From: Escherichia phage MLF4
Sequence record: NC_055780.1
Reading direction: 5' to 3' (one strand)
Length of the DNA: 64,000 nucleotides
In this document: positions 1-64,000 of the stretch, piece after piece
How the letters are laid out: each line of letters opens with the position of its first letter
How positions within the stretch are numbered: the stretch's first letter is position 1
Notes under the pieces: model-generated
Seen by the model: only the letters and a program-made list of their open reading frames with translations
What the model was told of the DNA's origin: nothing
The model's database searches: none
Program-made: the position numbers and the translations under genes

Positions 1-3875
<3,875 letters not shown>

Positions 3876-3883
3876 AAGTCCTC

Positions 3884-4540
3884 TTAATAATAGCCGAAAT
3901 CTTGAACAGAATCCTTAATTACGATTTGGTCAAATCGCGGAACATGCGAGGGTTGAGATGCAGGATTCTGTGAAAAAAGGTTTGGCGCAGTTAAATTTCC
4001 TGTCATAGTGTCTCCAGAGCGTAATACTCTAGAGTTTACATTTGTTGTAACAATATTTATTGCTCCATCAACATAATCTTTTCTCGTAAGGTCATAATTA
4101 TTTACTGGTGATAACGAAGTTGCGCGTATTTGTGATGCTTCAATTACACCCTTTGAGCTAATATCTCCGTTTCGTGTGTTAATTACTACAGTTCTACCTG
4201 CTGCCCCTTGTGATGATTTAAAGCCGATACCATACCATGAAACAATATCCATATTTGTAGTATCATATGTGGCATTATCACCAGGACCGGCAAAAATACC
4301 GTTGTCACCTGACCCAGCACCAGGAACAGTCATTCCTTTATTAAAAATTACTTTATTTAAATATGTACCACCATTAGCTTTAGAAACGAAATCGTTATCA
4401 GCAGCTTGTGGTTTATTATATTCTGAATATATTTTAAATGATTTATAGAGTACATCGTCACCGGCTGGATTCAATGGAAAATTTCCTTGATGCCAAATGA
4501 CAGAGCCTCCAGTTGTTGAACCTACTTTTAAATCAGCCAT
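3884..4540 (-). CDS. 36: Long tail fibre distal connector gp36
   Basis: 218 aa ORF with ATG at 4540, synteny 35-36-37, size close to T4 gp36. Confidence 0.85.
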   Translation of the reverse strand: MADLKVGSTTGGSVIWHQGNFPLNPAGDDVLYKSFKIYSEYNKPQAADNDFVSKANGGTYLNKVIFNKGMTVPGAGSGDNGIFAGPGDNATYDTTNMDIVSWYGIGFKSSQGAAGRTVVINTRNGDISSKGVIEASQIRATSLSPVNNYDLTRKDYVDGAINIVTTNVNSRVLRSGDTMTGNLTAPNLFSQNPASQPSHVPRFDQIVIKDSVQDFGYY

Positions 4541-4563
4541 TGTATGCCCCTTTATTTTAATAG

Positions 4564-4571
4564 TATTTATA
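4564..4571 (-). promoter_or_regulatory. T4-type late promoter TATAAATA upstream of gene 36
   Basis: Plus-strand TATTTATA (minus-strand TATAAATA) about 25 nt upstream of the gp36 start codon. Confidence 0.65.
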
Positions 4572-4574
4572 AAG

Positions 4575-4598
4575 AAAAAGGGAGCCCGAAGGCTCCCT
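4575..4598 (-). terminator. Intrinsic terminator hairpin after gene 35
   Basis: Minus-strand GGGAGCC-TTCG-GGCTCCC stem-loop followed by T-run, immediately after the gp35 stop. Confidence 0.6.
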
Positions 4599-4602
4599 CA
4601 AT

Positions 4603-5718
4603 TTAAACTTCTCTAAATTCTTGCCCAAACACTTTACCAGTTTTAGACGATGCTTGCGTAGGAAGTACCATTATATCTGGAGGTGAAGCAGATTCGCAGA
4701 TATAATTAACTCGAATACCATTGACGCCAAACTCAGCAGGTTTTGAAATGCCGCCATTTCTTGACACTTCAGAAAAGCTTAAATTTCTCATACCGCCTTG
4801 ACCCGCTTGTGCAGTTCTCTGTGCGTATATCGTAAATCCTACTGCATTTTCAGGAACAACTACATAATCTTCTTTTAATTCCCAAGACCCAGCTTGTCCG
4901 GTAAACTCAGCTTGTGTCGAGGAAATATATCCATTTGATGCATTATAAAAACGGATAGATATATTTGTAGTTCCAAGAGCAAGTAAATCAGCATCAGCAT
5001 ATAGTTGTGCTTTAAGATAAAGAACATCTCCAGGAATTAAATTATAGTCAGAAAGTTTACTTATTGCAGATGCTGTAGGTAGACGTGCAATTTCGTTATT
5101 AGTTCCACCAACAGCTGACATAAATTGCTCAACGCTTTCATATGTTCTTTTAGGAAATCCTGTCGCTCCAACATCTTCTAAACTGTCAAATACTACATCT
5201 AATATAGTTTGATAGTCATCTGTGCTTTTTCTGTTACTCAGTTTAACATGCTCTAGTGCGATAGCTCTTTTAGAAGAAGTGTAAAAGGCAGCATATGATA
5301 CATCAAATCTTGACAATAAAGAATCAGATGGAAAAGCAGATGTTCCTGCCGTTCTTAACCAAGATACTACTTCAGGAGGAAAATTAACCTTTCCGCTAGT
5401 TAATATGGCAACAAGTCTATTGCTTGAAAAAGAATTCATGAAACTAACAAAAGCAGCTGATGTAGTATCATTTGAAGTCGAAAAAACATATGACTTACTA
5501 TCAACCAATGCTCCCGTGGAAGGGTCAAAAACTCTTAAATGAAGACCTGCACCAAATGTTTGACTTCCTACAGGATTATCCTGAAATTTAACGTATGGTC
5601 CTGCGGTAGAAAGCGGGCAAGAACCCGCTATACTTATTTTATATCTTACTGAATTGCTTTCCGATAAAAATGGCGTTTGGACATATCCTTGTCCAAACTC
5701 TGCCATAAATTTTTCCAT
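4603..5718 (-). CDS. 35: Long tail fibre hinge protein gp35
   Basis: 371 aa ORF, RBS AAGAGG before ATG at 5718, synteny between 34 and 36, size close to T4 gp35. Confidence 0.85.
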   Translation of the reverse strand: MEKFMAEFGQGYVQTPFLSESNSVRYKISIAGSCPLSTAGPYVKFQDNPVGSQTFGAGLHLRVFDPSTGALVDSKSYVFSTSNDTTSAAFVSFMNSFSSNRLVAILTSGKVNFPPEVVSWLRTAGTSAFPSDSLLSRFDVSYAAFYTSSKRAIALEHVKLSNRKSTDDYQTILDVVFDSLEDVGATGFPKRTYESVEQFMSAVGGTNNEIARLPTASAISKLSDYNLIPGDVLYLKAQLYADADLLALGTTNISIRFYNASNGYISSTQAEFTGQAGSWELKEDYVVVPENAVGFTIYAQRTAQAGQGGMRNLSFSEVSRNGGISKPAEFGVNGIRVNYICESASPPDIMVLPTQASSKTGKVFGQEFREV

Positions 5719-5726
5719 AATACCTC

Positions 5727-8700
5727 TTATTCAACCCATTCAAATTTAACAGTTTTATTCACTGGGTCAGGAATAATGCGAACATTACCAATTCGTAAGA
5801 AATCACGAATAGTAAGATTACCCATTGTAGCATTATCAGATGGTAAAGCACCGATATCAGACGGTTGAGGAGGGTTACCTCCATCAAATACCTGAACAAA
5901 ACTTGACCAAGAATTTTTGGTTTTCTGCCATGTGCGGGTCCAACGAGTGGTACGCGCTTCTGGAGTTGTTGGATAAGTAATCCAATCTTGGTAAAGCGAA
6001 TCAAGTGTATTACCAAACTGAGTCAGTGTACCAGGAGATTTAACTTCTTCGCCACGTTCTAAGTATGGAAGTCCAGTCACTTCATTAGTTTTTTCAACCA
6101 TTTTAAAATAACCCGGGAATTGGTTATAAGTAGCTGAATCATTAATATCGATTGACCAGAATCCTACAGTATCAGATGTTGGTGCACGGGTGTATAAATC
6201 AGATGTTTTAGTACCCTGAGAACGAATTCTCGAGTTAACAGTCAAACCGCCTGAATTTATAGTAGCACCTTTGGCAATGATTAAGCTTTCACCAATTGTG
6301 ACTTGACCTGATTGATTATTAATTGATAATGGACGTAATCCATTAAATCCGCCAGTCTGATCACCGGATGCAGTAAGCATAAAATTCGTTACTGATCCAT
6401 CATTGCGAACAATGAAACCATAATTTCCGTTAATAGCACGGAAAGCATTTGCGCTTCGAGAAATAATTTCACCAGTTGCAGTGACTGAATTACCAAATGT
6501 TGCTACGCCATTTGCATTCAATGTTCCTGAAGCATTAACATTTATCGGTGTTACTGTACCGTTGATATTAAATGTTATATTTCCAGCTTTATTGCGCTGA
6601 GAATAAAAATGACTAGATGTTTCATCACTAACTTCAAATACGGTAGAACGTGTTGTATCTAATTCCCCACTAAATTGATTTCCCCACACTCTAACAGTCA
6701 TCGTTTGGGCTGGGTTTGTTCCAGTTTGAGGTCCTTTCTCAAAAATCAATCGAGTTGCTGTTCCAGTATTAGAAATCGTTAGTACACTATTTGCTGTAAC
6801 TGAACCACCAAACGTAGCAGTACTAGATGATACAAGAGGGGCACTCAGATTCGTTTGTTGGGTTAAGGTTAGTGAACCATTAACCGTCTGCGCAATGTCC
6901 CTACGAATGAACTGAGATGAATCTAGACCATCCAATAAATTACTATCTGCAGCTTTTGCTTTTAATGGCAAATAATTTGCTAATACACGGTTTAATTCGT
7001 ATGGTGATACTGCATAGCTATTTTTCTCATACAGTTCTAAATCTTGGGTAGAACCGACTGTATCATTACCGACAAATGTAATTGAACCAGATGAAGTTTT
7101 AACAAAACCTCTTATCGCAGTAGTAGCTGCCCAGGTAGGTTCACTCTGTACAATCCATTTTAAATTTTTTGGAGATACAGCAGTGTTCGCTGACGTTCCA
7201 GCCACAGTTTCAGACTGAGTTGCAACTTTAATAACACCTTCTTGTGATTCGGTAGATTTAGTACCTAAAAGCTTTTTAGGAGTTATTAAAACATTATCTA
7301 ATTTTCCAGCAGCAGCTTCAACTTGTGTAGCCACACGAAGTGTACCACGTTGTGTCTCATTTGCTTCAAGAATATTAAGGGTATAATGGTCCCAGAGAGT
7401 TCCTGATTCAACTAATCCAGATAGAGCAACAACAGAAGTACGATCAGTACTATTAAATCTAGTTTTAATTTTTAATGGTGTAGAGATACGAGTATCGTCG
7501 ACGCCTGCGTCGAATTCAACTTGTGTAGCAATTTCAGCTATACCACTTAAACTTTCAGTTGCTCTACGGTCATTTAAAGTTTTAGGAGTGACTGCACGAG
7601 TATAATCAGTTCCTGTATTAACTTCACTTTGAGTAGCAATTTCAATTAAACCAATTCTTCCATCAGTTGATGTCTTTTTATGTAACGTTTCTGGCGTTAC
7701 AACCGCATTTGCCCATCCTTCTTGACTTTGTCCAGCAATTACTTCACTTTCAACTGCTAAAATTACCGCACCTTGTTGTGTTGGAGTAGCTTTATACTGA
7801 TCCAAGGCTTTAGGTGAAACAACTAAGTTATTAGTGTTTTTATTATAAACATTCGTACCATTTAATTCACGGCTAGAAGCCGGAGTAGCACCTGCAGTAG
7901 ATACAAAAGTTACAATACCAGATAATGATTCAGAACCTTGGCGAGCTTGAAGCTTTTTAGGAGTAATGATTGTAGTATCATCAGTACCTGTATTAGTTTC
8001 CTGTTGCGTAGCAATTTCTGCGACACCTCTGCGAGTTTCTGTAGCAGTTCTTTCATTCAACTTTTTAGGAGTGATGATAAGGTCATCTGCAAAAGAGAAT
8101 GTGGTATCCTGGTTTACTTGCGCAGTTGTTGCTATTCTTGCAATACCTCTACGAGTTTCTGTAGCAGTACGATTAGCTAACGTTTCTGGAGTAATTGCCA
8201 ATTCTTTTTGTGGAGAATTTTCTAAATCTGCATTAGCTTGAGCCTGTGTAGCTAATGCAATTACACCTAATCTTGCTCTAGTAGAATTATTTAAAGAGTC
8301 TACTCTTTCTACAGTTGAAACGTTTTGCTGTACAACCCAATATTTTCCATCGGAATCTTCGATATAAGCAAGCTGTAAAACTGGAACATAATTGGTTTCG
8401 CCATTAAAAACTAATTCTTGAACAGTCACCCATTTAGTTTCAGGCGGGTATTCTGAACGTTTTGGAAATTGCAACAATTGAACTGAAGAAGCAATTTTAT
8501 CTTCACCGGCAGCTTTGATTTTAACTGTTTGTCCTTTTCTCATGTAATTCATGGAAATCTTAACAGTATCACCGATAGAAATATCAGTTGGAAGCTGAAG
8601 TTCAATCGTTTGAGTTGTTCCATTATTCGCGCCAAATACCATGACTTCTTCATTTGGACGGATGTTTGAATTAGTTGTTATAATGCGTAAACGTGCTTTA

Positions 8701-9596
8701 CTATCCCCGTCAAATAATCTCCACAATTTCTCATTATCATCAAACATTAAGAAACCATCAATAGATGTACGGCCTTCAATGGAATGAGTTCCAACTTCTT
8801 GTACTGAAGTCGTTTCATCGTATGTAGTAACGATAGTATGATATAACGGATTTAATTTATCTAAATCAACAAAATTAATAATATCCCCATGATTAGCAAA
8901 TCTAGGAAGTTTAATATTAATTGCTGAAGCAGAAGTAAATCTACGCACGATAAAATCGTTTGATTGCGCTTGATAAAGACTCGCTGGCGTTACAACTGCC
9001 GCTTCTCTGCTATAATCAGCAACATACATTTGCCACAGACGATTACTAAAAATTAAAACTATCTGCGATTTTGGATGAGTCATTAGTACTGAACGTACTT
9101 GTTGACCTCTGAAGTTTACAATACTTTGCACCGGAGCTACAATTAAAACTTGGTTAACTCCAGGTTTTCCTCCAATATCTTGGAGAACGATAGTATCACC
9201 ATCAATTGGGGTAGATGGTAAAGTAAATGTAATATCATTACCAGCTGCGGTGTTAACCGAAATAGCTTCACCAGATTTTAATTGATATGAACCAGATGAA
9301 ACCGTAATCCAGTTAGCATCGGTACGTAATGCTCTCCAGCGTCCGCTATTAAAAGCTCCTGCCGGTTTTGGAATATCATTTATAGCAGCCCAAAAGCGGT
9401 TATCATAAATGATTACAAAATCTTTTAAATATCCACGAGTTGGATCATATTGTTGAACTGTGTTTTCTTGAATTAAGTAATCAACGTTAACACCGTCAGT
9501 TCCTACGGTACGATCAGCTAAAGCTACGTTGATTATTTTATCGCCACCTGCGTCCAGACCGTCTTCTGCTCTGAACTTTCTTTTAATCTCGGCCAT
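5727..9596 (-). CDS. 34: Long tail fibre proximal subunit gp34
   Basis: 1289 aa ORF (same length as recalled for T4 gp34), ATG at 9596; internal repeated motifs (...ATETRRG.AxIAT...) typical of gp34; late promoter upstream. Confidence 0.9.
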   Translation of the reverse strand: MAEIKRKFRAEDGLDAGGDKIINVALADRTVGTDGVNVDYLIQENTVQQYDPTRGYLKDFVIIYDNRFWAAINDIPKPAGAFNSGRWRALRTDANWITVSSGSYQLKSGEAISVNTAAGNDITFTLPSTPIDGDTIVLQDIGGKPGVNQVLIVAPVQSIVNFRGQQVRSVLMTHPKSQIVLIFSNRLWQMYVADYSREAAVVTPASLYQAQSNDFIVRRFTSASAINIKLPRFANHGDIINFVDLDKLNPLYHTIVTTYDETTSVQEVGTHSIEGRTSIDGFLMFDDNEKLWRLFDGDSKARLRIITTNSNIRPNEEVMVFGANNGTTQTIELQLPTDISIGDTVKISMNYMRKGQTVKIKAAGEDKIASSVQLLQFPKRSEYPPETKWVTVQELVFNGETNYVPVLQLAYIEDSDGKYWVVQQNVSTVERVDSLNNSTRARLGVIALATQAQANADLENSPQKELAITPETLANRTATETRRGIARIATTAQVNQDTTFSFADDLIITPKKLNERTATETRRGVAEIATQQETNTGTDDTTIITPKKLQARQGSESLSGIVTFVSTAGATPASSRELNGTNVYNKNTNNLVVSPKALDQYKATPTQQGAVILAVESEVIAGQSQEGWANAVVTPETLHKKTSTDGRIGLIEIATQSEVNTGTDYTRAVTPKTLNDRRATESLSGIAEIATQVEFDAGVDDTRISTPLKIKTRFNSTDRTSVVALSGLVESGTLWDHYTLNILEANETQRGTLRVATQVEAAAGKLDNVLITPKKLLGTKSTESQEGVIKVATQSETVAGTSANTAVSPKNLKWIVQSEPTWAATTAIRGFVKTSSGSITFVGNDTVGSTQDLELYEKNSYAVSPYELNRVLANYLPLKAKAADSNLLDGLDSSQFIRRDIAQTVNGSLTLTQQTNLSAPLVSSSTATFGGSVTANSVLTISNTGTATRLIFEKGPQTGTNPAQTMTVRVWGNQFSGELDTTRSTVFEVSDETSSHFYSQRNKAGNITFNINGTVTPINVNASGTLNANGVATFGNSVTATGEIISRSANAFRAINGNYGFIVRNDGSVTNFMLTASGDQTGGFNGLRPLSINNQSGQVTIGESLIIAKGATINSGGLTVNSRIRSQGTKTSDLYTRAPTSDTVGFWSIDINDSATYNQFPGYFKMVEKTNEVTGLPYLERGEEVKSPGTLTQFGNTLDSLYQDWITYPTTPEARTTRWTRTWQKTKNSWSSFVQVFDGGNPPQPSDIGALPSDNATMGNLTIRDFLRIGNVRIIPDPVNKTVKFEWVE

Positions 9597-9630
9597 TCTC
9601 CCGGGCTCCTATTGTGTTTTCAATAATAAG

Positions 9631-9638
9631 TATTTATA
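9631..9638 (-). promoter_or_regulatory. Late promoter TATAAATA for gene 34
   Basis: Plus-strand TATTTATA about 35 nt upstream of the gp34 ATG. Confidence 0.65.
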
Positions 9639-9641
9639 CTT

Positions 9642-9671
9642 GTTTACTTTAAGATTTGGATGGTATATAAT
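9642..9671 (+). promoter_or_regulatory. Early (sigma70-type) promoter upstream of rnh
   Basis: GTTTACT (-35-like) then 17 nt then TATAAT; divergent from the gene 34 late promoter. Confidence 0.5.
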
Positions 9672-9700
9672 AGAAATCTCACTAATTGAACGAGGTTCAT

Positions 9701-10618
9701 ATGGATTTAGAAATGATGCTGGATGAAGATTACAAAGAAGGAATTTGCTTTATTGACTTTAGTCAAATTGCGCTTTCAACTGCTTTGGTAAACTTCCCAG
9801 ATAAAGAAAAAATTAATTTATCAATGGTTCGTCATTTGATATTGAACTCAATTAAGTTTAATGTCAAAAAAGCAAAAACGCTTGGATACACTAAAATTGT
9901 ACTGTGTATTGATAATGCGAAATCTGGATACTGGCGTCGTGATTTCGCGTATTATTATAAGAAAAACCGTGGAAAAGCACGAGAAGAATCAACTTGGGAC
10001 TGGGAAGGTTATTTTGAATCCAGCCATAAAGTTATAGATGAATTGAAAGCTTATATGCCATACATTGTTATGGATATTGATAAGTATGAAGCAGATGACC
10101 ACATTGCTGTTCTTGTTAAAAAGTTCTCTTTAGAAGGACACAAGATTTTAATCATTTCATCGGATGGTGACTTTACTCAACTTCACAAATATCCAAATGT
10201 TAAGCAATGGTCACCGATGCACAAGAAATGGGTTAAAATTAAAAGCGGTTCTGCTGAAATTGACTGTATGACTAAAATCCTTAAAGGCGATAAAAAGGAT
10301 AACGTTGCTTCAGTTAAAGTACGATCTGACTTTTGGTTTACCAAAGTTGAAGGTGAACGAACTCCTTCAATGAAAACTTCAATCGTTGAAGCTATTGCTA
10401 ATGACCGTGAGCAAGCTAAGGTGCTTCTCACAGAATCTGAATATAATCGTTATAAAGAAAATCTAGTTCTAATTGATTTTGATTATATTCCTGATAATAT
10501 TGCTTCAAACATTGTGAATTACTATAATTCATATAAATTACCACCGCGTGGCAAAATTTATTCATATTTTGTAAAAGCGGGTCTTTCTAAATTAACTAAT
10601 AGCATTAATGAATTTTGA
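9701..10618 (+). CDS. rnh: RNase H (5'-3' exonuclease / flap endonuclease)
   Basis: Protein MDLEMMLDEDYKEG... matches recalled T4 RNase H; 305 aa from ATG at 9701 (the track start at 9686 is a TTG). Confidence 0.9.
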   Translation: MDLEMMLDEDYKEGICFIDFSQIALSTALVNFPDKEKINLSMVRHLILNSIKFNVKKAKTLGYTKIVLCIDNAKSGYWRRDFAYYYKKNRGKAREESTWDWEGYFESSHKVIDELKAYMPYIVMDIDKYEADDHIAVLVKKFSLEGHKILIISSDGDFTQLHKYPNVKQWSPMHKKWVKIKSGSAEIDCMTKILKGDKKDNVASVKVRSDFWFTKVEGERTPSMKTSIVEAIANDREQAKVLLTESEYNRYKENLVLIDFDYIPDNIASNIVNYYNSYKLPPRGKIYSYFVKAGLSKLTNSINEF

Positions 10619-10626
10619 GGTGAATA

Positions 10627-10896
10627 ATGGCTAAAAAAGAAATGGTTGAATTTGATGAAGCTATCCACGGCGAAGACTTGGCTAAATTTATTAAAGAAGC
10701 ATCTGATCATAAACTGAAAATTTCTGGTTATAATGAACTGATTAAAGATATTCGAATTCGTGCTAAAGATGAACTTGGCGTTGATGGTAAGATGTTTAAT
10801 CGTCTATTAGCTTTGTATCATAAAGATAACCGTGATGTGTTTGAAGCTGAAACTGAAGAGGTAGTTGAACTTTATGACACAGTTTTCTCTAAATGA
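10627..10896 (+). CDS. dsbA: dsDNA-binding protein DsbA (late transcription enhancer)
   Basis: 89 aa ORF, same size and position (between rnh and 33) as T4 dsbA. Confidence 0.8.
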   Translation: MAKKEMVEFDEAIHGEDLAKFIKEASDHKLKISGYNELIKDIRIRAKDELGVDGKMFNRLLALYHKDNRDVFEAETEEVVELYDTVFSK

Positions 10897-11212
10897 TATT
10901 CGTCCGGTCGATGAGACCGGTCTTTCAGAAAAAGAACTTTCAATTAAGAAAGAAAAGGATGAAATAGCAAAGCTTCTTGATCGTCAAGAAAATGGATTTA
11001 TTATTGAAAAGATGGTAGAAGAATTTGGAATGAGTTATCTTGAAGCTACGACAGCATTCTTGGAAGAAAACTCTATTCCTGAAACTCAATTTGCTAAATT
11101 TATTCCTTCGGGTATAATTGAAAAAATTCAGTCAGAAGCTATTGACGAAAATCTTTTACGTCCTTCTGTTGTTCGTTGTGAAAAAACTAATACATTAGAT
11201 TTTCTGCTATGA
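10874..11212 (+). CDS. 33: Late transcription accessory protein gp33
   Basis: 112 aa from ATG at 10874 (MTQFSLNDIRP...), synteny dsbA-33-59; overlaps the dsbA 3' end by 23 nt. Confidence 0.8.
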   Translation: MTQFSLNDIRPVDETGLSEKELSIKKEKDEIAKLLDRQENGFIIEKMVEEFGMSYLEATTAFLEENSIPETQFAKFIPSGIIEKIQSEAIDENLLRPSVVRCEKTNTLDFLL

Positions 11213-11862
11213 TTAAACTCCGCATGCCTGCTGGTGGTGAAAGATATATTGATGGTAAATCAGTTTATAAATTATACTTAATGATAAAACAACATATGAA
11301 TGGAAAGTATGATGTTATTAAGTATAATTGGTGCATGCGGGTGTCTGATGCCGCTTATCAAAAGCGAAGGGATAAGTATTTTTTCCAGAAGTTATCAGAA
11401 AAATATAAATTAAAGGAACTTGCTTTAATCTTTATAAGTAATTTGGTTGCTAACCAAGATGCTTGGATTGGTGACATCTCTGACGCTGATGCACTTGTGT
11501 TTTATCGTGAATATATCGGACGCTTAAAGCAAATTAAATTTAAGTTTGAAGAAGATATTCGCAACATTTATTATTTTAGTAAAAAAGTTGAAGTTTCTGC
11601 TTTTAAAGAAATTTTTGAGTATAATCCAAAAGTTCAATCAAGTTATATTTTTAAACTACTTCAATCAAATATAATTTCGTTTGAGACGTTTATCTTGCTT
11701 GATTCGTTTTTAAATATAATTGATAAACATGATGAACAGACTGATAATTTAGTCTGGAATAATTATTCTATAAAATTAAAGGCTTATAGAAAAATTTTAA
11801 ATATTGATTCACAGGAAGCTAAAAAAGTTTTTATTGAAACTGTGAAATCTTGTAAGTATTAA
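11209..11862 (+). CDS. 59: Helicase loader gp59
   Basis: 217 aa, same length as T4 gp59, immediately upstream of gene 32. Confidence 0.85.
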   Translation: MIKLRMPAGGERYIDGKSVYKLYLMIKQHMNGKYDVIKYNWCMRVSDAAYQKRRDKYFFQKLSEKYKLKELALIFISNLVANQDAWIGDISDADALVFYREYIGRLKQIKFKFEEDIRNIYYFSKKVEVSAFKEIFEYNPKVQSSYIFKLLQSNIISFETFILLDSFLNIIDKHDEQTDNLVWNNYSIKLKAYRKILNIDSQEAKKVFIETVKSCKY

Positions 11863-11863
11863 T

Positions 11864-11887
11864 TGCTTATTATAAATAGATTATAAT
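11864..11887 (+). promoter_or_regulatory. Gene 32 promoter region: MotA-box-like TGCTTA plus -10 TATAAT (middle promoter) overlapping a late TATAAATA at 11871-11878
   Basis: TGCTTAT at 11864-11870, 11-nt spacer, TATAAT at 11882-11887; TATAAATA at 11871-11878. T4 gene 32 is known to have middle and late promoters. Confidence 0.55.
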
Positions 11888-11895
11888 TATCTCAC

Positions 11896-11961
11896 TGACC
11901 AGCTATGAGGTCATACATCGTCATAGCACCAACTGTTAATTAAATTAAAAAGGAAATAAAA
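11896..11961 (+). promoter_or_regulatory. Gene 32 mRNA leader: translational operator (pseudoknot plus A/U-rich gp32 binding tract)
   Basis: TGACCAGCTATGAGGTCATACATCGTCATAGCACC followed by an A/T-rich unstructured tract up to the ATG; matches the recalled T4 gene 32 autoregulatory pseudoknot. Confidence 0.7.
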
Positions 11962-12870
11962 ATGTTTAAACGTAAATCTACTGCTGAACTCGCTGCACAA
12001 ATGGCTAAATTGGCTGGAAATAAAGGTGGTTTTTCTTCTGAAGATAAAGGCGAGTGGAAACTGAAACTCGACAATGCGGGTAACGGTCAAGCAGTAATTC
12101 GTTTTCTTCCGTCTAAAAATGATGAACAAGCACCATTCGCAATTCTTGTAAATCACGGTTTCAAGAAAAACGGTAAATGGTATATCGAAAATTGCTCATC
12201 TACCCACGGTGATTACGATTCTTGTCCAGTATGTCAATACATTAGTAAAAATGATCTGTACAACACTGACAATAAAGAGTACAGTCTTGTTAAACGTAAA
12301 ACTTCTTACTGGGCTAACATTCTTGTTGTAAAAGACCCAGCTGCTCCAGAAAACGAAGGTAAAGTATTTAAATACCGTTTCGGTAAGAAAATCTGGGATA
12401 AAATCAATGCAATGATTGCGGTTGATGTTGAAATGGGTGAAACTCCAGTTGATGTAACTTGTCCATGGGAAGGTGCTAACTTTGTACTGAAAGTTAAACA
12501 AGTTTCTGGATTTAGTAACTACGACGAATCTAAATTCCTGAATCAATCTGCGATTCCAAACATTGATGATGAATCTTTCCAGAAAGAACTGTTCGAACAA
12601 ATGGTTGACCTTTCTGAAATGACTTCTAAAGATAAATTCAAATCGTTTGAAGAACTGAGCACTAAATTCGGTCAAGTTATGGGAACTGCTGTGATGGGCG
12701 GTGCCGCAGCAACTGCCGCTAAGAAAGCTGATAAAGTTGCTGATGATTTGGATGCATTCAATGTTGATGACTTCAATACAAAAACTGAAGATGATTTTAT
12801 GAGCTCAAGCTCTGGCAGTTCATCTAGTGCTGATGACACGGACCTGGATGACCTTTTGAATGACCTTTAA
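11962..12870 (+). CDS. 32: ssDNA-binding protein gp32
   Basis: 302 aa; [17 protein letters not shown]...acidic Ser/Asp-rich C-terminus; matches recalled T4 gp32. Confidence 0.95.
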
Positions 12871-12892
12871 TAGATTATATTACTAATTAATT

Positions 12893-12917
12893 GGGGACCT
12901 CTAGGGTCCCCTTTTTT
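12893..12917 (+). terminator. Intrinsic terminator after gene 32
   Basis: GGGGACC-TCTAG-GGTCCCC followed by TTTTTT. Confidence 0.75.
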
Positions 12918-12942
12918 ATTTCAAAAATTTTTTCACAAAACT

Positions 12943-12972
12943 GTTTACATCCCTGTTCTTCCATGGTACTAT
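12943..12972 (+). promoter_or_regulatory. T4 early-type promoter (GTTTACA -35, TACTAT -10)
   Basis: GTTTACA, 17-nt spacer, TACTAT; followed by RBS and ORF at 13016. Confidence 0.55.
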
Positions 12973-13015
12973 ACAACTATCGGCAATACTGCTGATGATT
13001 AAAGAGGAAAATAAT

Positions 13016-13246
13016 ATGGCTAAAGTTGATATTGACATCGTTGATTTTGAATATATCGAAGAAATTATTCGTAATCGTTATCCTGAACTTAGTATCACAA
13101 GTATTCACGATGATCCCAATTATTGCAATTTTTCTATTGTCATTGAAGGTCCTCTTGAAGACCTCACCCGCTTTATGGCTAATGAATATTGTGATGGCAT
13201 GGATTCTGAAGACACAGAATTTTACATGGGATTGATTGAACAATAA
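13016..13246 (+). CDS. Hypothetical small early protein (frd.3-like position)
   Basis: ORF with RBS AGAGGA before ATG at 13016 (the track start at 12995 is less likely); acidic 76 aa protein; terminator-like hairpin at 13258-13275. Confidence 0.55.
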
Positions 13247-13290
13247 TTATCAAGGGGCTATTACAGCCCCGTTAAAATGAGGAAAATGTA

Positions 13291-13656
13291 ATGTATATTG
13301 GCAAAAAGTATGAGCTTGTTCCAAGACTTATTGATACATTTATTAATTATCGCCCGCGTTCTAATTCATCAATAGTTAAAATTATTCAAGAAAATGGTGG
13401 ATGGTTTGAAGTTAAAGAAGCTTTCTTTGTTGATGGATTTAGAGTAATAAAACACATTGAATGCGCAAATGGAAAGCATTTTTACTTTAACGTTTGTGAA
13501 GACGAATTTCATTGTTTTCGTGAGTATAAAGAACCGACTTCTGAAGAAGATGAAGTCGAAGACAAGGTTTCTGGCGTAACAAAAATTCACTGCATTGTAG
13601 ACGAAAATAATGTAGATGAAATCATTGAACTTTTGCGAAAAACTTTCAAAAAGTAG
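13291..13656 (+). CDS. Hypothetical protein (frd.x cluster)
   Basis: 121 aa ORF with RBS GAGGA. Confidence 0.55.
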   Translation: MYIGKKYELVPRLIDTFINYRPRSNSSIVKIIQENGGWFEVKEAFFVDGFRVIKHIECANGKHFYFNVCEDEFHCFREYKEPTSEEDEVEDKVSGVTKIHCIVDENNVDEIIELLRKTFKK

Positions 13657-13685
13657 TTTACATCAGGGTAGTAGTGTGATACTAT
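13656..13685 (+). promoter_or_regulatory. Early-type promoter (GTTTACA ... TACTAT) with flanking inverted repeat
   Basis: GTTTACA at 13656, 17-nt spacer, TACTAT at 13680; AGGGTAGTA / TACTATTACCCT imperfect inverted repeat around the -10. Confidence 0.5.
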
Positions 13686-13713
13686 TACCCTATCAACTAC
13701 TGAGGAGAATAAA

Positions 13714-13956
13714 ATGAGATTACAACGTCAGAGCATCAAAGATTCGGAAGTTAGAGGTAAATGGTATTTTAATATCATCGGTAAAGATTCTGAACTTGTT
13801 GAAAAAGCTGAACATCTTTTACGTGATATGGGATGGGAAGATGAATGCGATGGATGTCCTCTTTATGAAGACGGAGAAAGCGCAGGATTTTGGATTTACC
13901 ATTCTGACGTCGAGCAGTTTAAAGCTGATTGGAAAATTGTGAAAAAGTCTGTTTGA
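13714..13956 (+). CDS. Hypothetical protein (frd.x cluster)
   Basis: 80 aa ORF, RBS GAGGAG, contains CDGC motif. Confidence 0.55.
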   Translation: MRLQRQSIKDSEVRGKWYFNIIGKDSELVEKAEHLLRDMGWEDECDGCPLYEDGESAGFWIYHSDVEQFKADWKIVKKSV

Positions 13957-13966
13957 GGAAAATATT

Positions 13967-14299
13967 ATGTCTGACATTCATGTAACTGGAATTGCTCAAG
14001 TAAACATCCGCTGCCAATTTAAAACTGTACCTGGGGTGACTCATATTACTTTATCACACGACCCATATTCTCGTGGAAGACAGTTAACTGGTATAATTAA
14101 GTTTTTCGGTGGAATTGGCGGAAACGAATTTACTATAGGCGATGACGAAATTGTTGGCTGTAAATTAAAAGTTCAGAAGGGCGTGTTAGAACTTTTTAGT
14201 GATGAAGTTTTTGATGAAATCTCACGAGCAGTTAACAAAGGAATGTTAACGTTAATTAAAATGATTAAAGCTAGCGGATATGTTCCTGATCCTTTTTAA
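13967..14299 (+). CDS. Hypothetical protein (frd.x cluster)
   Basis: 110 aa ORF, RBS GAGGA. Confidence 0.55.
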   Translation: MSDIHVTGIAQVNIRCQFKTVPGVTHITLSHDPYSRGRQLTGIIKFFGGIGGNEFTIGDDEIVGCKLKVQKGVLELFSDEVFDEISRAVNKGMLTLIKMIKASGYVPDPF

Positions 14300-14310
14300 T
14301 AGGAGGCAAT

Positions 14311-15137
<827 letters not shown>

Positions 15138-15156
15138 AATAACGCGTGGCGGAAAT

Positions 15157-15504
15157 ATGAATTTTAATTATTACCCTATTCTGTTAGAAAAAGACGAGAA
15201 ACAGCCAAAATGGCAAGGTCCTCAGTTTATTAAAGGTGTCTATCAATTAGTAGTTCCTAAAGACAAGATTTATAGTAGCTGTTTCACTGAATCCGCTTGC
15301 AGTATTTTCGGTAATAGTTCTCCGTATTGGAATTTTGACATAAAGCTGGATAGAAATATCGATATTTGGTTGAAAGCTATGGATATTGGTAATATCACGT
15401 TTGATGAGAATAATTATCATATTATTGGTCGCTTTTCCAAACGCGGTAAAGAATTATATTTCACACCTGAAATTGAGAGAAAATTTGATGCTAAACCGTA
15501 TTGA
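15157..15504 (+). CDS. Hypothetical protein between frd and td
   Basis: 115 aa ORF with ATG at 15157; no recognisable motif. Confidence 0.5.
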   Translation: MNFNYYPILLEKDEKQPKWQGPQFIKGVYQLVVPKDKIYSSCFTESACSIFGNSSPYWNFDIKLDRNIDIWLKAMDIGNITFDENNYHIIGRFSKRGKELYFTPEIERKFDAKPY

Positions 15505-15549
15505 TTATTCAGCTTCATAAAATGTATTATAATTTATATAAGGTACTAA

Positions 15550-16410
15550 ATGAAACAATACCAAGATTTAATTAAAGACATTTTTGAAAATGGCTATGAA
15601 ACCGATGACCGAACGGGCACAGGAACAATTGCTTTGTTCGGTACTAAATTACGATGGGATTTAACTAAAGGCTTTCCTGCAGTAACAACTAAAAAGCTCG
15701 CCTGGAATGCATGCATTGCTGAGCTAATATGGTTTTTATCAGGAAGCACAAATGTCAATGATTTACGATTAATTCAATACGATTCGTTAATCCAAGGTAA
15801 AACAGTCTGGGATGAAAATTACGAAAATCAGGCAAAAGATTTAGGATATCATAGCGGTGAACTTGGTCCAATTTATGGAAAACAGTGGCGTGATTTTGGC
15901 GGTGTAGACCAAATTATAGAAGTTGTTGATCGTATTAAAAAACTGCCAAATGATAGGCGTCAAATTGTTTCTGCGTGGAATCCAGCTGAACTTAAATATA
16001 TGGCATTACCGCCTTGTCATATGTTCTATCAATTTAATGTTCGTAACGGATACCTTGACCTCCAGTGGTATCAACGTTCGGTAGATGTTTTCCTCGGTCT
16101 TCCATTTAATATTGCATCATATGCTACGTTAGTTCATATTGTAGCTAAGATGTGTAATCTTATTCCGGGAGATTTGATATTTTCTGGCGGTAATACTCAT
16201 ATCTATATGAATCACGTAGAACAATGTAAAGAAATTTTACGTCGTGAACCTATGGATTTATGCGAATTGCAATTAAAATTTCCAGATGAATTTGATGAAT
16301 GGGACACAGAATCGCAGGTATTTTGGTTGAGTCAATTCGCAAAGCCACATAATTTTGTTCTTAACAACTATGAATCACACCCTCCTATTAAAGGAAAGAT
16401 GGCGGTGTAA
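15550..16410 (+). CDS. td: Thymidylate synthase, uninterrupted (no intron)
   Basis: 286 aa contiguous ORF; [26 protein letters not shown]... with PCH catalytic motif; same length as the spliced T4 td product. Confidence 0.92.
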
Positions 16411-16430
16411 TTTTATTATTGCGAGGATAT

Positions 16431-16694
16431 ATGATTTTACGATTTAAAGATACTTCTGGTGCCGTTCTTTTTACACTTCCTAACCCAAGCGAGTTAGAAG
16501 TTCCAGGACCAGAACAGCCTATTACCATTTATGGTAAAAAATACTATACTCATAAAATGACTCGTGAGTATTTTGATAATAAAATTTCCACAGTTAAAAC
16601 TTCTTCCGATTGTTACTATGATATTACTGTATTAACGGAAAAACAATATGACGAATTATTCCAGCGTGGGCCGTCTATGCCGGGTAGTGAATAA
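16431..16694 (+). CDS. Hypothetical protein (nrdA.x-like)
   Basis: ORF with RBS GAGGAT before ATG at 16431 (the track start at 16419 is a TTG). Confidence 0.5.
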
Positions 16695-16974
16695 ATACAA
16701 ATCCGACTTTGATGTTAATATTCACCGCGGTACATTTTGGGGAAATTACGTCGGTAAAGATGCTGGCAGCCGGGAGGCTGCCATTGAATTATTCAAAAAA
16801 GATTTTATACGTCGAATTAAATCCGGAGAAATAACTAAAGCACATTTAGAGCCTTTACGTGGAATGAGGCTAGGATGCACATGTAAACCAAAGCCGTGTC
16901 ATGGTGATATAATAGCTCATATAGTTAACCGATTGTTTAAAGACGATTTTCAAGTTGAGGACTTATGCAATTAA
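16648..16974 (+). CDS. Hypothetical protein with C-terminal [12 protein letters not shown] motif (DUF4326-like)
   Basis: 108 aa ORF; motif ...[24 protein letters not shown] resembles the CxCxP..CHGD signature of a domain of unknown function; overlaps the upstream ORF by 47 nt. Confidence 0.5.
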
Positions 16975-19229
16975 TTAATGTTATCAAAAGTAGTGGTGTT
17001 TCTCAGAGCTTTGACCCGCAAAAAATTATTAAAGTTTTATCTTGGGCAGCCGAAGGAACATCTGTAGATCCTTATGAATTATATGAAAATATTAAATCAT
17101 ATCTCCGTGATGGAATGACCACTGATGACATTCAAACCATTGTAATTAAGGCTGCTGCGAATTCTATTTCAGTTGAAGAGCCTGATTATCAATACGTAGC
17201 CGCTCGCTGTTTAATGTTTGCTCTTCGTAAGCATGTTTACGGACAATATGAACCACGTTCATTTATTGACCATATTTCTTACTGTGTAAATGAAGGTAAA
17301 TATGACCCTGAACTGCTGTCAAAATATTCAGCAGAAGAAATTACATTTTTAGAATCAAAAATTAAGCACGAGCGGGATATGGAATTTACTTATTCCGGTG
17401 CGATGCAATTAAAAGAAAAATATCTAGTTAAAGATAAAACCACTGGTCAAATTTATGAAACTCCGCAGTTTGCATTTATGACTATTGGAATGGCACTGCA
17501 TCAAGATGAACCTGTTGATAGATTAAAACATGTTATTCGTTTTTATGAAGCAGTATCTACTCGACAGATTTCATTACCAACTCCTATTATGGCTGGTTGT
17601 CGTACTCCGACTCGACAGTTTAGTTCATGTGTTGTTATTGAGGCAGGTGATTCGCTGAAGTCTATTAATAAGGCTTCAGCTTCAATTGTTGAATATATCT
17701 CTAAACGCGCTGGAATTGGTATTAACGTTGGTATGATTCGTGCCGAAGGTTCTAAGATTGGCATGGGTGAAGTCCGCCATACTGGTGTTATTCCTTTTTG
17801 GAAACATTTTCAGACTGCTGTTAAATCATGCTCACAGGGTGGAATTCGTGGCGGCGCTGCTACTGCTTATTATCCTATTTGGCATTTGGAAGTTGAAAAT
17901 CTTCTCGTTCTAAAAAATAACAAAGGTGTTGAAGAAAACCGTATTCGTCATATGGATTATGGTGTTCAGCTGAATGATTTGATGATGGAACGATTCGGAA
18001 AGAACGATTACATTACTTTGTTCAGTCCGCATGAAATGGGTGGCGAGCTTTATTATTCTTATTTTAAAGACCAAGACCGTTTCCGTGAATTATACGAAGC
18101 AGCAGAAAAAGACCCTAATATTCGTAAAAAACGTATTAAAGCCCGTGAACTATTTGAATTGCTCATGACTGAACGTTCAGGAACAGCAAGGATTTATGTA
18201 CAGTTCATTGATAATACGAATAACTATACTCCGTTTATTCGTGAAAAAGCACCTATTCGTCAGAGTAACTTGTGCTGTGAAATTGCTATTCCAACAAATG
18301 ATGTGAATAGCCCCGATGCTGAAATTGGATTGTGTACTCTCTCTGCATTCGTACTGGATAATTTTGACTGGCAAGACCAAGATAAAATTAATGAATTGGC
18401 AGAAGTCCAAGTTCGTGCTCTTGATAATCTTTTGGATTACCAAGGATATCCAGTTCCTGAAGCAGAAAAAGCTAAAAAGCGTCGTAACCTCGGTGTAGGT
18501 GTTACCAACTATGCAGCTTGGCTGGCAAGTAACTTTGCTTCTTATGAAGATGCTAACGATTTAACACATGAACTATTTGAGAGATTACAGTATGGACTCA
18601 TTAAAGCATCCATTAAGCTCGCCAAAGAAAAAGGACCTTGCGAATATTATTCAGACACTCGTTGGTCTCGAGGCGAATTACCTATCGACTGGTACAATAA
18701 AAAGATTGACCAAATCGCAGCTCCAAAATACGTTTGTGACTGGTCGTCGCTGCGGGAAGACCTTAAGCTCTTTGGCATCCGTAATAGCACATTATCAGCA
18801 CTTATGCCATGTGAGTCATCTTCCCAAGTTTCTAACAGTACAAACGGTATCGAGCCTCCACGTGGACCAGTCTCTGTTAAAGAATCAAAAGAGGGCTCCT
18901 TTAATCAAGTCGTGCCCAATATTGGGCATAACATAGACCTCTATGATTATACGTGGAAATTAGCTAAGAAAGGCAATAAACCTTATCTTACGCAAGTAGC
19001 TATTATGCTGAAATGGGTATGTCAATCAGCTTCAGCTAATACATATTATGACCCGCAGATTTTTCCAAAAGGAAAGGTTCCAATGTCAATAATGATTGAT
19101 GACCTTTTGTATTTTTGGTATTTTGGCGGAAAAAATTTCTATTATCATAATACCCGCGATGGTTCTGGTACTGATGATTATGAAATAGAAACTCCAAAAG
19201 CTGAAGATTGTTCATCCTGTAAATTATGA
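16965..19229 (+). CDS. nrdA: Aerobic ribonucleotide reductase large subunit
   Basis: 754 aa (same as T4 NrdA); N-terminal ATP-cone, active-site region ...NLCCEIAIP...; sequence matches recalled T4 NrdA start [12 protein letters not shown]. Confidence 0.92.
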   Translation: MQLINVIKSSGVSQSFDPQKIIKVLSWAAEGTSVDPYELYENIKSYLRDGMTTDDIQTIVIKAAANSISVEEPDYQYVAARCLMFALRKHVYGQYEPRSFIDHISYCVNEGKYDPELLSKYSAEEITFLESKIKHERDMEFTYSGAMQLKEKYLVKDKTTGQIYETPQFAFMTIGMALHQDEPVDRLKHVIRFYEAVSTRQISLPTPIMAGCRTPTRQFSSCVVIEAGDSLKSINKASASIVEYISKRAGIGINVGMIRAEGSKIGMGEVRHTGVIPFWKHFQTAVKSCSQGGIRGGAATAYYPIWHLEVENLLVLKNNKGVEENRIRHMDYGVQLNDLMMERFGKNDYITLFSPHEMGGELYYSYFKDQDRFRELYEAAEKDPNIRKKRIKARELFELLMTERSGTARIYVQFIDNTNNYTPFIREKAPIRQSNLCCEIAIPTNDVNSPDAEIGLCTLSAFVLDNFDWQDQDKINELAEVQVRALDNLLDYQGYPVPEAEKAKKRRNLGVGVTNYAAWLASNFASYEDANDLTHELFERLQYGLIKASIKLAKEKGPCEYYSDTRWSRGELPIDWYNKKIDQIAAPKYVCDWSSLREDLKLFGIRNSTLSALMPCESSSQVSNSTNGIEPPRGPVSVKESKEGSFNQVVPNIGHNIDLYDYTWKLAKKGNKPYLTQVAIMLKWVCQSASANTYYDPQIFPKGKVPMSIMIDDLLYFWYFGGKNFYYHNTRDGSGTDDYEIETPKAEDCSSCKL

Positions 19230-19280
19230 TATAATTTGACTCACGGACGAGTCACCAACTATTAACTAAGCGGAAAATTT

Positions 19281-20459
19281 ATGAGCACAGTTTTTAATAC
19301 AAATCCAGTTGATGTTTTAAAAGAACCTATGTTTTTTGGTTCAGGTCTTGGTATTGCGCGTTATGATATTCAACGTCATAAAGTTTTTGAAGATTTAACC
19401 GAAAAGCAATTATCATTTTTCTGGCGTCCTGAAGAAGTAAACTTGATGATGGATGCTGCACAGTTTAATAAGCTTCCTCAGTATCAGCAAAATATTTTTA
19501 CTAACAACTTGAAGTATCAATCACTTTTAGATAGCATTCAGGGTCGCGCGCCATCTGCTGTACTTATGTCATTAATTTCAGACCCAAGTCTTGATACATG
19601 GGTTGCTACATGGACTTTTAGTGAAACTATTCACAGTCGTTCATATACTCATATCATGCGAAATCTTTATACTGATCCATCGAAGGTATTTGATGAAATT
19701 GTATTAGATGAAGCTATTATGAAACGTGCTGAATCCATTGGACGTTATTATGATGATGTTCTGATTAAAACTCGTTATTGGGAAAACGCTAAAGCTGATA
19801 TCGAATACCAAAAAGAAATTAATGCAGACGAAGACGTTATTGAAGATGCTATTGAGCATGAGACATATTGGAAGCGTGAGCTAATGAAATCTCTTTACCT
19901 CTGTTTGCATGTAATCAACGCATTGGAAGCTATTCGTTTTTATGTATCTTTCGCATGTACCTTTAACTTCCATAAGAACATGGAAATCATGGAAGGTAAT
20001 GCCAAGATTATGAAGTTCATTGCACGCGATGAACAGCTTCACCTTAAAGGCACCCAATATATTATTCGTCAACTTCAATCTGGTACTGATGGCGATCAAT
20101 GGGTTAAAATTGCTCAAGAGTGTGAACAAGAAGCAGTTGATATTTTCATGGAAGTTAACCGCCAAGAAAAAGATTGGGCAGTTCATTTATTTAAAGATGG
20201 CGATGTTCCTGGATTAAATACAAATAGCATGTGGAGCTTTATTGATTACTTAACTGTATCTCGTATGAAACAGTGCGGTCTTCCATGCCCAATTACCGAT
20301 GCTCCGGTTAAACATCCATATCCTTGGATTCGTGAATATCTTAATTCTGATAATGTTCAATCCGCGCCACAAGAAGTAGAACTGTCATCTTATCTTGTTG
20401 CACAGATTGATAATGATGTTGATGATAAAGTTATGATGAGTTTTAAAAAATACTTTTAA
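19281..20459 (+). CDS. nrdB: Aerobic ribonucleotide reductase small subunit, uninterrupted
   Basis: 392 aa contiguous ORF immediately after nrdA (51-bp gap); no intron or intervening ORF. Confidence 0.9.
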   Translation: MSTVFNTNPVDVLKEPMFFGSGLGIARYDIQRHKVFEDLTEKQLSFFWRPEEVNLMMDAAQFNKLPQYQQNIFTNNLKYQSLLDSIQGRAPSAVLMSLISDPSLDTWVATWTFSETIHSRSYTHIMRNLYTDPSKVFDEIVLDEAIMKRAESIGRYYDDVLIKTRYWENAKADIEYQKEINADEDVIEDAIEHETYWKRELMKSLYLCLHVINALEAIRFYVSFACTFNFHKNMEIMEGNAKIMKFIARDEQLHLKGTQYIIRQLQSGTDGDQWVKIAQECEQEAVDIFMEVNRQEKDWAVHLFKDGDVPGLNTNSMWSFIDYLTVSRMKQCGLPCPITDAPVKHPYPWIREYLNSDNVQSAPQEVELSSYLVAQIDNDVDDKVMMSFKKYF

Positions 20460-20463
20460 GGAG

Positions 20464-20485
20464 TGGGCCGCAAGGCCCATTTTAT
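20464..20485 (+). terminator. Hairpin between nrdB and denA (weak terminator or RNA processing site)
   Basis: TGGGCCGCAAGGCCCA stem-loop followed by TTTTATT. Confidence 0.45.
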
Positions 20486-20486
20486 T

Positions 20487-22074
<1,588 letters not shown>

Positions 22075-22077
22075 GCT

Positions 22078-22131
22078 GTTTACAAGTCCCTCGTGTTGTG
22101 TTATAGTAGTCTTACTGACATAACATGAGGA
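22078..22131 (+). repeat. 54-nt early-promoter cassette, copy 1 (exact duplicate of 37883-37936)
   Basis: GTTTACAAGTCCCTCGTGTTGTGTTATAGTAGTCTTACTGACATAACATGAGGA identical at both sites; contains GTTTACA, 17 nt, TATAGT promoter boxes and an imperfect inverted repeat. Confidence 0.85.
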
Positions 22132-22135
22132 CTTT

Positions 22136-22642
22136 ATGATGGATTTGCAGCTTATTACTACTGAAATGGTCGTTGAAGCATACGGTGATACTACAGATGG
22201 GATTTCTGTATTCAAAGGAAATCGTCGAGTTGGATATATCACCGATCTTAAGAAAGATTTAGCTAAGCAAGTCAAGCGGAAAACGACCATTAAAGAATAT
22301 CGAAATCGTCGTCTTGAGCAAGCCCGTGATATGCTTCCTGATGCGGTTGAGGAGATGAAAGTCTTTTTAGAAAATCAACTCGCTAAGTATGATTGTGAAG
22401 TGTTTATTAATCAGACTCAACCTAATGTTCATATCAATAGCTGCAAATGTTATATCATCGTTAATCCTTTGACAGGAAAGCATCGTCTTGGAATTAGTAA
22501 TCCAAATCGTAGCGCATCGGATATGGCAGAAGATGTTGCGGCGTGCTTTAAAATTTCTAAATCTCCGGCTGAACATCATATTTTAATTAACGGTCTTTCT
22601 CAAGACGATATTATAGAGGTTATTAAAACTTTATGCATGTAA
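22136..22642 (+). CDS. alc: Probable Alc (host transcription inhibitor)
   Basis: 168 aa ORF in the T4 alc position (between rnlA and the spanin genes) with similar size; sequence identity not independently recalled. Confidence 0.6.
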   Translation: MMDLQLITTEMVVEAYGDTTDGISVFKGNRRVGYITDLKKDLAKQVKRKTTIKEYRNRRLEQARDMLPDAVEEMKVFLENQLAKYDCEVFINQTQPNVHINSCKCYIIVNPLTGKHRLGISNPNRSASDMAEDVAACFKISKSPAEHHILINGLSQDDIIEVIKTLCM

Positions 22643-22986
22643 GTAATTTTACAGCTGGATTGCTATTACTTGTAATAGCATTTGGCGGAACATCTATTAT
22701 TTTAAAAAATAAGGTAGAAAGATTAGAAACGTCTGTTGTAGAAATTACAAAAACGGCCAATGAAAACGCCTTAGCATTAAATAATTTGCGAATTCAGTAT
22801 AATTATATTGATGCGATGAATAATAAAAATCGTGAGGCGATTGCTGCTATTGAGCGTGAAAATGAAAAACTGCGCAAAGATGCAAAGAAGGCGGATGTGG
22901 TGGCTCGTAAGCCAGGATTGGTTGAAAAACAAATCAACAACTCCTTCAACAAGTTCGCAGAAGACATCCAGGACCTTTCTAAATGA
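22633..22986 (+). CDS. i-spanin (inner-membrane spanin subunit; T4 pseT.3 equivalent)
   Basis: N-terminal single TMD (AGLLLLVIAFGGTSIIL) followed by coiled-coil-like periplasmic region; directly upstream of the lipoprotein ORF. Confidence 0.7.
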   Translation: MHVSNFTAGLLLLVIAFGGTSIILKNKVERLETSVVEITKTANENALALNNLRIQYNYIDAMNNKNREAIAAIERENEKLRKDAKKADVVARKPGLVEKQINNSFNKFAEDIQDLSK

Positions 22987-23282
22987 TTAAATTATCTGCA
23001 GTAATATTATCTATTGGTCTTCTAGTTGGTTGTTCGACAAAGCCTCTAGAAGTAAAGAAAGAAACAGTTCATCCTAATTGGCCTGTGCAAATAAAGTCAT
23101 ATGACGAAGCTAAACTATCTTGGCAAGTTAAAGTTATTGATGGTAAAGCTTGGGTAGGTATGCCATTTGAAGATTCTCAGGAATTTCGTATTTGGCTTAA
23201 TGATGTAAAACGATATGTACATGACCAGAAAACTATGATATGTTATTATCGTCAAGAGCTAAAAGAGGATAAATGTAAATGA
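22983..23282 (+). CDS. o-spanin (outer-membrane lipoprotein spanin subunit; T4 pseT.2 equivalent)
   Basis: Signal peptide with lipobox LLVGC (MIKLSAVILSIGLLVGCS), several Cys, 99 aa; start overlaps the i-spanin stop by 4 nt. Confidence 0.7.
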   Translation: MIKLSAVILSIGLLVGCSTKPLEVKKETVHPNWPVQIKSYDEAKLSWQVKVIDGKAWVGMPFEDSQEFRIWLNDVKRYVHDQKTMICYYRQELKEDKCK

Positions 23283-23505
23283 TTTCATGGTATCAATTTG
23301 AACATCTAAAAGGATTAATTTATGAATCCGAGATGGCTGCAATGATTTATGGACGACAGATTCAACGATTAGAATCTTTACCTCCAACTAATGATGTTTT
23401 ATTAGCTCAATCACGCGCTAATCTCAAAAATGAATATCAAAATAAGTGGGGTAAAGCATCTAAAGACCTGCATGATTATATTCAATCATTGGTTGAGAAA
23501 AATAA

Positions 23506-23509
<4 letters not shown>
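23279..23509 (+). CDS. Hypothetical protein (pseT.1-like)
   Basis: 76 aa ORF, translationally coupled. Confidence 0.5.
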
Positions 23510-24709
<1,200 letters not shown>

Positions 24710-24710
<1 letters not shown>

Positions 24711-24907
24711 TGGCGTGGCATCATGAAACTTGGGCTATTATTATTGTAAATAGTGGTTTAGTCGGTACTAGTAATGGGCAATTTTGTGTATTCACTAGTG
24801 AAATCAGAGCTTGGGAGGAATGCCTTAAATTAAGAGAAAAGAATCCTGATGTTGAACTAACAGTAAAGAAAACTAAACTGCCTTTACCATGGAAAACTTA
24901 TGAATAA
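24710..24907 (+). CDS. Hypothetical small protein (cd.x cluster)
   Basis: 65 aa ORF. Confidence 0.45.
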
Positions 24908-25100
24908 CATAGAAAAAATTTATCATCTTTGCGATAAAATTGAAAAAGAAAAGAAATACCTGTTTTGTTTATGGCCTATTGTTAATGGAAGAGTAGGTTT
25001 AGATGTTCTTGATTATGAAACAGAAGACAAAGTAGATGGTTCAACTTTTGATAATGCGTTGGATGTTATTGATTGGCTTGAAGAAAATTATGTGAGGTAA
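24900..25100 (+). CDS. Hypothetical small protein (cd.x cluster)
   Basis: 66 aa ORF. Confidence 0.45.
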   Translation: MNNIEKIYHLCDKIEKEKKYLFCLWPIVNGRVGLDVLDYETEDKVDGSTFDNALDVIDWLEENYVR

Positions 25101-25102
25101 AT

Positions 25103-25378
25103 ATGTTTCCGACTTATTCTAAAATCGTAGAAGTAGTGTTTAGTCAAATTATCGCTAATAATATGTTTGAAAAGCTTGATAACGCAGCTGAACTTCGAAT
25201 CCATGCTCAAGTGACTCATGTATTGAACGCTTTGCTTCCAGACCAAGTGGATTCTATTGCAATTACGCTGTATCCAGGTTCCGCGCATATCATTGTCGTA
25301 TTCGGTCTTGATGCTGAGCTAGTCATCAAAGGCGACATTCGCTTTGAATCACAGACATCAGAATTCAAAGCAATTTAA
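25103..25378 (+). CDS. Hypothetical protein (cd.x cluster)
   Basis: 91 aa ORF. Confidence 0.5.
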   Translation: MFPTYSKIVEVVFSQIIANNMFEKLDNAAELRIHAQVTHVLNALLPDQVDSIAITLYPGSAHIIVVFGLDAELVIKGDIRFESQTSEFKAI

Positions 25379-25380
25379 TA

Positions 25381-25410
25381 GTTTACTTTACGGTAGAGTT
25401 GTGATATTAT
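25381..25410 (+). promoter_or_regulatory. Early-type promoter with stem-loop around the -10 box
   Basis: GTTTACT, 17-nt spacer, TATTAT; inverted repeat GGTAGAG / CTCTACC brackets the -10 region. Confidence 0.5.
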
Positions 25411-25440
25411 AGCTCTACCAAACAAATGAGGAAATTGAAA

Positions 25441-25968
25441 ATGAGCGAATGGTTTGAAGAAGATAAGGTTTATCGCTTTAAAGCTGGATATAAAGATATT
25501 TTTAATGAAACCTGTGGGGCTAATAAACGAATTGCCCAGTTTATTGATGAAAATTCATTTAAAGTAAAAATTGATCCTGCGAAGAATGTTATTAGCATTA
25601 AACGCGAAATTGACGATTACTGGTATAAAGCTGTTGATGTAATGGACGAATGCTATAAAGATAGCCCGTTGTTTTCAATTACTTATATGTCAGAATATTA
25701 TTTTTTCGAAGAAGTTCAAAAAGATGATTCTGTCAGTAAATTTGAAATTAAAACTGATAAAGAAATTAAATGGAAAGTAGTAGGTATTACTGGTTGTATG
25801 TTTTATATCTATGCTCAAACTGATACGAAGGAAGAAGCTAAAAAGAAAGCTCTAGAATATCTTGAAGAGTATGAAGAAGGTCCAGTAATGATTACCCAAG
25901 ATGCTGAATTAGTTTCTGTCAAATTAGTTAAAAACGTTGAAAGTAAGGAGCTGGGATCAACATGCTAA
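25441..25968 (+). CDS. Hypothetical protein (cd.x cluster)
   Basis: ORF with RBS GAGGA before ATG at 25441 (the track start at 25426 is less likely). Confidence 0.5.
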   Translation: MSEWFEEDKVYRFKAGYKDIFNETCGANKRIAQFIDENSFKVKIDPAKNVISIKREIDDYWYKAVDVMDECYKDSPLFSITYMSEYYFFEEVQKDDSVSKFEIKTDKEIKWKVVGITGCMFYIYAQTDTKEEAKKKALEYLEEYEEGPVMITQDAELVSVKLVKNVESKELGSTC

Positions 25969-26198
25969 GTGAAAAACCAATTACTGTTAAAGAATTTCAA
26001 GAAAAAGTTAAACTATTTGCGCAGGAATTAGTAAATAAGGTTTCTGAACGATTTCCTGAAACATCGGTTCGTGTTATTACCGAAACTCCTCGTTCAGTAT
26101 TAGTAATTGTGAATCCAGGTGATGGCGATCAAATATCGCATCTTAAATTGGATTTTGATGGATTAGTTGAAGCACAAAGGGTGTATGGCGTACTATGA
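25962..26198 (+). CDS. Hypothetical protein (cd.x cluster)
   Basis: 78 aa ORF with RBS AAGGAG. Confidence 0.5.
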   Translation: MLSEKPITVKEFQEKVKLFAQELVNKVSERFPETSVRVITETPRSVLVIVNPGDGDQISHLKLDFDGLVEAQRVYGVL

Positions 26199-26533
26199 TG
26201 AATTTAACTGATATAATTGATAATTGTCTTGAAAATGATACTGGCGATCATAGAGCGCTTGATTCTGAAACAGCACAGTTCATTAGAATAACTTTAATGA
26301 ATGATACTCTGGTGAATAGTATTCATCCTTCTGTGTATGATGCTATTATTGTGACGAAGTATCCAGTTGAGCTTCACAAAAAGATGACTGGCGCAGTTTT
26401 TATTGATAAGAAAAACCGCTTTAAAGATGGGCAGAATATAATTAGTTCTGTTATTAAAAGTATAACTAAACTTCGTCACGAAATTTATCGTGTTGAAACT
26501 GCTAAATCTGCTTATCTGGTGATTATGAAATGA
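26195..26533 (+). CDS. Hypothetical protein (cd.x cluster)
   Basis: 112 aa ORF, coupled to cd. Confidence 0.5.
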   Translation: MMNLTDIIDNCLENDTGDHRALDSETAQFIRITLMNDTLVNSIHPSVYDAIIVTKYPVELHKKMTGAVFIDKKNRFKDGQNIISSVIKSITKLRHEIYRVETAKSAYLVIMK

Positions 26534-27111
26534 AAGCGAGTACAGTACTTCAAATTGCATATTTAGTATCGCAGGAATCAAAATGTTGCTCCTGGAAGGT
26601 AGGAGCAGTAATTGAAAAGAATGGACGTATTATTTCTACTGGGTATAATGGTTCACCCGCAGGGGGTGTGAACTGTTGTGATTATGCTGCTGAGCAAGGT
26701 TGGTTGCTGAATAAGCCTAAACATACTATTATCCAAGGTCATAAACCCGAATGTGTATCATTTGGTTCAACTGATCGTTTTGTCTTGGCGAAAGAACATC
26801 GTAGCGCTCACTCTGAATGGTCGTCTAAAAATGAAATTCATGCTGAACTAAATGCGATTTTGTTTGCTGCACGAAATGGTTCTTCAATTGAAGGTGCTAC
26901 TATGTATGTAACACTTTCTCCTTGCCCAGATTGTGCAAAAGCAATAGCTCAATCTGGAATTAAAAAGTTGGTTTATTGTGAAACATACGATAAAAATAAA
27001 CCTGGCTGGGATGATATTCTGCGAAATGCAGGTATTGAAGTGTTTAATGTTCCTAAGAAAAACTTGAATAAGTTAAACTGGGAAAATATCAACGAATTCT
27101 GTGGTGAATAA
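26530..27111 (+). CDS. cd: dCMP deaminase
   Basis: 193 aa; zinc-binding motifs HAELNA and PCPDCA; matches recalled T4 Cd. Confidence 0.9.
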   Translation: MKASTVLQIAYLVSQESKCCSWKVGAVIEKNGRIISTGYNGSPAGGVNCCDYAAEQGWLLNKPKHTIIQGHKPECVSFGSTDRFVLAKEHRSAHSEWSSKNEIHAELNAILFAARNGSSIEGATMYVTLSPCPDCAKAIAQSGIKKLVYCETYDKNKPGWDDILRNAGIEVFNVPKKNLNKLNWENINEFCGE

Positions 27112-27347
27112 TGAAATTTCGTTTGGTAAAGCTTACAGCAATTAGTTCTTATTCTAACGAGAACATCTCGTTTGCTGTAGAGTATAAGAAATATTTTTTC
27201 TCTAAATGGAAACAGTATTATAAAACTGATTGGACTAGTATTGATAGACCATATAGTTGGAAATCTGATTTAGAAAAATGCCAAAAATTACTTTCCACCC
27301 TTAAAGAACGTGGAACAACTCATATTAAAACTGTAATAGGTAAATAA
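27111..27347 (+). CDS. Hypothetical protein (31.2-like position)
   Basis: 78 aa ORF. Confidence 0.5.
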   Translation: MKFRLVKLTAISSYSNENISFAVEYKKYFFSKWKQYYKTDWTSIDRPYSWKSDLEKCQKLLSTLKERGTTHIKTVIGK

Positions 27348-27656
27348 ATGAAACTGACAACTGAGCAGAAAGTAGCAATTCGCGAAATTTTGAAAACCAA
27401 ATTGTCCATGGGTGTTTCAAACGTAGTTTTTGAAAAGTCTGATGGTACTATTCGTACTATGAAAGGTACTCGTGATGCAGACTTTATGCCAACCATGCAA
27501 ACTGGTAAATTGACTGAATCTACTCGGAAAGAATCTACTGACATGATTCCAGTATTTGATGTTGAACTTGGCGCATGGCGAGGTTTTTCTATTGACAAAT
27601 TGATTTCTGTTAATGGTATGAAAGTTGAGCATTTGCTTCAATTTATTGGTAAATAA
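27348..27656 (+). CDS. Hypothetical protein (31.1-like position)
   Basis: 102 aa ORF. Confidence 0.5.
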   Translation: MKLTTEQKVAIREILKTKLSMGVSNVVFEKSDGTIRTMKGTRDADFMPTMQTGKLTESTRKESTDMIPVFDVELGAWRGFSIDKLISVNGMKVEHLLQFIGK

Positions 27657-27712
27657 ATGCTTTAAGAATTATTTGTTATTATTAATTCATCTGTTAACAA
27701 AAAGGAAAAACG

Positions 27713-28048
27713 ATGTCTGAAGTACAACAGCTACCAATTCGTGCTGTCGGTGAATATGTTATTTTAGTTTCTGAACCTGCACAGGCTGGTGATGAAGAAG
27801 TTACAGAATCAGGACTTATTATCGGTAAACGTGTTCAAGGTGAAGTTCCTGAACTGTGTGTAGTTCACTCTGTTGGTCCTGATGTTCCTGAAGGTTTCTG
27901 CGAAGTTGGTGATTTGACTTCTCTTCCAGTTGGTCAAATTCGAAATGTTCCGCATCCTTTTGTAGCTCTGGGTCTTAAGCAGCCAAAAGAAATTAAACAA
28001 AAATTCGTCACTTGCCACTATAAAGCTATTCCATGTCTTTATAAGTGA
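27713..28048 (+). CDS. 31: Co-chaperonin gp31 (GroES analogue for capsid protein folding)
   Basis: 111 aa; [40 protein letters not shown]... matches recalled T4 gp31. Confidence 0.92.
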
Positions 28049-28195
28049 TATAAATAATAATATGAATTGGGTGTCGGAATAATAAGTTAACCGAACAATT
28101 CTATGTGGTAGTCTACAACTGAGAGATCTGTCGAAAGAAGATGAAATTCAGAAGAACGTGACTACCGAGTTTTAATCTCTAACGAGAATTTTTAA

Positions 28196-28444
28196 ATGAT
28201 TAAACAATTACAACACGCTCTTGAACTGCAACGAAACGCATGGAATAATGGTCACGAAAACTATGGCGCATCTATTGATGTTGAAGCCGAAGCTCTTGAA
28301 ATCCTGTGTTATTTCAAACATCTGAATCCTGCTCAAACTGCATTAGTTGCTGAGCTTCAGGAAAAAGATGAACTTAAATATGCTAAGCCTCTGGCTTCTG
28401 CTGCACGAAAAGCAGTTCGTCACTTTGTGGTAACACTGAAGTAA
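28196..28444 (+). CDS. rIII: rIII lysis-inhibition accessory protein
   Basis: 82 aa ORF (same size as T4 RIII) next to gene 31. Confidence 0.75.
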   Translation: MIKQLQHALELQRNAWNNGHENYGASIDVEAEALEILCYFKHLNPAQTALVAELQEKDELKYAKPLASAARKAVRHFVVTLK

Positions 28445-28689
28445 TTTATTGGAGATTCACTGCCTTAGTGTGAGCTAAAATCGAGGAGCCGTCGAACTGT
28501 CTGATTAATGATTTGCGAATCATTATAGTTTTAAGACCCCGGCAGTTTTATGGTGTACCTCTTGAATGTGAATGATGACGGGTTTATGGTTATCCTGGTC
28601 GTTAAATACCCAAAAACCTATGTTCCCCTTGAGGGCTTGCGCAGGCAATGCCAATAAGTCCTGCATTTTCATTTAAAAGAGAATTTATA

Positions 28690-28866
28690 ATGGCAAAACA
28701 AGCTAAAGCAAAGAAAGCAGTTGAAAAGAAAGTTGGTGATTCTAAACGCGCTGGTTACAAGCGTGGGTCGAACTCTCGTATCAATCAAACTGTTGAGAAG
28801 ATCATGCGCCGAGCACGTGCGGTTCTTCGAGATGATGCTTCTCGTTTTGGTAAGCAGAAAGCATAA
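28690..28866 (+). CDS. Hypothetical small lysine/arginine-rich basic protein
   Basis: 58 aa from ATG at 28690 (MAKQAKAKKAVEKK...); an alternative upstream ATG at 28648 exists; strong terminator directly downstream. Confidence 0.5.
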   Translation: MAKQAKAKKAVEKKVGDSKRAGYKRGSNSRINQTVEKIMRRARAVLRDDASRFGKQKA

Positions 28867-28871
28867 GTTGA

Positions 28872-28896
28872 GGACTCCTTCGGGAGTCCTTTTTTA
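28872..28896 (+). terminator. Intrinsic terminator
   Basis: GGACTCC-TTCG-GGAGTCC followed by TTTTTT. Confidence 0.75.
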
Positions 28897-28919
28897 TTTT
28901 CCAAAGATTGCATAAAGTT

Positions 28920-28949
28920 GTTTACAGTATAGCTCCTTTGTGATAGTAT
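28920..28949 (+). promoter_or_regulatory. Early-type promoter (GTTTACA ... TAGTAT) with inverted repeat around -10
   Basis: GTTTACA, 17 nt, TAGTAT; CTCCTTTGTG ... CACAAACAAAGGAG inverted repeat; followed by GGAGAATAAAATG start context. Confidence 0.5.
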
Positions 28950-28976
28950 TATCTTACACAAACAAAGGAGAATAAA

Positions 28977-29309
28977 ATGAAAACGATTAATCTGAACGCT
29001 GCAGTTAAAACTAAATGCTTCAATGGTAAATATGATGAAACTATGTGGTTCTTAATGGCAGTTGAAGGTGATATTGTTGAAGTAGAAACAACAGAAGGTA
29101 TGGGAACAGATTTCACCTTTACAATTCAAGTTCATAATTTCTTTACTGGTTGGATTTATGAATTGAATACAGTAATCGTTGGAAAAATTGAACAAAATGA
29201 ATTAGGTGAATGGTATTATGTTACAGCTCGCCAACGTGCCGAACGCTTAATTGAGAAGATGAAAAAAGTTAGTAAACTTGACATGCAGCATTGGAAAGTA
29301 GTAAAATAA
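28977..29309 (+). CDS. Hypothetical protein (30.x cluster)
   Basis: 110 aa ORF. Confidence 0.55.
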   Translation: MKTINLNAAVKTKCFNGKYDETMWFLMAVEGDIVEVETTEGMGTDFTFTIQVHNFFTGWIYELNTVIVGKIEQNELGEWYYVTARQRAERLIEKMKKVSKLDMQHWKVVK

Positions 29310-29311
29310 TT

Positions 29312-29340
29312 GTTTACTTTGGTACAGGATATGATATTAT
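29312..29340 (+). promoter_or_regulatory. Early-type promoter with stem-loop (GGTACAGG / CCTGTACC) around the -10 box
   Basis: GTTTACT, 16-nt spacer, TATTAT; 8-bp perfect inverted repeat flanking the -10. Confidence 0.5.
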
Positions 29341-29376
29341 ATACCTGTACCGCAATTAAACATCTTGGAGAATAAA

Positions 29377-29742
29377 ATGAACTACATCAATTTTGAACGT
29401 AAATATGTTTCTAATTGTATTGCAGGTTCTATTGATACTATTTGCCTTTGGAAACATCAAAATGGATCAGTATGCGAAATTGAGCAGTATATGACTCCTA
29501 ATTACGTTTATATGCGATTTGAAAATGGAATCACGGTTTCAATCACAATGGAAGGTTCAAACTTCAAAATCGCTCTGGATGATGATTTTCGTCAACGTGA
29601 TTTAGGGACTCATCCTTGCTGGAATGGTGCTAATCGCAAGCTTTTGGTTAAAACTTGGATTCGTCATATTCTGAGTAACAGAGCTAAACCTGAGCATCTT
29701 GAAGCAATCTTTGATGTAGTTCTTAACGAATTTGATATTTAA
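29377..29742 (+). CDS. Hypothetical protein (30.x cluster)
   Basis: 121 aa from ATG at 29377 with RBS GGAG; hairpin GGGGCTTTGGCCCC downstream. Confidence 0.55.
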   Translation: MNYINFERKYVSNCIAGSIDTICLWKHQNGSVCEIEQYMTPNYVYMRFENGITVSITMEGSNFKIALDDDFRQRDLGTHPCWNGANRKLLVKTWIRHILSNRAKPEHLEAIFDVVLNEFDI

Positions 29743-29783
29743 AATAAAATGAGGGGCTTTGGCCCCTTACTGAGGAAAATGTT

Positions 29784-30071
29784 ATGTTTATGACTACTTA
29801 TTTTGATACCCGTAAAAACTTCTGCGAAGTAGTTTTCTCAAAGTCGCCTAAAGACCTTCCTGCACATTTGCAACCTACTAGCGAATCGATTAAAAACTAC
29901 GTTGATGTGGTTTGTCCTTTAGAGTTTCGTACTGTAAATGGGCGTGATACTTTAGCTATCGCTAAACTTAATCGTGAAATTGACATTGACCCTTCAATTG
30001 CGCGTGAAATTAATATTTCTGATATTGGCGGCGGTAATGTTAAATCGCATGGTTTTCAGATGAGGTTCTAA
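29784..30071 (+). CDS. Hypothetical protein (30.x cluster)
   Basis: 95 aa ORF, RBS GAGGA. Confidence 0.5.
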   Translation: MFMTTYFDTRKNFCEVVFSKSPKDLPAHLQPTSESIKNYVDVVCPLEFRTVNGRDTLAIAKLNREIDIDPSIAREINISDIGGGNVKSHGFQMRF

Positions 30072-30268
30072 TGAAATTCTTTTTAGGTCAAACTGTTGAA
30101 TTAAAGGGAGTTGGTATACCTGGATTAATTTCTAAGGTTCTACCTCCATTTAAATGGAGTGGTGTTCAAATAAAAGAGGCTTATATTGTTTCCTGGGTAG
30201 ATGGAAATGAAGACCTTCGTATGGGTGATGAATTGTCTCCTATTTACGGATTAAAGGAATTAGTATGA
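30071..30268 (+). CDS. Hypothetical small protein
   Basis: 65 aa ORF, translationally coupled. Confidence 0.45.
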   Translation: MKFFLGQTVELKGVGIPGLISKVLPPFKWSGVQIKEAYIVSWVDGNEDLRMGDELSPIYGLKELV

Positions 30269-30471
30269 ATATAATTAATAAGATTTTTGGAATTCAGTAC
30301 ATTAAGGTCACATATAAAGTAACAGATAAAAATCCATATACTGATGAACATGAAGAACCACAAGTTGAGTCTATTATATTAGAAAAGGACCCTAACTGGC
30401 CAGTTGAATTTCGTCTTCCTTGCTATGGTCATTGGGCTGATGTTGAAATTATAAGTATTGAAAATGTCTGA
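30265..30471 (+). CDS. Hypothetical small protein
   Basis: 68 aa ORF, translationally coupled. Confidence 0.45.
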   Translation: MNIINKIFGIQYIKVTYKVTDKNPYTDEHEEPQVESIILEKDPNWPVEFRLPCYGHWADVEIISIENV

Positions 30472-30922
30472 GTTAGAGATTAGAAGCAATTTTAGATGGC
30501 CATCGTGTGCATTAAGTAATTTCGCCCAATGGCCTTTCGTCATGGATGGTATTCAATTCGGAGGTCTTGAAGGATTCCTCCAAGGATGCAAGGTGAAAAA
30601 TGTTGAACAACAAAAACGTATATTTGGGCTCTCCGGCTTGGCCGCCCAGCAAAGTGGAAGAGCTTATGCAAGAGCTGCGGACCGTGGGACGCTTTTCTGG
30701 CTTGGAATTCCCTTTTCAAGATACTCTGCAGCATGGAAAGAGTTGTATACAAATGCATATTTTGAAGCAGCGATTCAAAACAAGGGGTTTCGTGATGCCT
30801 TACAAGCCTCTAAAGGAAAAATTTTGAAGCATAGCATGGCTAGTGGTCTAACAAAAGATGATACAATACTAACCGAAGCTGAATTTATTGATGTGTTAAA
30901 CCTATTAAGAGACTCTCTATGA
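30464..30922 (+). CDS. NADAR / YbiA-like (DUF1768) protein, putative ADP-ribose or N-glycoside processing enzyme
   Basis: 152 aa from ATG at 30464; motif SNFAQWPFVMDGIQFGGLEGFLQGCK parallels the YbiA/NADAR core SNFAxWP..DG....SEHYFQAxK; locally elevated GC content. Confidence 0.6.
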   Translation: MSELEIRSNFRWPSCALSNFAQWPFVMDGIQFGGLEGFLQGCKVKNVEQQKRIFGLSGLAAQQSGRAYARAADRGTLFWLGIPFSRYSAAWKELYTNAYFEAAIQNKGFRDALQASKGKILKHSMASGLTKDDTILTEAEFIDVLNLLRDSL

Positions 30923-31761
30923 AGCCTACTATTTTGACTGATATTGACGGGGTGTGTTTAAGCTGGCAATCGGGCCTTCCTTATTTTGCCCAAAAATATA
31001 ATCTTCCGTTGGAACATATTTTAAAAATGATTCAGGACGAAAAATTTATTTCTCCTGGTAAGCTCTTTAATTGCGATGAAGAACTTGGTGTTAAATTAAT
31101 CGAAAAGTATAATCGTTCAGATTTTATTCGCTATTTGTCTCCATATAAAGATGCCCTGTGTGTAATTAACAAATTAAAAGAAGATTATAATTTTGTAGCT
31201 GTTACAGCACTGGGTGATTCTATTGACGCTCTGCTGAATCGTCAATTTAATTTGAATGCTCTTTTTCCTGGTGCCTTCTTAGAAGTATTGATGTGTGGTC
31301 ATGATTCTTCAAAAGAAGAGTTGTTCAAAAAGGCAAAAGAGAAATATAACGTAATTTGTTATATTGACGATCTCGCTCACCACTGCGATCATGCGAGTGA
31401 AATATTAAATGTTCCTGTTTATTGGATGGCTCGAGGGGAGCGTGACAGTATTCCAAAAACTGCACAGCGAGTTTATACATGGAATGATGTAGAGAATAAG
31501 CTTTTTCCATCGAATGAAAATAAAGAAAGTTTTGATAGTGAAAAAGCTATAAAAGATGTAATTGAAAAGATGATTAAAAACGATTCTTTTCGTTGGAATA
31601 CTACCTGGAGAACTCCTGGATTAAATCCATACCATCCATATTATACACATCCATATCATGTGCATCCATTTCATACATGGAACTATATTAAACCTGGTGG
31701 CATAGAGTATTTGTATAATAGACCTACTAGTGGTGATAATATTTTACAAGGAGCATTCTAA
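30919..31761 (+). CDS. HAD-superfamily phosphatase / 5'(3')-nucleotidase-like protein with His/Pro/Tyr-rich C-terminal tail
   Basis: N-terminal DIDGV motif (HAD motif I); C-terminal NPYHPYYTHPYHVHPFHTWNY repeat-like tract. Confidence 0.55.
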   Translation: MKPTILTDIDGVCLSWQSGLPYFAQKYNLPLEHILKMIQDEKFISPGKLFNCDEELGVKLIEKYNRSDFIRYLSPYKDALCVINKLKEDYNFVAVTALGDSIDALLNRQFNLNALFPGAFLEVLMCGHDSSKEELFKKAKEKYNVICYIDDLAHHCDHASEILNVPVYWMARGERDSIPKTAQRVYTWNDVENKLFPSNENKESFDSEKAIKDVIEKMIKNDSFRWNTTWRTPGLNPYHPYYTHPYHVHPFHTWNYIKPGGIEYLYNRPTSGDNILQGAF

Positions 31762-32030
31762 TGTTTGTTGTTCATACTATTTATGAAAATGAAGGTAATA
31801 CTACACGTGATTACGGTCACGTAAATCAATTTTTTAGATGCAATCCAGAATTCCGAGCTCAAAAAGACGAACGAATTTTTAAAAAATGTGTAGAGCAAGG
31901 TTTCATTTACGTCAAGCACTGGATGCAAGGAAATAAAGTTAGAACCACGTACCACAGGTCTTTGACTGAGCTTAATGATGAATTGATTTATAATAGAGCT
32001 GTAAACCAAACTCTAAAGGATGAACAATGA
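31761..32030 (+). CDS. Hypothetical protein
   Basis: 89 aa ORF upstream of ligase. Confidence 0.5.
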   Translation: MFVVHTIYENEGNTTRDYGHVNQFFRCNPEFRAQKDERIFKKCVEQGFIYVKHWMQGNKVRTTYHRSLTELNDELIYNRAVNQTLKDEQ

Positions 32031-33490
32031 TTCTTAAAATTCTGAATGAAATAGCATCTATTGGTTCAACTAAGCAAAAGCAAGCAATTCTTGAAAAGAA
32101 TAAAGATAATGAATTGCTCAAACGAGTATATCGTCTGACTTATTCTCGTGGGTTACAGTATTATATCAAGAAATGGCCTAAACCTGGTATTGCTACCCAG
32201 AGTTTTGGAATGTTGACTCTTACCGATATGCTTGACTTCATTGAATTCACATTAGCTACTCGGAAATTGACTGGAAATGCGGCAATTGAGGAATTAACTG
32301 GATATATTACTGACGGTAAAAAAGATGATGTTGAAGTTTTGCGTCGGGTGATGATGCGAGACCTTGAATGCGGTGCATCAGTATCTATTGCAAACAAAGT
32401 TTGGCCAGGTTTAATTCCTGAACAACCTCAAATGCTGGCAAGTTCTTATGATGAAAAAGGCATTAATAAGAATATCAAATTTCCAGCCTTTGCCCAATTA
32501 AAAGCTGATGGAGCTCGGTGCTTTGCTGAAGTCAGAGGTGATGAATTAGATGATGTTCGTCTTTTATCACGAGCTGGTAATGAATATCTAGGATTAGATC
32601 TTCTCAAGGAAGAGTTAATCAAAATGACTGCAGAAGCTCGCCAGATTCATCCAGAAGGTGTGTTAATTGATGGCGAATTGGTATACCATGAGCAAGTTGA
32701 AAAGGAGCCAGAAGGCCTAGATTTTCTTTTTGATGCTTATCCTGAAATTAGTAAAGCTAAAGAATTCGCCGAAGTAGCTGAATCACGTACTACTTCTAAT
32801 GGAATCGCTAATAAATCTTTAAAGGGAACTATTTCAGAAAAAGAAGCTCAATGCATGAAGTTTCAGGTCTGGGATTATGTTCCGTTGGTAGAAATATACG
32901 GTCTTCCGGCGTTTCGTTTAAAATATGATGTACGTTTTTCTAAACTAGAACAAATGACATCAGGCTATGATAAAGTAATTTTAATTGAAAACCAGATAGT
33001 AAATAACCTAGATGAAGCTAAGGTAATTTATAAAAAGTATATTGACCAAGGTCTTGAAGGTATTATTCTTAAAAATATCGATGGATTATGGGAAAATGCT
33101 CGTTCAAAAAATCTTTATAAATTTAAAGAAGTAATTGATGTTGATTTAAAAATTGTAGGAATTTATCCTCACCGTAAAGACCCTACTAAAGCAGGTGGTT
33201 TCATTCTTGAATCAGAGTGTGGAAAAATTAAAGTAAATGCTGGTTCAGGCTTAAAAGATAAAGCCGGCGTAAAATCACATGAACTTGACCGTACTCGCAT
33301 TATGGAAAACCAAAATTATTATATTGGAAAAATTCTAGAGTGCGAATGCAACGGCTGGGTAAAATTAGATGGACGTACTGATTACGTTAAGCTATTTCTT
33401 CCAATTGCAATTCGTTTACGTGAAGATAAAACTAAAGCTAATACGTTCGAAGATGTATTTGGCGATTTTCATGAGGTAACTGGTTTATGA
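32027..33490 (+). CDS. 30: ATP-dependent DNA ligase
   Basis: 487 aa (same as T4 ligase); adenylation motif KADGAR; synteny with rIII and alt. Confidence 0.92.
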   Translation: MILKILNEIASIGSTKQKQAILEKNKDNELLKRVYRLTYSRGLQYYIKKWPKPGIATQSFGMLTLTDMLDFIEFTLATRKLTGNAAIEELTGYITDGKKDDVEVLRRVMMRDLECGASVSIANKVWPGLIPEQPQMLASSYDEKGINKNIKFPAFAQLKADGARCFAEVRGDELDDVRLLSRAGNEYLGLDLLKEELIKMTAEARQIHPEGVLIDGELVYHEQVEKEPEGLDFLFDAYPEISKAKEFAEVAESRTTSNGIANKSLKGTISEKEAQCMKFQVWDYVPLVEIYGLPAFRLKYDVRFSKLEQMTSGYDKVILIENQIVNNLDEAKVIYKKYIDQGLEGIILKNIDGLWENARSKNLYKFKEVIDVDLKIVGIYPHRKDPTKAGGFILESECGKIKVNAGSGLKDKAGVKSHELDRTRIMENQNYYIGKILECECNGWVKLDGRTDYVKLFLPIAIRLREDKTKANTFEDVFGDFHEVTGL

Positions 33491-33672
33491 AAGCTTACTT
33501 AGAAACAATTGTCGTGGCTCAAAAAGAAGGTGGAGATGTTTCCACTGCGGTATCGCAGGTTATTCTTGAATTCCCAGATAAACTAGCATATGATGAATTC
33601 ACGGAAAGATTTGATCCATATGAAAAAGGTCCAAAGTTTGAAGTATATCGTACTCTTTTAGCTCTCTATTAA
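33487..33672 (+). CDS. Hypothetical small protein (alt.1-like)
   Basis: 61 aa ORF followed by terminator hairpin. Confidence 0.5.
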   Translation: MKAYLETIVVAQKEGGDVSTAVSQVILEFPDKLAYDEFTERFDPYEKGPKFEVYRTLLALY

Positions 33673-33674
33673 TT

Positions 33675-33698
33675 AAAGGCCTTCGGGCCTTTAATTTT
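33675..33698 (+). terminator. Intrinsic terminator
   Basis: AAAGGCC-TTCG-GGCCTTT followed by a T-rich tract. Confidence 0.65.
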
Positions 33699-33728
33699 AT
33701 AAATAGAATAAACACTAGAGAGGATAAC

Positions 33729-35822
33729 ATGGAACTTATTACAGAATTATTTGACGAAGATACTACTCTTCCGATTACAAACTTAAATCCAAAGAAGAAA
33801 ATACCACAAATTTTTTCAGTTCATGTTGATGATGCAATTGAACAACCAGGCTTTCGTTTATGTACCTATACATCTGGAGGTGATACTAATCGCGATTTAA
33901 AGATGGGCGATAAAATGATGCATATTGTTCCTTTTACATTAACTGCTAAAGGCTCAATTGCTAAATTAAAAGGTCTTGGTCCAAGCCCAATTAATTATAT
34001 CAATTCAGTTTTTACTGTTGCAATGCAAACGATGCGTCAATATAAAATTGATGCCTGCATGCTTCGTATTCTTAAGTCTAAAACTGCTGGCCAAGCTCGA
34101 CAAATTCAAGTTATTGCTGATAGACTTATCCGTAGTCGTTCAGGTGGCAGATACGTCCTTCTTAAGGAACTCTGGGATTACGATAAAAAGTATGCATATA
34201 TTCTTATACATCGCAAAAATGTATCATTAGAAGACATTCCAGGAGTTCCAGAAATTAGCACTGAACTCTTTACTAAAGTTGAATCGAAGGTCGGTGATGT
34301 TTATATCAATAAAGATACTGGAGCTCAAGTAACTAAAAATGAGGCAATTGCAGCATCTATTGCGCAAGAAAATGATAAACGTTCTGACCAAGCTGTAATC
34401 GTTAAAGTTAAAATTTCCCGTAGAGCAATTGCGCAAAGTCAATCGTTAGAGTCTTCTAGATTTGAAAGTGAATTATTCCAGAAGTATGAATCTACTGCAG
34501 CTAATTTCAATAAACCTGCTACCGCTCCTTTAATTCCCGAAGCAGAAGAAATGAAGCTTGGAATTAATTCATTAGCTTCTAAAACAAAGGCAGCAAAAAT
34601 TATTGCCGAAGGAACGGCAGATGAACTTCACTATGATTATAAATTCTTTCCAATGAGTCAAGTCGGTGAAGTTTCAGAAAAAATTAAAGAAGTAATTTTT
34701 AATGCAATTAAAAATGAACCAACTACTTCAATAAAATGTTTAGAGAAATACGCAGCAGCTGTAAATCAATTCTTTGAAGATTATAAAGATAAATGGCTTG
34801 CTAATCATAATAAAAATCGTAAAGGACAATCAGATGAAGTCTGGGAAGAAATAACTAAAAATTCCTGGAACGCAACAAAAACTAAATTCCTCAAACGAAT
34901 GATTTACAGTTTTTCTGGAATTGGTGCTGGTCCAATGATTGATATTACTATTGCACGCGATGGTTCTAAATATACTCCATCACAAAAGCGTGGCATTAGA
35001 GAATATTGCGGTTCAGGATATACTGACATCAATAATCTTCTTTTAGGTCGTTACAATCCAGAACGATACGATGTAATGAGTGAAAAAGAAATTGAATCTG
35101 CTATAAATAACTTAGATTCAGCTTTTGAAAATGGTGACCGTATACCAGAAGGCATTACAGTTTATCGTGCTCAAAGTATGACTGCTCCTATATATGAAGC
35201 GTTAGTTAAAAATAAAGTGTTCTACTTCAGAAATTTTGTATCTACTTCTTTAACTCCTATCATTTTTGGACGTTTTGGAATCACACATGCTGGTATTGGT
35301 CTTTTAGAACCAGAAGCTCGTAATGAATTGACAGTTGATAAAAATGAAGAAGGAATAACTATTAATCCAAACGAAATAAGAGCGTATAAAGAAAATCCTG
35401 AATACGTTAAAGTTCAAATAGGATGGGCAATTGATGGAGCTCATAAAGTTAATGTTGTATATCCAGGAAGTCTCGGAATAGCAACAGAAGCTGAAGTTAT
35501 TCTACCGCGCGGATTGATGGTCAAAGTTAATAAAATAACTGATGCTTCTAATAATGACGGAACAACATCTAATAATACAAAACTCATTCAAGCTGAAGTT
35601 ATGACCACAGAAGAGCTCACCGAATCGGTAATCTATGACGGAGACCATTTAATGGAAACCGGTGAAGTAGTTGCAATGACAGGTGATATTGAAATAGAAG
35701 ACAGAGTTGACTTTGCATCATTTGTTTCATCAAATATTAAACAGAAAGTAGAATCATCTCTTGGAATTATTGCGTCTTGCATAGATATTACAAACATGCC
35801 TTACAAGTTCGTTCAAGGATAA
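33729..35822 (+). CDS. alt: Alt-like ADP-ribosyltransferase, paralog 1 (probably capsid-packaged)
   Basis: 697 aa; C-terminal R-S-E ART signature (TVYRAQ, FVSTSL, EAEVILPRG); N-terminus MELITELFD shared with the adjacent paralog; position next to gene 30 as in T4. Confidence 0.8.
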   Translation: MELITELFDEDTTLPITNLNPKKKIPQIFSVHVDDAIEQPGFRLCTYTSGGDTNRDLKMGDKMMHIVPFTLTAKGSIAKLKGLGPSPINYINSVFTVAMQTMRQYKIDACMLRILKSKTAGQARQIQVIADRLIRSRSGGRYVLLKELWDYDKKYAYILIHRKNVSLEDIPGVPEISTELFTKVESKVGDVYINKDTGAQVTKNEAIAASIAQENDKRSDQAVIVKVKISRRAIAQSQSLESSRFESELFQKYESTAANFNKPATAPLIPEAEEMKLGINSLASKTKAAKIIAEGTADELHYDYKFFPMSQVGEVSEKIKEVIFNAIKNEPTTSIKCLEKYAAAVNQFFEDYKDKWLANHNKNRKGQSDEVWEEITKNSWNATKTKFLKRMIYSFSGIGAGPMIDITIARDGSKYTPSQKRGIREYCGSGYTDINNLLLGRYNPERYDVMSEKEIESAINNLDSAFENGDRIPEGITVYRAQSMTAPIYEALVKNKVFYFRNFVSTSLTPIIFGRFGITHAGIGLLEPEARNELTVDKNEEGITINPNEIRAYKENPEYVKVQIGWAIDGAHKVNVVYPGSLGIATEAEVILPRGLMVKVNKITDASNNDGTTSNNTKLIQAEVMTTEELTESVIYDGDHLMETGEVVAMTGDIEIEDRVDFASFVSSNIKQKVESSLGIIASCIDITNMPYKFVQG

Positions 35823-35825
35823 ATC

Positions 35826-37883
35826 ATGGAACTTATTACAGAATTATTTGACGGCGCTTCGGCGCCGGTTGTTAACTTAAATCCTAAGCATAAAATACCT
35901 CAAATTTTTGCTATTCAAGCAGGTGAAGAAAGCGTGCTTCCTGGATTTAGATTTTGTACATACACCTCTGGCGGTGATACGAATAAAAACGTTAAGCCAG
36001 GCGACAAAATGATGCATATCGTAATGATAGGTGTTAATGAGAAACTATCATTAGTTAAGCTTAAAAACTTGGGTGGAAATCCAATTGGCGTCATTAATGC
36101 TGTTTTTGATACTGCTCTTCAAACAATGAAGCAGTATAAAATTGATGCATGCCTATTCCGCGTACTAAAAAGTAAAACAAATGGCGCAGCTCGTCAAATG
36201 CAAGTTATTGCTGACCGTTTAGTACGTACTAAAGGAGCAGGTCGATATGTTCTTTTAAAGGAAATCTGGGATTATGATAAAAAGTACGCATATATTATGG
36301 TTTACCGTAAAAATGCCAATTTAGAAGACATTCCAGGTGTACCTCCTATTTCAACCGAGTTATTCACAAAAGTTGAATCAAAGGTTGGTGATGTTTATGT
36401 AGACGTTAAAACAGGTAATGCTGTTCCTAAAGCTGTTGCTGTTGCTGCTTCTATTGCTTTAGAAAATGATAAGCGCACGGATCAAGCTGTTATTCAGAAA
36501 ACTAAAATTAGTCGTCGATTAGCAGCACAAGCTCAATATTCTACTGTTGATGCTTCACTTCAGGGTGATAGCTTCGCTGCTAAGAAATATCAAGAGTTTG
36601 AATCTAAAGTTCCGGTATATAAAGCAGAAGGACCAATGAACTCTGGCGTTATTCAGATTGGTTCAAACTTTAGCAAAGGAGCTATCGGTGGTATGAGAAG
36701 TGCTTCTCGTTTTAAATCTAGTGATTATGAACTCGAAAGCTTCCGAAATCATATTGCATTGGCCCATGCACGTTTACGCGATCCATCTATCAAGCTGCAG
36801 AGCGATATAACATATCAAGGTTCTCAAGAATATTTAAAGAATAAAGAATTCTTTGATTATAAAACTGATAAAATTTTAAGCGATCTTGCTGACATTAATA
36901 TTTCTAATAGCTTTGATGTTATTAAGAAAATTGTCAATGATTTAGTTAAAGGTTCTAAAGCTACACCAGATGAAAAGACAGCTATTATTCAATTTGTCAT
37001 GAATGGAATTTATAAATTAATTGATGAATCTGCCGCTCAGGCATATGAATATGCAAGTACTGAAGTAACTCCAAAAGGATTAACTCAGGCTGAATCTGAT
37101 GTAATTGAAGATTATTGTGCAGATTCATATGTTGAAATGAACTCATTCCTTTTAGGTAAACCTGATTCTACCCGTGAAGAATATATGGAACGAGCTATTA
37201 AACATATTGAGACGCTGGATTCTGCATTTTCTAAAGGTTCAGTTCTTCCTCCAGGAACGACTCTTTATCGTGGGCAAGAAGTTACCTTTAAAACTTTGCG
37301 TCATAACATTGAAAATAAAATGTTCTATTTCAAGAACTTTGTATCTACTTCACTCAAGCCAAATATCTTCGGTGAATATGGTAAAAATTATATGGCCTTA
37401 GATGATTCCGGAGCAGTATTTTCTGGTGAAGGAGAAGGTTCAGTTGATGCTGAAGATTTAATGCATATGGGTAGTCATTCTACATATGCGAATGAAGACG
37501 CTGAAACTAGCGTGGGTATGGTAATTAAAGGAGCTGAACGAGTTAAAGTTATCGTTCCAGGTCATTTGTCAGGATTTCCATCAGAAGCTGAAGTTATTCT
37601 ACCACGTGGAATTTTACTGAAGATTAATAAAGTAAGTACTTACTTTATGAAAGAAACTGCTTATAACAAGTATCTAATCGAAGGTACAATCGTTCCTCCT
37701 TCTGAACAATTAGAAGAATCAGTATATGATGGCGACCATCTAATGGAAACTGGTGAAGTTCGTCCAATGGCTGGATTTAATCAATTCCTTGTAGAAGAAT
37801 CAAAAGAAGAGGAAAACGAAGTTTCTCAAATCTTAGCTTCTTTGGTTAACATTAACGGAATGTCTAAAAAGTTCAAAATGTAG
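35826..37883 (+). CDS. Alt-like ADP-ribosyltransferase, paralog 2
   Basis: 685 aa; same R-S-E signature (TLYRGQ, FVSTSL, EAEVILPRG); N-terminal ~200 aa highly similar to paralog 1, central region divergent. Confidence 0.8.
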   Translation: MELITELFDGASAPVVNLNPKHKIPQIFAIQAGEESVLPGFRFCTYTSGGDTNKNVKPGDKMMHIVMIGVNEKLSLVKLKNLGGNPIGVINAVFDTALQTMKQYKIDACLFRVLKSKTNGAARQMQVIADRLVRTKGAGRYVLLKEIWDYDKKYAYIMVYRKNANLEDIPGVPPISTELFTKVESKVGDVYVDVKTGNAVPKAVAVAASIALENDKRTDQAVIQKTKISRRLAAQAQYSTVDASLQGDSFAAKKYQEFESKVPVYKAEGPMNSGVIQIGSNFSKGAIGGMRSASRFKSSDYELESFRNHIALAHARLRDPSIKLQSDITYQGSQEYLKNKEFFDYKTDKILSDLADINISNSFDVIKKIVNDLVKGSKATPDEKTAIIQFVMNGIYKLIDESAAQAYEYASTEVTPKGLTQAESDVIEDYCADSYVEMNSFLLGKPDSTREEYMERAIKHIETLDSAFSKGSVLPPGTTLYRGQEVTFKTLRHNIENKMFYFKNFVSTSLKPNIFGEYGKNYMALDDSGAVFSGEGEGSVDAEDLMHMGSHSTYANEDAETSVGMVIKGAERVKVIVPGHLSGFPSEAEVILPRGILLKINKVSTYFMKETAYNKYLIEGTIVPPSEQLEESVYDGDHLMETGEVRPMAGFNQFLVEESKEEENEVSQILASLVNINGMSKKFKM

Positions 37884-37936
37884 TTTACAAGTCCCTCGTG
37901 TTGTGTTATAGTAGTCTTACTGACATAACATGAGGA
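37883..37936 (+). repeat. 54-nt early-promoter cassette, copy 2 (exact duplicate of 22078-22131)
   Basis: Identical 54-mer with GTTTACA ... TATAGT promoter boxes, directly upstream of the ORF at 37944. Confidence 0.85.
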
Positions 37937-37943
37937 ACACAAA

Positions 37944-38234
37944 ATGAAATCTTCTTTGCGCTTTTTAGGTCAAGAACTTGTAGTTGAAGGCGTTATTCCT
38001 GCTGATAATGCTTTTAATGAAGCAGTTTACGATGAATTTATTAAAATTTTCGGAACCGATAAAAAGTTTGGAATTTTTCCTTCTGAAAATTTTTCAAAGC
38101 CAGAACAGACTGAAAGTATTTTTCAGGGTGTAGTAACAGGTAAATTTGAGTCAGAAGCTCCGGTAAAAATTGAGGTTTATATTGAAGAAACCTCTGTTGC
38201 TTCAGTTGCTGCTTTTATTTCATTCCGTAAATAA
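37944..38234 (+). CDS. Hypothetical protein
   Basis: 96 aa ORF downstream of the repeated promoter cassette. Confidence 0.5.
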   Translation: MKSSLRFLGQELVVEGVIPADNAFNEAVYDEFIKIFGTDKKFGIFPSENFSKPEQTESIFQGVVTGKFESEAPVKIEVYIEETSVASVAAFISFRK

Positions 38235-38240
38235 AAACAT

Positions 38241-38258
38241 GGGGACCTTTCGGTCCCC
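38241..38258. terminator. Bidirectional terminator hairpin at the convergent junction (37944 ORF vs gene 54)
   Basis: GGGGACC-TTTC-GGTCCCC flanked by A/T runs on both sides. Confidence 0.6.
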
Positions 38259-38262
38259 ATTG

Positions 38263-39228
38263 TTATATTGCTCCTAATATTTTACTTTGCGAGTTGACAA
38301 TTCCTGTCATAGTATTAATATTTGAAATGCTTCCTGCAGTTCCCCCTAATCTACTAAGTCGTGAAAGCGAATTAGATAGTCCAGTAACACCTCCACTATT
38401 TCCGAGAACGCTTTGAATACCATTTATAGTAGCAGATTCAAGCCATTCAAGGGCAGCTTGTCTATCAACTGCTCCAGCCTGCATGACTCTATAAGCGAAA
38501 GTAACATCAAATGTAGTTATTTGGTTATCTCCATCATATGATAACTCAGGAGCACTCACAGATATTGGAATACAGCCAGTGAACATCACCGCAGTATGTG
38601 GTAATCCATTGCGAGAATGAAGATTGACCTGAATATCTGCCTCGACATCTTGCGGTAAAGCACGCAATCCAGTTACTGGGTCTTGAACGGCGTTAACCCA
38701 GTCTTGCATTGCACGATAGTTACAAGCTTCTGAATCCATTCTGAATGAAATAACCAAAGGGTCTAATTCTCTTCCAGTTATACGAATATTAGGAGAATTA
38801 TAGTTCCAGTCAGTTTCATAGGATAATCTATTCTCTGGCATTTTTACAGAATATATCATCAATCCAGATGAGTTATATGCCATGTTAAAGAAGTCAATTA
38901 AATATGTACCAACTGTAAATGAGCCTAATAAACTCTGAACAGTACGCTGACTCATAGCTCCAATAAGATATTTACTGACTCCCGATTTTCTTATTAGTTT
39001 TTGTGTGCCAGCGGTAATTAGCGTGGTAATTCCCTGATTAATATCGCCTTGAGACAATCCTAACCAGTCTGAATTTAGACCCAAGTTATTATAAGAAAAG
39101 TTGCTAATTGAACTTATCAACGAAGAGCTTTTAGTTGATGGAGTTGTCGCAAAAACGCAGCTAAACATATTATTACGTTGGAAATCTGCGTTTATTGCTT
39201 GATTATTAAATTCCTCTAAAGAATACAT
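38263..39228 (-). CDS. 54: Baseplate tail-tube initiator gp54
   Basis: 321 aa, synteny 48-54, size as T4 gp54. Confidence 0.85.
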   Translation of the reverse strand: MYSLEEFNNQAINADFQRNNMFSCVFATTPSTKSSSLISSISNFSYNNLGLNSDWLGLSQGDINQGITTLITAGTQKLIRKSGVSKYLIGAMSQRTVQSLLGSFTVGTYLIDFFNMAYNSSGLMIYSVKMPENRLSYETDWNYNSPNIRITGRELDPLVISFRMDSEACNYRAMQDWVNAVQDPVTGLRALPQDVEADIQVNLHSRNGLPHTAVMFTGCIPISVSAPELSYDGDNQITTFDVTFAYRVMQAGAVDRQAALEWLESATINGIQSVLGNSGGVTGLSNSLSRLSRLGGTAGSISNINTMTGIVNSQSKILGAI

Positions 39229-40322
39229 TAAAAAGTCCCCGCATATAAAGAAGCACGGTTTAACGTGATAATTTCTCTCATAGTAATCTCAAGAGTAAAT
39301 GTACTAGGGAGGTTTGGAGCAATAGCTAATCCGTTAAAGTTACCATTAGGTGTTTTATCAAATCTGATGCTCTGTATTTGGCATGGACCAAATATTTCCG
39401 TTTTTCCATCAAACTTAGATGTTGCACCAAAGTTTTTCACCATCCAAATTGTCGGGTTTGAAACTACTAGAACGTTAGTTAAGCTCGATGTCATTTTCTC
39501 AAATAGTGTTTTATTTTTAGCTGCGTCTTCCGGAGATAAAGGTTCAATTAACGTAGAACGATACCAATCATCCAAATACCCCTTTATTTCAGCAGCATAT
39601 TGAGATTTGCCTGTTTCACCATAAGAAAAATAGTTAAAATATTGATAGATATTGATAATAGCCATCAAATCTTCTGTTGAACGTGGAGTCAAATCCCATG
39701 TAAACACTTTAGTTCTATTCTCAGCACCACCATACATACTTCTGGCTGTCGTATAAATCTGTTCATTATTATCAGCCATTATACCTTGTGTTATACTTTC
39801 CAGTGCCCCAAATACTGCAGTTGAAGCAATATTACTTAACACACCAGTAGCAGTACCTCCGCCTCTGCTGATAAGACTTTCTTGAACATCATTAAATCTA
39901 TGTGATGATGTATCAACGTCAGATTTAGATCTCGGTAAAAGAATGTTTGCGACAGGAGCTTTACTTATTGTTCCTGAATTATTGTTTGATATTAATCCAT
40001 TTGATAGTTTTGATACTGTACTACTAATAGTGTTTCTAGCTGTACTTAAAATACTCGAAGATGAAGAAGAGTAGTTAGATCTCATCGATCTAAGACTTCC
40101 AGAATCCCTAGATGACATATTGTACGCAGTAAATAATAATCCATTCTTATATAGATCTGTTACCTGGAAGTCCCCTGTAGTGTCATTACCACTAGCACGC
40201 CCAGTTGGAAACTGGGCAGTGTATGTTTTAGTTGCTACTTCTGATTTAGTACTCTGTCCGGCTGAAATTTTCTCACCGGACTTTTTAATTAAATCAGCAG
40301 TTATTTCTTTAACAATTGCCAT
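39228..40322 (-). CDS. 48: Baseplate tail-tube junction protein gp48
   Basis: 364 aa (same as T4 gp48), synteny 29-48-54. Confidence 0.85.
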   Translation of the reverse strand: MAIVKEITADLIKKSGEKISAGQSTKSEVATKTYTAQFPTGRASGNDTTGDFQVTDLYKNGLLFTAYNMSSRDSGSLRSMRSNYSSSSSSILSTARNTISSTVSKLSNGLISNNNSGTISKAPVANILLPRSKSDVDTSSHRFNDVQESLISRGGGTATGVLSNIASTAVFGALESITQGIMADNNEQIYTTARSMYGGAENRTKVFTWDLTPRSTEDLMAIINIYQYFNYFSYGETGKSQYAAEIKGYLDDWYRSTLIEPLSPEDAAKNKTLFEKMTSSLTNVLVVSNPTIWMVKNFGATSKFDGKTEIFGPCQIQSIRFDKTPNGNFNGLAIAPNLPSTFTLEITMREIITLNRASLYAGTF

Positions 40323-40330
40323 ATTATTCC

Positions 40331-42103
40331 TTAATTAACTCCAGTCGCATCAAATACACCAGGAGCAGTCGTGCTCGTTACGGGTGTCATATTATGAACG
40401 ACAGTATTTTTCTTAATAACATTATTAGTATTATTGATCGAAGGAGATGCTTGTTGAACAGGAGCTTGCTGTGCTTTGTTCTTTTCTATTACCTGGACTT
40501 GTTTTGCTTCTGGCGATTTAGCAGAAGTTTCAGGTTTGGCATTAGGCTGATTTTTCTTGAGCTCTTGATAAGTAGCATCAATTTTAGAAAATCTAGCAGC
40601 AAGTTCTTTTTTAACTGCCGGTGAATTATTTAAATCTGGGTCATCCATCCGTTTTTTAAGGTCTTCATAGGCAGCTTCAACTGATTTAACCGTTGAGTCT
40701 TTACTCATATCAGCTGAATCAGCATATTTTTCAAAACGAATCATCGCGGCACGGGCTTCATTAGCCTTCATTAAAGCATTTTTTCTTTCTTCAGGTGAAA
40801 GTTGCTTTAATTTTTCTTCTTCTGCTGCGCGTTCTTCATCGGTTGTCAATGCTTCTTTATTATCAACGCCACGAATCCAGTTAGATGCACGAGTTTTCCA
40901 ATTAGCAATTTTATCTAATCCTTTTGCTATCGGACCAAGGTCTCCGTTCATTCGTTTATCTTGATAATTTGCAACTTTTTCCTGGTCTTCTTTATTGAGA
41001 GATGCTCCAGTAGAATTTTGGAAATTTTCTAGTGCTCTTCCTTCTACTTCATCAGCGGTATCCTTCATGCCAGGAATGACTCGAAGAATTGCAGCAGATA
41101 ATTTAGCCATTCCAAGCTGAATAAGTTCTCCTAAATTATAAAGAACCTTTCCAAGCCCTTCTACAATAGCTACCGTCAAACCGCCCCAATCTCCCTCTTC
41201 CCAGAATTTTTTAATTTCATCAATAGAACTAAAGATGCTCTGTAATAAAGGACCCCATGTTCCGGTTTCGCTAGAGAATTTAGTAAAGTCTGTACTAAAC
41301 AAATCCCAAGCCTGCGAAAATTTATCTGACCAATATTTGAAATGAACCATCAGCAGATCTATTCCAACAACAACAGCCAATATCATTGCAGTCATTTTAG
41401 CAGCTTCAATAGCAGCACTAACGGTATACTTAAATAGCATGCTTGATATTTTATCAGTAATTGAAATGGATTTCTTAAATCCAAAATCAACAGTCTTTGT
41501 TAATTTATCTAAAGCTTGAGATAATTTTAAGTTAAATGCGTCTTTTTTCTGTTTTTCTTCTGGCGATTCTTGTTTAGGTTCAACTGGCTGAGGGGTAGGG
41601 AAAAAATCAGCATCAGGATCATTATTAACTGCTTCAGGAGCCGGTAATAAAGGACCCACAGATTCAGCTGTATCGTCCTCAACAACTTTAACAGGAATAG
41701 CGCTTTCAACCGTAGCTAAACTAGTTCCTGTTTGTTGAATTCCGGCTGTCTGGATTTTTTGCTCGAGTAAACTCGTTAATTTATCTAATTTACTTCCGAG
41801 CGATTCACCGATTTCTTTATTAATATTATTGCCAATTTCGACAGTTTCAGCAATTAACTCAGAACCGGCAGTAGTATCACTTACTGCGCTTTCAACGTTA
41901 TCAATTGCTCCAACTATTTCATTTGATTTTTCTTCAACAGTCTGAGCTATTAATTCAGAAGCAGCTTGAGTATCATCCAATTTCGTAGATATATCATTAA
42001 GTCCAGATAAAGTGTTAGAAGCAGATTTAGCCGCTTCCTGTGTTGGTTTATTATCTGAAATAACTTTTCTACGCATCGTTTGCATTTCTTGTGGCTTTTT
42101 CAT
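40331..42103 (-). CDS. 29: Tail length tape measure / baseplate hub protein gp29
   Basis: 590 aa (same as T4 gp29), synteny 28-29-48. Confidence 0.85.
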   Translation of the reverse strand: MKKPQEMQTMRRKVISDNKPTQEAAKSASNTLSGLNDISTKLDDTQAASELIAQTVEEKSNEIVGAIDNVESAVSDTTAGSELIAETVEIGNNINKEIGESLGSKLDKLTSLLEQKIQTAGIQQTGTSLATVESAIPVKVVEDDTAESVGPLLPAPEAVNNDPDADFFPTPQPVEPKQESPEEKQKKDAFNLKLSQALDKLTKTVDFGFKKSISITDKISSMLFKYTVSAAIEAAKMTAMILAVVVGIDLLMVHFKYWSDKFSQAWDLFSTDFTKFSSETGTWGPLLQSIFSSIDEIKKFWEEGDWGGLTVAIVEGLGKVLYNLGELIQLGMAKLSAAILRVIPGMKDTADEVEGRALENFQNSTGASLNKEDQEKVANYQDKRMNGDLGPIAKGLDKIANWKTRASNWIRGVDNKEALTTDEERAAEEEKLKQLSPEERKNALMKANEARAAMIRFEKYADSADMSKDSTVKSVEAAYEDLKKRMDDPDLNNSPAVKKELAARFSKIDATYQELKKNQPNAKPETSAKSPEAKQVQVIEKNKAQQAPVQQASPSINNTNNVIKKNTVVHNMTPVTSTTAPGVFDATGVN

Positions 42104-42633
42104 TCAAATAATCCAATAATATTGCCAATTCCAGTTATTGGACCATTAGGGCCAGGAATTGCTAAAGTTGTAAAAATATCATTTGCCCATTTTAAAACGA
42201 ATGCTGGCATCTCAAGAAAATTAATTTCTTTAACTTCATCATTGACCTTAAGCAAGCATTTGGATAACATATCGCTCACCGTTAAAAATTGTTCAAATTT
42301 TCCAGGAGGTCTAAAATAAAATGTATTTCCTTGGTATTGAAATTCTAATCTTTGGCATACATAAACATCATTAATGTCATAAGTATAACCATCTATTTCT
42401 TTACGAGATTTAATCTTTCCATTAAATTCCAATAAATGAATGGAAACGAAATCAACTTCTGCTGGTGATAAATTCGGGCAAATAGAATCAATAAGAAGTT
42501 TTAAATTTTCATCAGGACCTTTAACATCTTTTAAAATGTTATAATGTTTAAGACCCATTTTAGGAATAGAAACTTCTTTATTGCTTATTGGAAGAACTAC
42601 TTTCTTCAGTGGTAGTATCAGATTTAAATTCAT
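42100..42633 (-). CDS. 28: Baseplate hub distal subunit gp28
   Basis: 177 aa (same as T4 gp28); overlaps the gene 27 3' end by 56 nt. Confidence 0.8.
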
Positions 42634-43753
42634 TTTTAACCTTAACTGGGTCTATTGTTTCCAGTTTCGTTGCATTAGTGAACATATATAGATGAGTTAC
42701 TGAATTATTATTAGATAATTCGTGAATAACTTCATCAACGTAAAATTCTGTTTTAAATTGGTTTTTACTATCATTAAAAATAATTTTAACGCCGGGAGTC
42801 AAGTTAAAATTACCGACAGTAGAACATTTAGCGTAACCATCATACTGCGCCATAGTCTGAAGACGAATAGCTTCTTCATATCCATTTCTATAAGTCATTT
42901 CAGAATAAGCACCTGACCTTGACACTACAATAGAGTTTTCACCCTTTCCTGTAGTAATCATTGGTAATGAAGAATCTAAAAATGAATGAGCATAGATAGT
43001 AGCATTTTTCATTGGATCGCGTTTATGAGGATTCGATTTAGTCAACCAAACGAAATCATATGCTAATGGATATTTTAATTCTTGGATGAATTGACCTATT
43101 AAAGATGGCTCACCGACAATCATTGGATACGGTTCTTGATTTATCATCATATCATAGTCCATCATGTTAACTCCCATGATGTCTTGCCACACAAATACAA
43201 ATTTGTCACTTCCTACAGCTAGAGCAACTTCTCTAACATACGACAAATAGTTTTCAAATGTGCTAGTCCATGGAATATCAGGAACATAAGCATTTATAGC
43301 ATTTATTGCTGGAGTTAATAACGTGCGATCCTGATAAATGACACCAAGCATTTCCTTTATAGATTCACCTGCATCAGAGAAAAACGGTCTGCCAAATTTA
43401 AGATTTTCTATAGAATGAATAGTTCCCAATTCAATAGCAATGATGTTATCACCCTTTGAATCTACTGACACTGAAAAATGCTTACATCCATAAATTCGTG
43501 TTTTAACATTATTAATATCGTTTGCATTAGCTACAGAAATCTGAATTATTTCATTTCCATCCATTTTTGTATGGATATTTTTAGAATCATAAAACTGCAG
43601 CATTCCTTCATTTCGGCCATAAAGAGAATCCCGCATAGTTAATGTGGTAATAGTAGCAGCTAATTCAACAAATCTATTATTACTCCAAGCGTCGTAGCTA
43701 TCAAATAATTTAACGCTGAGATTTGGATATCCTGGGCGTTGCAACATACTCAT
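42578..43753 (-). CDS. 27: Baseplate hub subunit gp27
   Basis: 391 aa (same as T4 gp27), synteny 51-27-28. Confidence 0.85.
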
Positions 43754-44502
43754 TATTGTTTATCCTTCTCAATCAGTTTTAATACGAATCCGCGCTCAGC
43801 AGGAATCATTTTCATTATTGAATTTAAGCTATAATTACTTTTTACGAGTGTGTGATTAATTTGATAAAAAGTAAATATTTCATCTGGGTTAACTAATAGC
43901 TTAAACACATCTACTATATCAGTGTATTTTTTTACATACTTATTACAACATGACATATGTAATGTTAAATTAATAGGATTCATTGCATCGAGAATTTTTT
44001 CTAATGTTTCTATCTCGATGGCATCAACAAGTTCTATTTGACTTGATTCGCTAATTTCCTTCCAATCATACCATATTTCATCTACTTGAACAGAATGAAT
44101 ATTTTCAGTAATCATCTTTGCTTTATTTTCATAAAACTCAGAAGGAAACTTTAATTTAATTTTAACATTAGCTACATCAAAAACAGGTTCCTTTAATTCT
44201 TTTTGATATATTTCAAATGGAACTGTCTTTTCTTTTTTACATTTTGGACATACAAATGTGACCGGTACTTTAGTTTTACCTATTGACCCTACAAATACCT
44301 GCAAAAATATAAATGGTTGCCAAGTCTTCGGATAGTCTCCAAAATAATCGGCAATTAAATCAGCAATTATTTCTTTTTGTTCTTGTGGTGACCGATGTTC
44401 TATATCGTTTCGAACTAACAAAAAATCTCGATAATCTTCTACCGTAAATGGTTTAAAACGATGAACACCATCTGGTAATTTACAACGAATAATGTTTGCC
44501 AT
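43753..44502 (-). CDS. 51: Baseplate hub assembly catalyst gp51
   Basis: 249 aa (same as T4 gp51); divergent from gene 26. Confidence 0.8.
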
Positions 44503-44519
44503 AGATGCTCCTTTTATTC

Positions 44520-44531
44520 TATTTATAAATA
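44520..44531. promoter_or_regulatory. Overlapping divergent late promoters (TATAAATA on both strands) for genes 51 and 26
   Basis: Plus-strand TATTTATAAATA: minus-strand TATAAATA at 44520-44527 and plus-strand TATAAATA at 44524-44531. Confidence 0.65.
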
Positions 44532-44552
44532 TGATAAATAAAGGAGCTAAAT

Positions 44553-45179
44553 ATGTATGAATACAAATTTGATGTGAGAGTTGGTTCTAAAATAATCAAC
44601 TGTCGCGCATTTACTCTTAAAGAATATCTAGAACTTATTACTGCTAAAAAGAACGGTTCAGTAGAAGAGATCGTTAAAAAACTAATTAAAGACTGTACAA
44701 ATGCAAAAGATTTAAACCGTCAAGAATCAGAACTACTGCTGATTCATTTATGGGCACATTCTCTTGGAGAAGTTAATCACGAAAACTCCTGGAAGTGCAT
44801 CTGCGGAACTGAAATACCAACCCATATAAATCTATTACATACACAAATAGATGCACCAGAAGACCTCTGGTATACACTGGGTGACATTAAAATTAAATTC
44901 CGATACCCTAAAATTTTTGATGATAAAAATATAGCCCACATGATAGTATCATGCATAGAAACGATTCATGCTAACGGGGAAAGCATTCCAGTTGAAGACT
45001 TAAATGAAAAAGAACTGGAAGATTTATATTCTATCATCACAGAGTCAGATATTGTAGCTATAAAAGATATGCTTTTAAAGCCTACTGTTTATTTGGCTGT
45101 TCCAATTAAGTGTCCAGAGTGTGGAAAAACTCACGCTCATGTAATAAGAGGACTCAAAGAATTCTTTGAGCTATTGTAA
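44553..45179 (+). CDS. 26: Baseplate hub subunit gp26
   Basis: 208 aa (same as T4 gp26), RBS AAGGAG. Confidence 0.8.
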
Positions 45180-45577
45180 TGGCAAATATTAATAAGCTTT
45201 ATTCTGACATTGACCCAGAAATGAAAATGGATTGGGACAAAGACGTTTCCAGATCTCTTGGATTAAGGTCAATTAAAAATAGCCTTTTAGGAATTATTAC
45301 AACCAGGAAAGGGTCAAGGCCATTTGACCCAGAGTTTGGATGCGATTTATCTGATCAGCTTTTTGAGAATATGACTCCTCTTACTGCTGATACTGTTGAG
45401 CGTAACATTGAAAGCGCAGTAAGAAACTATGAGCCACGTATTGATAAATTAGCAGTTAATGTAATACCGGTTTATGATGATTATACTCTGATAGTAGAAA
45501 TACGCTTTTCGGTCATCGATAACCCTGATGATATTGAGCAGATAAAACTACAACTGGCTTCCAGTAATAGAGTATAA
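45179..45577 (+). CDS. 25: Baseplate wedge protein gp25 (LysM/gpW-like)
   Basis: 132 aa (same as T4 gp25), synteny 26-25-uvsY. Confidence 0.85.
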   Translation: MANINKLYSDIDPEMKMDWDKDVSRSLGLRSIKNSLLGIITTRKGSRPFDPEFGCDLSDQLFENMTPLTADTVERNIESAVRNYEPRIDKLAVNVIPVYDDYTLIVEIRFSVIDNPDDIEQIKLQLASSNRV

Positions 45578-45603
45578 TGCTTCACGTATAAACGTGGTAT
45601 AAT
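45577..45603 (+). promoter_or_regulatory. MotA-dependent middle promoter upstream of uvsY
   Basis: MotA box ATGCTTCA at 45577-45584, 13-nt spacer, -10 TATAAT at 45598-45603. Confidence 0.6.
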
Positions 45604-45643
45604 GAATCTAAGTCCATCCAATAACAATTGAATAGAGAACAAT

Positions 45644-46057
45644 ATGAGATTAGAAGATCTTCAAGAAGAATTGAAGAAAGATGTGTTTATAGATTCGACT
45701 AAATTACAGTATGAAGCAGCTAATAATGTGATGTTATATAGTAAATGGCTTAATAAGCATTCAAGTATTAAAAAGGAAATGCTTAGAATTGATGCACAGA
45801 AAAAAGTTGCTCTTAAAGCTAAATTAGACTACTACTCGGGACGAGGAGATGGTGATGAATTTAGTATGGATCGTTACGAGAAATCAGAAATGAAAACAGT
45901 TCTATCAGCTGATAAGGATGTTTTAAAGGTTGATACCTCGTTACAGTATTGGGGGATTTTATTGGATTTCTGTAGCGGAGCTCTTGATGCTATTAAATCA
46001 CGCGGATTTGCTATTAAGCATATTCAAGACATGCGAGCATTTGAGGCTGGAAAATAA
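45644..46057 (+). CDS. uvsY: Recombination mediator UvsY
   Basis: 137 aa (same as T4 UvsY), synteny 25-uvsY-uvsW. Confidence 0.85.
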   Translation: MRLEDLQEELKKDVFIDSTKLQYEAANNVMLYSKWLNKHSSIKKEMLRIDAQKKVALKAKLDYYSGRGDGDEFSMDRYEKSEMKTVLSADKDVLKVDTSLQYWGILLDFCSGALDAIKSRGFAIKHIQDMRAFEAGK

Positions 46058-46281
46058 TGAGATATAGCATTGATGATGCTTTTAATTATGAAGAAGAATT
46101 CGAAACGGAAATTCAATTCTTAATGAAAAAGCATAATCTTAAGCGTCAGGATATTCGTATCCTTGCCGACCACCCGTGTGGTGAAGATGTCCTTTATATT
46201 AAAGGAAAATTTGCTGGATATCTTGATGAATATTTTTATTCTAAAGATATGGGCATTGATATGCATATGAGAGTTGTATAA
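46057..46281 (+). CDS. Hypothetical protein (uvsY.-1-like)
   Basis: 74 aa ORF coupled to the uvsY stop. Confidence 0.55.
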   Translation: MRYSIDDAFNYEEEFETEIQFLMKKHNLKRQDIRILADHPCGEDVLYIKGKFAGYLDEYFYSKDMGIDMHMRVV

Positions 46282-46284
46282 ATA
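46277..46284 (+). promoter_or_regulatory. Late promoter TATAAATA upstream of the small ORF at 46310
   Basis: Exact TATAAATA 26 nt upstream of the ATG, overlapping the upstream ORF stop. Confidence 0.55.
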
Positions 46285-46309
46285 GATATATAATTCAGAG
46301 GAGACAATC

Positions 46310-46477
46310 ATGTCAGATAAGATTTGTGTTGTCTGTAAAACTCCAATCGATTCTGCATTGGTTGTTGAAACAGACAAAGGTCCTGTACATCCTGGGCCTT
46401 GTTATAATTACATTAAAGAACTACCAGTTTCAGAAAGTTCGGAAGAACAATTAAATGAAACACAACTTTTGCTATAG
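46310..46477 (+). CDS. Small Cys-containing protein (uvsY.-2-like), 55 aa
   Basis: Hand-translated MSDKICVVCKTPIDSALVVETDKGPVHPGPCYNYIKELPVSESSEEQLNETQLLL; RBS GAGGAG; below the 60-aa cutoff of the ORF track. Confidence 0.45.
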   Translation: MSDKICVVCKTPIDSALVVETDKGPVHPGPCYNYIKELPVSESSEEQLNETQLLL

Positions 46478-46532
46478 TGTGACCTTTAGTCTATAGTTTT
46501 GGCCCTTCCTTTTTGGTTGGGCCTTTTTTAAT

Positions 46533-46763
46533 TTAAAAGCTTTCTTCTACTTCATCGTCTGAATCTTCTAATTCAGCTCTTTTTCCTGCCAAAGCATCTC
46601 TCACAGAGATGTCATCAGTATCTTTTAATTCAGTTTCTTTGACTCTTTTCTTATAATAAGCTTCAAGTTCTTCTAAACCTTCTAATGTTTGACAAGAGGC
46701 AATTTTACCCATAAATTCATCAATAGAAGCTTCATAAAGAAATTGTTTAAATTCTAGTAACAT
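46533..46763 (-). CDS. UvsW.1 (small UvsW-associated protein)
   Basis: 76 aa from ATG at 46763 (MLLEFKQFLYE...), same size and position as T4 UvsW.1; acidic C-terminus. Confidence 0.7.
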   Translation of the reverse strand: MLLEFKQFLYEASIDEFMGKIASCQTLEGLEELEAYYKKRVKETELKDTDDISVRDALAGKRAELEDSDDEVEESF

Positions 46764-46788
46764 CTTTTTCTCCAAAGGGCCGAAGCCC

Positions 46789-48300
46789 TTATAAATTAAC
46801 TGTTTTCATTACGTAATTAAATTTTTCATCTGCGTAGCGCTGAATACGATCAATGCCGTGTTTTAAAAGATAGTTCAAATGAACATATTTCTTTTTCGTA
46901 TTAGCAGATTTTGGCTTAACGCCACAATCATCTATGAGGTCCCAGACGGTTGCTATTGTCTTAGAACCATGCTTACGTAATACACGACCGATTGTTTGTA
47001 ATACAATGATTTTTGATTTAACACCGTGCGCTAAAACAACGTGATGCAGATTTTTAACTGAAATACCAGTAGAAAATACACCATAACTAGCTACTATAAT
47101 TATTCCTTTACCATTTTCAGCTAAGGTTTTCATTATATTGCGGGTTTCGGTATCAACTTCCCCTGATACGTAATAAACTTTATCGTATTCATTTTTAATT
47201 AAATCGAAAATAGCTTTACCATGTGATACATGTTTAAACATGACAAAAGCGTTTTCATCTTTTTGTGCAAGCTTAATAGCTAATTTAGCGATCCATTTAT
47301 TTCTTTTACTAAGCCCAGTAATAATTTTTATTTCTTCTTGATAAGTTTTTCCCTTTAATTTAGTAGTGAACTCATCGGGATAGCGAAGAAAAATACTATT
47401 AATTTTTAGCTCAGTTACTTGTCCATCTTCCATTAACTTAGAAGTCGTTACTGGCTTAAATATTTCGCCAAACATTCCAACATACTGCATGATATTGGCT
47501 TTGCCGTCACGTAATGAACCAGATAGACCAAATTTGAACATGCAGTTATTTAAACCTGATATGATAGATGAAATACTTTTTCCTGTAGCAAGATGACATT
47601 CATCATTCATCATCATTCCAAACTGTGAGAACCATTCTTTTGGTTGTTTTACTACAGTTTGCCATGTACCAACAACGACTGGTGCATCATTTTTATATTT
47701 ATCATCTTTTGATGCTCCGCCACCAATTTTCTTTATCATTGCGTGACTGAATAAACGATAATCAACAAAGTCATCAGCCATCTGAGTTGTCAGAGCAGTT
47801 GTTGGAACAATGATAAGAATTTTACCTTCATAATTTTCCAAATAATATCGCGCAAGCAAAGCTTGAATTAAAGATTTACCTGCAGATGTTGGAAGATTAA
47901 GAATTCTACGACGATTAACTAATCCTTCGAACACTGCATCTTTTTGATACCAGTGTGGTTCAATTCTTTTATTTCCTGAATAGATTTCTAATTTAGAAAG
48001 CCATTCATCAAAATCTTTTCTTGATAATTCTTCTTTTTCGTTAATTTGCGGGTCAATCCAGGCTTTATAGCCAAAGTTATCACAGAACTTTTTAATTTGC
48101 CCGACTAAGCCGAATGGAAGAAGACGATTATAATCTAAAAGACGGATTCGTCCATCCCAGTGGCCATATTTGTATTTCGGATTAAAACGATACCCATCAG
48201 CTTCAAAGCTAAAGAAATCACGGAGTTCATGAAATGTACTTTCTTCACAATCAATTCTCACGTGACTAAAATCATAAAAATGTACTTTAATGTCAGTCAT
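46789..48300 (-). CDS. uvsW: UvsW DNA/RNA helicase (SF2)
   Basis: 503 aa; Walker A PTSAGKS and DECH box; synteny uvsY-uvsW. Confidence 0.9.
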   Translation of the reverse strand: MTDIKVHFYDFSHVRIDCEESTFHELRDFFSFEADGYRFNPKYKYGHWDGRIRLLDYNRLLPFGLVGQIKKFCDNFGYKAWIDPQINEKEELSRKDFDEWLSKLEIYSGNKRIEPHWYQKDAVFEGLVNRRRILNLPTSAGKSLIQALLARYYLENYEGKILIIVPTTALTTQMADDFVDYRLFSHAMIKKIGGGASKDDKYKNDAPVVVGTWQTVVKQPKEWFSQFGMMMNDECHLATGKSISSIISGLNNCMFKFGLSGSLRDGKANIMQYVGMFGEIFKPVTTSKLMEDGQVTELKINSIFLRYPDEFTTKLKGKTYQEEIKIITGLSKRNKWIAKLAIKLAQKDENAFVMFKHVSHGKAIFDLIKNEYDKVYYVSGEVDTETRNIMKTLAENGKGIIIVASYGVFSTGISVKNLHHVVLAHGVKSKIIVLQTIGRVLRKHGSKTIATVWDLIDDCGVKPKSANTKKKYVHLNYLLKHGIDRIQRYADEKFNYVMKTVNL

Positions 48301-48329
48301 GTCTAAATACCATGTAATAAATATATCTA

Positions 48330-48337
48330 TATTTATA
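48330..48337 (-). promoter_or_regulatory. Late promoter TATAAATA for uvsW
   Basis: Plus-strand TATTTATA about 30 nt upstream of the uvsW ATG. Confidence 0.55.
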
Positions 48338-48350
48338 CTGAGGAAATATT

Positions 48351-49031
48351 ATGATAGATAAAGATTATATTGCAGAGCTGAAGGCTCTTGATGATAATAA
48401 AGAAGCTAAAGCTAAATTAGCTGAATATGCTGAACAGTTTGGTATAAAGGTCAAAAAGAATAAATCTTTTGATAATATCGTTGTTGATATTGAAGAAGCT
48501 CTCCAGAAGCTCGCTAGTGAACCTATGCCAGAGACTGATGGGTTATCTATTAAAGACTTAATTGATGCTGCTGATGCTGCAGAGGGATTAAAATATGACG
48601 ATGAAGAAGTCAATCCAGAGGCAGCACTTCTGATTGATTCTCCGGTTAAATCTGACATTAAAATTGAAGTAGTAGAAACGGATAAAATTCCTGAAAATAC
48701 CGATGTTTTGATTGAAGATACTCCTTTTGTTGAAGAAAAATTCGAACAGGCTGTAGCTGAGATTATTGAATCTGAAAAGCCGTCTGTATTTACTCTTCCG
48801 GAAAACTTTAGTCCGAATCTTCAGCTGATTGGAAAAAATCCAGGATTCTGCACTGTTCCTTGGTGGATTTATCAATGGATCGCTGAAACTCCGGATTGGA
48901 AATCTCGTCCAACCAGTTTTGAGCATGCTTCTGCACACCAAACATTATTTAGCTTAATTTATTACATTAATCGCGATGGATCAGTTTTAATTCGTGAAAC
49001 TCGTAATTCTTCTTTCGTAACATTAAAATAA
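48351..49031 (+). CDS. inh: Inh, inhibitor of prohead protease (probable)
   Basis: 226 aa ORF (same size as T4 Inh) immediately upstream of hoc; acidic, internal-protein-like composition. Confidence 0.65.
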   Translation: MIDKDYIAELKALDDNKEAKAKLAEYAEQFGIKVKKNKSFDNIVVDIEEALQKLASEPMPETDGLSIKDLIDAADAAEGLKYDDEEVNPEAALLIDSPVKSDIKIEVVETDKIPENTDVLIEDTPFVEEKFEQAVAEIIESEKPSVFTLPENFSPNLQLIGKNPGFCTVPWWIYQWIAETPDWKSRPTSFEHASAHQTLFSLIYYINRDGSVLIRETRNSSFVTLK

Positions 49032-49040
49032 GGATAACTT

Positions 49041-50171
49041 ATGGCTTTTACAGTTGATATAACTCCTAAAACACCTACTGGAGTTATAGATGAGACTAAG
49101 CAGTTTACTGCTACGCCCAGTGGTCAAACTGGAGATGGACCTATTACCTATGCTTGGACTGTTGATGATGCACCGCAGGAAGAAACGTCTGCAACTTTTA
49201 GTTATGTACTAAAAGGTCCTGCTGGACAAAAGACTATTAAGGTAGTTGCAACAAATCCAGTTCCTGATTCTGAAGCTGAAACAGCTGAAATTAGTACAAC
49301 TATCACAGTTCAAAATAAGACACAGACAACTACCTTGGCAGTAACTCCTGATAGTCCTGCTGCTGGAGTGATTGGAACAGCTGTTGAATTTACCGCTGCC
49401 TTAGCTTCTCAACCATCAGGCGCATCTGCTACGTATCAATGGTATGTAGATGATTCTCAAATTGGTGGAGAAACTAACACCACATTTAGTTATACTCCTA
49501 CTACAAGTGGAGTAAAACGAATTAAATGCGTAGCCCAAGTGACGGCAACGGATTATGACGCAAAAGAAGTTACTTCGAATGAAGTATCATTAACGGTTAA
49601 TAAGAAGACAATGAATCCACAGGTTACATTGACTCCTCCTTCTATTAACGTTCAACAAGATGCTTCGGCTACATTTACTGCTAATGTCACTGATGCTCCA
49701 GAAGAAGCGCAAATTGCGTATTCATGGAAGAAAGATTCTTCTCCTGTAGAAGGGTCAACTAATGTATATACCGTTGATACCTCATCTATTGGAAGTCAAA
49801 CTATTGAAGTTACTGCAACTGTTACTGCTGCTGATTATGATAGCAAAACTATTACGGCGGAAGGTCAAGTTCAGGTAACTGATAAAGTTGCTCCAGAGCC
49901 AGAAGGTGAATTGCCTTATGTTCATCCTCTTCCACATCGTACTTCAGCTTACATCTGGTGCGGTTGGTGGGTTATGGATGAAATCCAAAAAATGACCGAA
50001 GAAGGTAAAGATTGGAAAACTGATGATCCAGATAGTAAGTACTACTTGCATCGTTACACTCTTCAGAAAATGATGAAAGATTATCCAGAAGTTGATGTTC
50101 AAGAATCGCGTAATGGATACATCATTCACAAAACTGCTTTAGAAACTGGTATCATCTATACCTATCCATAA
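49041..50171 (+). CDS. hoc: Hoc, outer capsid decoration protein with Ig-like domains
   Basis: 376 aa (same as T4 Hoc); repeated Thr/Val-rich Ig-like segments; synteny inh-hoc. Confidence 0.85.
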   Translation: MAFTVDITPKTPTGVIDETKQFTATPSGQTGDGPITYAWTVDDAPQEETSATFSYVLKGPAGQKTIKVVATNPVPDSEAETAEISTTITVQNKTQTTTLAVTPDSPAAGVIGTAVEFTAALASQPSGASATYQWYVDDSQIGGETNTTFSYTPTTSGVKRIKCVAQVTATDYDAKEVTSNEVSLTVNKKTMNPQVTLTPPSINVQQDASATFTANVTDAPEEAQIAYSWKKDSSPVEGSTNVYTVDTSSIGSQTIEVTATVTAADYDSKTITAEGQVQVTDKVAPEPEGELPYVHPLPHRTSAYIWCGWWVMDEIQKMTEEGKDWKTDDPDSKYYLHRYTLQKMMKDYPEVDVQESRNGYIIHKTALETGIIYTYP

Positions 50172-50176
50172 TCATA

Positions 50177-50196
50177 AGGGGCTTCGGCCCTTTTTT
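50177..50196 (+). terminator. Intrinsic terminator after hoc
   Basis: AGGGGC-TTCG-GCCCCT followed by TTTTTT. Confidence 0.75.
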
Positions 50197-50259
50197 CATT
50201 TTGAAAGCACACAAAACACAATCAGAAAATGGTGTATATAATGGCACCAACTCGATAAC

Positions 50260-50475
50260 ATGAGATTGATTATGAGAACTGAGGTTGTGGTGTTTACTCT
50301 TCATGAGTCTGGAAAGTCATTCATTGAAATTGCTCGTGAATTAAACTTACAGGCGAAAGAAGTGGCTGCATTATGGGCTCGAGCTATGACTGCTAAGAAT
50401 AAATTTGAAACTCGAGAAAAAGTTGTCTATAGAAAAAGACATATCAATAAAAAGGTGAAAAATGGAACAGTATGA
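50260..50475 (+). CDS. Hypothetical small protein (24.3-like position)
   Basis: 71 aa ORF; TATAAT-like box upstream. Confidence 0.45.
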   Translation: MRLIMRTEVVVFTLHESGKSFIEIARELNLQAKEVAALWARAMTAKNKFETREKVVYRKRHINKKVKNGTV

Positions 50476-50740
50476 TCTTTATGAAAATGAATCTTTTGCT
50501 AATCAATTACGTGAAAAAGCATTAAAAAGTAAACAGTTTAAGCTAGAGTGTTTTATTAAAGATTTTTCAGAACTTGCTAATAAAGCAGCTGAACAAGGTA
50601 AAACATATTTTAGTTATTATTGTACTGCTCGCGATAAATTGATTACTGAAGAAATTGGTGATTGGTTGAGAAAAGAAGGATTCAGCTTTAAAGTTAATAG
50701 TGATCAGCGTGATGGTGATTGGTTAGAAATTACATTTTGA
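50462..50740 (+). CDS. Hypothetical protein (24.2-like position)
   Basis: 92 aa ORF. Confidence 0.5.
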   Translation: MEQYDLYENESFANQLREKALKSKQFKLECFIKDFSELANKAAEQGKTYFSYYCTARDKLITEEIGDWLRKEGFSFKVNSDQRDGDWLEITF

Positions 50741-50749
50741 GGATTAATT

Positions 50750-51754
50750 ATGTTTAAAAAGTATAGCAGTCTTGAAAATCATTACAACTCTAAATTTATT
50801 GAAAAACTTTATAGCTTGGGATTGACTGGTGGGGAGTGGGTAGCTCGTGAAAAGATTCACGGCACAAATTTCTCATTGATTATTGAGCGTGATAAAGTAA
50901 CTTGCGCTAAACGCACTGGTCCTATTCTTCCTACTGAAGATTTCTTTGGGTATGAAATTATTCTAAAGAATTACGCTGATTCCATTAAAGCAGTACAAGA
51001 TATTATGGAAACTTCAGCGGTTGTATCTTATCAAGTCTTTGGCGAATTCGCTGGACCTGGCATTCAGAAGAATGTTGATTATGGTGATAAAGATTTTTAT
51101 GTATTTGACATTATTGTCACTACAGAAAGTGGTGATGTGACTTATGTCGATGATTATATGATGGAATCATTCTGTAATACATTTAAATTTAAAATGGCTC
51201 CACTTTTAGGTCGCGGTAAATTTGAAGAGCTTATTAAATTGCCAAATGATTTAGATTCTGTCGTCCAAGATTATAATTTTACAGTAGACCATGCTGGATT
51301 AGTTGATGCAAATAAATGCGTTTGGAATGCCGAAGCAAAAGGCGAAGTATTTACTGCTGAAGGATATGTATTGAAACCTTGTTATCCTTCTTGGCTGCCT
51401 AATCGCAATCGTGTGGCCATCAAATGCAAGAACTCTAAATTTAGTGAAAAGAAAAAGTCTGATAAGCCTATTAAAGTTAAAGTTGAATTGTCAGAAGCTG
51501 ATAATAAATTGGTTGGAATTTTAGCTTGTTATGTTACATTGAACCGAGTAAATAACGTTATTTCCAAAATTGGCGAAATTAGTCCAAAAGATTTTGGAAA
51601 GGTGATGGGATTAACTGTTCAAGATATTTTGGAAGAAACTTCTCGTGAAGGTATTACTCTAACCCAAGCGGATAATCCTTCTTTGGTTAAAAAGGAATTA
51701 GTTAAAATGGTACAAGATGTACTTCGTCCGGCTTGGATTGAGTTAGTGAGCTAA
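50750..51754 (+). CDS. rnlB: RNA ligase 2
   Basis: 334 aa (same as T4 Rnl2); nucleotidyltransferase motif I KIHGTN near the N-terminus. Confidence 0.88.
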
Positions 51755-51758
51755 ATAA

Positions 51759-51784
51759 AAAGGGACCTTTCGGTCCCTTTGTTT
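51759..51784. terminator. Bidirectional terminator at the convergent rnlB / gene 24 junction
   Basis: AAAGGGACC-TTTC-GGTCCCTTT stem-loop with T-runs. Confidence 0.65.
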
Positions 51785-53067
51785 TATTCATCAATGATAA
51801 TTTTTGGTAGCTTAACACCTAATAAAACGGACAAATCTGAACGACCCGCCATTTTATCCATGTCTCCACCATCAATTACTCTTGCTTCTTTTTCATCTTT
51901 TGCTACGGTGTAAGGATTTGCAGATAAAGCATATCTAACTAATAAACCGATAGACGGTTGTAAGCTTTCTGGATCAACCACAACTTTAAATGCACCTACA
52001 TGTTCAGGGTCATCTAAGTCGAGACCTTCTGTATACGGAGCATAGAAAATTGATCCAACAATTTCTTTTTCACCGATATTTTCTACTACGCCAACGATTA
52101 CATAATCTAATGGGCTGTTAGTATCGCAATAAAGCGGTAAACCATTAGCTAAGAACCCATAGGCATTTTGTGAAAGATACTTGTCATCTTCTGGTTTATG
52201 TTTTAACCAACCAGATGCAGCAAGAATCGCAGCGGCACGAGCAGAAGCAACACAGAACGTTGCTGTATAAGTTGATTCTTTTTGGATATGCGAAACCATT
52301 TCGCATACCATTCGGTATAATGAACGACCAGCTTCAGGTGCAGATGCATAACTCAAATCAATGAATCCAGTATCAGTAATTCCTGTAACTTTATAACGTT
52401 TTGATACTGTAATCAAAGACTGCAGAATATCTTTATTGATTTCATCTGCCATTTCAGTTGCAAGCAAATCTTCTAAGAAATTAGGAGCATCGAATCCATT
52501 TGCTTCTAAATCTTGTGCTAATTCAACCGTGATACCAGTTTTAAGTTTACGAGATTTAACTGCGGTTTGCCATTTATTAATCTGGAATCTAGCATCCGCA
52601 ATTTCACTATCAGAGCTTTCAAATTTGCTTGTTGACGCTGCGTCAGAAAATAGACGAACCTTTAAAAGAACAATTGCAATCTGAAGAGCTAATTCTAAAT
52701 CACTTTCTTCAATATCAGCAAATGGTGTATCTTCTAATACTTTATAAACGATATTATTATATTTGAATAAATCGCCTTTATTGAGAGTTAATTTAGACTC
52801 TTCTGTTAATTCTGTGATTTTTTCTCGGTCTACATATCCAGCTTCGCCAGCATAAGTAGCACCAGTTTTAAATGTAAATTCGTTGTCTGGGTTAAGGTAT
52901 TTGATACCATAAAAAGCAGCAACAGGTTGATTAGTTCTTTGCGTTGCTACAATGTCAGAATATATTAATTTAGTGGTAGCGCGAGTCAAAGCAACGAGAT
53001 TTGGGCGACCGATTGAGTTGCTATTCGTTGTGGTTGATTCGCGCAGAAGTTCGTTGATTTTAGCCAT
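51784..53067 (-). CDS. 24: Head vertex protein gp24
   Basis: 427 aa (same as T4 gp24), capsid-protein-like, synteny 23-24. Confidence 0.88.
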   Translation of the reverse strand: MAKINELLRESTTTNSNSIGRPNLVALTRATTKLIYSDIVATQRTNQPVAAFYGIKYLNPDNEFTFKTGATYAGEAGYVDREKITELTEESKLTLNKGDLFKYNNIVYKVLEDTPFADIEESDLELALQIAIVLLKVRLFSDAASTSKFESSDSEIADARFQINKWQTAVKSRKLKTGITVELAQDLEANGFDAPNFLEDLLATEMADEINKDILQSLITVSKRYKVTGITDTGFIDLSYASAPEAGRSLYRMVCEMVSHIQKESTYTATFCVASARAAAILAASGWLKHKPEDDKYLSQNAYGFLANGLPLYCDTNSPLDYVIVGVVENIGEKEIVGSIFYAPYTEGLDLDDPEHVGAFKVVVDPESLQPSIGLLVRYALSANPYTVAKDEKEARVIDGGDMDKMAGRSDLSVLLGVKLPKIIIDE

Positions 53068-53094
53068 TGCGCTTTCCTTTTGGTTTATATGATT

Positions 53095-53102
53095 TATTTA
53101 TA
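53095..53102 (-). promoter_or_regulatory. Late promoter TATAAATA for gene 24
   Basis: Plus-strand TATTTATA about 30 nt upstream of the gp24 ATG. Confidence 0.6.
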
Positions 53103-53116
53103 CCATAAAAACAACT

Positions 53117-53138
53117 AAAGGGACCCGAAGGTCCCTTA
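53117..53138 (-). terminator. Terminator after gene 23
   Basis: Minus-strand AGGGACC-TTCG-GGTCCCT followed by T-rich tract, between gene 23 stop and gene 24 promoter. Confidence 0.6.
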
Positions 53139-53150
53139 AATCGTCAAAGA

Positions 53151-54716
53151 TTAGATACCTTTAACATATACACGGCGGAAGTAAGCGTTTTTACCAAGGC
53201 TATTCAGAATAGAAGGCATACCGCTCTGGATGCGAGAAGCCGGAGCCTGAGCAGCGGATTCTGCAAATGGGTTGATACCGATACCGTAACGAGTTTTGAA
53301 CCCCATTACCGGTTGGAAGTTCTTCGGATCGGAACCACGCAGCGGAGTCAGAGCTACATATGGAGCATAGTAAATACCAGCATCCATTTCGTTCGGACCT
53401 TTATAACCTACAGTGAAATAATCCTGTTTAGCATACTGGTCGATATATACGCGGTATTTACCACCCAGAACACCAGCAAATACTGACTTGGTAGTATCAG
53501 TGTTAAAGCCGGTAGCCAGACCTTGTGCAGCATAAGAAATGCCGGTATCAACTGAAGCCAGAACGTTAACTACGTTACGGGAAGCGATAATGAAGTTACC
53601 TTCACCACGACCGGTCTGACGAGCAATTTCAACTGCTTCTTTGTCAATCTGGAACAACAGAGCTTTAAAGGATTCACCCGCCCAGCGAGCACCACGAATA
53701 TCGATTGGGTCCTGGAAGTCAAATACACCAGCTTTAGAACCCGGAGTCAGGGTCATACCAGATTTACCAACCTGCGCTGAGTAGTTAATCCAATCAACAA
53801 CTTCGCGGTTGATTTCCAGCATAATTTCGGTAGCCAGAATACCGGACAGTTCAGCATCAGCATCCATACCGTGAACAGCGCGAAGGTCTTGTGCTAATTC
53901 AATAGAGTAAGCAGCTTTCAGCTGACGAGATTTAGCTTCGATAACTTGTTTATCGATACGGAAGCCCATTTCATTCCATGGGTTATCGGTAGAACCGTTA
54001 AAACCTTCCTGAAGTTCAGCGATAGAAGTAGCCATACCTTCAGCGATTTCTACCAGTACACCTGCTTCCATTTGTTTCTTAATTTCAGCATCTAATTTAG
54101 CTGCATCATTTGCACTAGAATCAATTGTCACAACAGCTGAAGCTTGCAGATATACAGTACCGGTTTCCTGGAAGAAGTGAGTATAGATATCACCTACAAC
54201 AGTTTCAGTACTAGCAGCCAGAGCTGGGAATTTCTTAGCAGCACCCTGACCAGAGAACATTGCATCTGGACCATACATTGGGTGGAATGCTTCTTTAGCG
54301 CCGGAAGCGATTGGGTCTTTACCATATACTGCGCGCAGTGCGAATACCTGACCAGTCGGGCTGTTCATCGGCTGAACACCGCAAATATCGAAAGCAATCA
54401 GGTTAGGAATAGCACGACGTACCATACCCATAACAGCCGGGCCAATCTGGGTTACTGCGCCAGAAGTCTGACCTGCAGCGATGTTGGTAGCATTGTAACC
54501 GTGGTCACCACCAATTTCAGCTTCTGTTAAGAAAGAACCGAATGCCTGAGCAATTTTTTCGTCTTTATATTCCGGAGCTGTCTGGAAATCTTTTTCCTGG
54601 TTTTCAAAGATTTTAGCGATAATCGCTTGTTTGCTATTAGCAATTTCCGGTAAACCTTCACCTTCCAGTAATGGCTTCCATTTGTTCAAAAGTTCAGCTT
54701 TAGTTTTGATAGTCAT
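53151..54716 (-). CDS. 23: Major capsid protein gp23
   Basis: 521 aa (same as T4 gp23); sequence ...AEIGGDHGYNATNIAAGQTSGAVTQIGPAVMGMVRRAIPNLIAFDICGVQPMNSPTGQVF... recognisable as gp23. Confidence 0.95.
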   Translation of the reverse strand: MTIKTKAELLNKWKPLLEGEGLPEIANSKQAIIAKIFENQEKDFQTAPEYKDEKIAQAFGSFLTEAEIGGDHGYNATNIAAGQTSGAVTQIGPAVMGMVRRAIPNLIAFDICGVQPMNSPTGQVFALRAVYGKDPIASGAKEAFHPMYGPDAMFSGQGAAKKFPALAASTETVVGDIYTHFFQETGTVYLQASAVVTIDSSANDAAKLDAEIKKQMEAGVLVEIAEGMATSIAELQEGFNGSTDNPWNEMGFRIDKQVIEAKSRQLKAAYSIELAQDLRAVHGMDADAELSGILATEIMLEINREVVDWINYSAQVGKSGMTLTPGSKAGVFDFQDPIDIRGARWAGESFKALLFQIDKEAVEIARQTGRGEGNFIIASRNVVNVLASVDTGISYAAQGLATGFNTDTTKSVFAGVLGGKYRVYIDQYAKQDYFTVGYKGPNEMDAGIYYAPYVALTPLRGSDPKNFQPVMGFKTRYGIGINPFAESAAQAPASRIQSGMPSILNSLGKNAYFRRVYVKGI

Positions 54717-54734
54717 TTGTGTTAACCTTTAAAA

Positions 54735-55544
54735 TTAGAAACGAGATGCGACTTTCGCATATACACTTACAATATCTTCTGCACCTTGTGCAGATTTATC
54801 TTCTACAGCTTCAGTGACGAAATTCAGTCCGGCTGCTTCAGTATCAGGAGTATTTATACTCTCAGTAATAGTGCTTTCATCTTTATTAGATTTCTTCACC
54901 ATTTCTACGATTGCACTCAATTTACTTGAGAATGCATCTGAATAATCAATACCTTCGACCAGAGCAGAGACTTTTTCTTTTTGAGACTCAGTCAGATCTT
55001 TAGTACTTTCGCTCAATGCCACTTCACGCTGCACATAATTGATATATGCGTCACGCTTATTGAGTTCTTCGAACAGACGAGCTGATTCTTCTTTGTGTTC
55101 TTGCAGTTCTTCTTCCATTTCAGCTACAACATCAACTGATTCTTCTGGAACAACAACGTTGTGTTCAACGAAGAGCTCTTTCAATCCACCAAGCATGGAT
55201 TCAAACAGTTCGGCTTTGATGCCTTTATCTACTGCTAATTTATTTTCAGTGAGCCATTCTTTTGCAAGATGGTCAAGGAATTTAGAAGCTTGCTCAGCGA
55301 TTTTCTTCTCAGCTTTTTCTTCTGCTTCTTCTTTATTTTTTTCTACTTCTTCTTCTGCTTTTTCAGCAATTTTAGCGATATGAGATTCAGCTAATTTAAC
55401 GGCGTGCTGCTTGACGGTAGCTTCGAATACAGTGCCGAAAGTTTCTTTTGCTTCCGGAGAAATATTAACTGATTCGAAAATACTATCAAGAGCAACGGAA
55501 GCATCAATTTTCTGCGCTTCGGCAATCAGTTGTTCTTTAAGCAT
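54735..55544 (-). CDS. 22: Prohead core scaffold protein gp22
   Basis: 269 aa (same as T4 gp22); highly charged Glu/Lys-rich coiled-coil composition. Confidence 0.88.
   Translation of the reverse strand: MLKEQLIAEAQKIDASVALDSIFESVNISPEAKETFGTVFEATVKQHAVKLAESHIAKIAEKAEEEVEKNKEEAEEKAEKKIAEQASKFLDHLAKEWLTENKLAVDKGIKAELFESMLGGLKELFVEHNVVVPEESVDVVAEMEEELQEHKEESARLFEELNKRDAYINYVQREVALSESTKDLTESQKEKVSALVEGIDYSDAFSSKLSAIVEMVKKSNKDESTITESINTPDTEAAGLNFVTEAVEDKSAQGAEDIVSVYAKVASRF
54851..54858 (-). promoter_or_regulatory. Late promoter TATAAATA for gene 23, inside the gene 22 coding region
   Basis: Plus-strand TATTTATA about 135 nt upstream of the gp23 ATG. Confidence 0.55.
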
Positions 55545-55571
55545 TTTGTAGTCCTGTTGTTTAGATAATAA

Positions 55572-55579
55572 TATTTATA
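55572..55579 (-). promoter_or_regulatory. Late promoter TATAAATA for gene 22
   Basis: Plus-strand TATTTATA overlapping the gene 21 stop codon, about 28 nt upstream of the gp22 ATG. Confidence 0.6.
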
Positions 55580-56213
55580 ACGCTTTTTTCATGGCCTCTG
55601 CGAGAGCCATATAGGCGTCATCGGCACTTGTATCGGCTTCCGCCGTCTGTGATTCGGTAATTTCCTTAGGAGTTACCCATGCATCTGGAGCACTTGGACC
55701 CCATACTGCATCAACACCTACAGTTAATTTGAATCCTTCGTTTACGATACGATAACCTTTATTTGTGTCAGTCAATGAACCTAATCCACGAGAAGAAACT
55801 CCTGGAATCCATCCGGCACGAATATTAGCTGCTAATTTATCTCCAGGACCATGGTCACCTTCAATAACACGAGCTCGTCCGTATACGTCATTTCCTTTCC
55901 ACCACATATCTTCTATAATGATAGCGGCTTGCATCGGGTCAACATTAGCGCGTGGAGGATGATTTAATTCTCCGAGAGCTTGTTTAGTTAAAACTTGCTC
56001 ATTAATATAGTCTTTTACCGCTTTTTCTAATATGCGTTTTGGATAAAGACGTTTATTTCTATTGACGACTTCCGCTTGCATAAATATTCCTTCGATGTAT
56101 AAACCAGGTTTTAAACCTAAGTCTTTTCCATCATGAGATTCAAGCATTGGTACGCCATCAATAATTTCGCCAGGTTGACCCCAAGTTTCAATTAGTAATT
56201 GGGGTTCATTCAT
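55575..56213 (-). CDS. 21: Prohead protease gp21
   Basis: 212 aa (same as T4 gp21), synteny 68-21-22. Confidence 0.88.
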   Translation of the reverse strand: MNEPQLLIETWGQPGEIIDGVPMLESHDGKDLGLKPGLYIEGIFMQAEVVNRNKRLYPKRILEKAVKDYINEQVLTKQALGELNHPPRANVDPMQAAIIIEDMWWKGNDVYGRARVIEGDHGPGDKLAANIRAGWIPGVSSRGLGSLTDTNKGYRIVNEGFKLTVGVDAVWGPSAPDAWVTPKEITESQTAEADTSADDAYMALAEAMKKAL

Positions 56214-56638
56214 TAGCTTAATCCTAATGCTTTACGGCGTTTAAGAGCTTTTTTACGCTTACGCTGAGCACGAGATTGACCTGCTGGATTGGCAATCTTC
56301 GTTTTGGTAGCTTTACGAGCAATTTGTCTACGTTTTGCTTTAGACAACCCGGTAGTTTGAAATGCATTACGTTCGCGGGTTTTGCGATCTTTAGTGCGAG
56401 TAATTTCACCACGGGCAGAAACATGTTTAACGATGAATTCATTTAACGGCATATTTTCATTAATAGAAGCTAATGCAACCGCTAAATCAGTTTCATCATC
56501 AAGCATATTCTCGATAATTTTATTTATATCGTCTTTATTTAAAGCAGAAGACAACTCGTCAAAGCGACCCTGTGCTTCAGGAATAAGTGCTTCGACATTC
56601 TCGAGAACTAATTCATGAGTTTCAGGGATTAGAATCAT
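56213..56638 (-). CDS. 68: Prohead core protein gp68
   Basis: 141 aa (same as T4 gp68). Confidence 0.8.
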
Positions 56639-56876
56639 TATTCATCATCCTCGTCTTCGTCAGAGTCTTTGTCTTTTTTGTCGTCTTTATCATCGCTATC
56701 TTCGTCATCATCTTCATCTTCATCTTCAGGTTCTTCACCTTCGATTAAGAAATTACGAGCGATAGTGATTTTTTCTTCTTTGATTAAATCAGTCGTTCTT
56801 GCAGCCATGGCTTCAGCAAATAATTTACGAGCGGCTACGAGGTCGTTTGATTTAATAGCTTCAATTAAACCTTCCA

Positions 56877-56877
<1 letters not shown>
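56638..56877 (-). CDS. 67: Prohead core protein gp67
   Basis: 79 aa with poly-acidic C-terminus; synteny 20-67-68. Confidence 0.8.
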
Positions 56878-58502
<1,625 letters not shown>

Positions 58503-58534
58503 TTAAGCAGGATGGGGATTTCTCCCCATTCATT

Positions 58535-59026
58535 TTATTCCCAATAATCGAGAGCAAGAGTTACTTCAAAGGTTTGGATTTCATTGTTTGAATCCCAATC
58601 TAATTGAAGTTCACCCACGTTAGTAGGCCACAGACCTTTAATTTCAATTTCTTTTGTTACTGTTTTAGCATCACGAGCATATTGACGAACAATAGCGCTC
58701 TTTTTATACTCTGCAGGTTTTCCACCAGTAATTTCGTTTCCTTGACCAGCAGCAATGCTTTGCCAATCAACAAACTTCTGACGAGCATCATGAGCTTCAT
58801 CATTCATCACTGTAACAGTCCAGTCATCGAATGTACGATCGCCTGCCACGTTAATTTTACGGTTCATAAATCCGACTGGAATTTTTTCTACAATACCAGC
58901 TGGTAAAGCAGTGGCTTTACATTGGAACGTAAAATTTTGTCCAAGATAAGAAATTTCTACTTGGAATAAGTTAGGTCGAGCAAAATCACCAGATTCAAAC
59001 GCTCGTGTTACATCATCTACAAACAT
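58535..59026 (-). CDS. 19: Tail tube protein gp19
   Basis: 163 aa (same as T4 gp19), synteny 18-19-20. Confidence 0.88.
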   Translation of the reverse strand: MFVDDVTRAFESGDFARPNLFQVEISYLGQNFTFQCKATALPAGIVEKIPVGFMNRKINVAGDRTFDDWTVTVMNDEAHDARQKFVDWQSIAAGQGNEITGGKPAEYKKSAIVRQYARDAKTVTKEIEIKGLWPTNVGELQLDWDSNNEIQTFEVTLALDYWE

Positions 59027-59099
59027 ATTAGCCTCTGTAGTATTTATATCCCTATGTTTAACCTAGGGCATATAGAATTAAAGAATTAAGGATATAGTG

Positions 59100-59107
59100 T
59101 ATTTATA
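59100..59107 (-). promoter_or_regulatory. Late promoter TATAAATA for gene 19
   Basis: Plus-strand TATTTATA; a hairpin GGCCTG-CCGAAA-CAGGCC lies just upstream of it on the minus strand. Confidence 0.55.
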
Positions 59108-59133
59108 TGGCCTGCCGAAACAGGCCTTTAGAA

Positions 59134-59691
59134 TCATTCTAGTAAATCCCAAAGATCTACGCTATTTCTTTTTGACTTTTCTCGGTTAGATTCCCAAGTG
59201 ATTATTTCTAAATTTTTTACACTTGCTATAATTTCCGGCGGAATTAAATTATCAAATCCATATTTGATAGATACTTTATGATCGAGTTGATAAGCACCTT
59301 CTACGCCGCACATTCCTATTTTATCAGCATTCGGCCATTTTGACCAGATTTTTCTTATTTTAGCTGACTTAGTTATAGAATGAACTCTACTAGCATATAA
59401 TGCAAACTCTTTTCTTTTGCCAGTCCATCGAGGATGTTTATCACCTCTTTGCCATGGTCTGCTTATTCCAGATTGAACTTCCGAATTTTTAATAGAAACT
59501 TGTTTAATGCTACATTTTCTACATGCATGTGTGGGTGTTCTATTTAAAAGTTGAATGCTTCTACTAAATTTAGTACCACACAAATCACATTTAGCGTCAA
59601 CTATTTTATTACTATTCTTTGGCATTAATTCTATTGGAACAGATACTGTATCATGATATGATACTTTATATCCCAGAATTGTCGACCACAT
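59134..59691 (-). CDS. Freestanding HNH homing-endonuclease-like protein inserted between genes 18 and 19
   Basis: 185 aa from ATG at 59691 (MWSTILGYKV...); zinc-finger-like CDLCGTK...CRKC and HNH-type motif YQLDHKVSIKYGFDN...NLEIITWESNREKSKRN. The track start at 59778 is a TTG that would run through the hairpin. Confidence 0.7.
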   Translation of the reverse strand: MWSTILGYKVSYHDTVSVPIELMPKNSNKIVDAKCDLCGTKFSRSIQLLNRTPTHACRKCSIKQVSIKNSEVQSGISRPWQRGDKHPRWTGKRKEFALYASRVHSITKSAKIRKIWSKWPNADKIGMCGVEGAYQLDHKVSIKYGFDNLIPPEIIASVKNLEIITWESNREKSKRNSVDLWDLLE

Positions 59692-59756
59692 TTTTGAATG
59701 ATTTCTTGGTTTTATTGTAACAAACTTAGAAATAATCACTTGTTTCCTCGAGAATA

Positions 59757-59774
59757 GGGGCCGAAGCCCCATAA
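59757..59774 (-). terminator. UUCG-tetraloop hairpin downstream of gene 18 (terminator or processing site)
   Basis: Minus-strand GGGGCTTCGGCCCC directly after the gp18 stop; same stem-loop sequence as at 524-541. Confidence 0.5.
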
Positions 59775-59778
59775 TCAA

Positions 59779-61758
59779 TTAACCTGCAAGACCAGTTAAC
59801 TCATCAAAATCTGCACCGGTAGCAGTTGCGACGAAATTAAGTTGGATATAATTTATACTACGAGCCGGTTGGATGTAGAATGTTGCAACAAACTCATTTC
59901 TATCAATTACTGACGGAGTGTTATTTGTTGTATCGCAAACTACACGATATTCATAAATTCCACCGAGAGCTTTAATTCCCTGTAAGTACTGGGCAGTTTC
60001 TGTGCGGAATGATGAACGAGTAAACGCATTGTTTAATTCGAACAAACGATATTTTGAACTACGTCCGATATTCGTTTTCAACATATTAAACAGACGACGA
60101 ACGTTAATACGATCAAATGGAGAAGGAACAGAAGTAGCTGTTTTATCACCATACAATACGTAACCATCACCACCTGTACCAGTTACCGGGTTGATAGCTT
60201 CTTGGTATAAACGGTCGCGCTGAGCCTGGCGAGTTTCAATAGCAAGTTTAATAACGTTAAGAATCTGGCCACGATTATAACCAGCTGGAGACATCCAAGT
60301 CTGAGAAACGTTATCGGTTCTCGCGCATAAACCAGCAATATCAGCTGCTAATGGAACCCAACGATTCACATCATTATATTTGTCATACTGATATTTGTAG
60401 TTGCCATCGATTGCTGCATAGGTTGAACTGATATTAAAGTTATTATCAGTGTATGAACCTGCTGCAGTTCTCCAATTGACTAAGTTATCAACAGCACGGG
60501 TTACAGGAATTCCAACTACAGTTTCACGCGGTGGTGAGCACAATACTAAGCAATCCTGGCGAGCATCACCAATTGAAACGACGTGTTTTTGGACAGTAGA
60601 TGCTGTTTCTAAAGATTCACCAGCACAAGAACCCGCAATAAACAGTTGAACGTCAACAGATTCACGGTCAGCAAAGAAGTCCCAAGCTTCCATCAAATCT
60701 CCTGCTGTTACTTCAGCATTTGATGATAATCCACCAGACAGAGTTAAAATTCCAGAGAAGCCTTCTGGCCAGTTTTGTGCAGTTGCAAAAATATATTCTG
60801 AGCCGCCTTTTGCGAAAAAGTCATCGATATAGATGTTACTATCGTAAATATCTTTTTCGCCACGCTTAGTTGAAAGAACAACGCTTTGAACAATAGCATC
60901 ATTACGACGAACTATAATAGCGTACTGTGAATCAGTTTGTGGTCCGTATCCAAACACCGCTTTAGCAGTAGATGCACGAGTACCACCACCTGGATAAATT
61001 GGGAGTAATGCAGAAGCGCCTTTCGCATAGTCAGCTTTAGATACGATTTCAATTTCAATTTTATCGCCTAATTCGCCTGGATAGAGAGCTACTACTCCTG
61101 GAATTCCATATTTTTCAAGATTTGCCTGAAAATCAACTGCTGTCATAGCAGTTTCAGCGCTCTCGATTTCAGCTAATAAAATACCGGAATCAGTAATAAT
61201 TTTTCCAAGAGTTATTACTGCAGCTAAACCGGAAGAAGATGAAGAAATTTCTGCAGTCCAGCTAGAACCTAATGCTGGGTATTCGCCAACTTCTTTAGCT
61301 TTAGCAATAATTTTTGCAGTAGGAATATTAATTTTCTTAATTTTTCCATCTGCGTCTACTTCAGTAATTTTACCTTCAGTTTCAATATCATCTGAAACAT
61401 ATTTGACCGTGATTTTATCTCCAACTGCATAGTTACTACCTGGGGTAGAAATTGTGTATTCAATATTACCAGCAATTGGCGATGAGTTTTTAGCGGTATC
61501 TCTATCAACAGCACGAACTACTCGTAAGTCATTTCCGTACTGCAAGAAATTCATCGCAGACATAAAGTAGTCAGCTGTTTCAGCGGTTGGTTGACCAAAA
61601 GTATTAACTAAATCTACTTCATTTGTAACCTGTTTAATCTGAAAAGCAGGACCCCACTGGAATTTACCGGCCAAAGCTGCTGTACCAGTAGAGTTATTAA
61701 CCACGGTGCTTTGAACCGTAGTTTCTTTGAGCTCAATGCCCGGAGATAATAAAGTCAT
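59779..61758 (-). CDS. 18: Tail sheath protein gp18
   Basis: 659 aa (same as T4 gp18), synteny 17-18-19. Confidence 0.9.
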   Translation of the reverse strand: MTLLSPGIELKETTVQSTVVNNSTGTAALAGKFQWGPAFQIKQVTNEVDLVNTFGQPTAETADYFMSAMNFLQYGNDLRVVRAVDRDTAKNSSPIAGNIEYTISTPGSNYAVGDKITVKYVSDDIETEGKITEVDADGKIKKINIPTAKIIAKAKEVGEYPALGSSWTAEISSSSSGLAAVITLGKIITDSGILLAEIESAETAMTAVDFQANLEKYGIPGVVALYPGELGDKIEIEIVSKADYAKGASALLPIYPGGGTRASTAKAVFGYGPQTDSQYAIIVRRNDAIVQSVVLSTKRGEKDIYDSNIYIDDFFAKGGSEYIFATAQNWPEGFSGILTLSGGLSSNAEVTAGDLMEAWDFFADRESVDVQLFIAGSCAGESLETASTVQKHVVSIGDARQDCLVLCSPPRETVVGIPVTRAVDNLVNWRTAAGSYTDNNFNISSTYAAIDGNYKYQYDKYNDVNRWVPLAADIAGLCARTDNVSQTWMSPAGYNRGQILNVIKLAIETRQAQRDRLYQEAINPVTGTGGDGYVLYGDKTATSVPSPFDRINVRRLFNMLKTNIGRSSKYRLFELNNAFTRSSFRTETAQYLQGIKALGGIYEYRVVCDTTNNTPSVIDRNEFVATFYIQPARSINYIQLNFVATATGADFDELTGLAG

Positions 61759-61786
61759 TTTTAATCCTCTTTAATATGCTTTAATA

Positions 61787-64000
<2,214 letters not shown>

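Follow-up and report, generated by a model that had tools for sequence, protein, structure and literature searches.

A duplicated early-promoter cassette upstream of alc and alt.-3 in Escherichia phage MLF4 overlaps a hairpin predicted to pair with the Shine-Dalgarno sequence

The stretch of DNA analysed here, referred to as the window, comprises 64,000 nucleotides of Escherichia phage MLF4 (NC_055780.1). The window belongs to the genus Tequatrovirus, and around alc it is 99.6-99.8% identical to wV7, ECO4 and EC.W2-1. Two intergenic spaces are considered, one between rnlA and alc and the other between the second Alt paralogue and alt.-3, and each is filled by one copy of the same 54-nt sequence. 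The interval between the two copies includes gene 30 (DNA ligase) and gene 31 (co-chaperonin). The genes and signals at and around these spaces are as follows.

20950..22074, plus strand: rnlA (RNA ligase 1), a 1125-nt coding sequence as annotated in relatives; the longest open reading frame here spans 20914-22074.
22078..22131, plus strand: cassette copy 1, an exact 54-mer in the rnlA/alc intergenic space, reaching the alc Shine-Dalgarno sequence.
22136..22642, plus strand: alc (host transcription inhibitor), from the list of open reading frames, with a match to Pfam PF17527 ALC (E 1.5e-91); the first gene under copy 1.
33698..33705, plus strand: late-promoter motif TATAAATA, from a motif search, just 5' of alt.
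35826..37883, plus strand: second Alt paralogue, from the list of open reading frames, with an ADP-ribosyltransferase domain (E 3e-20); the upstream gene, transcripts of which would read into copy 2.
37883..37936, plus strand: cassette copy 2, an exact 54-mer in the Alt paralogue/alt.-3 intergenic space; its first G is the final base of the TAG stop codon of the paralogue.
37944..38234, plus strand: alt.-3 (DUF5498), from the list of open reading frames, Pfam PF17602 (E 3e-62) and the T4 annotation; the sole gene under copy 2.
38239..38260, both strands: bidirectional terminator-like hairpin with a 9-bp stem, from a terminator scan, between alt.-3 and the converging gene 54.

The annotated alc start of T4 corresponds to the second ATG here, at 22139. 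In the record of phage SA20RB, the same position upstream of alt is annotated as a late promoter, with a terminator before it.

A string search with GTTTACAAGTCCCTCGTGTTGTGTTATAGTAGTCTTACTGACATAACATGAGGA (54 nt) returned two exact matches in the 64-kb window, both on the plus strand and offset by 15,805 bp. This agrees with the initial annotation, which had reported identical 54-mers at 22078 and 37883, about 15.8 kb apart, upstream of alc and of the open reading frame that follows the Alt pair; the list of open reading frames and the Pfam matches confirm the two downstream genes as alc and alt.-3. A third copy was absent from the window, even when up to three mismatches were allowed, and the 54-mer found matches in 0 of 100 shuffled sequences. 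The edges of the repeat are sharp on both sides, as the flanks of the two copies are unlike, agreeing at 15 of 40 nt upstream and 10 of 40 nt downstream. Each copy spans all of the DNA between the stop codon of the gene before it and the Shine-Dalgarno sequence of the gene after it: copy 1 begins 3 nt past the rnlA stop (22074), both copies end in GAGGA, and the end of copy 2 lies 7 nt from the start of alt.-3. The AT content of the 60 nt upstream of the cassettes is 72-75%, compared to 64% for the whole window. Seven other GTTTAC-type early promoters of the window agree with the cassette at 17-29 of its 54 positions, so promoter consensus cannot account for the identity of the 54-mers. The repeat is real, exact and non-random, and lies well past what chance and promoter consensus would give.

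Both copies contain the early-promoter-like -35 and -10 boxes that had been described for them, at the following positions.

22079..22107, plus strand: alc early promoter (sigma-70 type), with -35 TTTACA at 22079-22084, TG at 22099-22100 and -10 TATAGT at 22102-22107.
37884..37912, plus strand: alt.-3 early promoter, from a consensus scan, with the -35 at 37884-37889, TG at 37904-37905 and the -10 at 37907-37912.

In the consensus scan, both copies read TTTACA-17-TGnTATAGT, with 10 of 12 consensus matches and a spacer of 17 nt. When the cassette is numbered 1-54, TTTACA occupies positions 2-7, TG 22-23 and TATAGT 25-30. From the position of the -10, the start site is predicted to be the A at cassette position ~37 (~22114 and ~37919 in the window); literature searches found no T4 start-site map. 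The late-promoter motif TATAAATA was absent from both cassettes in a motif search. The early promoters of T4 ('UP/-35/TGn/-10') are characterised by GTTTAC, a TG-extended -10 and an A/T-rich upstream region (PMC2988021, PMC1524935), and the cassette shares all of these features: it has a GTTTAC -35, TGn, a -10 of the form TAnnnT and A/T-rich upstream DNA, and it lies directly 5' of an early-expressed gene. However, T4 early promoters are usually alike in consensus only, whereas the two cassettes are alike at all 54 positions, including the spacer, the leader and the Shine-Dalgarno sequence.

An imperfect inverted repeat is also present at both copies, and it folds into a stable hairpin in the sense RNA.

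22089..22130, plus strand: RNA hairpin of copy 1, with a minimum free energy (MFE) of -24.4 kcal/mol and a z-score of -4.71; 0 of 200 shuffles were as stable.
37894..37935, plus strand: RNA hairpin of copy 2, with the same pairs, an MFE of -23.0 kcal/mol and a z-score of -4.41; 0 of 200 shuffles were as stable.

The hairpin has 18 bp and occupies cassette positions 12-53. Positions 12-25 pair with 40-53, giving 14 bp that include three G.U pairs, A26 and U27 are bulged, and a top stem of 28-31 with 36-39 closes a 4-nt loop (32-35). In the predicted fold, a CCUC in the promoter spacer (12-15) pairs with the Shine-Dalgarno GAGG (50-53), that is, 22089-22092 with 22127-22130 in copy 1, the paired GAGG of copy 2 being at 37932-37935. 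This pairing is predicted in both the MFE and the centroid structures, whether or not 30 nt of flank are included. The initial annotation was correct that a promoter and a stem-loop are both present, but missed that, through the inverted repeat, the spacer is paired to the Shine-Dalgarno sequence. By comparison, RNA beginning at the predicted start site shows essentially no structure (-4.8 kcal/mol and z -0.8 for alc; -2.2 kcal/mol and z +0.65 for alt.-3). We regard the hairpin itself as real, and consider it plausible that it occludes the Shine-Dalgarno sequence.

The antisense RNA folds 6-9 kcal/mol less stably (-15.4 kcal/mol for the antisense of copy 1), because three of the stem pairs are G.U. 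As DNA, the cassette reaches only -11 kcal/mol on the plus strand and -7 kcal/mol on the minus strand, and three of the pairs would be G.T, which makes a DNA cruciform unlikely. The poor folding of the antisense RNA and of the DNA points to a role in the sense RNA. Cleavage by RegB was considered and dropped, as the cassette carries GAGGA and not GGAG. A search with the Rfam 15 covariance models gave nothing at or near either cassette at E values of up to 1. The hairpin also lacks the appearance of an intrinsic terminator: the terminator scan was blank at both cassettes, the stem is AU/GU-rich, and no U-run follows it, the sequence after the hairpin being CUUUAUGAUGG at alc and ACACAAAAUG at alt.-3, and A-rich in other genera.

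The pair is an ordinary regulatory element found throughout the genus and carried by T4 too, a presence that the initial annotation had missed. A degenerate pattern of the cassette recovered only 8 loci in IMG/VR, and GenBank phage records were used instead. Searching phage records with the 54-mer gave 995 matches in 498 records (~2 in each), all from T-even relatives including T4. T4 (NC_000866) matches the 54-mer exactly at alc and with one mismatch, G40A, at alt.-3. All 16 GenBank genomes inspected have the copies at the same sites, as direct repeats within an unchanged gene order and 13.2-15.8 kb apart, the range in spacing being due to indels within the interval, for example the one that truncates the Alt paralogue in T4 and FL44. 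Conservation of the alc site extends to every genome seen, and the alt.-3 site adjoins the variable Alt paralogue. Across 22 distinct cassette sequences from 20 Tequatrovirus genomes, 97.7% of pair cells are paired. The frequent stem variants keep pairing (C15U.G50, G16A-U49, U25-A40 and G23.U42), and one Tequatrovirus sequence shows a compensatory change from C15-G50 to U-A. Covariation within Tequatrovirus was not significant (72 of 500 shuffles reached the observed value), because variation within the genus is too low.

We also see the hairpin design at alc in four or five other genera. There, the rnlA/alc spacer holds a GTTTAC promoter whose spacer contains a 5' arm that pairs with the Shine-Dalgarno sequence, and the sequences of the arms differ. 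The arms are CTCCATTTGGTT and AACCAAATGGAG in Karamvirus (-24.2 kcal/mol, z -7.1), TCCTCATCAG and CTGATGAGGA in Jiaodavirus (-21.7 kcal/mol, z -5.5), and TCTCCTCAT and ATGAGGAGA in Dhakavirus (-17.6 kcal/mol, z -3.8); the hairpin of Moonvirus reaches -23.0 kcal/mol (z -6.6), and that of Marfavirus is weak (-12 kcal/mol, z -2.9). Across five or six genera, the end of the 3' arm coincides exactly with the Shine-Dalgarno sequence. Fold energies and z-scores are given here for each genus, and the 5' arm is shifted by ~3 nt relative to the -35 between genera, so what is conserved is a design, and not a set of columns that covary one by one. At alc of Mosigvirus we found no hairpin that pairs with the Shine-Dalgarno sequence (z +0.4), in a Providencia phage the alc hairpin overlaps the promoter and does not extend to the Shine-Dalgarno sequence, and at several other early promoters of the window the hairpins overlap the promoter and leave this sequence out. 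These cases suggest that the general role of such hairpins may differ from occlusion of a ribosome-binding site. The more distant Alc-encoding phages, among them Acinetobacter Lazarusvirus and Aeromonas Tulanevirus, have alc in a different gene context and were uninformative.

The alt.-3 orthologues of Dhaka-, Karam-, Marfa-, Mosig- and Gaprivervirus are preceded by an early promoter whose sequence starts on the Alt stop codon, tagTTTACAA...ACATGAGGA, with a small hairpin in the spacer (e.g. CACCACAAGGATGTGG), a free Shine-Dalgarno sequence and an MFE of -7 to -10 kcal/mol. As alt.-3 has this different promoter cassette in other genera, the alt.-3 copy of Tequatrovirus looks like an alc cassette that was copied in by gene conversion. 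In gapped alignments, the alc and alt.-3 cassettes are ~75-79% alike in those five genera, which is the level of any two early promoters, and 89-100% alike in Tequatrovirus. Gapped identity with the alc-type and alt.-3-type cassettes of other genera is 34-43 of 54 in all cases and does not discriminate between the two types, so the direction of copying is read from architecture alone. According to this scenario, the hairpin design would be old at the alc site, and in an ancestor of Tequatrovirus the alc cassette would have overwritten the resident alt.-3 cassette by short-tract conversion between TTTACAA and AACATGAGGA. Occasional conversion would still move variants between the copies, and their identity in this genome would be happenstance.

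Several observations suggest that conversion between the copies continues. In 20 genomes that have both copies, these differ at 0-6 positions, with no differences in the window, PP01, UFV10, FL44 and one IMG/VR contig, and the mean number of differences is 2.45 within a genome versus 2.83 across genomes (permutation p=0.04). Six of the ten variants found at alc also occur at alt.-3, an overlap with p values of 1e-5 for all variants, 1e-3 for transitions only, and 0.19 if 20 positions are taken to be free. Six genomes carry a linked haplotype, A29+A32, at alt.-3, and two carry it at alc. Finally, the alt.-3 cassettes of UFV10 and KIT03 have four differences within 17 nt, amid flanks that are identical for 200 nt upstream and 350 nt downstream, and the UFV10 alt.-3 cassette equals the alc copy of the same genome. 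Taken together, the shared variants, the A29+A32 haplotype, the UFV10/KIT03 patch and the likeness within genomes favour occasional short-tract gene conversion.

With regard to function, the predicted start site falls in the top of the hairpin. Transcripts from the cassette's own promoter, starting at ~37, would lack the 5' arm and leave the ribosome-binding site free, whereas read-through transcripts from upstream would carry both arms, so that the ribosome-binding site of alc or alt.-3 would be occluded and the transcript possibly attenuated. Such upstream RNA could be middle-mode RNA that passes through rnlA, or late RNA from the alt late promoter, which would run from alt through the Alt paralogue to alt.-3 and carry the whole hairpin. 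In this way, the cassette would limit the synthesis of Alc and Alt.-3 to an early burst from the proximal promoter. Upstream of denA-rnlA, T4 has the middle promoters PnrdB+ and PI-TevIII (PMC2988021 Table 1). Genes alc, alt.-3 and 30.8 of T4 are classed as early both as RNA and as protein, while the rnlA protein is late, alt is middle as RNA and late as protein, and alt.-1 and alt.-2 are middle as RNA (PMC9697503 Tables S2/S4). The T4 omics data agree with early expression of alc and alt.-3 that is independent of the upstream genes.

The main alternative is that the hairpin is chiefly a terminator or attenuator of upstream transcripts, which insulates RNA synthesis, and that it overlaps the Shine-Dalgarno sequence only as a by-product of tight packing. 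Such a role has been proposed for the promoter-early stem-loops (PeSLs) known from T4-type phages (Arbiol et al. 2010, PMC2839356; Comeau et al. 2014, PMC4122927, with the PST/T4 pair), among which the PeSL211/210 stem-loop cut expression of a downstream lacZ as strongly as rrnB T1 (PMC2839356), although that lacZ assay cannot separate termination from translational occlusion. The SA20RB record places a WebGeSTer 'terminator' over the alt.-3 cassette, yet here the terminator scan is blank and no U-run follows the hairpin at either copy. That the hairpins of the other early promoters in the window and of Providencia alc miss the Shine-Dalgarno sequence would fit a role in insulating transcription, but the exact coincidence of the 3' arm with this sequence in five or six genera does not look incidental. 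We consider this alternative rather unlikely as the chief role. Attenuation and occlusion are not exclusive, and the missing U-tract argues against a classical terminator in particular.

The other two alternatives concern the copies as a pair. Their near-identity could be kept by selection for identical regulation, for example if a trans-acting factor or the Alt-modified RNA polymerase recognised the exact promoter and leader, and the shared variants could be parallel mutations at a few positions that are unconstrained or templated by the quasi-palindrome. The shared variants are indeed mostly transitions in the loop or at G.U positions, their overlap loses significance if ~20 positions are free, and some T4 early promoters respond to Alt modification (PMC2988021). 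However, exact identity is evidently not required, as viable genomes tolerate up to 6 differences in 54; the A29+A32 haplotype is linked at both sites, point mutation would hardly produce the four-difference patch that separates UFV10 from KIT03 between identical flanks, and the alt.-3 of other genera manages with a different cassette. An explanation by selection is quite improbable in our judgement, and short-tract conversion remains the preferred reading. Less credible still is the proposal of the initial annotation that recombination between the two copies lets the 15.8-kb block from alc through alt be excised, inverted or shuffled as a module. The copies are in direct orientation, so simple crossing-over between them gives deletion or duplication and can never invert the interval. 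Genes 30 and 31 are essential in T4, and a deletion would remove both of them; excision is therefore not supported. A tandem duplication of 15.8 kb would be expected to exceed the headful margin. When related genomes were compared for breakpoints at the copies, no deletions, duplications or rearrangements between them were seen in the 16 GenBank genomes, where the interval keeps its order and orientation in 16 of 16; the 498 records hold about two copies each, and the deletion that T4 and FL44 have in the Alt paralogue stops ~20 nt outside the cassette. On the other side, the perfectly matching 54 bp come close to the homology that T4 requires for efficient recombination (Singer 1982, as cited in PMC2839356), PeSL pairs give rise to mini-circles around small ORFans in RB49 and phi1 (PMC2839356), and the two copies appear to exchange short tracts. 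The view of the copies as recombination substrates holds to the extent that there are signs of such exchange, but not for the shuffling of modules.

Overall, we judge it reasonably probable that the 54-mer is a complete and self-contained early expression cassette of the PeSL type, with a strong T4 early promoter lying within an RNA hairpin, when the proposed mechanism and the conversion history are taken together. A broader proposal, about which we are more doubtful than confident, is that T4-type phages possess an 'early-only translational gate', in which the hairpin hiding the Shine-Dalgarno sequence contains an early promoter. This gate would be the mirror image of the late one at e, soc, 49 and I-TevI, and would be conserved at alc across at least five genera and portable by micro-conversion, as at alt.-3, with a similar design at 30.8. 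If this were true, copying ~50 bp could be enough to rewrite when a gene is expressed. The pair offers a natural example of a whole unit of promoter, leader and ribosome-binding site copied between genes in a model phage, and it suggests a testable rule, namely that T4 might block the synthesis of the immediate-early proteins Alc and Alt.-3 from middle or late read-through RNA. For annotation, it suggests that hairpins labelled as 'terminators' over the early promoters of T4-type phages may instead be translational insulators. The pair points to neither a new mobile element nor a new recombination system.

The cassette belongs to a described kind, that of PeSL-like cassettes and T4 early promoters, as the initial annotation had recognised in referring to modules known from T4-type phages. 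It agrees with the structural definition of a PeSL (PMC2839356, PMC4122927) in having an early promoter with a 17-nt spacer, a stable stem-loop that overlaps it, and boundaries set by the stop codon and the Shine-Dalgarno sequence; the promoter consensus given for PeSLs of the PST/T4 pair is TTTACW-N17-TAYWAT. Also in common with PeSLs, the cassette is repeated in the genome and has an AT-rich upstream region, and there are signs that its copies exchange sequence by homologous recombination. There are differences as well. PeSLs accompany ORFans in a hyperplastic region, whereas the copies of this pair, 15.8 kb from each other, enclose conserved and essential genes, although copy 2 adjoins the variable Alt paralogue; the RB49 and phi1 PeSLs have short G(n)/C(n) stems, whereas the stem here has 18 bp, is AU/GU-rich and ends on the Shine-Dalgarno sequence. 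The PST PeSLs are drawn with their stem just upstream of the promoter, while the hairpin of the cassette overlaps it, and in place of the indels and mini-circles of PeSLs the alc and alt.-3 cassettes show signs of short-tract conversion only. Repeated promoter/stem-loop elements have likewise been described at the internal-protein (IP) loci of T-even phages (Repoila et al. 1994, as cited in PMC2839356). These too are early-promoter repeats with AT-rich stem-loops and, according to that account, are thought to mediate local shuffling, but they flank small variable IP genes within one locus, unlike the cassette pair.

The closest functional parallel is found in the T4 genes e, soc, 49 and I-TevI, whose translation is delayed by a late promoter that lies within a hairpin at the ribosome-binding site (PMC3014915 section 29); this review makes no mention of alc. 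There the Shine-Dalgarno sequence of long transcripts is held in a helix and an internal promoter gives translatable RNA without the 5' arm, as is predicted for the cassette. The internal promoter of e, soc, 49 and I-TevI is, however, late (TATAAATA) and the gate delays expression, whereas that of the cassette is an early sigma-70 promoter and the gate is predicted to confine expression to the early period. As its internal promoter is not TATAAATA, the cassette would work like this class without being a member of it. Our data thus provide evidence for two modestly new features, the placement of an early promoter inside a hairpin that is predicted to sequester the Shine-Dalgarno sequence, and the alt.-3 copy as a converted alc cassette.

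The design of the 54-nt cassette, in which an early promoter lies inside an RNA hairpin predicted to pair the promoter spacer with the Shine-Dalgarno sequence, recurs elsewhere in the window. The following early promoters are likewise associated with hairpins:

28920-28979, + strand, early promoter before 30.8, with the design of the 54-mer and a different sequence
13656-13700, + strand, GTTTAC/TG/-10 early promoter with hairpin
25381-25425, + strand, GTTTAC/TG/-10 early promoter with hairpin
29312-29355, + strand, GTTTAC/TG/-10 early promoter with hairpin

At the 30.8 promoter, the predicted fold (-14.6 kcal/mol, z -3.4) pairs the Shine-Dalgarno sequence ACAAAGGAG with CTCCTTTGT of the -35/-10 spacer; T4 30.8, too, is classed as early for both RNA and protein. 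The hairpins of the other three promoters comprise 11-16 bp and cover the spacer, the -10 box and the start site, with the Shine-Dalgarno sequence lying outside the hairpin in every case. Early promoters wrapped in hairpins seem to be the norm in this part of the window, and in some GenBank records hairpins of this kind are labelled as terminators overlapping promoters.

The cassette also carries an ATG at positions 48-50, immediately 5' of the Shine-Dalgarno sequence, which opens a short upstream ORF at each of the two loci:

22125-22139, + strand, upstream ORF before alc
37930-37947, + strand, upstream ORF before alt.-3

Each comprises 4-5 codons, and at both loci its TGA overlaps the main start codon (ATGA), despite the unrelated sequence 3' of the cassette.

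Some other sequence features were observed in the window. At 51752-51777, 13.5 kb from the bidirectional terminator hairpin that separates alt.-3 from gene 54, lies GGGACCTTTCGGTCCC, which nearly repeats that hairpin:

38239-38260, bidirectional terminator hairpin GGGGACCTTTCGGTCCCC

A 68-nt unit occurs in four diverged copies at 7219-8195 (60-74% identity to the reference copy), probably reflecting a repeated protein motif within a - strand gene. At 28822-28905 (+ strand), in the rIII-30.9-30.8 intergenic area, Rfam gives a weak match to the Atu_C8 sRNA; its 31 bits (E 0.007) fall short of the gathering score of 50, and the match is probably due to chance.

Comparison of related phages bears on exchange between cassette copies. 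Within the alt.-3 cassette, UFV10 (L015) and KIT03 (L016) show four differences in 17 nt (locus positions 16300-16900), and their flanks are identical for 200 nt on the upstream side and 350 nt on the downstream side; this patch looks like a micro-conversion. In Mosigvirus, the alc (L020) and alt.-3 (L026) sequences, taken from different phages of the genus, both belong to the other cassette type, whose spacer holds a small hairpin (GATACTAT and CATCAACAACAYGAGGA), so that in this genus the two sites may have been homogenised in the opposite direction.

A further exact repeat, CATGGAACTTATTACAGAATTATTTGACG, occurs where alt and its tandem paralogue begin:

33728-33756, + strand, 29-nt repeat at the start of alt
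35825-35853, + strand, 29-nt repeat at the start of the paralogue

Outside this repeat the two bodies are only about 72-77% identical, with a spacing of 2094-2103 nt. Either a further short conversion tract or a conserved signal for packaging at the N-terminus could account for the repeat. Most of the paralogue is missing in T4 (L001 5041-5269) and FL44 (L033 16082-16500), where the deletion stops about 20 nt short of the alt.-3 cassette, on its upstream side; the remnant ORF of T4, alt.-2, runs into the cassette, and its stop is a TAG inside the -10 box.

Follow-up and report, generated by a model that had tools for sequence, protein, structure and literature searches.

INTRODUCTION

Recombinant gp30.3 of phage T4 hydrolyzes guanosine-linked ADP-ribose on DNA and not the thymidine-linked form (Toxins 2024, PMC11125620), and cytidine-ADPr is not removed by this NADAR protein (2026, PMC12945103). 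The DarTG1 resistance of T-even phages was mapped to gene 30.3, which was renamed adfN (anti-DarT factor NADAR) (Johannesman et al., Nat Commun 2025, PMC11825919). T4 or T2 lacking adfN formed no plaques on DarTG1 cells, and DarT1-modified DNA was freed of ADP-ribose by purified AdfN but not by the E36A variant (PMC11825919). Phage RB69 is DarTG1-sensitive, and its own allele is frameshifted and ends 15 residues early with loss of the terminal helix. RB69 was rescued by ectopic adfN-T4, only partially so by the E36A and K43A variants, and an AdfN-T4 construct shortened at the RB69 end point had reduced activity (PMC11825919). An AdfN-DarT1 interaction was not seen in a two-hybrid assay, and DarTG2 was not countered by AdfN (PMC11825919). 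E. coli was not rescued from DarT1 by T4 gp30.3 (PMC11125620). In uninfected E. coli, AdfN-T4 gives no relief from the toxicity of DarT1, and its protection of non-T-even phages is only partial; an additional T-even factor or substrate feature is therefore needed.

In the bioinformatic classification of the NADAR superfamily by de Souza and Aravind that the functional studies cite, the gp30.3 clade is the phage branch. The published phylogeny suggests that adfN was co-opted from a DarG1-like bacterial NADAR (PMC11825919), and a 2022 survey described the T4-like NADAR genes as early genes encoded near ADP-ribosyltransferases (ARTs). In the crystal structure of the Phytophthora nicotianae NADAR (PnNADAR), the contacts to ADP-ribose include the Glu of the SSEQYF motif and a Lys seven positions further on. 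Published structure-based alignments place H123 of the phage NADARs at the position of the catalytic Glu in YbiA and of Asp in DarG1. YbiA is a housekeeping N-glycosidase encoded in a LexA-controlled operon; it also removes C-ADPr and is an ineffective DarT1 antidote in cells (PMC11125620, PMC12945103).

Here, we analyzed an open reading frame of Escherichia phage MLF4 (NC_055780.1) within a 64,000-nucleotide stretch of its DNA (the window). The gene, family, activity, and role are already published, with guanine-ADP-ribose hydrolysis reported in 2024 and the AdfN name and anti-DarTG1 role in 2025. At a probability of about 0.93, we consider the MLF4 ORF to encode an intact AdfN, that is, a minimal, core-only NADAR N-glycosidase that would remove guanine-ADP-ribose and defeat DarTG1.

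RESULTS

MLF4 carries an ortholog of T4 gene 30.3

A sequence-only reading of the window had pointed to a 152-aa ORF with a NADAR-like motif at residues 18-43, and both the ORF and the motif were found in the sequence as described (Table 1). The ORF is orthologous to T4 gene 30.3 (now adfN), and the phage that carries it is T4-like (Tequatrovirus). When 2.4 kb around adfN was used in a nucleotide search, 731 phage records matched, chiefly T4-like phages of Escherichia and Shigella, and the closest record for this region was Shigella phage ESH35 (99.3%). Gene 30.3 of the T4 reference genome is also 459 nt long. The MLF4 protein and T4 gp30.3 were aligned with zero gaps, with 144 of the 152 residues identical and 150 similar (95% identity). 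The eight substitutions are located at positions 51, 64, 67, 72, 82, 89, 120, and 125; six are conservative, and none falls on an invariant or near-invariant column of the 90-sequence family alignment. Residues 126-152, which include the C-terminal helix, match the T4 sequence exactly. Judging from these sequences, a functional difference between the MLF4 allele and AdfN-T4 would not be expected.

Table 1. Features of the MLF4 adfN locus (positions in the window)
Feature	Position	Strand	Remarks
adfN (gene 30.3) coding sequence, 152 aa plus stop	30464..30922	+	ATG 30464, TGA 30920-30922, 459 nt; predicted phage-type NADAR DNA ADP-ribosylglycohydrolase
8-nt overlap of adfN start and gene 30.4 end	30464..30471	+	30.4 stop TGA 30469-30471; T4 arranged likewise
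Core NADAR motif, residues 18-43, SNFAQWPFVMDGIQFGGLEGFLQGCK	30515..30592	+	hhalign; includes E36 (30569-30571, GAA) and K43 (30590-30592, AAG)
Embedded ORF in the +1 frame, 75 aa, ATG start (T4 30.3', DUF2883)	30600..30827	+	annotated as internal ORF in T4
H123 codon (CAT), phage-NADAR signature His	30830..30832	+	last beta-strand (predicted strand 120-123, H123 at its end); no variation in either homolog set (90/90, 80/80)
C-terminal alpha-helix, residues 138-151, intact	30875..30916	+	predicted by AF2 model, high confidence
ATGA overlap of gene 30.2 start and adfN stop	30919..30922	+	30.2 ATG 30919, adfN TGA 30920-30922; T4 arranged likewise
Gene 30.2, 280 aa	30919..31761	+	
First Alt-type ADP-ribosyltransferase gene, 697 aa	33729..35822	+	matches PF03496
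Second Alt-type ADP-ribosyltransferase gene, 685 aa	35826..37883	+	matches PF03496
Candidate terminator-like hairpin	28870..28891		upstream of the 30.7-30.1 gene run
Candidate promoter-like site	29278..29307		upstream of the 30.7-30.1 gene run; scores 11/12

The surroundings of the gene were also conserved. In MLF4, adfN sits in a close-packed, same-strand series of small 30.x genes upstream of the DNA ligase gene, with overlapping stop and start codons, and the T-even synteny 30.4 - 30.3 - 30.2 - 30.1 - DNA ligase is present in the window. The corresponding run in T4 (30.6, 30.5, 30.4, 30.3, 30.2, 30.1, gene 30 encoding DNA ligase, alt.1, and alt) has the same gene order. The upstream neighbor that shares 8 nt with the adfN start is the 68-aa ORF of gene 30.4, and this overlap is consistent with co-transcription and translational coupling. 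The ORF downstream, which shares the ATGA, is the 280-aa gene 30.2. A promoter and terminator scan of positions 28300-33800 was uninformative, as 19 promoter-like sites were observed against 19.3 expected; the two candidate sites upstream of the gene run are given in Table 1.

Gene 30.2 is translationally coupled to adfN through the ATGA, and the N-terminus of its protein, MKPTILTDIDGV, resembles the DxDxV motif of HAD phosphatases. The protein had no match in Pfam at E <= 0.01, and its sole match was phrog_420 (unknown function). A gene 30.2 adjoining the 30.3 homolog also recurs in several of the divergent loci, namely L016, L031, L040, and L079. A tie between gene 30.2 and the T-even factor required by AdfN would be pure speculation.

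At 41.6%, the GC content of adfN exceeded the 36.2% of the entire window (z = 1.67), which placed it in the top 5.9% of 459-nt windows, with ~18 other stretches equally high. The higher local GC that had been noticed from the sequence is thus real and modest. The excess lies largely at codon positions 1 and 2 (0.48 and 0.43) and follows from an Ala/Gly/Arg-rich composition. Among the T-even relatives, the GC content of the gene was ~42% throughout, with flanks at 35-41%; in other lineages, it followed that of the locus. As evidence of horizontal acquisition, for which the same reading had seen a hint in the GC content, the excess is too weak to carry the claim.

The MLF4 protein belongs to the NADAR superfamily

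In Pfam, the MLF4 protein matched PF08010 (Phage_30_3) over all profile positions (1-138 of 138) with 225 bits (cutoff, 36) and an E value of 3.4e-67, and in PHROGs it matched phrog_652 (unknown function). The direct profile search for NADAR/DUF1768, which had been proposed as a check, did not bear out the assignment: hmmscan of the single protein against Pfam gave no PF08719 (NADAR) match even at E <= 10. There were also zero matches in NCBIfam, and a phmmer search of PDB sequences with this protein as the sole query was empty as well. The absence of a direct PF08719 or NCBIfam match is uninformative about remote homology, as the sequence is too divergent for a search of a single sequence against an HMM.

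By contrast, searches at the level of the family connected gp30.3 to NADAR. PF08719 was matched individually by 35 of the 90 family members (best E value, 1.5e-7), and several members carry the JGI label YbiA/DUF1768. When the family profile of gp30.3 was searched against PDB sequences, the top match was YbiA (2b3w; E value, 0.014). Comparison by hhalign of the gp30.3 profile with a 34-sequence YbiA-family profile gave 97% probability and an E value of 8.7e-11 over 125 columns. In the AF2 model, fold comparison identified the YbiA fold, consisting of an alpha-helical core and two small flanking beta-sheets. The profile-profile comparison, the family-level Pfam matches, and the modeled fold confirm that the MLF4 protein is a member of the NADAR superfamily, as had been read from the motif.

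Catalytic residues are conserved, and the E-G motif is the native state of the family

In the hhalign alignment, S18-N19-F20-A21 of the MLF4 protein corresponded to S30-A33 of YbiA, E36 to E48, and K43 to K55. The spacing of seven residues between Glu and Lys, seen in PnNADAR (E43/K50) and YbiA (E48/K55), is also found between E36 and K43. When the family profile was compared with the single 8bau fragment, E36 was placed opposite the Glu of SSEQYF in PnNADAR, in an alignment of 26 columns only with 12% probability. E36, G37, K43, and H123 were invariant in all 80 complete homologs from viral contigs, which share 36-95% identity, and E36, K43, and H123 likewise showed no variation in the 90-sequence family alignment (90/90).

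The His that follows the catalytic Glu in YbiA is replaced by Gly (G37), and the sequence-only reading had regarded activity as uncertain on this ground. This doubt did not hold. G37 is the family-wide native state (80/80), the Phytophthora NADAR has E-Q at the corresponding position, and T4 gp30.3 has the same E-G yet is active; E-G is therefore no sign of lost activity. The family-specific substitution is not G37 but the His on the last strand, H123, which according to the alignments in the literature replaces the Glu of YbiA and the Asp of DarG1. In our hhalign alignment, H123 was paired with YbiA H126 and E125 faced a gap, one residue off the published register (positions 30827-30835, residues 122-124, K-H-S).

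These residues also bear on whether the ORF is a decayed remnant that has lost catalysis. The missing direct NADAR match in Pfam and the Gly after the catalytic Glu could be read in this way, and broken alleles are known in other T-even phages (RB69, as well as P0014, P0016, and P0044, which look frameshifted or deleted). The MLF4 ORF, however, has its full length and retains the C-terminal helix; E36, K43, and H123 are present and family-invariant, as is G37; and the T4 protein with the identical motif is active. We assign an inactive remnant an essentially negligible probability.

The protein might instead act as a metabolic N-glycosidase of the YbiA type, with small molecules such as riboflavin-pathway intermediates or soluble ADP-ribose-derived immune signals, rather than DNA, as substrates. 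Against this, the near-invariant H49 of YbiA corresponds to G37, no residue is aligned with the invariant E125, and D130/Y132/W133 and G136/G137 of the END-YWGDGG segment are absent. Moreover, the literature reports for the T4 ortholog both guanine-ADPr hydrolysis on DNA and a phenotype specific to DarTG1. We consider a YbiA-type role extremely unlikely.

Two Alt genes downstream and the phage's own ADP-ribosylation

The Alt-type ADP-ribosyltransferase genes of MLF4 are full-length tandem paralogs. T4 has a single alt together with alt.-1 and alt.-2, short remnants that its annotation ascribes to an old partial duplication, whereas both copies are intact in MLF4.

The Alt pair had been located about 3 kb from the NADAR gene and combined with it into a writer-plus-eraser scheme. 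The distance agrees with our result, as the first Alt gene starts 2.8 kb downstream of adfN on the same strand; the functional link found no support, and the ligase gene and three further genes lie in between. In such a scheme, the adfN product would erase the marks of the phage's own ARTs (Alt, the Alt paralog, ModA, and ModB), either ADP-ribosylation or ModB-type RNAylation of host proteins, forming an internal writer/eraser circuit. The two Alt-type genes nearby on the same strand would fit this proposal, and we found no published test of the T4 NADAR on ADP-ribosylated protein substrates. Nevertheless, adfN is separated from Alt by 30.2, 30.1, DNA ligase, and alt.1, and for the majority of the divergent homologs, neither an Alt nor a ligase gene was detected within 5 kb. 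All demonstrated NADAR substrates are N-glycosidic base linkages, and guanine specificity is reported for the T4 enzyme, which leaves thymidine- and cytidine-ADPr uncleaved. DarTG1 also fully accounts for the adfN deletion phenotype. We thus regard an eraser of the phage's own ARTs as very unlikely.

A related proposal concerns a second substrate or partner. The change from Glu/Asp to His, together with the T-even dependence, might reflect action on Alt/Mod-made ADP-ribose or NAD-derived RNA adducts, or on guanine-ADPr in glucosyl-hydroxymethylcytosine DNA. If so, AdfN would have a functional link to the neighboring pair of full-length Alt paralogs. We found nothing in support of this proposal, and we consider it a long shot.

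Embedded ORF and disrupted alleles

The embedded ORF within adfN matched PF11097 (DUF2883; E value, 3.2e-33) and phrog_14037. It was considered as a second gene and rejected. In 13 T-even-like loci, the embedded frame was 55-77% identical, compared with 83-95% for the 30.3 frame of the same DNA, showing faster divergence. Its 76-codon open stretch was kept in 12 of the 13 close relatives and was absent from homologs at 36-46% identity. These sequence comparisons suggest that 30.3' is probably a passenger and not part of the enzyme, and the PF11097 family may be an overlap artifact.

Several homologs had altered frames. P0014 consists of AdfN residues 1-79 and is then frameshifted into the 30.3' frame. 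In P0016 (phage vB_Eco_NR1), the 30.3' frame comes first and the AdfN frame follows. In P0044 (phage vB_EcoM-RPN226), the N-terminus of gp30.8 is fused to the C-terminus of AdfN, implying a deletion from 30.8 to 30.3. Together with P0008 (phage SV76), they look like natural disrupted adfN alleles or miscalled genes. Provided that the disruptions are genuine rather than sequencing errors, sensitivity to DarTG1, as in RB69, would be expected of these phages.

Length variants were also noted. The methods of the Toxins 2024 study give the T4 NADAR construct as "gp30.3; residues 1-208," while the T4 RefSeq gene encodes 152 aa. Metagenomes hold N-terminally extended homologs of ~201 aa (P0030, P0031, and P0036).

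DISCUSSION

The orthology of the MLF4 gene, its intactness, its fold, its homology to NADAR, and the conservation of its catalytic residues were established in this analysis. Activity, guanine specificity, and counter-defense in vivo without DarT1 binding were published for the T4 protein (95% identity), from which we infer the same behavior of the MLF4 allele. By way of this ortholog, the suggestion made from sequence that the gene may encode an ADP-ribose eraser or a counter to DarT-type DNA toxins gains support.

For the MLF4 protein as an intact AdfN, the following mechanism can be proposed. DarT1, the toxin of the host DarTG1 system, would ADP-ribosylate guanine in replicating phage DNA. 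AdfN would hydrolyze the guanine-ADP-ribose bond, restoring unmodified DNA and allowing replication to continue. AdfN would act on the product of the toxin, and the toxin itself would not be bound. E36 and K43 of the helix motif E-G-F-L-Q-x-x-K would contact the distal ribose and phosphate of ADP-ribose, and H123 on the last strand would take the place of the third catalytic acid of other NADARs.

Gene 30.3 of T4 RefSeq NC_000866 (L001; locus 6308-6766) and its orthologs in the nearest GenBank records (H1-H12) are labeled "hypothetical protein." Public annotation is thus behind the 2024-2025 papers, and the MLF4 ORF can be annotated as adfN. A plain Pfam scan yields PF08010 and no NADAR, so automated pipelines miss the function. 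The intact allele predicts DarTG1 resistance of MLF4, unlike RB69 and the phages with broken alleles, which is relevant to the choice of phages for DarTG1 hosts.

Among the known NADARs, membership in the DarG1 (BC4488-family) antitoxins was rejected, as the N-terminal extension, the last-strand Asp, and an adjoining darT1 are all absent. DarG1 NADARs such as those of Geobacter lovleyi (PDB 8bat; 219 aa, 133 aligned) and E. coli C7 have an N-terminal extension, carry Asp in place of the phage His, and are encoded beside darT1. The MLF4 protein is a 152-aa core with His; its gene is flanked by 30.4 and 30.2, with the closest ARTs, of the Alt type (PF03496), 2.8 kb away. DarG1 protects uninfected cells against DarT1, a capacity that AdfN-T4 lacks. 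Membership in the YbiA subfamily (riboflavin-intermediate N-glycosidases) was also rejected. E. coli YbiA (PDB 2b3w; PF08719) shares ~20% identity, and its E-H after SNFA, its last-strand Glu, and its END-YWGDGG segment are all lacking in gp30.3. The eukaryotic P. nicotianae NADAR (PDB 8bau, ADP-ribose complex; 189 aa) shares 19% identity and has the last-strand Glu and the D130/W133 contacts to ADP-ribose, which gp30.3 does not have. AdfN-T4 (T4 gp30.3; PF08010 Phage_30_3), by contrast, resembles the MLF4 protein in its length of 152 aa, in E36/K43/H123, in the C-terminal helix, in the flanking genes, and in the start/stop overlaps; the loci differ in that MLF4 has two full-length Alt paralogs downstream, whereas T4 has one and remnants.

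Follow-up and report, generated by a model that had tools for sequence, protein, structure and literature searches.

The window (the whole stretch of 64,000 nucleotides that was analysed) carries a complete alt locus comprising two adjacent genes, here termed altA and altB. It is probable that these ancient paralogues are expressed from one late promoter, that both products are injected into the host and that each enzyme acts on targets of its own. Alt represents the textbook example of a phage-injected enzyme for host takeover.

Genomic context and expression of the alt locus

The window originates from a Tequatrovirus (T4-like) whose alt region is 98.6% identical to that of phage BECP11 and has the complete form that is common in this group. 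altA and altB are placed between gene 30/alt.1 and alt.-3/gene 54, where T4 has alt (Table 1). The alt.1 homologue matches the Pfam family PF24647 Phage_blade (6.8e-28), and the alt.-3 homologue matches PF17602 (3e-62). The ORF list contains exactly the two adjacent frames described in the first-pass annotation, of 697 and 685 aa, both located on the plus strand and starting with MELITELFD. Their first 28 nt are identical.

The late-promoter consensus TATAAATA detected upstream of altA is also kept upstream of alt in T4. Furthermore, the altB ATG is located 3 nt past the altA stop codon and is accompanied by an AAGGA ribosome-binding sequence, and no second promoter-like site was seen when the altA–altB junction was searched. 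From this arrangement, we infer that altA and altB are co-transcribed late from the single late promoter, which is assigned by its match to the consensus. In position, late promoter, hairpin, processing-site contexts (ITE-6 and LTE) and catalytic motifs, altA is like T4 Alt (NP_049811).

Table 1. Features of the alt locus in the window (positions refer to the whole stretch).
Feature	Position	Strand	Basis or remark
alt.1 homologue, 61 aa, upstream neighbour marking the locus	33487..33672	+	77% identity to T4 Alt.1
GC-rich hairpin AAAGGCC-TTCG-GGCCTTT in the alt.1/altA gap	33675..33692	+	read directly; same sequence 5' of T4 alt
T4 late-promoter consensus TATAAATA	33698..33705	+	exact match; 24 nt 5' of altA ATG
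altA, 697 aa, T4 alt orthologue with T2-type centre/catalytic part	33729..35822	+	ORF; PHROG 802 end to end, 2e-272
altA N-terminal propeptide MELITE, gp21 predicted to cut behind Glu6	33729..33746	+	identical to T4 Alt
altA conserved N-terminal domain, aa 7-235, PF26846 Tevenvirinae_ADPRT type	33747..34433	+	predicted alpha/beta, pLDDT ~70-86
altA variable helical centre, aa ~240-470	34446..35138	+	two versions among Tequatroviruses
altA catalytic Arg480 codon (Y479-R480)	35166..35168	+	invariant alignment column; aligns with CdtA Y-R Arg
altA S505-T506-S507	35241..35249	+	homologue alignment
altA E587-A-E589 (E-x-E)	35487..35495	+	aligns with CdtA E-Y-E
altA L630-T-E632, predicted C-terminal gp21 site	35616..35624	+	EELTE/SVIYDGDH context (cleavage at the slash) as T4 LTE-619
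altA predicted C-terminal propeptide, 65 aa	35625..35819	+	low pLDDT; ~90% identity to T4
altB ('Alt2'), 685 aa, intact second ADP-ribosyltransferase	35826..37883	+	ORF; PHROG 802 end to end, 6e-257
altB N-terminal propeptide MELITE	35826..35843	+	Glu6 invariant in alignment
altB conserved N-terminal domain, aa 7-235	35844..36530	+	PF26846 recorded for 98%-identical P0001
9-bp repeat CTAAAAAGT, copy 1, left end of T4-missing segment	36165..36173	+	comparison with T4
altB helical centre, aa 236-470, specific to altB paralogue	36531..37235	+	all helical, pLDDT 80-92
altB catalytic Arg482 codon (Y481-R482)	37269..37271	+	invariant in alignment
altB S507-T508-S509	37344..37352	+	homologue alignment
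altB E587-A-E589	37584..37592	+	homologue alignment
altB L629-E-E631, predicted C-terminal gp21 site	37710..37718	+	context QLEE/SVYDGDH
altB predicted C-terminal propeptide, 54 aa	37719..37880	+	pLDDT <50, yet dN/dS 0.017
9-bp repeat CTAAAAAGT, copy 2, right end of T4-missing segment	37864..37872	+	comparison with T4
Early-promoter-like site TTTACA-17 nt-TATAGT with TG, directly 3' of altB	37884..37912	+	consensus match only
alt.-3 homologue, 96 aa, DUF5498, downstream neighbour	37944..38234	+	97% identity to T4 Alt.-3

Paralogy and domain layout

The interpretation of the two genes as paralogous Alt-family ADP-ribosyltransferases of the arginine type, with a common N-terminal module and divergent cores, is borne out by alignment, Pfam matches and motifs. 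BLASTP alignment of altA with altB yielded 42% identity over 719 columns (E = 4e-162). Similarity had been proposed for the first ~200 residues and amounts to ~68% identity over the first 235, whereas the centres, previously described as substantially different, are only 15–25% identical. Calculated in 40-residue windows, identity is 55–82% for residues 1–235, 15–28% for residues ~240–460, 35–52% near the catalytic motifs and 5–10% in the loop following S-T-S.

Both proteins match PHROG 802 ('Alt-like RNA polymerase ADP-ribosyltransferase') over profile positions 2–674 of 674; searches of NCBIfam and PADLOC returned no matches. They are composed of the same four parts. A 6-residue N-terminal propeptide is followed by a conserved alpha/beta N-domain of ~230 residues; next comes a helical centre, also of ~230 residues, in which the two paralogues differ, and then a catalytic domain of the C3/VIP2 type bearing Arg, S-T-S and E-x-E. 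The last part is a conserved disordered C-terminal tail starting at an L-x-E site. This layout and the PHROG 802 family are also common to T4 Alt and altB, which are 41% identical overall.

Residues 1–245 of altA are ~100% identical to T4 Alt and the C-terminal tail is ~90% identical, compared with 12–33% in the centre (aa ~245–420) and 56–78% in the catalytic domain. Synonymous sites relative to T4 Alt are near saturation in the centre and catalytic part, which points to their replacement by recombination. Within altA, positions 34,536–34,964 have no DNA match to T4. Two versions of the centre were distinguished, the T2-type version of the window (309 records at ≥90% identity) and the T4-type version (174 records), with a mutual identity of ~32%.

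The N-terminal domain of altA shows a dN/dS of 0.024. The altB-type N-terminal domain (dN/dS 0.025) was located at 1817 places in 1200 phage records, and PF26846 is recorded on single chimeric genes possessing an altA-type N-terminal part. The idea that the N-domain generally serves to carry varied cargo was rejected: a search among 1.84 billion representative proteins yielded only 69 clusters, nearly all of 600–712 aa. PF03496 was present in seven of nine sampled clusters. P0184 represents one possible exception.

Catalytic motifs, family and fold

Both proteins exceed the curated cut-off of the Pfam family PF03496 ADPrib_exo_Tox (23.4 bits), altA scoring 129.7 bits and altB 72.8 bits. The Arg, S-T-S and E-x-E motifs are invariant across 20 diverse homologues, and neither altA nor altB has lost any catalytic residue, including the glutamates. 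The first-pass annotation placed this signature at the end of both proteins; the motifs are present in both, but ~95–110 residues follow them, including the conserved tail.

Structure predictions, which are of moderate confidence and were computed from a shallow, 20-sequence alignment, show a confident ADP-ribosyltransferase fold for the catalytic domain. Among the fold-search matches listed, none covers the helical centre, and those of the N-domain are weak. No Alt-family protein with a solved structure was found; in the PDB, sequence matches were obtained for altA (CdtA and iota toxin only) and none for altB. The catalytic fold and the Arg/S-T-S/E-x-E residues are those of Vis, C3bot, CDTa, iota Ia and VIP2, at 14–24% identity; C3-like and binary toxins differ from altA and altB in being secreted bacterial proteins with other delivery domains.

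Besides its role as an enzyme, Alt is described as a protein of the head core (PMC11404850), and altB might in principle represent a non-catalytic structural or pseudo-enzyme part of the prohead core. This is highly improbable given the invariance of the catalytic Arg, S-T-S and both glutamates, the low dN/dS of the catalytic domain (0.03) and its confidently predicted fold.

Processing and packaging

T4 Alt loses six N-terminal residues, ending ITE-6 (X15811 annotation; PMC5694885), and mass spectrometry located its cleavage sites at ITE-6 and LTE-619, the product being 68.2 kDa (PMC5694885). The mass calculated for T4 Alt residues 7–619 is 68.2 kDa, equal to the published value. In altA and altB, the L-x-E site is located ~55–65 residues from the C-terminus. 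All 20 aligned homologues possess this (L/I/M)-x-E site with an invariant P1 Glu and L, I or M at P3. The mature products are predicted to have masses of ~70.1 kDa (altA) and ~69.1 kDa (altB). About 40 copies of T4 Alt are present per head and are injected with the DNA (PMC9026906); judged from the retained sites, packaging of both altA and altB is plausible.

The T4 enzymes ModA and ModB, which belong to the same R-S-E Alt/VIP2 group as altA and altB (PMC5512222), act without packaging (PMC2988021), and altB could likewise be an active but unpackaged enzyme acting late in the producing cell. However, ModA and ModB are early products (PMC2988021) that, unlike Alt, are not head-injected (PMC5512222), whereas altB is located behind the late-promoter consensus of altA. 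Moreover, altB has lost neither the propeptide at its N-terminus nor the Alt-specific N-domain, and it retains the C-terminal L-x-E site along with the conserved tail, a disordered part showing a dN/dS of 0.017. An unpackaged altB is therefore improbable. Based on purifying selection, the late-promoter consensus and the kept cleavage motifs, altB is probably packaged and injected, and probably has a different target.

The internal proteins IPI-III of T4 are also head-packaged, cleaved by gp21 and injected, carrying diverse cargo after a conserved targeting peptide (PMC3012670; PMC9026906). In contrast, the conserved N-terminal module of the Alt family comprises ~235 residues, and both termini are processed (PMC5694885). 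In PMC12373910, which deals with injected anti-restriction proteins, Alt is not mentioned.

Age, selection and distribution of the pair

The altA/altB duplication is old, since its synonymous differences approach saturation in the majority of 40-codon windows (pS 0.34–0.77). Recent gene conversion as the source of the common N-terminus was excluded, since synonymous sites are also near saturation there (pS 0.46–0.74); the N-terminal similarity is therefore maintained by selection. Decay of one copy to a pseudogene was likewise excluded by dN/dS values of 0.02–0.10 and intact motifs. For altB, dN/dS is 0.02–0.06 overall and 0.017–0.069 by domain, the highest value being that of the centre (0.069), which is 95–99% conserved in ~400 phage records. 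By these measures, altB looks like a functional gene.

The novelty suggested by the first-pass annotation is largely removed, since the intact pair was found in ~400 of ~500 related GenBank phages, T2 included. As 339 independent phage records span at least 80% of the 4.9-kb region, the pair is no assembly artefact. Existing annotations name the genes alt_1/alt_2, 'Alt-like ... (x2)' or 'Alt'/'Alt2', and alt paralogues were reported in print in 2006 (PMC1524935). The 'ADP-ribosyltransferase Alt2' of Bas38 and Bas41 (BASEL) and alt_2 of BECP11 are the same gene as altB, with 95–99% protein identity and the same tandem arrangement. The same applies to the second Alt-like gene of T2, RB68, RB51 (named alt.-2) and ime09 (95–99%), to which the window adds one example. 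In fDHCT2, a three-copy array is present, its first gene being altA-like (66%) and its last altB-like (48%), which also speaks for an old duplication. The gene pair is real but already known, the function of the second copy being assigned by homology; as a sequence finding it is ordinary and already in databases. A literature search for Alt2 or 'Alt-like' proteins found no papers, including no experimental study, and a search for proteomics of virions located none.

T4 carries remnants of altB

The statement that T4 possesses a single alt gene at this locus is half right, as alt.-1 and alt.-2 (NP_049810, NP_049809) persist beside alt. They are placed downstream of alt like altB, but are fragments: Alt.-1 is 95% identical to altB residues 1–56 and Alt.-2 is 98% identical to residues 62–116. 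The T4 GenBank record describes alt.-1/alt.-2 as duplicating the initial part of alt. The alignment shows them to be the remains of a full-length gene that is intact as altB. T4 lacks 1,699 bp between both CTAAAAAGT repeats, and the frame of this gene is broken. The T4-type deletion junction occurs in 91 phage records, T4 included, corresponding to ~18% of relatives. Given these 91 records and some contigs with a single altA/altB chimera, altB is dispensable in nature.

Proposed mode of action and significance

According to the preferred explanation, which takes T4 Alt as its model, altA and altB would be synthesized late and incorporated into the prohead core, and the gp21 prohead protease would trim both ends of each protein. 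Both would then be injected with the DNA and would ADP-ribosylate arginines of host proteins ahead of phage gene expression. The divergent centre and the hypervariable post-S-T-S loop may give each enzyme its own targets; the position of the divergence suggests that target specificity may reside in the centre.

Targets described for T4 Alt are Arg265 on RNA polymerase's alpha subunit and MazF, and evasion of Mokosh was also described. On a Mokosh type I strain, growth was restored by T4 Alt, not by Bas37 Alt (bioRxiv 10.1101/2025.11.20.689424), and sequence differences in Alt can thus change function. This observation bears on the alternative that altA and altB overlap in function. Redundancy would be in line with the common family, layout and catalytic motifs, with the loss of either enzyme body in some natural phages and with the non-essential nature of T4 Alt itself (PMC9026906). 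Nevertheless, it is unlikely: the centres and post-S-T-S loops have diverged strongly (15–25% and 5–10% identity), far smaller differences among Alt variants alter the phenotype on the Mokosh strain, and both genes of this old duplication are under strong purifying selection in ~80% of relatives, which is unusual for redundant genes in a compact genome.

A broader proposal is more tentative, its chance of being correct lying slightly below even. It states that two or more distinct arginine ADP-ribosyltransferases are injected by the majority of T-even phages, the alt locus representing a small array of one to three injected effectors with an exchangeable centre-plus-catalytic part, and Alt2 having its own target. 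If true, the packaging and processing parts at the N- and C-termini would be conserved, and the target of Alt2 may be a defence system. Since T4 is a natural alt2 deletion, this target would have been invisible to sixty years of T4 work. Knowledge on Alt rests on T4, a minority phage (~18%) in which the second gene is deleted. In view of this T4-based knowledge and the Mokosh results, new host targets or counter-defence functions may reasonably be sought in Alt2 and in both versions of the Alt centre.

Two Alt-family proteins encoded in tandem

The tandem pair of Alt-like genes proposed in the first-pass annotation, here termed altA and altB (Alt2), was confirmed, since the ORFs, a BLASTP match between their products (42% identity, E = 4e-162), family matches and catalytic motifs were all present. 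Both adjacent ORFs were recovered at their exact coordinates on the plus strand, and both products start with MELITELFD. The described combination of a shared N-terminus and a divergent core was likewise apparent, with identities in 40-residue windows of 55–82% over residues 1–235 versus 15–28% over residues 240–460 (approximate boundaries). Corresponding values were 35–52% around the catalytic motifs, 5–10% in the loop after S-T-S and 22–45% in the C-terminal tail.

Searches with HMMs of ADP-ribosyltransferase families assigned both proteins to Pfam ADPrib_exo_Tox (altA 129.7 bits, altB 72.8 bits; cut-off 23.4 bits) and, end to end, to PHROG 802 ('Alt-like RNA polymerase ADP-ribosyltransferase'). 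The catalytic arginine (R480 in altA, R482 in altB), the S-T-S motif and the glutamates of E587-A-E589 are retained in both proteins and were invariant across the 20 diverse homologues aligned. The motifs were said to end both proteins; in fact, 95–110 residues come after them. In all sequence and fold tests, altA and altB agreed with the R-S-E Alt/VIP2 ADP-ribosyltransferases and with the T4 Alt family. In print, the catalytically dead T4 mutant is designated Alt E577A (PMC11404850); the E-x-E motif of the T4 Alt RefSeq protein (T4 locus L001, 5455–7503) is E574-M-E576, one residue off the published numbering.

Furthermore, the Alt N-domain was found in rare proteins without a Pfam ADP-ribosyltransferase match, namely P0184 (541 aa), in whose C-terminal region the Arg, S-T-S and E-x-E motifs were not seen, and P0183 (485 aa), in which Y-R is replaced by Y-K and E-x-E is altered. 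Their cargo may be different or degenerate.

Features of the alt locus in the window
Feature	Position	Strand	Remarks
alt.1 homologue	33487-33672		Small ORF; Pfam 'Phage_blade'
T4 late-promoter consensus TATAAATA	33698-33705		24 nt upstream of altA; hairpin before promoter
altA	33729-35822	+	697 aa (ORF listing)
Further exact TATAAATA	35102-35109	+	Within altA
altB	35826-37883	+	685 aa (ORF listing)
9-bp direct repeat CTAAAAAGT, copy 1	36165-36173
altB C-terminal tail	37719-37880		Presumed propeptide
9-bp direct repeat CTAAAAAGT, copy 2	37864-37872
Early-promoter-like site	37884-37912		TTTACA, 17 nt, TATAGT, with TG; directly past altB stop, upstream of alt.-3 homologue
alt.-3 homologue	37944-38234		Small ORF; DUF5498
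GC-rich hairpin	38239-38260		9-bp stem; between converging alt.-3 homologue and gene 54; terminator-like score on both strands

Predicted fold, processing and delivery

AlphaFold2 models of altA (pLDDT 70.5) and altB (pLDDT 74.5) consist of an alpha/beta N-domain (residues about 12–225), an all-helical centre (about 250–470; pLDDT 80–92 in altB), the catalytic domain and a disordered C-terminal tail. As a head core protein present in about 40 copies, T4 Alt enters the host with the DNA (PMC9026906; PMC2988021) and is cleaved by the prohead protease gp21 at ITE-6 and LTE-619, yielding a product of 68.2 kDa (PMC5694885), in agreement with the mass of 68.2 kDa calculated for T4 Alt residues 7–619. 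The N-terminal site MELITE|L is retained in altA and altB, and an (L/I/M)-x-E|S site occurs at the matching C-terminal position (LTE632 in altA, LEE631 in altB), its glutamate preceding the cleavage point being invariant in 20/20 homologues. Mature masses of 70.1 kDa (altA) and 69.1 kDa (altB) are predicted. By analogy to T4 Alt, both enzymes would most likely be packaged in the head, trimmed by gp21 and injected with the DNA, and their divergent centres and loops would steer them to different host proteins. Although disorder is predicted for the altB tail (pLDDT below 50), it is the most constrained part of the protein (dN/dS 0.017), with YDGD, E641, G643-E644 and the terminal K-F invariant among the 20 homologues.

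Transcription signals and gene neighborhood

Late co-transcription of both genes is likely because a late-promoter consensus precedes altA and the altB start lies 3 nt past the altA stop, preceded by an AAGGA ribosome-binding sequence. Consensus and upstream hairpin are both kept in T4. The second TATAAATA within altA may serve as an internal late promoter or may have arisen by chance; the window contains 19 matches versus about 9 expected. Based on the early-promoter-like site, expression of the alt.-3 homologue may be timed differently from that of altA and altB. Homologues of alt.1 and alt.-3 border the alt genes in all loci examined, regardless of whether one, two or three copies are present; the T4 genes around the locus are gene 30 (DNA ligase), alt.1, alt.-3, 54 and 48.

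Age of the duplication and selection

In most 40-codon windows, altA and altB differ at synonymous sites almost to saturation (pS 0.34–0.77). The duplication is accordingly old, and selection has kept the N-terminus shared; recent gene conversion was rejected as the cause of this similarity. Positional orthology to phage fDHCT2, which carries three tandem alt genes at the same locus (L006, 4913–11173), further supports this age: gene 1 is altA-like (66%) and gene 3 altB-like (48%), the middle gene representing a third type. Among the window, T2, UTI-E2, ZCEC15 and BECP11, dN/dS was 0.02–0.06 for altB and 0.04–0.10 for altA; the altB N-domain, centre and catalytic domain reached 0.025, 0.069 and 0.030, respectively, in keeping with altB being a functional gene.

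Loss and fusion of alt genes

T4 Alt.-1 and Alt.-2 match altB residues 1–56 (95% identity) and 62–116 (98%), and comparison at the DNA level revealed that T4 lacks 1,699 bp of altB between the CTAAAAAGT copies, a frame-shifting deletion. T4 alt.-1 and alt.-2 are accordingly remnants of a full-length gene, and their origin by partial duplication was rejected in view of this deletion. A 201-nt probe spanning the T4 junction was intact in 91 records, among them natural isolates (e.g. slur14 and pSe_SNUABM_01), and split in two in about 400; T4 thus represents a minority deletion state. Since 91 phage records share the junction, the deletion is natural, and a laboratory artefact was rejected.

Moreover, a single gene replaces the pair in two metagenomic contigs (L010, 4001–6055; L011, 4001–6061), joining the altA N-terminus to the altB body with clean crossovers at about nt 540 and nt 150, respectively, both inside the best-conserved stretches. 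Their differing crossover points are consistent with unequal recombination between the paralogous N-termini of the tandem copies, by which such genes would arise; less probably, they are assembly chimeras. Together with the T4-type deletion, the fusions show that each of the two enzyme bodies can be lost, agreeing with Alt being non-essential.

Exchange of the altA centre

By sequence, altA is the orthologue of T4 alt. Residues 1–245 are about 100% and the C-terminal tail about 90% identical to T4 Alt, and codons 1–240 and 641–699 are near-identical also synonymously (pS 0.04–0.22). Codons 241–600 are near saturation (pS 0.43–0.82), and no DNA match to T4 was obtained over 34536–34964. Compared with T4 alt, the centre and catalytic part (34446–35500, aa about 240–590) have hence been replaced by recombination. 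Tequatrovirus genomes contain two versions of the altA centre, about 32% identical: the window/T2/RB3/RB68 type (309 records at an identity of at least 90%) and the T4 type (174 records). The altA version is independent of altB presence; UTI-E2 has an altA of the T4 type together with an intact altB. Owing to this exchange, T4 Alt biochemistry is not automatically valid even for altA of the window, and the exchanged centre may matter functionally. According to a 2025 preprint, evasion of Mokosh type I needs T4 Alt, for which Bas37 Alt is no substitute (10.1101/2025.11.20.689424).

Distribution and prior annotation

Over the 4.9-kb region, identity to Escherichia phage BECP11 (Tequatrovirus sf23) is 98.6%, and BECP11 carries the pair under the names alt_1 and alt_2. 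At least 80% of this region is covered in 339 phage records. In about 400 records, RB3, RB27, RB51, RB68 and Shfl2 among them, the altB-specific centre is 95–99% conserved in protein sequence, and the N-domain was located at 1817 sites across 1200 Straboviridae records. T2 carries the same pair (697 and 685 aa), RB51 names its altB counterpart alt.-2, and the BASEL phages Bas38 and Bas41 list 'ADP-ribosyltransferase Alt' and 'Alt2'. Paralogous alt duplications, T4 alt.-1/alt.-2 among them, were described by Nolan et al. 2006 (PMC1524935), and the T4 record also mentions an alt duplication. The novelty suggested for the two-gene arrangement therefore does not hold; the tandem pair is already known and is no new discovery from the window. 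A literature search retrieved no paper on Alt2 function, which represents a worthwhile experimental question that is easily overlooked, given that the gene is missing from the model phage.

Follow-up and report, generated by a model that had tools for sequence, protein, structure and literature searches.

In phage T4, the genes for the tail sheath (18) and the tail tube (19) are separated by 116 non-coding nucleotides, and Table 1 of a review of T4 homing endonucleases places no homing endonuclease gene (HEG) at 18/19 (PMC2988022). The same gap in Escherichia phage MLF4 (NC_055780.1) holds an open reading frame (ORF), and the question is what this ORF encodes and why some T-even phages carry it while others do not. 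We addressed this in a 64-kb window, meaning the whole stretch of 64,000 nucleotides that was analysed; it is a segment of a T-even (Tequatrovirus) genome and is reverse-complemented relative to the T4 map. We conclude that the ORF is probably (we estimate a probability of about 0.7) a member of a so far uncharacterised family whose genes are free-standing and would encode HNH-like homing endonucleases, homing itself being putative.

The gene between sheath and tube

The features of the locus, in order along the minus strand, are:

61790-63622, minus strand: gene 17 (large terminase)
59779-61758, minus strand: gene 18 (tail sheath), 659 aa; gp18 is 98-99% identical to T4 gp18
59781-59779, minus strand: TAA stop codon of gene 18
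59135-59777, minus strand: insert relative to T4 (by alignment with T4), 643 nt in place of the T4 heptamer ACGGTGC
59757-59770, minus strand: insert-borne hairpin GGGGC-UUCG-GCCCC, directly 3′ of the gene 18 stop codon
59746-59749, minus strand: Shine-Dalgarno sequence GAGG, with a 6-nt spacer to the GTG at 59739-59737; kept in 10 of 10 copies
59134-59739, minus strand: the 18/19 ORF, 201 aa from a GTG start, supported by a PHROG 5104 match and homologue alignment
59109-59126, minus strand: native hairpin GGCCUGU-UUCG-GCAGGCC, also in T4 and here 3′ of the ORF
59100-59107, minus strand: T4-type late promoter box TATAAATA, the same in T4
59042-59049, minus strand: second late promoter box TATAAATA, proximal to gene 19, the same in T4
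58535-59026, minus strand: gene 19 (tail tube), 163 aa; gp19 is 100% identical to T4 gp19
56877-58463, minus strand: gene 20

The same 18-ORF-19 arrangement is present in T6, PST and PP01, and the closest public match of the 2-kb stretch from MLF4 is Escherichia phage Ec_O157kw (99.2%). The boundaries of the insert, TAAT/TGAT at one end and GAATG/ATTCTAAAGG at the other (slashes mark the boundary), are the same in both alleles described below, and the TGA stop codon of the ORF spans the right boundary, its TG coming from the insert and its A from native sequence. The native hairpin and the two gene 19 late-promoter boxes are unaltered 3′ of the insert. The ORF lies between the gene 18 stop codon and the native gene 19 hairpin and promoter, not in an intron or intein. 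This agrees with the original prediction, which had described a free-standing ORF flanked by a UUCG hairpin and the gene 19 late promoter, and which had placed no T4 gene at this position; T4 annotation shows only the 116-nt gap there.

The same prediction had set the insert beside empty endonuclease sites elsewhere in the genome, and these are as described: td (15550-16410) and nrdB (19281-20459) are uninterrupted and the T4 td and nrdB introns have no counterpart, nrdA (16965-19229) is likewise uninterrupted, and the gap of 51 bp between nrdA and nrdB holds no mobE-like ORF, mobE being without counterpart. No counterpart of T4 nrdB.1 was found in the window. A 217-aa ORF at 11209-11862 was considered as SegG and ruled out, since it is gp59.

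The extent of the ORF needed revision. The program-listed frame (59134-59778, minus strand) runs for 214 aa from a TTG codon, and the original prediction had given 185 aa. The minus-strand ORF is intact, but the 185-aa length starts from an internal ATG (MWST...), and the protein is likely to be 201 aa long. Homologues start with MIISKxV, which aligns with VIISKFV of the MLF4 ORF; the stretch GAGGAA[AT]CAAGTG is kept in all 10 Tequatrovirus copies read; and a CDS of 606 nt is annotated in the T6, PST and G10400 records. On the strength of this alignment, the conserved GAGG/GTG and the 606-nt annotations, the gene is most likely 59134-59739, encoding 201 aa from GTG.

The ORF matches PHROG 5104 (unknown function; E 4e-76). 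Its pN/pS is 0.03-0.10 across seven allele-A copies, and a profile of 30 relatives, searched against 1.8 billion proteins, found 6058 representatives (clusters at 50% identity) with E<=1e-3, of which 105 reach E<=1e-30. Given this constraint and these thousands of relatives, the ORF is, as judged from sequence, a real, constrained gene, beyond chance. The T6 record annotates it as hypothetical, a few recent records label it as an HNH or homing endonuclease, and full-text literature searches found no paper on it.

As for expression signals, a terminator scan showed no consensus intrinsic terminator in the insert hairpin (59757-59770), and a scan for sigma-70 promoters and terminators showed no terminator-like site and no promoter-like excess. 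RNA folding near the start forms the UUCG hairpin and pairs two of the four Shine-Dalgarno bases (z -0.8). Because the pairing is this limited, sequestration of the ribosome-binding site in the style of mobE is not claimed for the MLF4 ORF.

Polymorphism, alleles and a recoded patch in gene 18

We surveyed the junction with a 100-nt T4 probe, which found 497 Tequatrovirus-type records. The junction is intact, empty and of T4 type in 382 of them and is split at exactly the same two points in the other 115; these same 115 records cover at least 80% of the MLF4 2-kb query. The insert is therefore carried by about a quarter of T4-like coliphages, T6 among them, and is missing from 77%, T4 and T2 included. 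By tblastn, 231 of 240 matches cover at least 80% of the protein. Both states also occur within one species, Tequatrovirus teqdroes, in which R5505 is occupied and phage teqdroes is empty. The ORF is not universal at the 18-19 junction, and the insertion polymorphism that had been proposed is borne out by these counts, the precise boundaries and the coexistence of both states in a species.

The site is occupied by either of two alleles. Allele A, whose identity to the MLF4 protein is 95% or more, is found in 68 records, including T6, PST and PP01, and allele B, of the RB3/RB9/HP3 type, has about 54% amino-acid identity to it. The alleles share their ends, with 90-97% identity over the first ~60 nt and 73-100% over the last ~240 nt, but nt 61-450, which include the whole N-terminal domain, are only 33-57% identical. 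The genes flanking alleles A and B are 98-100% identical. The two alleles thus have the same ends and a swapped N-terminal domain.

Full-length relatives with 31-62% identity occur in many other T4-like phages, among them phages of Klebsiella, Enterobacter, Serratia and Acinetobacter, Dhakavirus Bp7, Shewanella phage Thanatos-2, Sinorhizobium phage phiM12 and metagenomic T4-like phages; in the metagenomic carriers, gp17, gp18 and gp20 are only 35-50% identical to their T4 equivalents. Every full-length relative that could be placed (~20 contexts) lies directly 3′ of the sheath gene and, except in phiM12, also upstream of the tube gene. A second polymorphism is seen in the CHI14-like genus, where L037 is occupied and L036 and L038 are empty; in this genus the ORF is preceded by its own TATAAATA box. 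The C-terminal module alone also occurs elsewhere, joined to several zinc ribbons, to HTH domains, to DUF7487 or to a Hef-like C-terminal half. Such shuffling of modules is a pattern typical of phage homing endonucleases.

The sequence next to the insert is also unusual. We compared the flanks (1.9 kb upstream and 1.0 kb downstream) of 19 Tequatrovirus sequences, nine of them empty, seven with allele A and three with allele B. The top diversity window (pi 0.21; the mean is 0.039 and the second-highest window 0.10) is a short patch near the 3′ end of gene 18, with nearly invariant sequence on both sides:

59830-59866, minus strand: recoded patch of 37 nt, codons for ARSINYIQLNFV, 52-88 nt before the end of the gene 18 stop codon

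The patch encodes ARSINYI(T/Q)LNFV; apart from T/Q, none of its changes alters the protein, and all T4-like sheath genes that we examined retain the peptide KPARSINYI.LNF. With probes joining the T4-type patch to either junction, the counts, estimated from identity bands, were:

Empty junction (377 records): T4-type patch ~246, other patch ~131
Occupied junction (110 records): T4-type patch 4, other patch 106

Patch type is associated with occupancy (Fisher p ~2e-34), a value that is uncorrected for relatedness and an association inflated by shared ancestry. In a second genus, occupied and empty phages diverge by 38% at the same codons, compared with 0-8% across the greater part of the final 600 nt of gene 18. 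Two genera thus show recoding of the motif, as do a third of the genomes that are without the gene. T4 has an empty junction with the T4-type patch, T2 has an empty junction with a recoded patch, and T6 is a carrier. In sb1, Ec_YwIITB1 and sb2, an intact allele B lies beside a T4-type patch; for this reason we dropped the idea that immunity requires the patch to be changed, at least where allele B is concerned. The patch may instead serve as a target for allele A alone, or mark a tract of co-conversion. The original prediction had named the 18/19 junction of endonuclease-free relatives as the probable target of the enzyme. That empty junction may be the candidate target, but the patch points equally to a site in the sheath gene.

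Taken together, the polymorphism with its precise boundaries, the presence of two alleles in near-identical genomes, the fidelity to one locus and the hotspot in the flank argue for homing, and T4-like phages are known to host free-standing HEGs that cut a conserved neighbouring gene (PMC2988022). The main rival to homing is a resident nuclease: an accessory gene for an old, late-expressed nuclease or DNA-binding protein that is kept at the sheath/tube junction and repeatedly lost, with competitor exclusion, counter-defence or DNA processing as examples of its role. The scarcity or lack of decayed copies, the purifying selection and the fixed position would also fit such a useful resident gene. 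It would account for the same position even where gp18 is only 35-50% identical, for a pN/pS of 0.03-0.10, for the near-complete insert in 115 of 115 occupied Tequatrovirus records and for intact allele B alongside the T4-type patch. However, repeated loss would be expected to leave varied deletion scars, and all 382 empty genomes have one exact junction. Two very different alleles within near-identical genomes, presence and absence within species, a recoding hotspot adjoining the site in two genera and a module that is shuffled with HEG-type modules also speak against residency, and T4 and T2 thrive without the ORF. We therefore regard a resident gene, in any of these roles, as rather unlikely and prefer homing.

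Zinc finger and predicted nuclease domain

The protein consists of two parts:

59455-59739, minus strand: N-terminal domain, aa 1 to ~95, with beta strands and a CxxC...CxxC treble-clef-like zinc finger
59176-59292, minus strand: HNH-like beta-beta-alpha core, aa 150-188, YQLDH154KVS...N176L...N185REK

Both motifs that had been read from the sequence at the outset are present, the zinc-finger-like cysteine cluster (C51, C54, C73 and C76, with His at position 76 in one subgroup) and the HNH-type motif (LDHKVS...NL...N..K). The N-terminal half is modelled with pLDDT >90 and resembles DUF4379/mS66; this zinc-finger domain is presumed to be the DNA-binding, specificity module.

The C-terminal part is predicted to form a strand (150-154), two short helices, a second strand (177-181) and a helix (182-188), which together make a beta-beta-alpha core. 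D153-H154, N176-L177 and N185...K188 are invariant in 30 relatives, and D153, H154, N176, L177, N185 and K188 are at least 90% conserved across 144 diverse relatives, where they are the family's best conserved columns. By analogy with known enzymes we infer that H154 would be the general base and that N176 and N185 would be structural and metal-binding residues. The top fold matches are Gme HNH (4h9d) and GVE2 HNH (5h0o). Lower matches of the C-terminal domain include Cap5, SciA, McrA, BrxU and several Cas9 HNH domains, and further ones SspE, VcaM4I, ScoMcrA and I-HmuI. Of the hallmarks of an HNH/His-Me finger, the beta-beta-alpha-metal fold was found by fold search and the conserved His, Asn and metal-ligand Asn by motif analogy.

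Sequence profiles gave a different picture. Neither the ORF nor the 30 relatives matched Pfam HNH, and only a weak DUF4379 (treble-clef zinc finger) match was obtained; the NCBIfam profile search gave no significant match; the PDB sequence-profile search gave sub-threshold matches to zinc fingers and mS66 only, whether started from the protein or from profiles of 30 and 144 relatives; and Foldseek with the full model against the PDB returned nothing significant. Among the 144 relatives, Pfam matches were to DUF4379 in 10 (best E 7e-6), DUF7487 in seven and NUMOD3 in two, with HNH_4 in two (best E 9.5e-4) and HNH in one (E 0.003), these three HNH-type matches all lying under the cut-off. A profile search had been suggested as a check of the HNH label, and the MLF4 ORF fails it, since no Pfam, NCBIfam or PDB-sequence profile was significant. 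The identification as an HNH endonuclease hence stands in part: the fold search and the conserved catalytic-type residues favour it, but no curated HNH profile matches. On the basis of the fold matches and the conserved H/N/N residues rather than a curated profile, we conclude that the C-terminal domain is predicted to be a divergent, cysteine-less, HNH-like (H-N-N) nuclease domain.

The lack of a curated HNH match would also be expected if the protein used its zinc finger to bind nucleic acids but were not a nuclease, acting for instance in the regulation of late mRNA or tail gene expression and keeping the HNH-like motif only as a structural relic, and the zinc-finger region does resemble DUF4379/mS66, mS66 being an RNA-associated mitoribosome protein. 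Yet no columns of the family are better conserved than those with the His, Asn and Asn that an active His-Me finger would be expected to have, and the fold matches are active nucleases, so that we consider this explanation improbable. A packaging-associated HNH nuclease that assists the terminase, HK97-like or GVE2-type, is very improbable: the best structural matches (4h9d and 5h0o) belong to what we take to be the packaging-associated HNH class and the ORF is two genes from the large terminase gene 17, but it is not adjacent to that gene, the sheath gene standing between them, it is missing from 77% of Tequatrovirus records (382 of 497), including T4 and T2, and T4 packaging is headful and needs no HNH factor.

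A putative homing system and its known counterparts

If the ORF is a homing endonuclease gene, its life cycle could be as follows. With no promoter of its own in MLF4, it would depend on late gene 18 transcripts that run on through the insert UUCG hairpin, and the weak GTG start would keep translation low. The N-terminal zinc-finger domain would bind DNA sequence-specifically and would be followed by a flexible linker and the C-terminal, cysteine-less His-Me finger (H-N-N) nuclease, with H154 as putative general base and N176 and N185 in structural or metal-binding roles. In a mixed infection, the enzyme would nick or cut the genome that is without the gene, either close to where gene 18 ends or at the vacant 18/19 junction, and T4-type recombination-dependent repair would copy the ORF and adjoining gene 18 sequence from the carrier. 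As a consequence of this carrier-templated repair, the ORF would be over-inherited and the neighbouring markers of the recipient locally excluded. The gene 18 patch would then be either a cleavage or recognition site made resistant or a co-conversion tract that travels with the gene.

A broader reading joins these observations, and we offer it tentatively, at somewhat less than even odds. The ORF would represent a nuclease family of great size that lacks annotation, counting at least 6000 clusters (50% identity) and having neither a Pfam nor an NCBIfam model. The full-length form of this family would be a HEG lineage that has followed one invariant 13-codon motif near the 3′ end of the sheath gene (KPARSINYI.LNF) across T4-like phages whose hosts are enterobacteria, Acinetobacter, Shewanella, rhizobia and environmental bacteria; the synonymous recoding would record an arms race of the endonuclease with its target, and specificity would be renewed by swaps of the N-terminal zinc finger, as in alleles A and B.

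Patchily spread, free-standing genes for HNH endonucleases are a classic T-even feature, so that the kind is already known; the ORF family, the 18/19 site and the divergent nuclease domain appear to be uncharacterised. If homing is the correct reading, the T-even homing system would gain both a new family of free-standing endonucleases and an additional landing site, the T6 gene annotated as hypothetical would be explained, and PHROG 5104 and thousands of metagenomic proteins would receive a name. T4, T2 and T6 would form a ready natural three-way set for studying cleavage, immunity and marker exclusion in an essential late operon. Elements of this type would also give rise to local hotspots of recombination within the structural genes of phages that serve in therapy and typing. 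The general view of how homing endonucleases act would be unchanged by the MLF4 ORF.

Among known systems, the same sheath/tube gap is occupied in Dickeya phage LIMEstone1 by the Hef-like protein F-LimVIII (PMC3296691). This is a protein of 596 aa encoded on the opposite strand, with DUF7487 repeats and a DUF559/Vsr-like nuclease and without the HNH-like module of the MLF4 ORF. Pfam found no DUF7487 repeats, DUF559/Vsr-like nuclease or Hef C-terminal domain in the MLF4 ORF, and hhalign showed no relationship between the two LIMEstone1 Hef-like proteins and the ORF C-terminal profile. Some metagenomic proteins, however, fuse an MLF4-type DUF4379-like finger and HNH-like module to a Hef-like C-terminal half.

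Gme HNH (4h9d) and GVE2 HNH (5h0o), the nearest structures, have only 12-17% sequence identity to the MLF4 ORF. They are small nicking endonucleases, whereas the MLF4 family adds an N-terminal zinc-finger domain and has another genomic context. Classical HNH domains carry the usual cysteine pairs, which the alignment shows to be lacking in the MLF4 family. I-TevIII is a T-even HNH enzyme that has a reported zinc finger besides its HNH part, but it is encoded in the nrdB intron and the MLF4 ORF is free-standing; by hhalign, neither the T4 I-TevIII remnant, which holds the HNH half, nor the Bp7 HNH endonuclease resembled the ORF C-terminal profile.

A further comparison is the intronless homing of SegF, SegG and MobE, with distant cleavage and co-conversion. 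There, as for the putative HEG in MLF4, the gene lies beside a conserved gene in which carriers and non-carriers differ by clustered silent changes a few dozen nucleotides away. The association between patch and occupancy in MLF4 relatives is not absolute. SegF and SegG are GIY-YIG enzymes, and the MLF4 ORF has no GIY-YIG match in Pfam or PHROGs; the ORF C-terminal profile shows no relationship to T4 MobE either (hhalign probability 0.08). The Mob/Seg families, which had been proposed as the place to look for its relatives, therefore do not include it.

The Mob proteins (MobA-E) are nonetheless a useful comparison. Like the MLF4 ORF, their genes are free-standing in an intergenic gap beside a conserved gene and patchy among close relatives, and they share with it HNH-type chemistry (predicted for the MLF4 ORF), presumed late expression and hairpins near the start (PMC2988022). 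The order of the parts differs: in Mob proteins the HNH is N-terminal and the DNA-binding region C-terminal (PMC2988022), and the MLF4 ORF is reversed, with the zinc finger N-terminal and the predicted nuclease C-terminal. The position differs as well, since no HEG is listed for T4 at 18/19 (PMC2988022, Table 1), and the landing site in MLF4 is a new one.

Endonuclease-like and additional genes in the window

The free-standing HNH-like gene between the sheath gene (18) and the tube gene (19), here called the 18/19 ORF, may be the sole endonuclease-like gene within the 64 kb. The other T4 homing endonuclease genes of regions 11209-12870 and 46789-54716 seem to be absent too. Because gp59 (11209-11862) lies only about 100 bp away from gene 32, segG is missing. 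Judging solely by the sizes of the ORFs and by which of them adjoin, neither segD (at the 23/24 junction in T4) nor segE (at the inh/uvsW junction) can be accommodated.

Comparison with T4 also revealed small ORFs of unknown function, additional to the T4 gene set, at four places in the window. None of these ORFs resembles an endonuclease.

Additional small ORFs of the window that are not in T4
13967-14556, phrog_3566 and phrog_3183, in the frd.1/frd interval
15157-15504, phrog_1928, in the frd/td interval
23506-23808, phrog_2364, in the pseT.1/pseT interval
25426-25968, phrog_3710, in the cd.3/cd.2 interval

Insert ends and the gene 18 patch

An imperfect direct repeat is found at the ends of the insert (window 59770-59781 and 59130-59140), reading AATTGATT on the left and AATGATT on the right. 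This repeat could be due to chance, or it could be a remnant of the original entry of the cassette.

A recoded gene 18 patch resembling that of the carriers of the ORF occurs in about a third of the genomes that lack the ORF (loci L029, L035 and L051, the last from T2, and approximately 131 further empty records). Since the carrier-like patch is present in these genomes despite a distance of only 51 nt to the junction, the sequences suggest that patch haplotypes spread independently of the 18/19 ORF, in which case they are possibly resistance alleles. Alternatively, these haplotypes may be the ancestral state.

Three public records (PV654520.1, OR584013.1 and MG010123.1) contain sequence that is 98-100% identical to this region of the coliphage but bear the names Pseudomonas phage vB_PSGBLB0006, Pseudomonas phage PsgM02F and Staphylococcus phage SAJK-IND, respectively; mislabelling or contamination is the probable explanation.

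Junctions on either side of the tube gene

Variation among phages extends to the neighbouring junction, where tube gene 19 meets portal gene 20. In Bp7 (locus L005, 3706-4287 and 4345-5567), an HNH endonuclease is annotated there and the gene 20 annotation is split into two pieces; in several further phages (L008, L012, L033; L058 1345-1965) the gp19-gp20 interval shows a 640-720 nt gap or an additional 206-aa ORF.

In Dickeya phage LIMEstone1 (locus L063, 3129-4919), the sheath/tube gap holds a Hef-like endonuclease gene on the opposite strand (PMC3296691), whose 596-aa product combines DUF7487 repeats with a DUF559/Vsr-like nuclease. Unrelated endonuclease genes have thus landed in this gap more than once. 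Proteins of 550-580 aa from three IMG/VR contigs (L020, L021, L023) join a DUF4379-like zinc finger and the HNH-like module of the 18/19 ORF to a Hef-like C-terminal half, which is 32% identical to F-LimVIII, the 596-aa Hef-like protein of LIMEstone1; these proteins may thus carry two nuclease-type modules within one chain.
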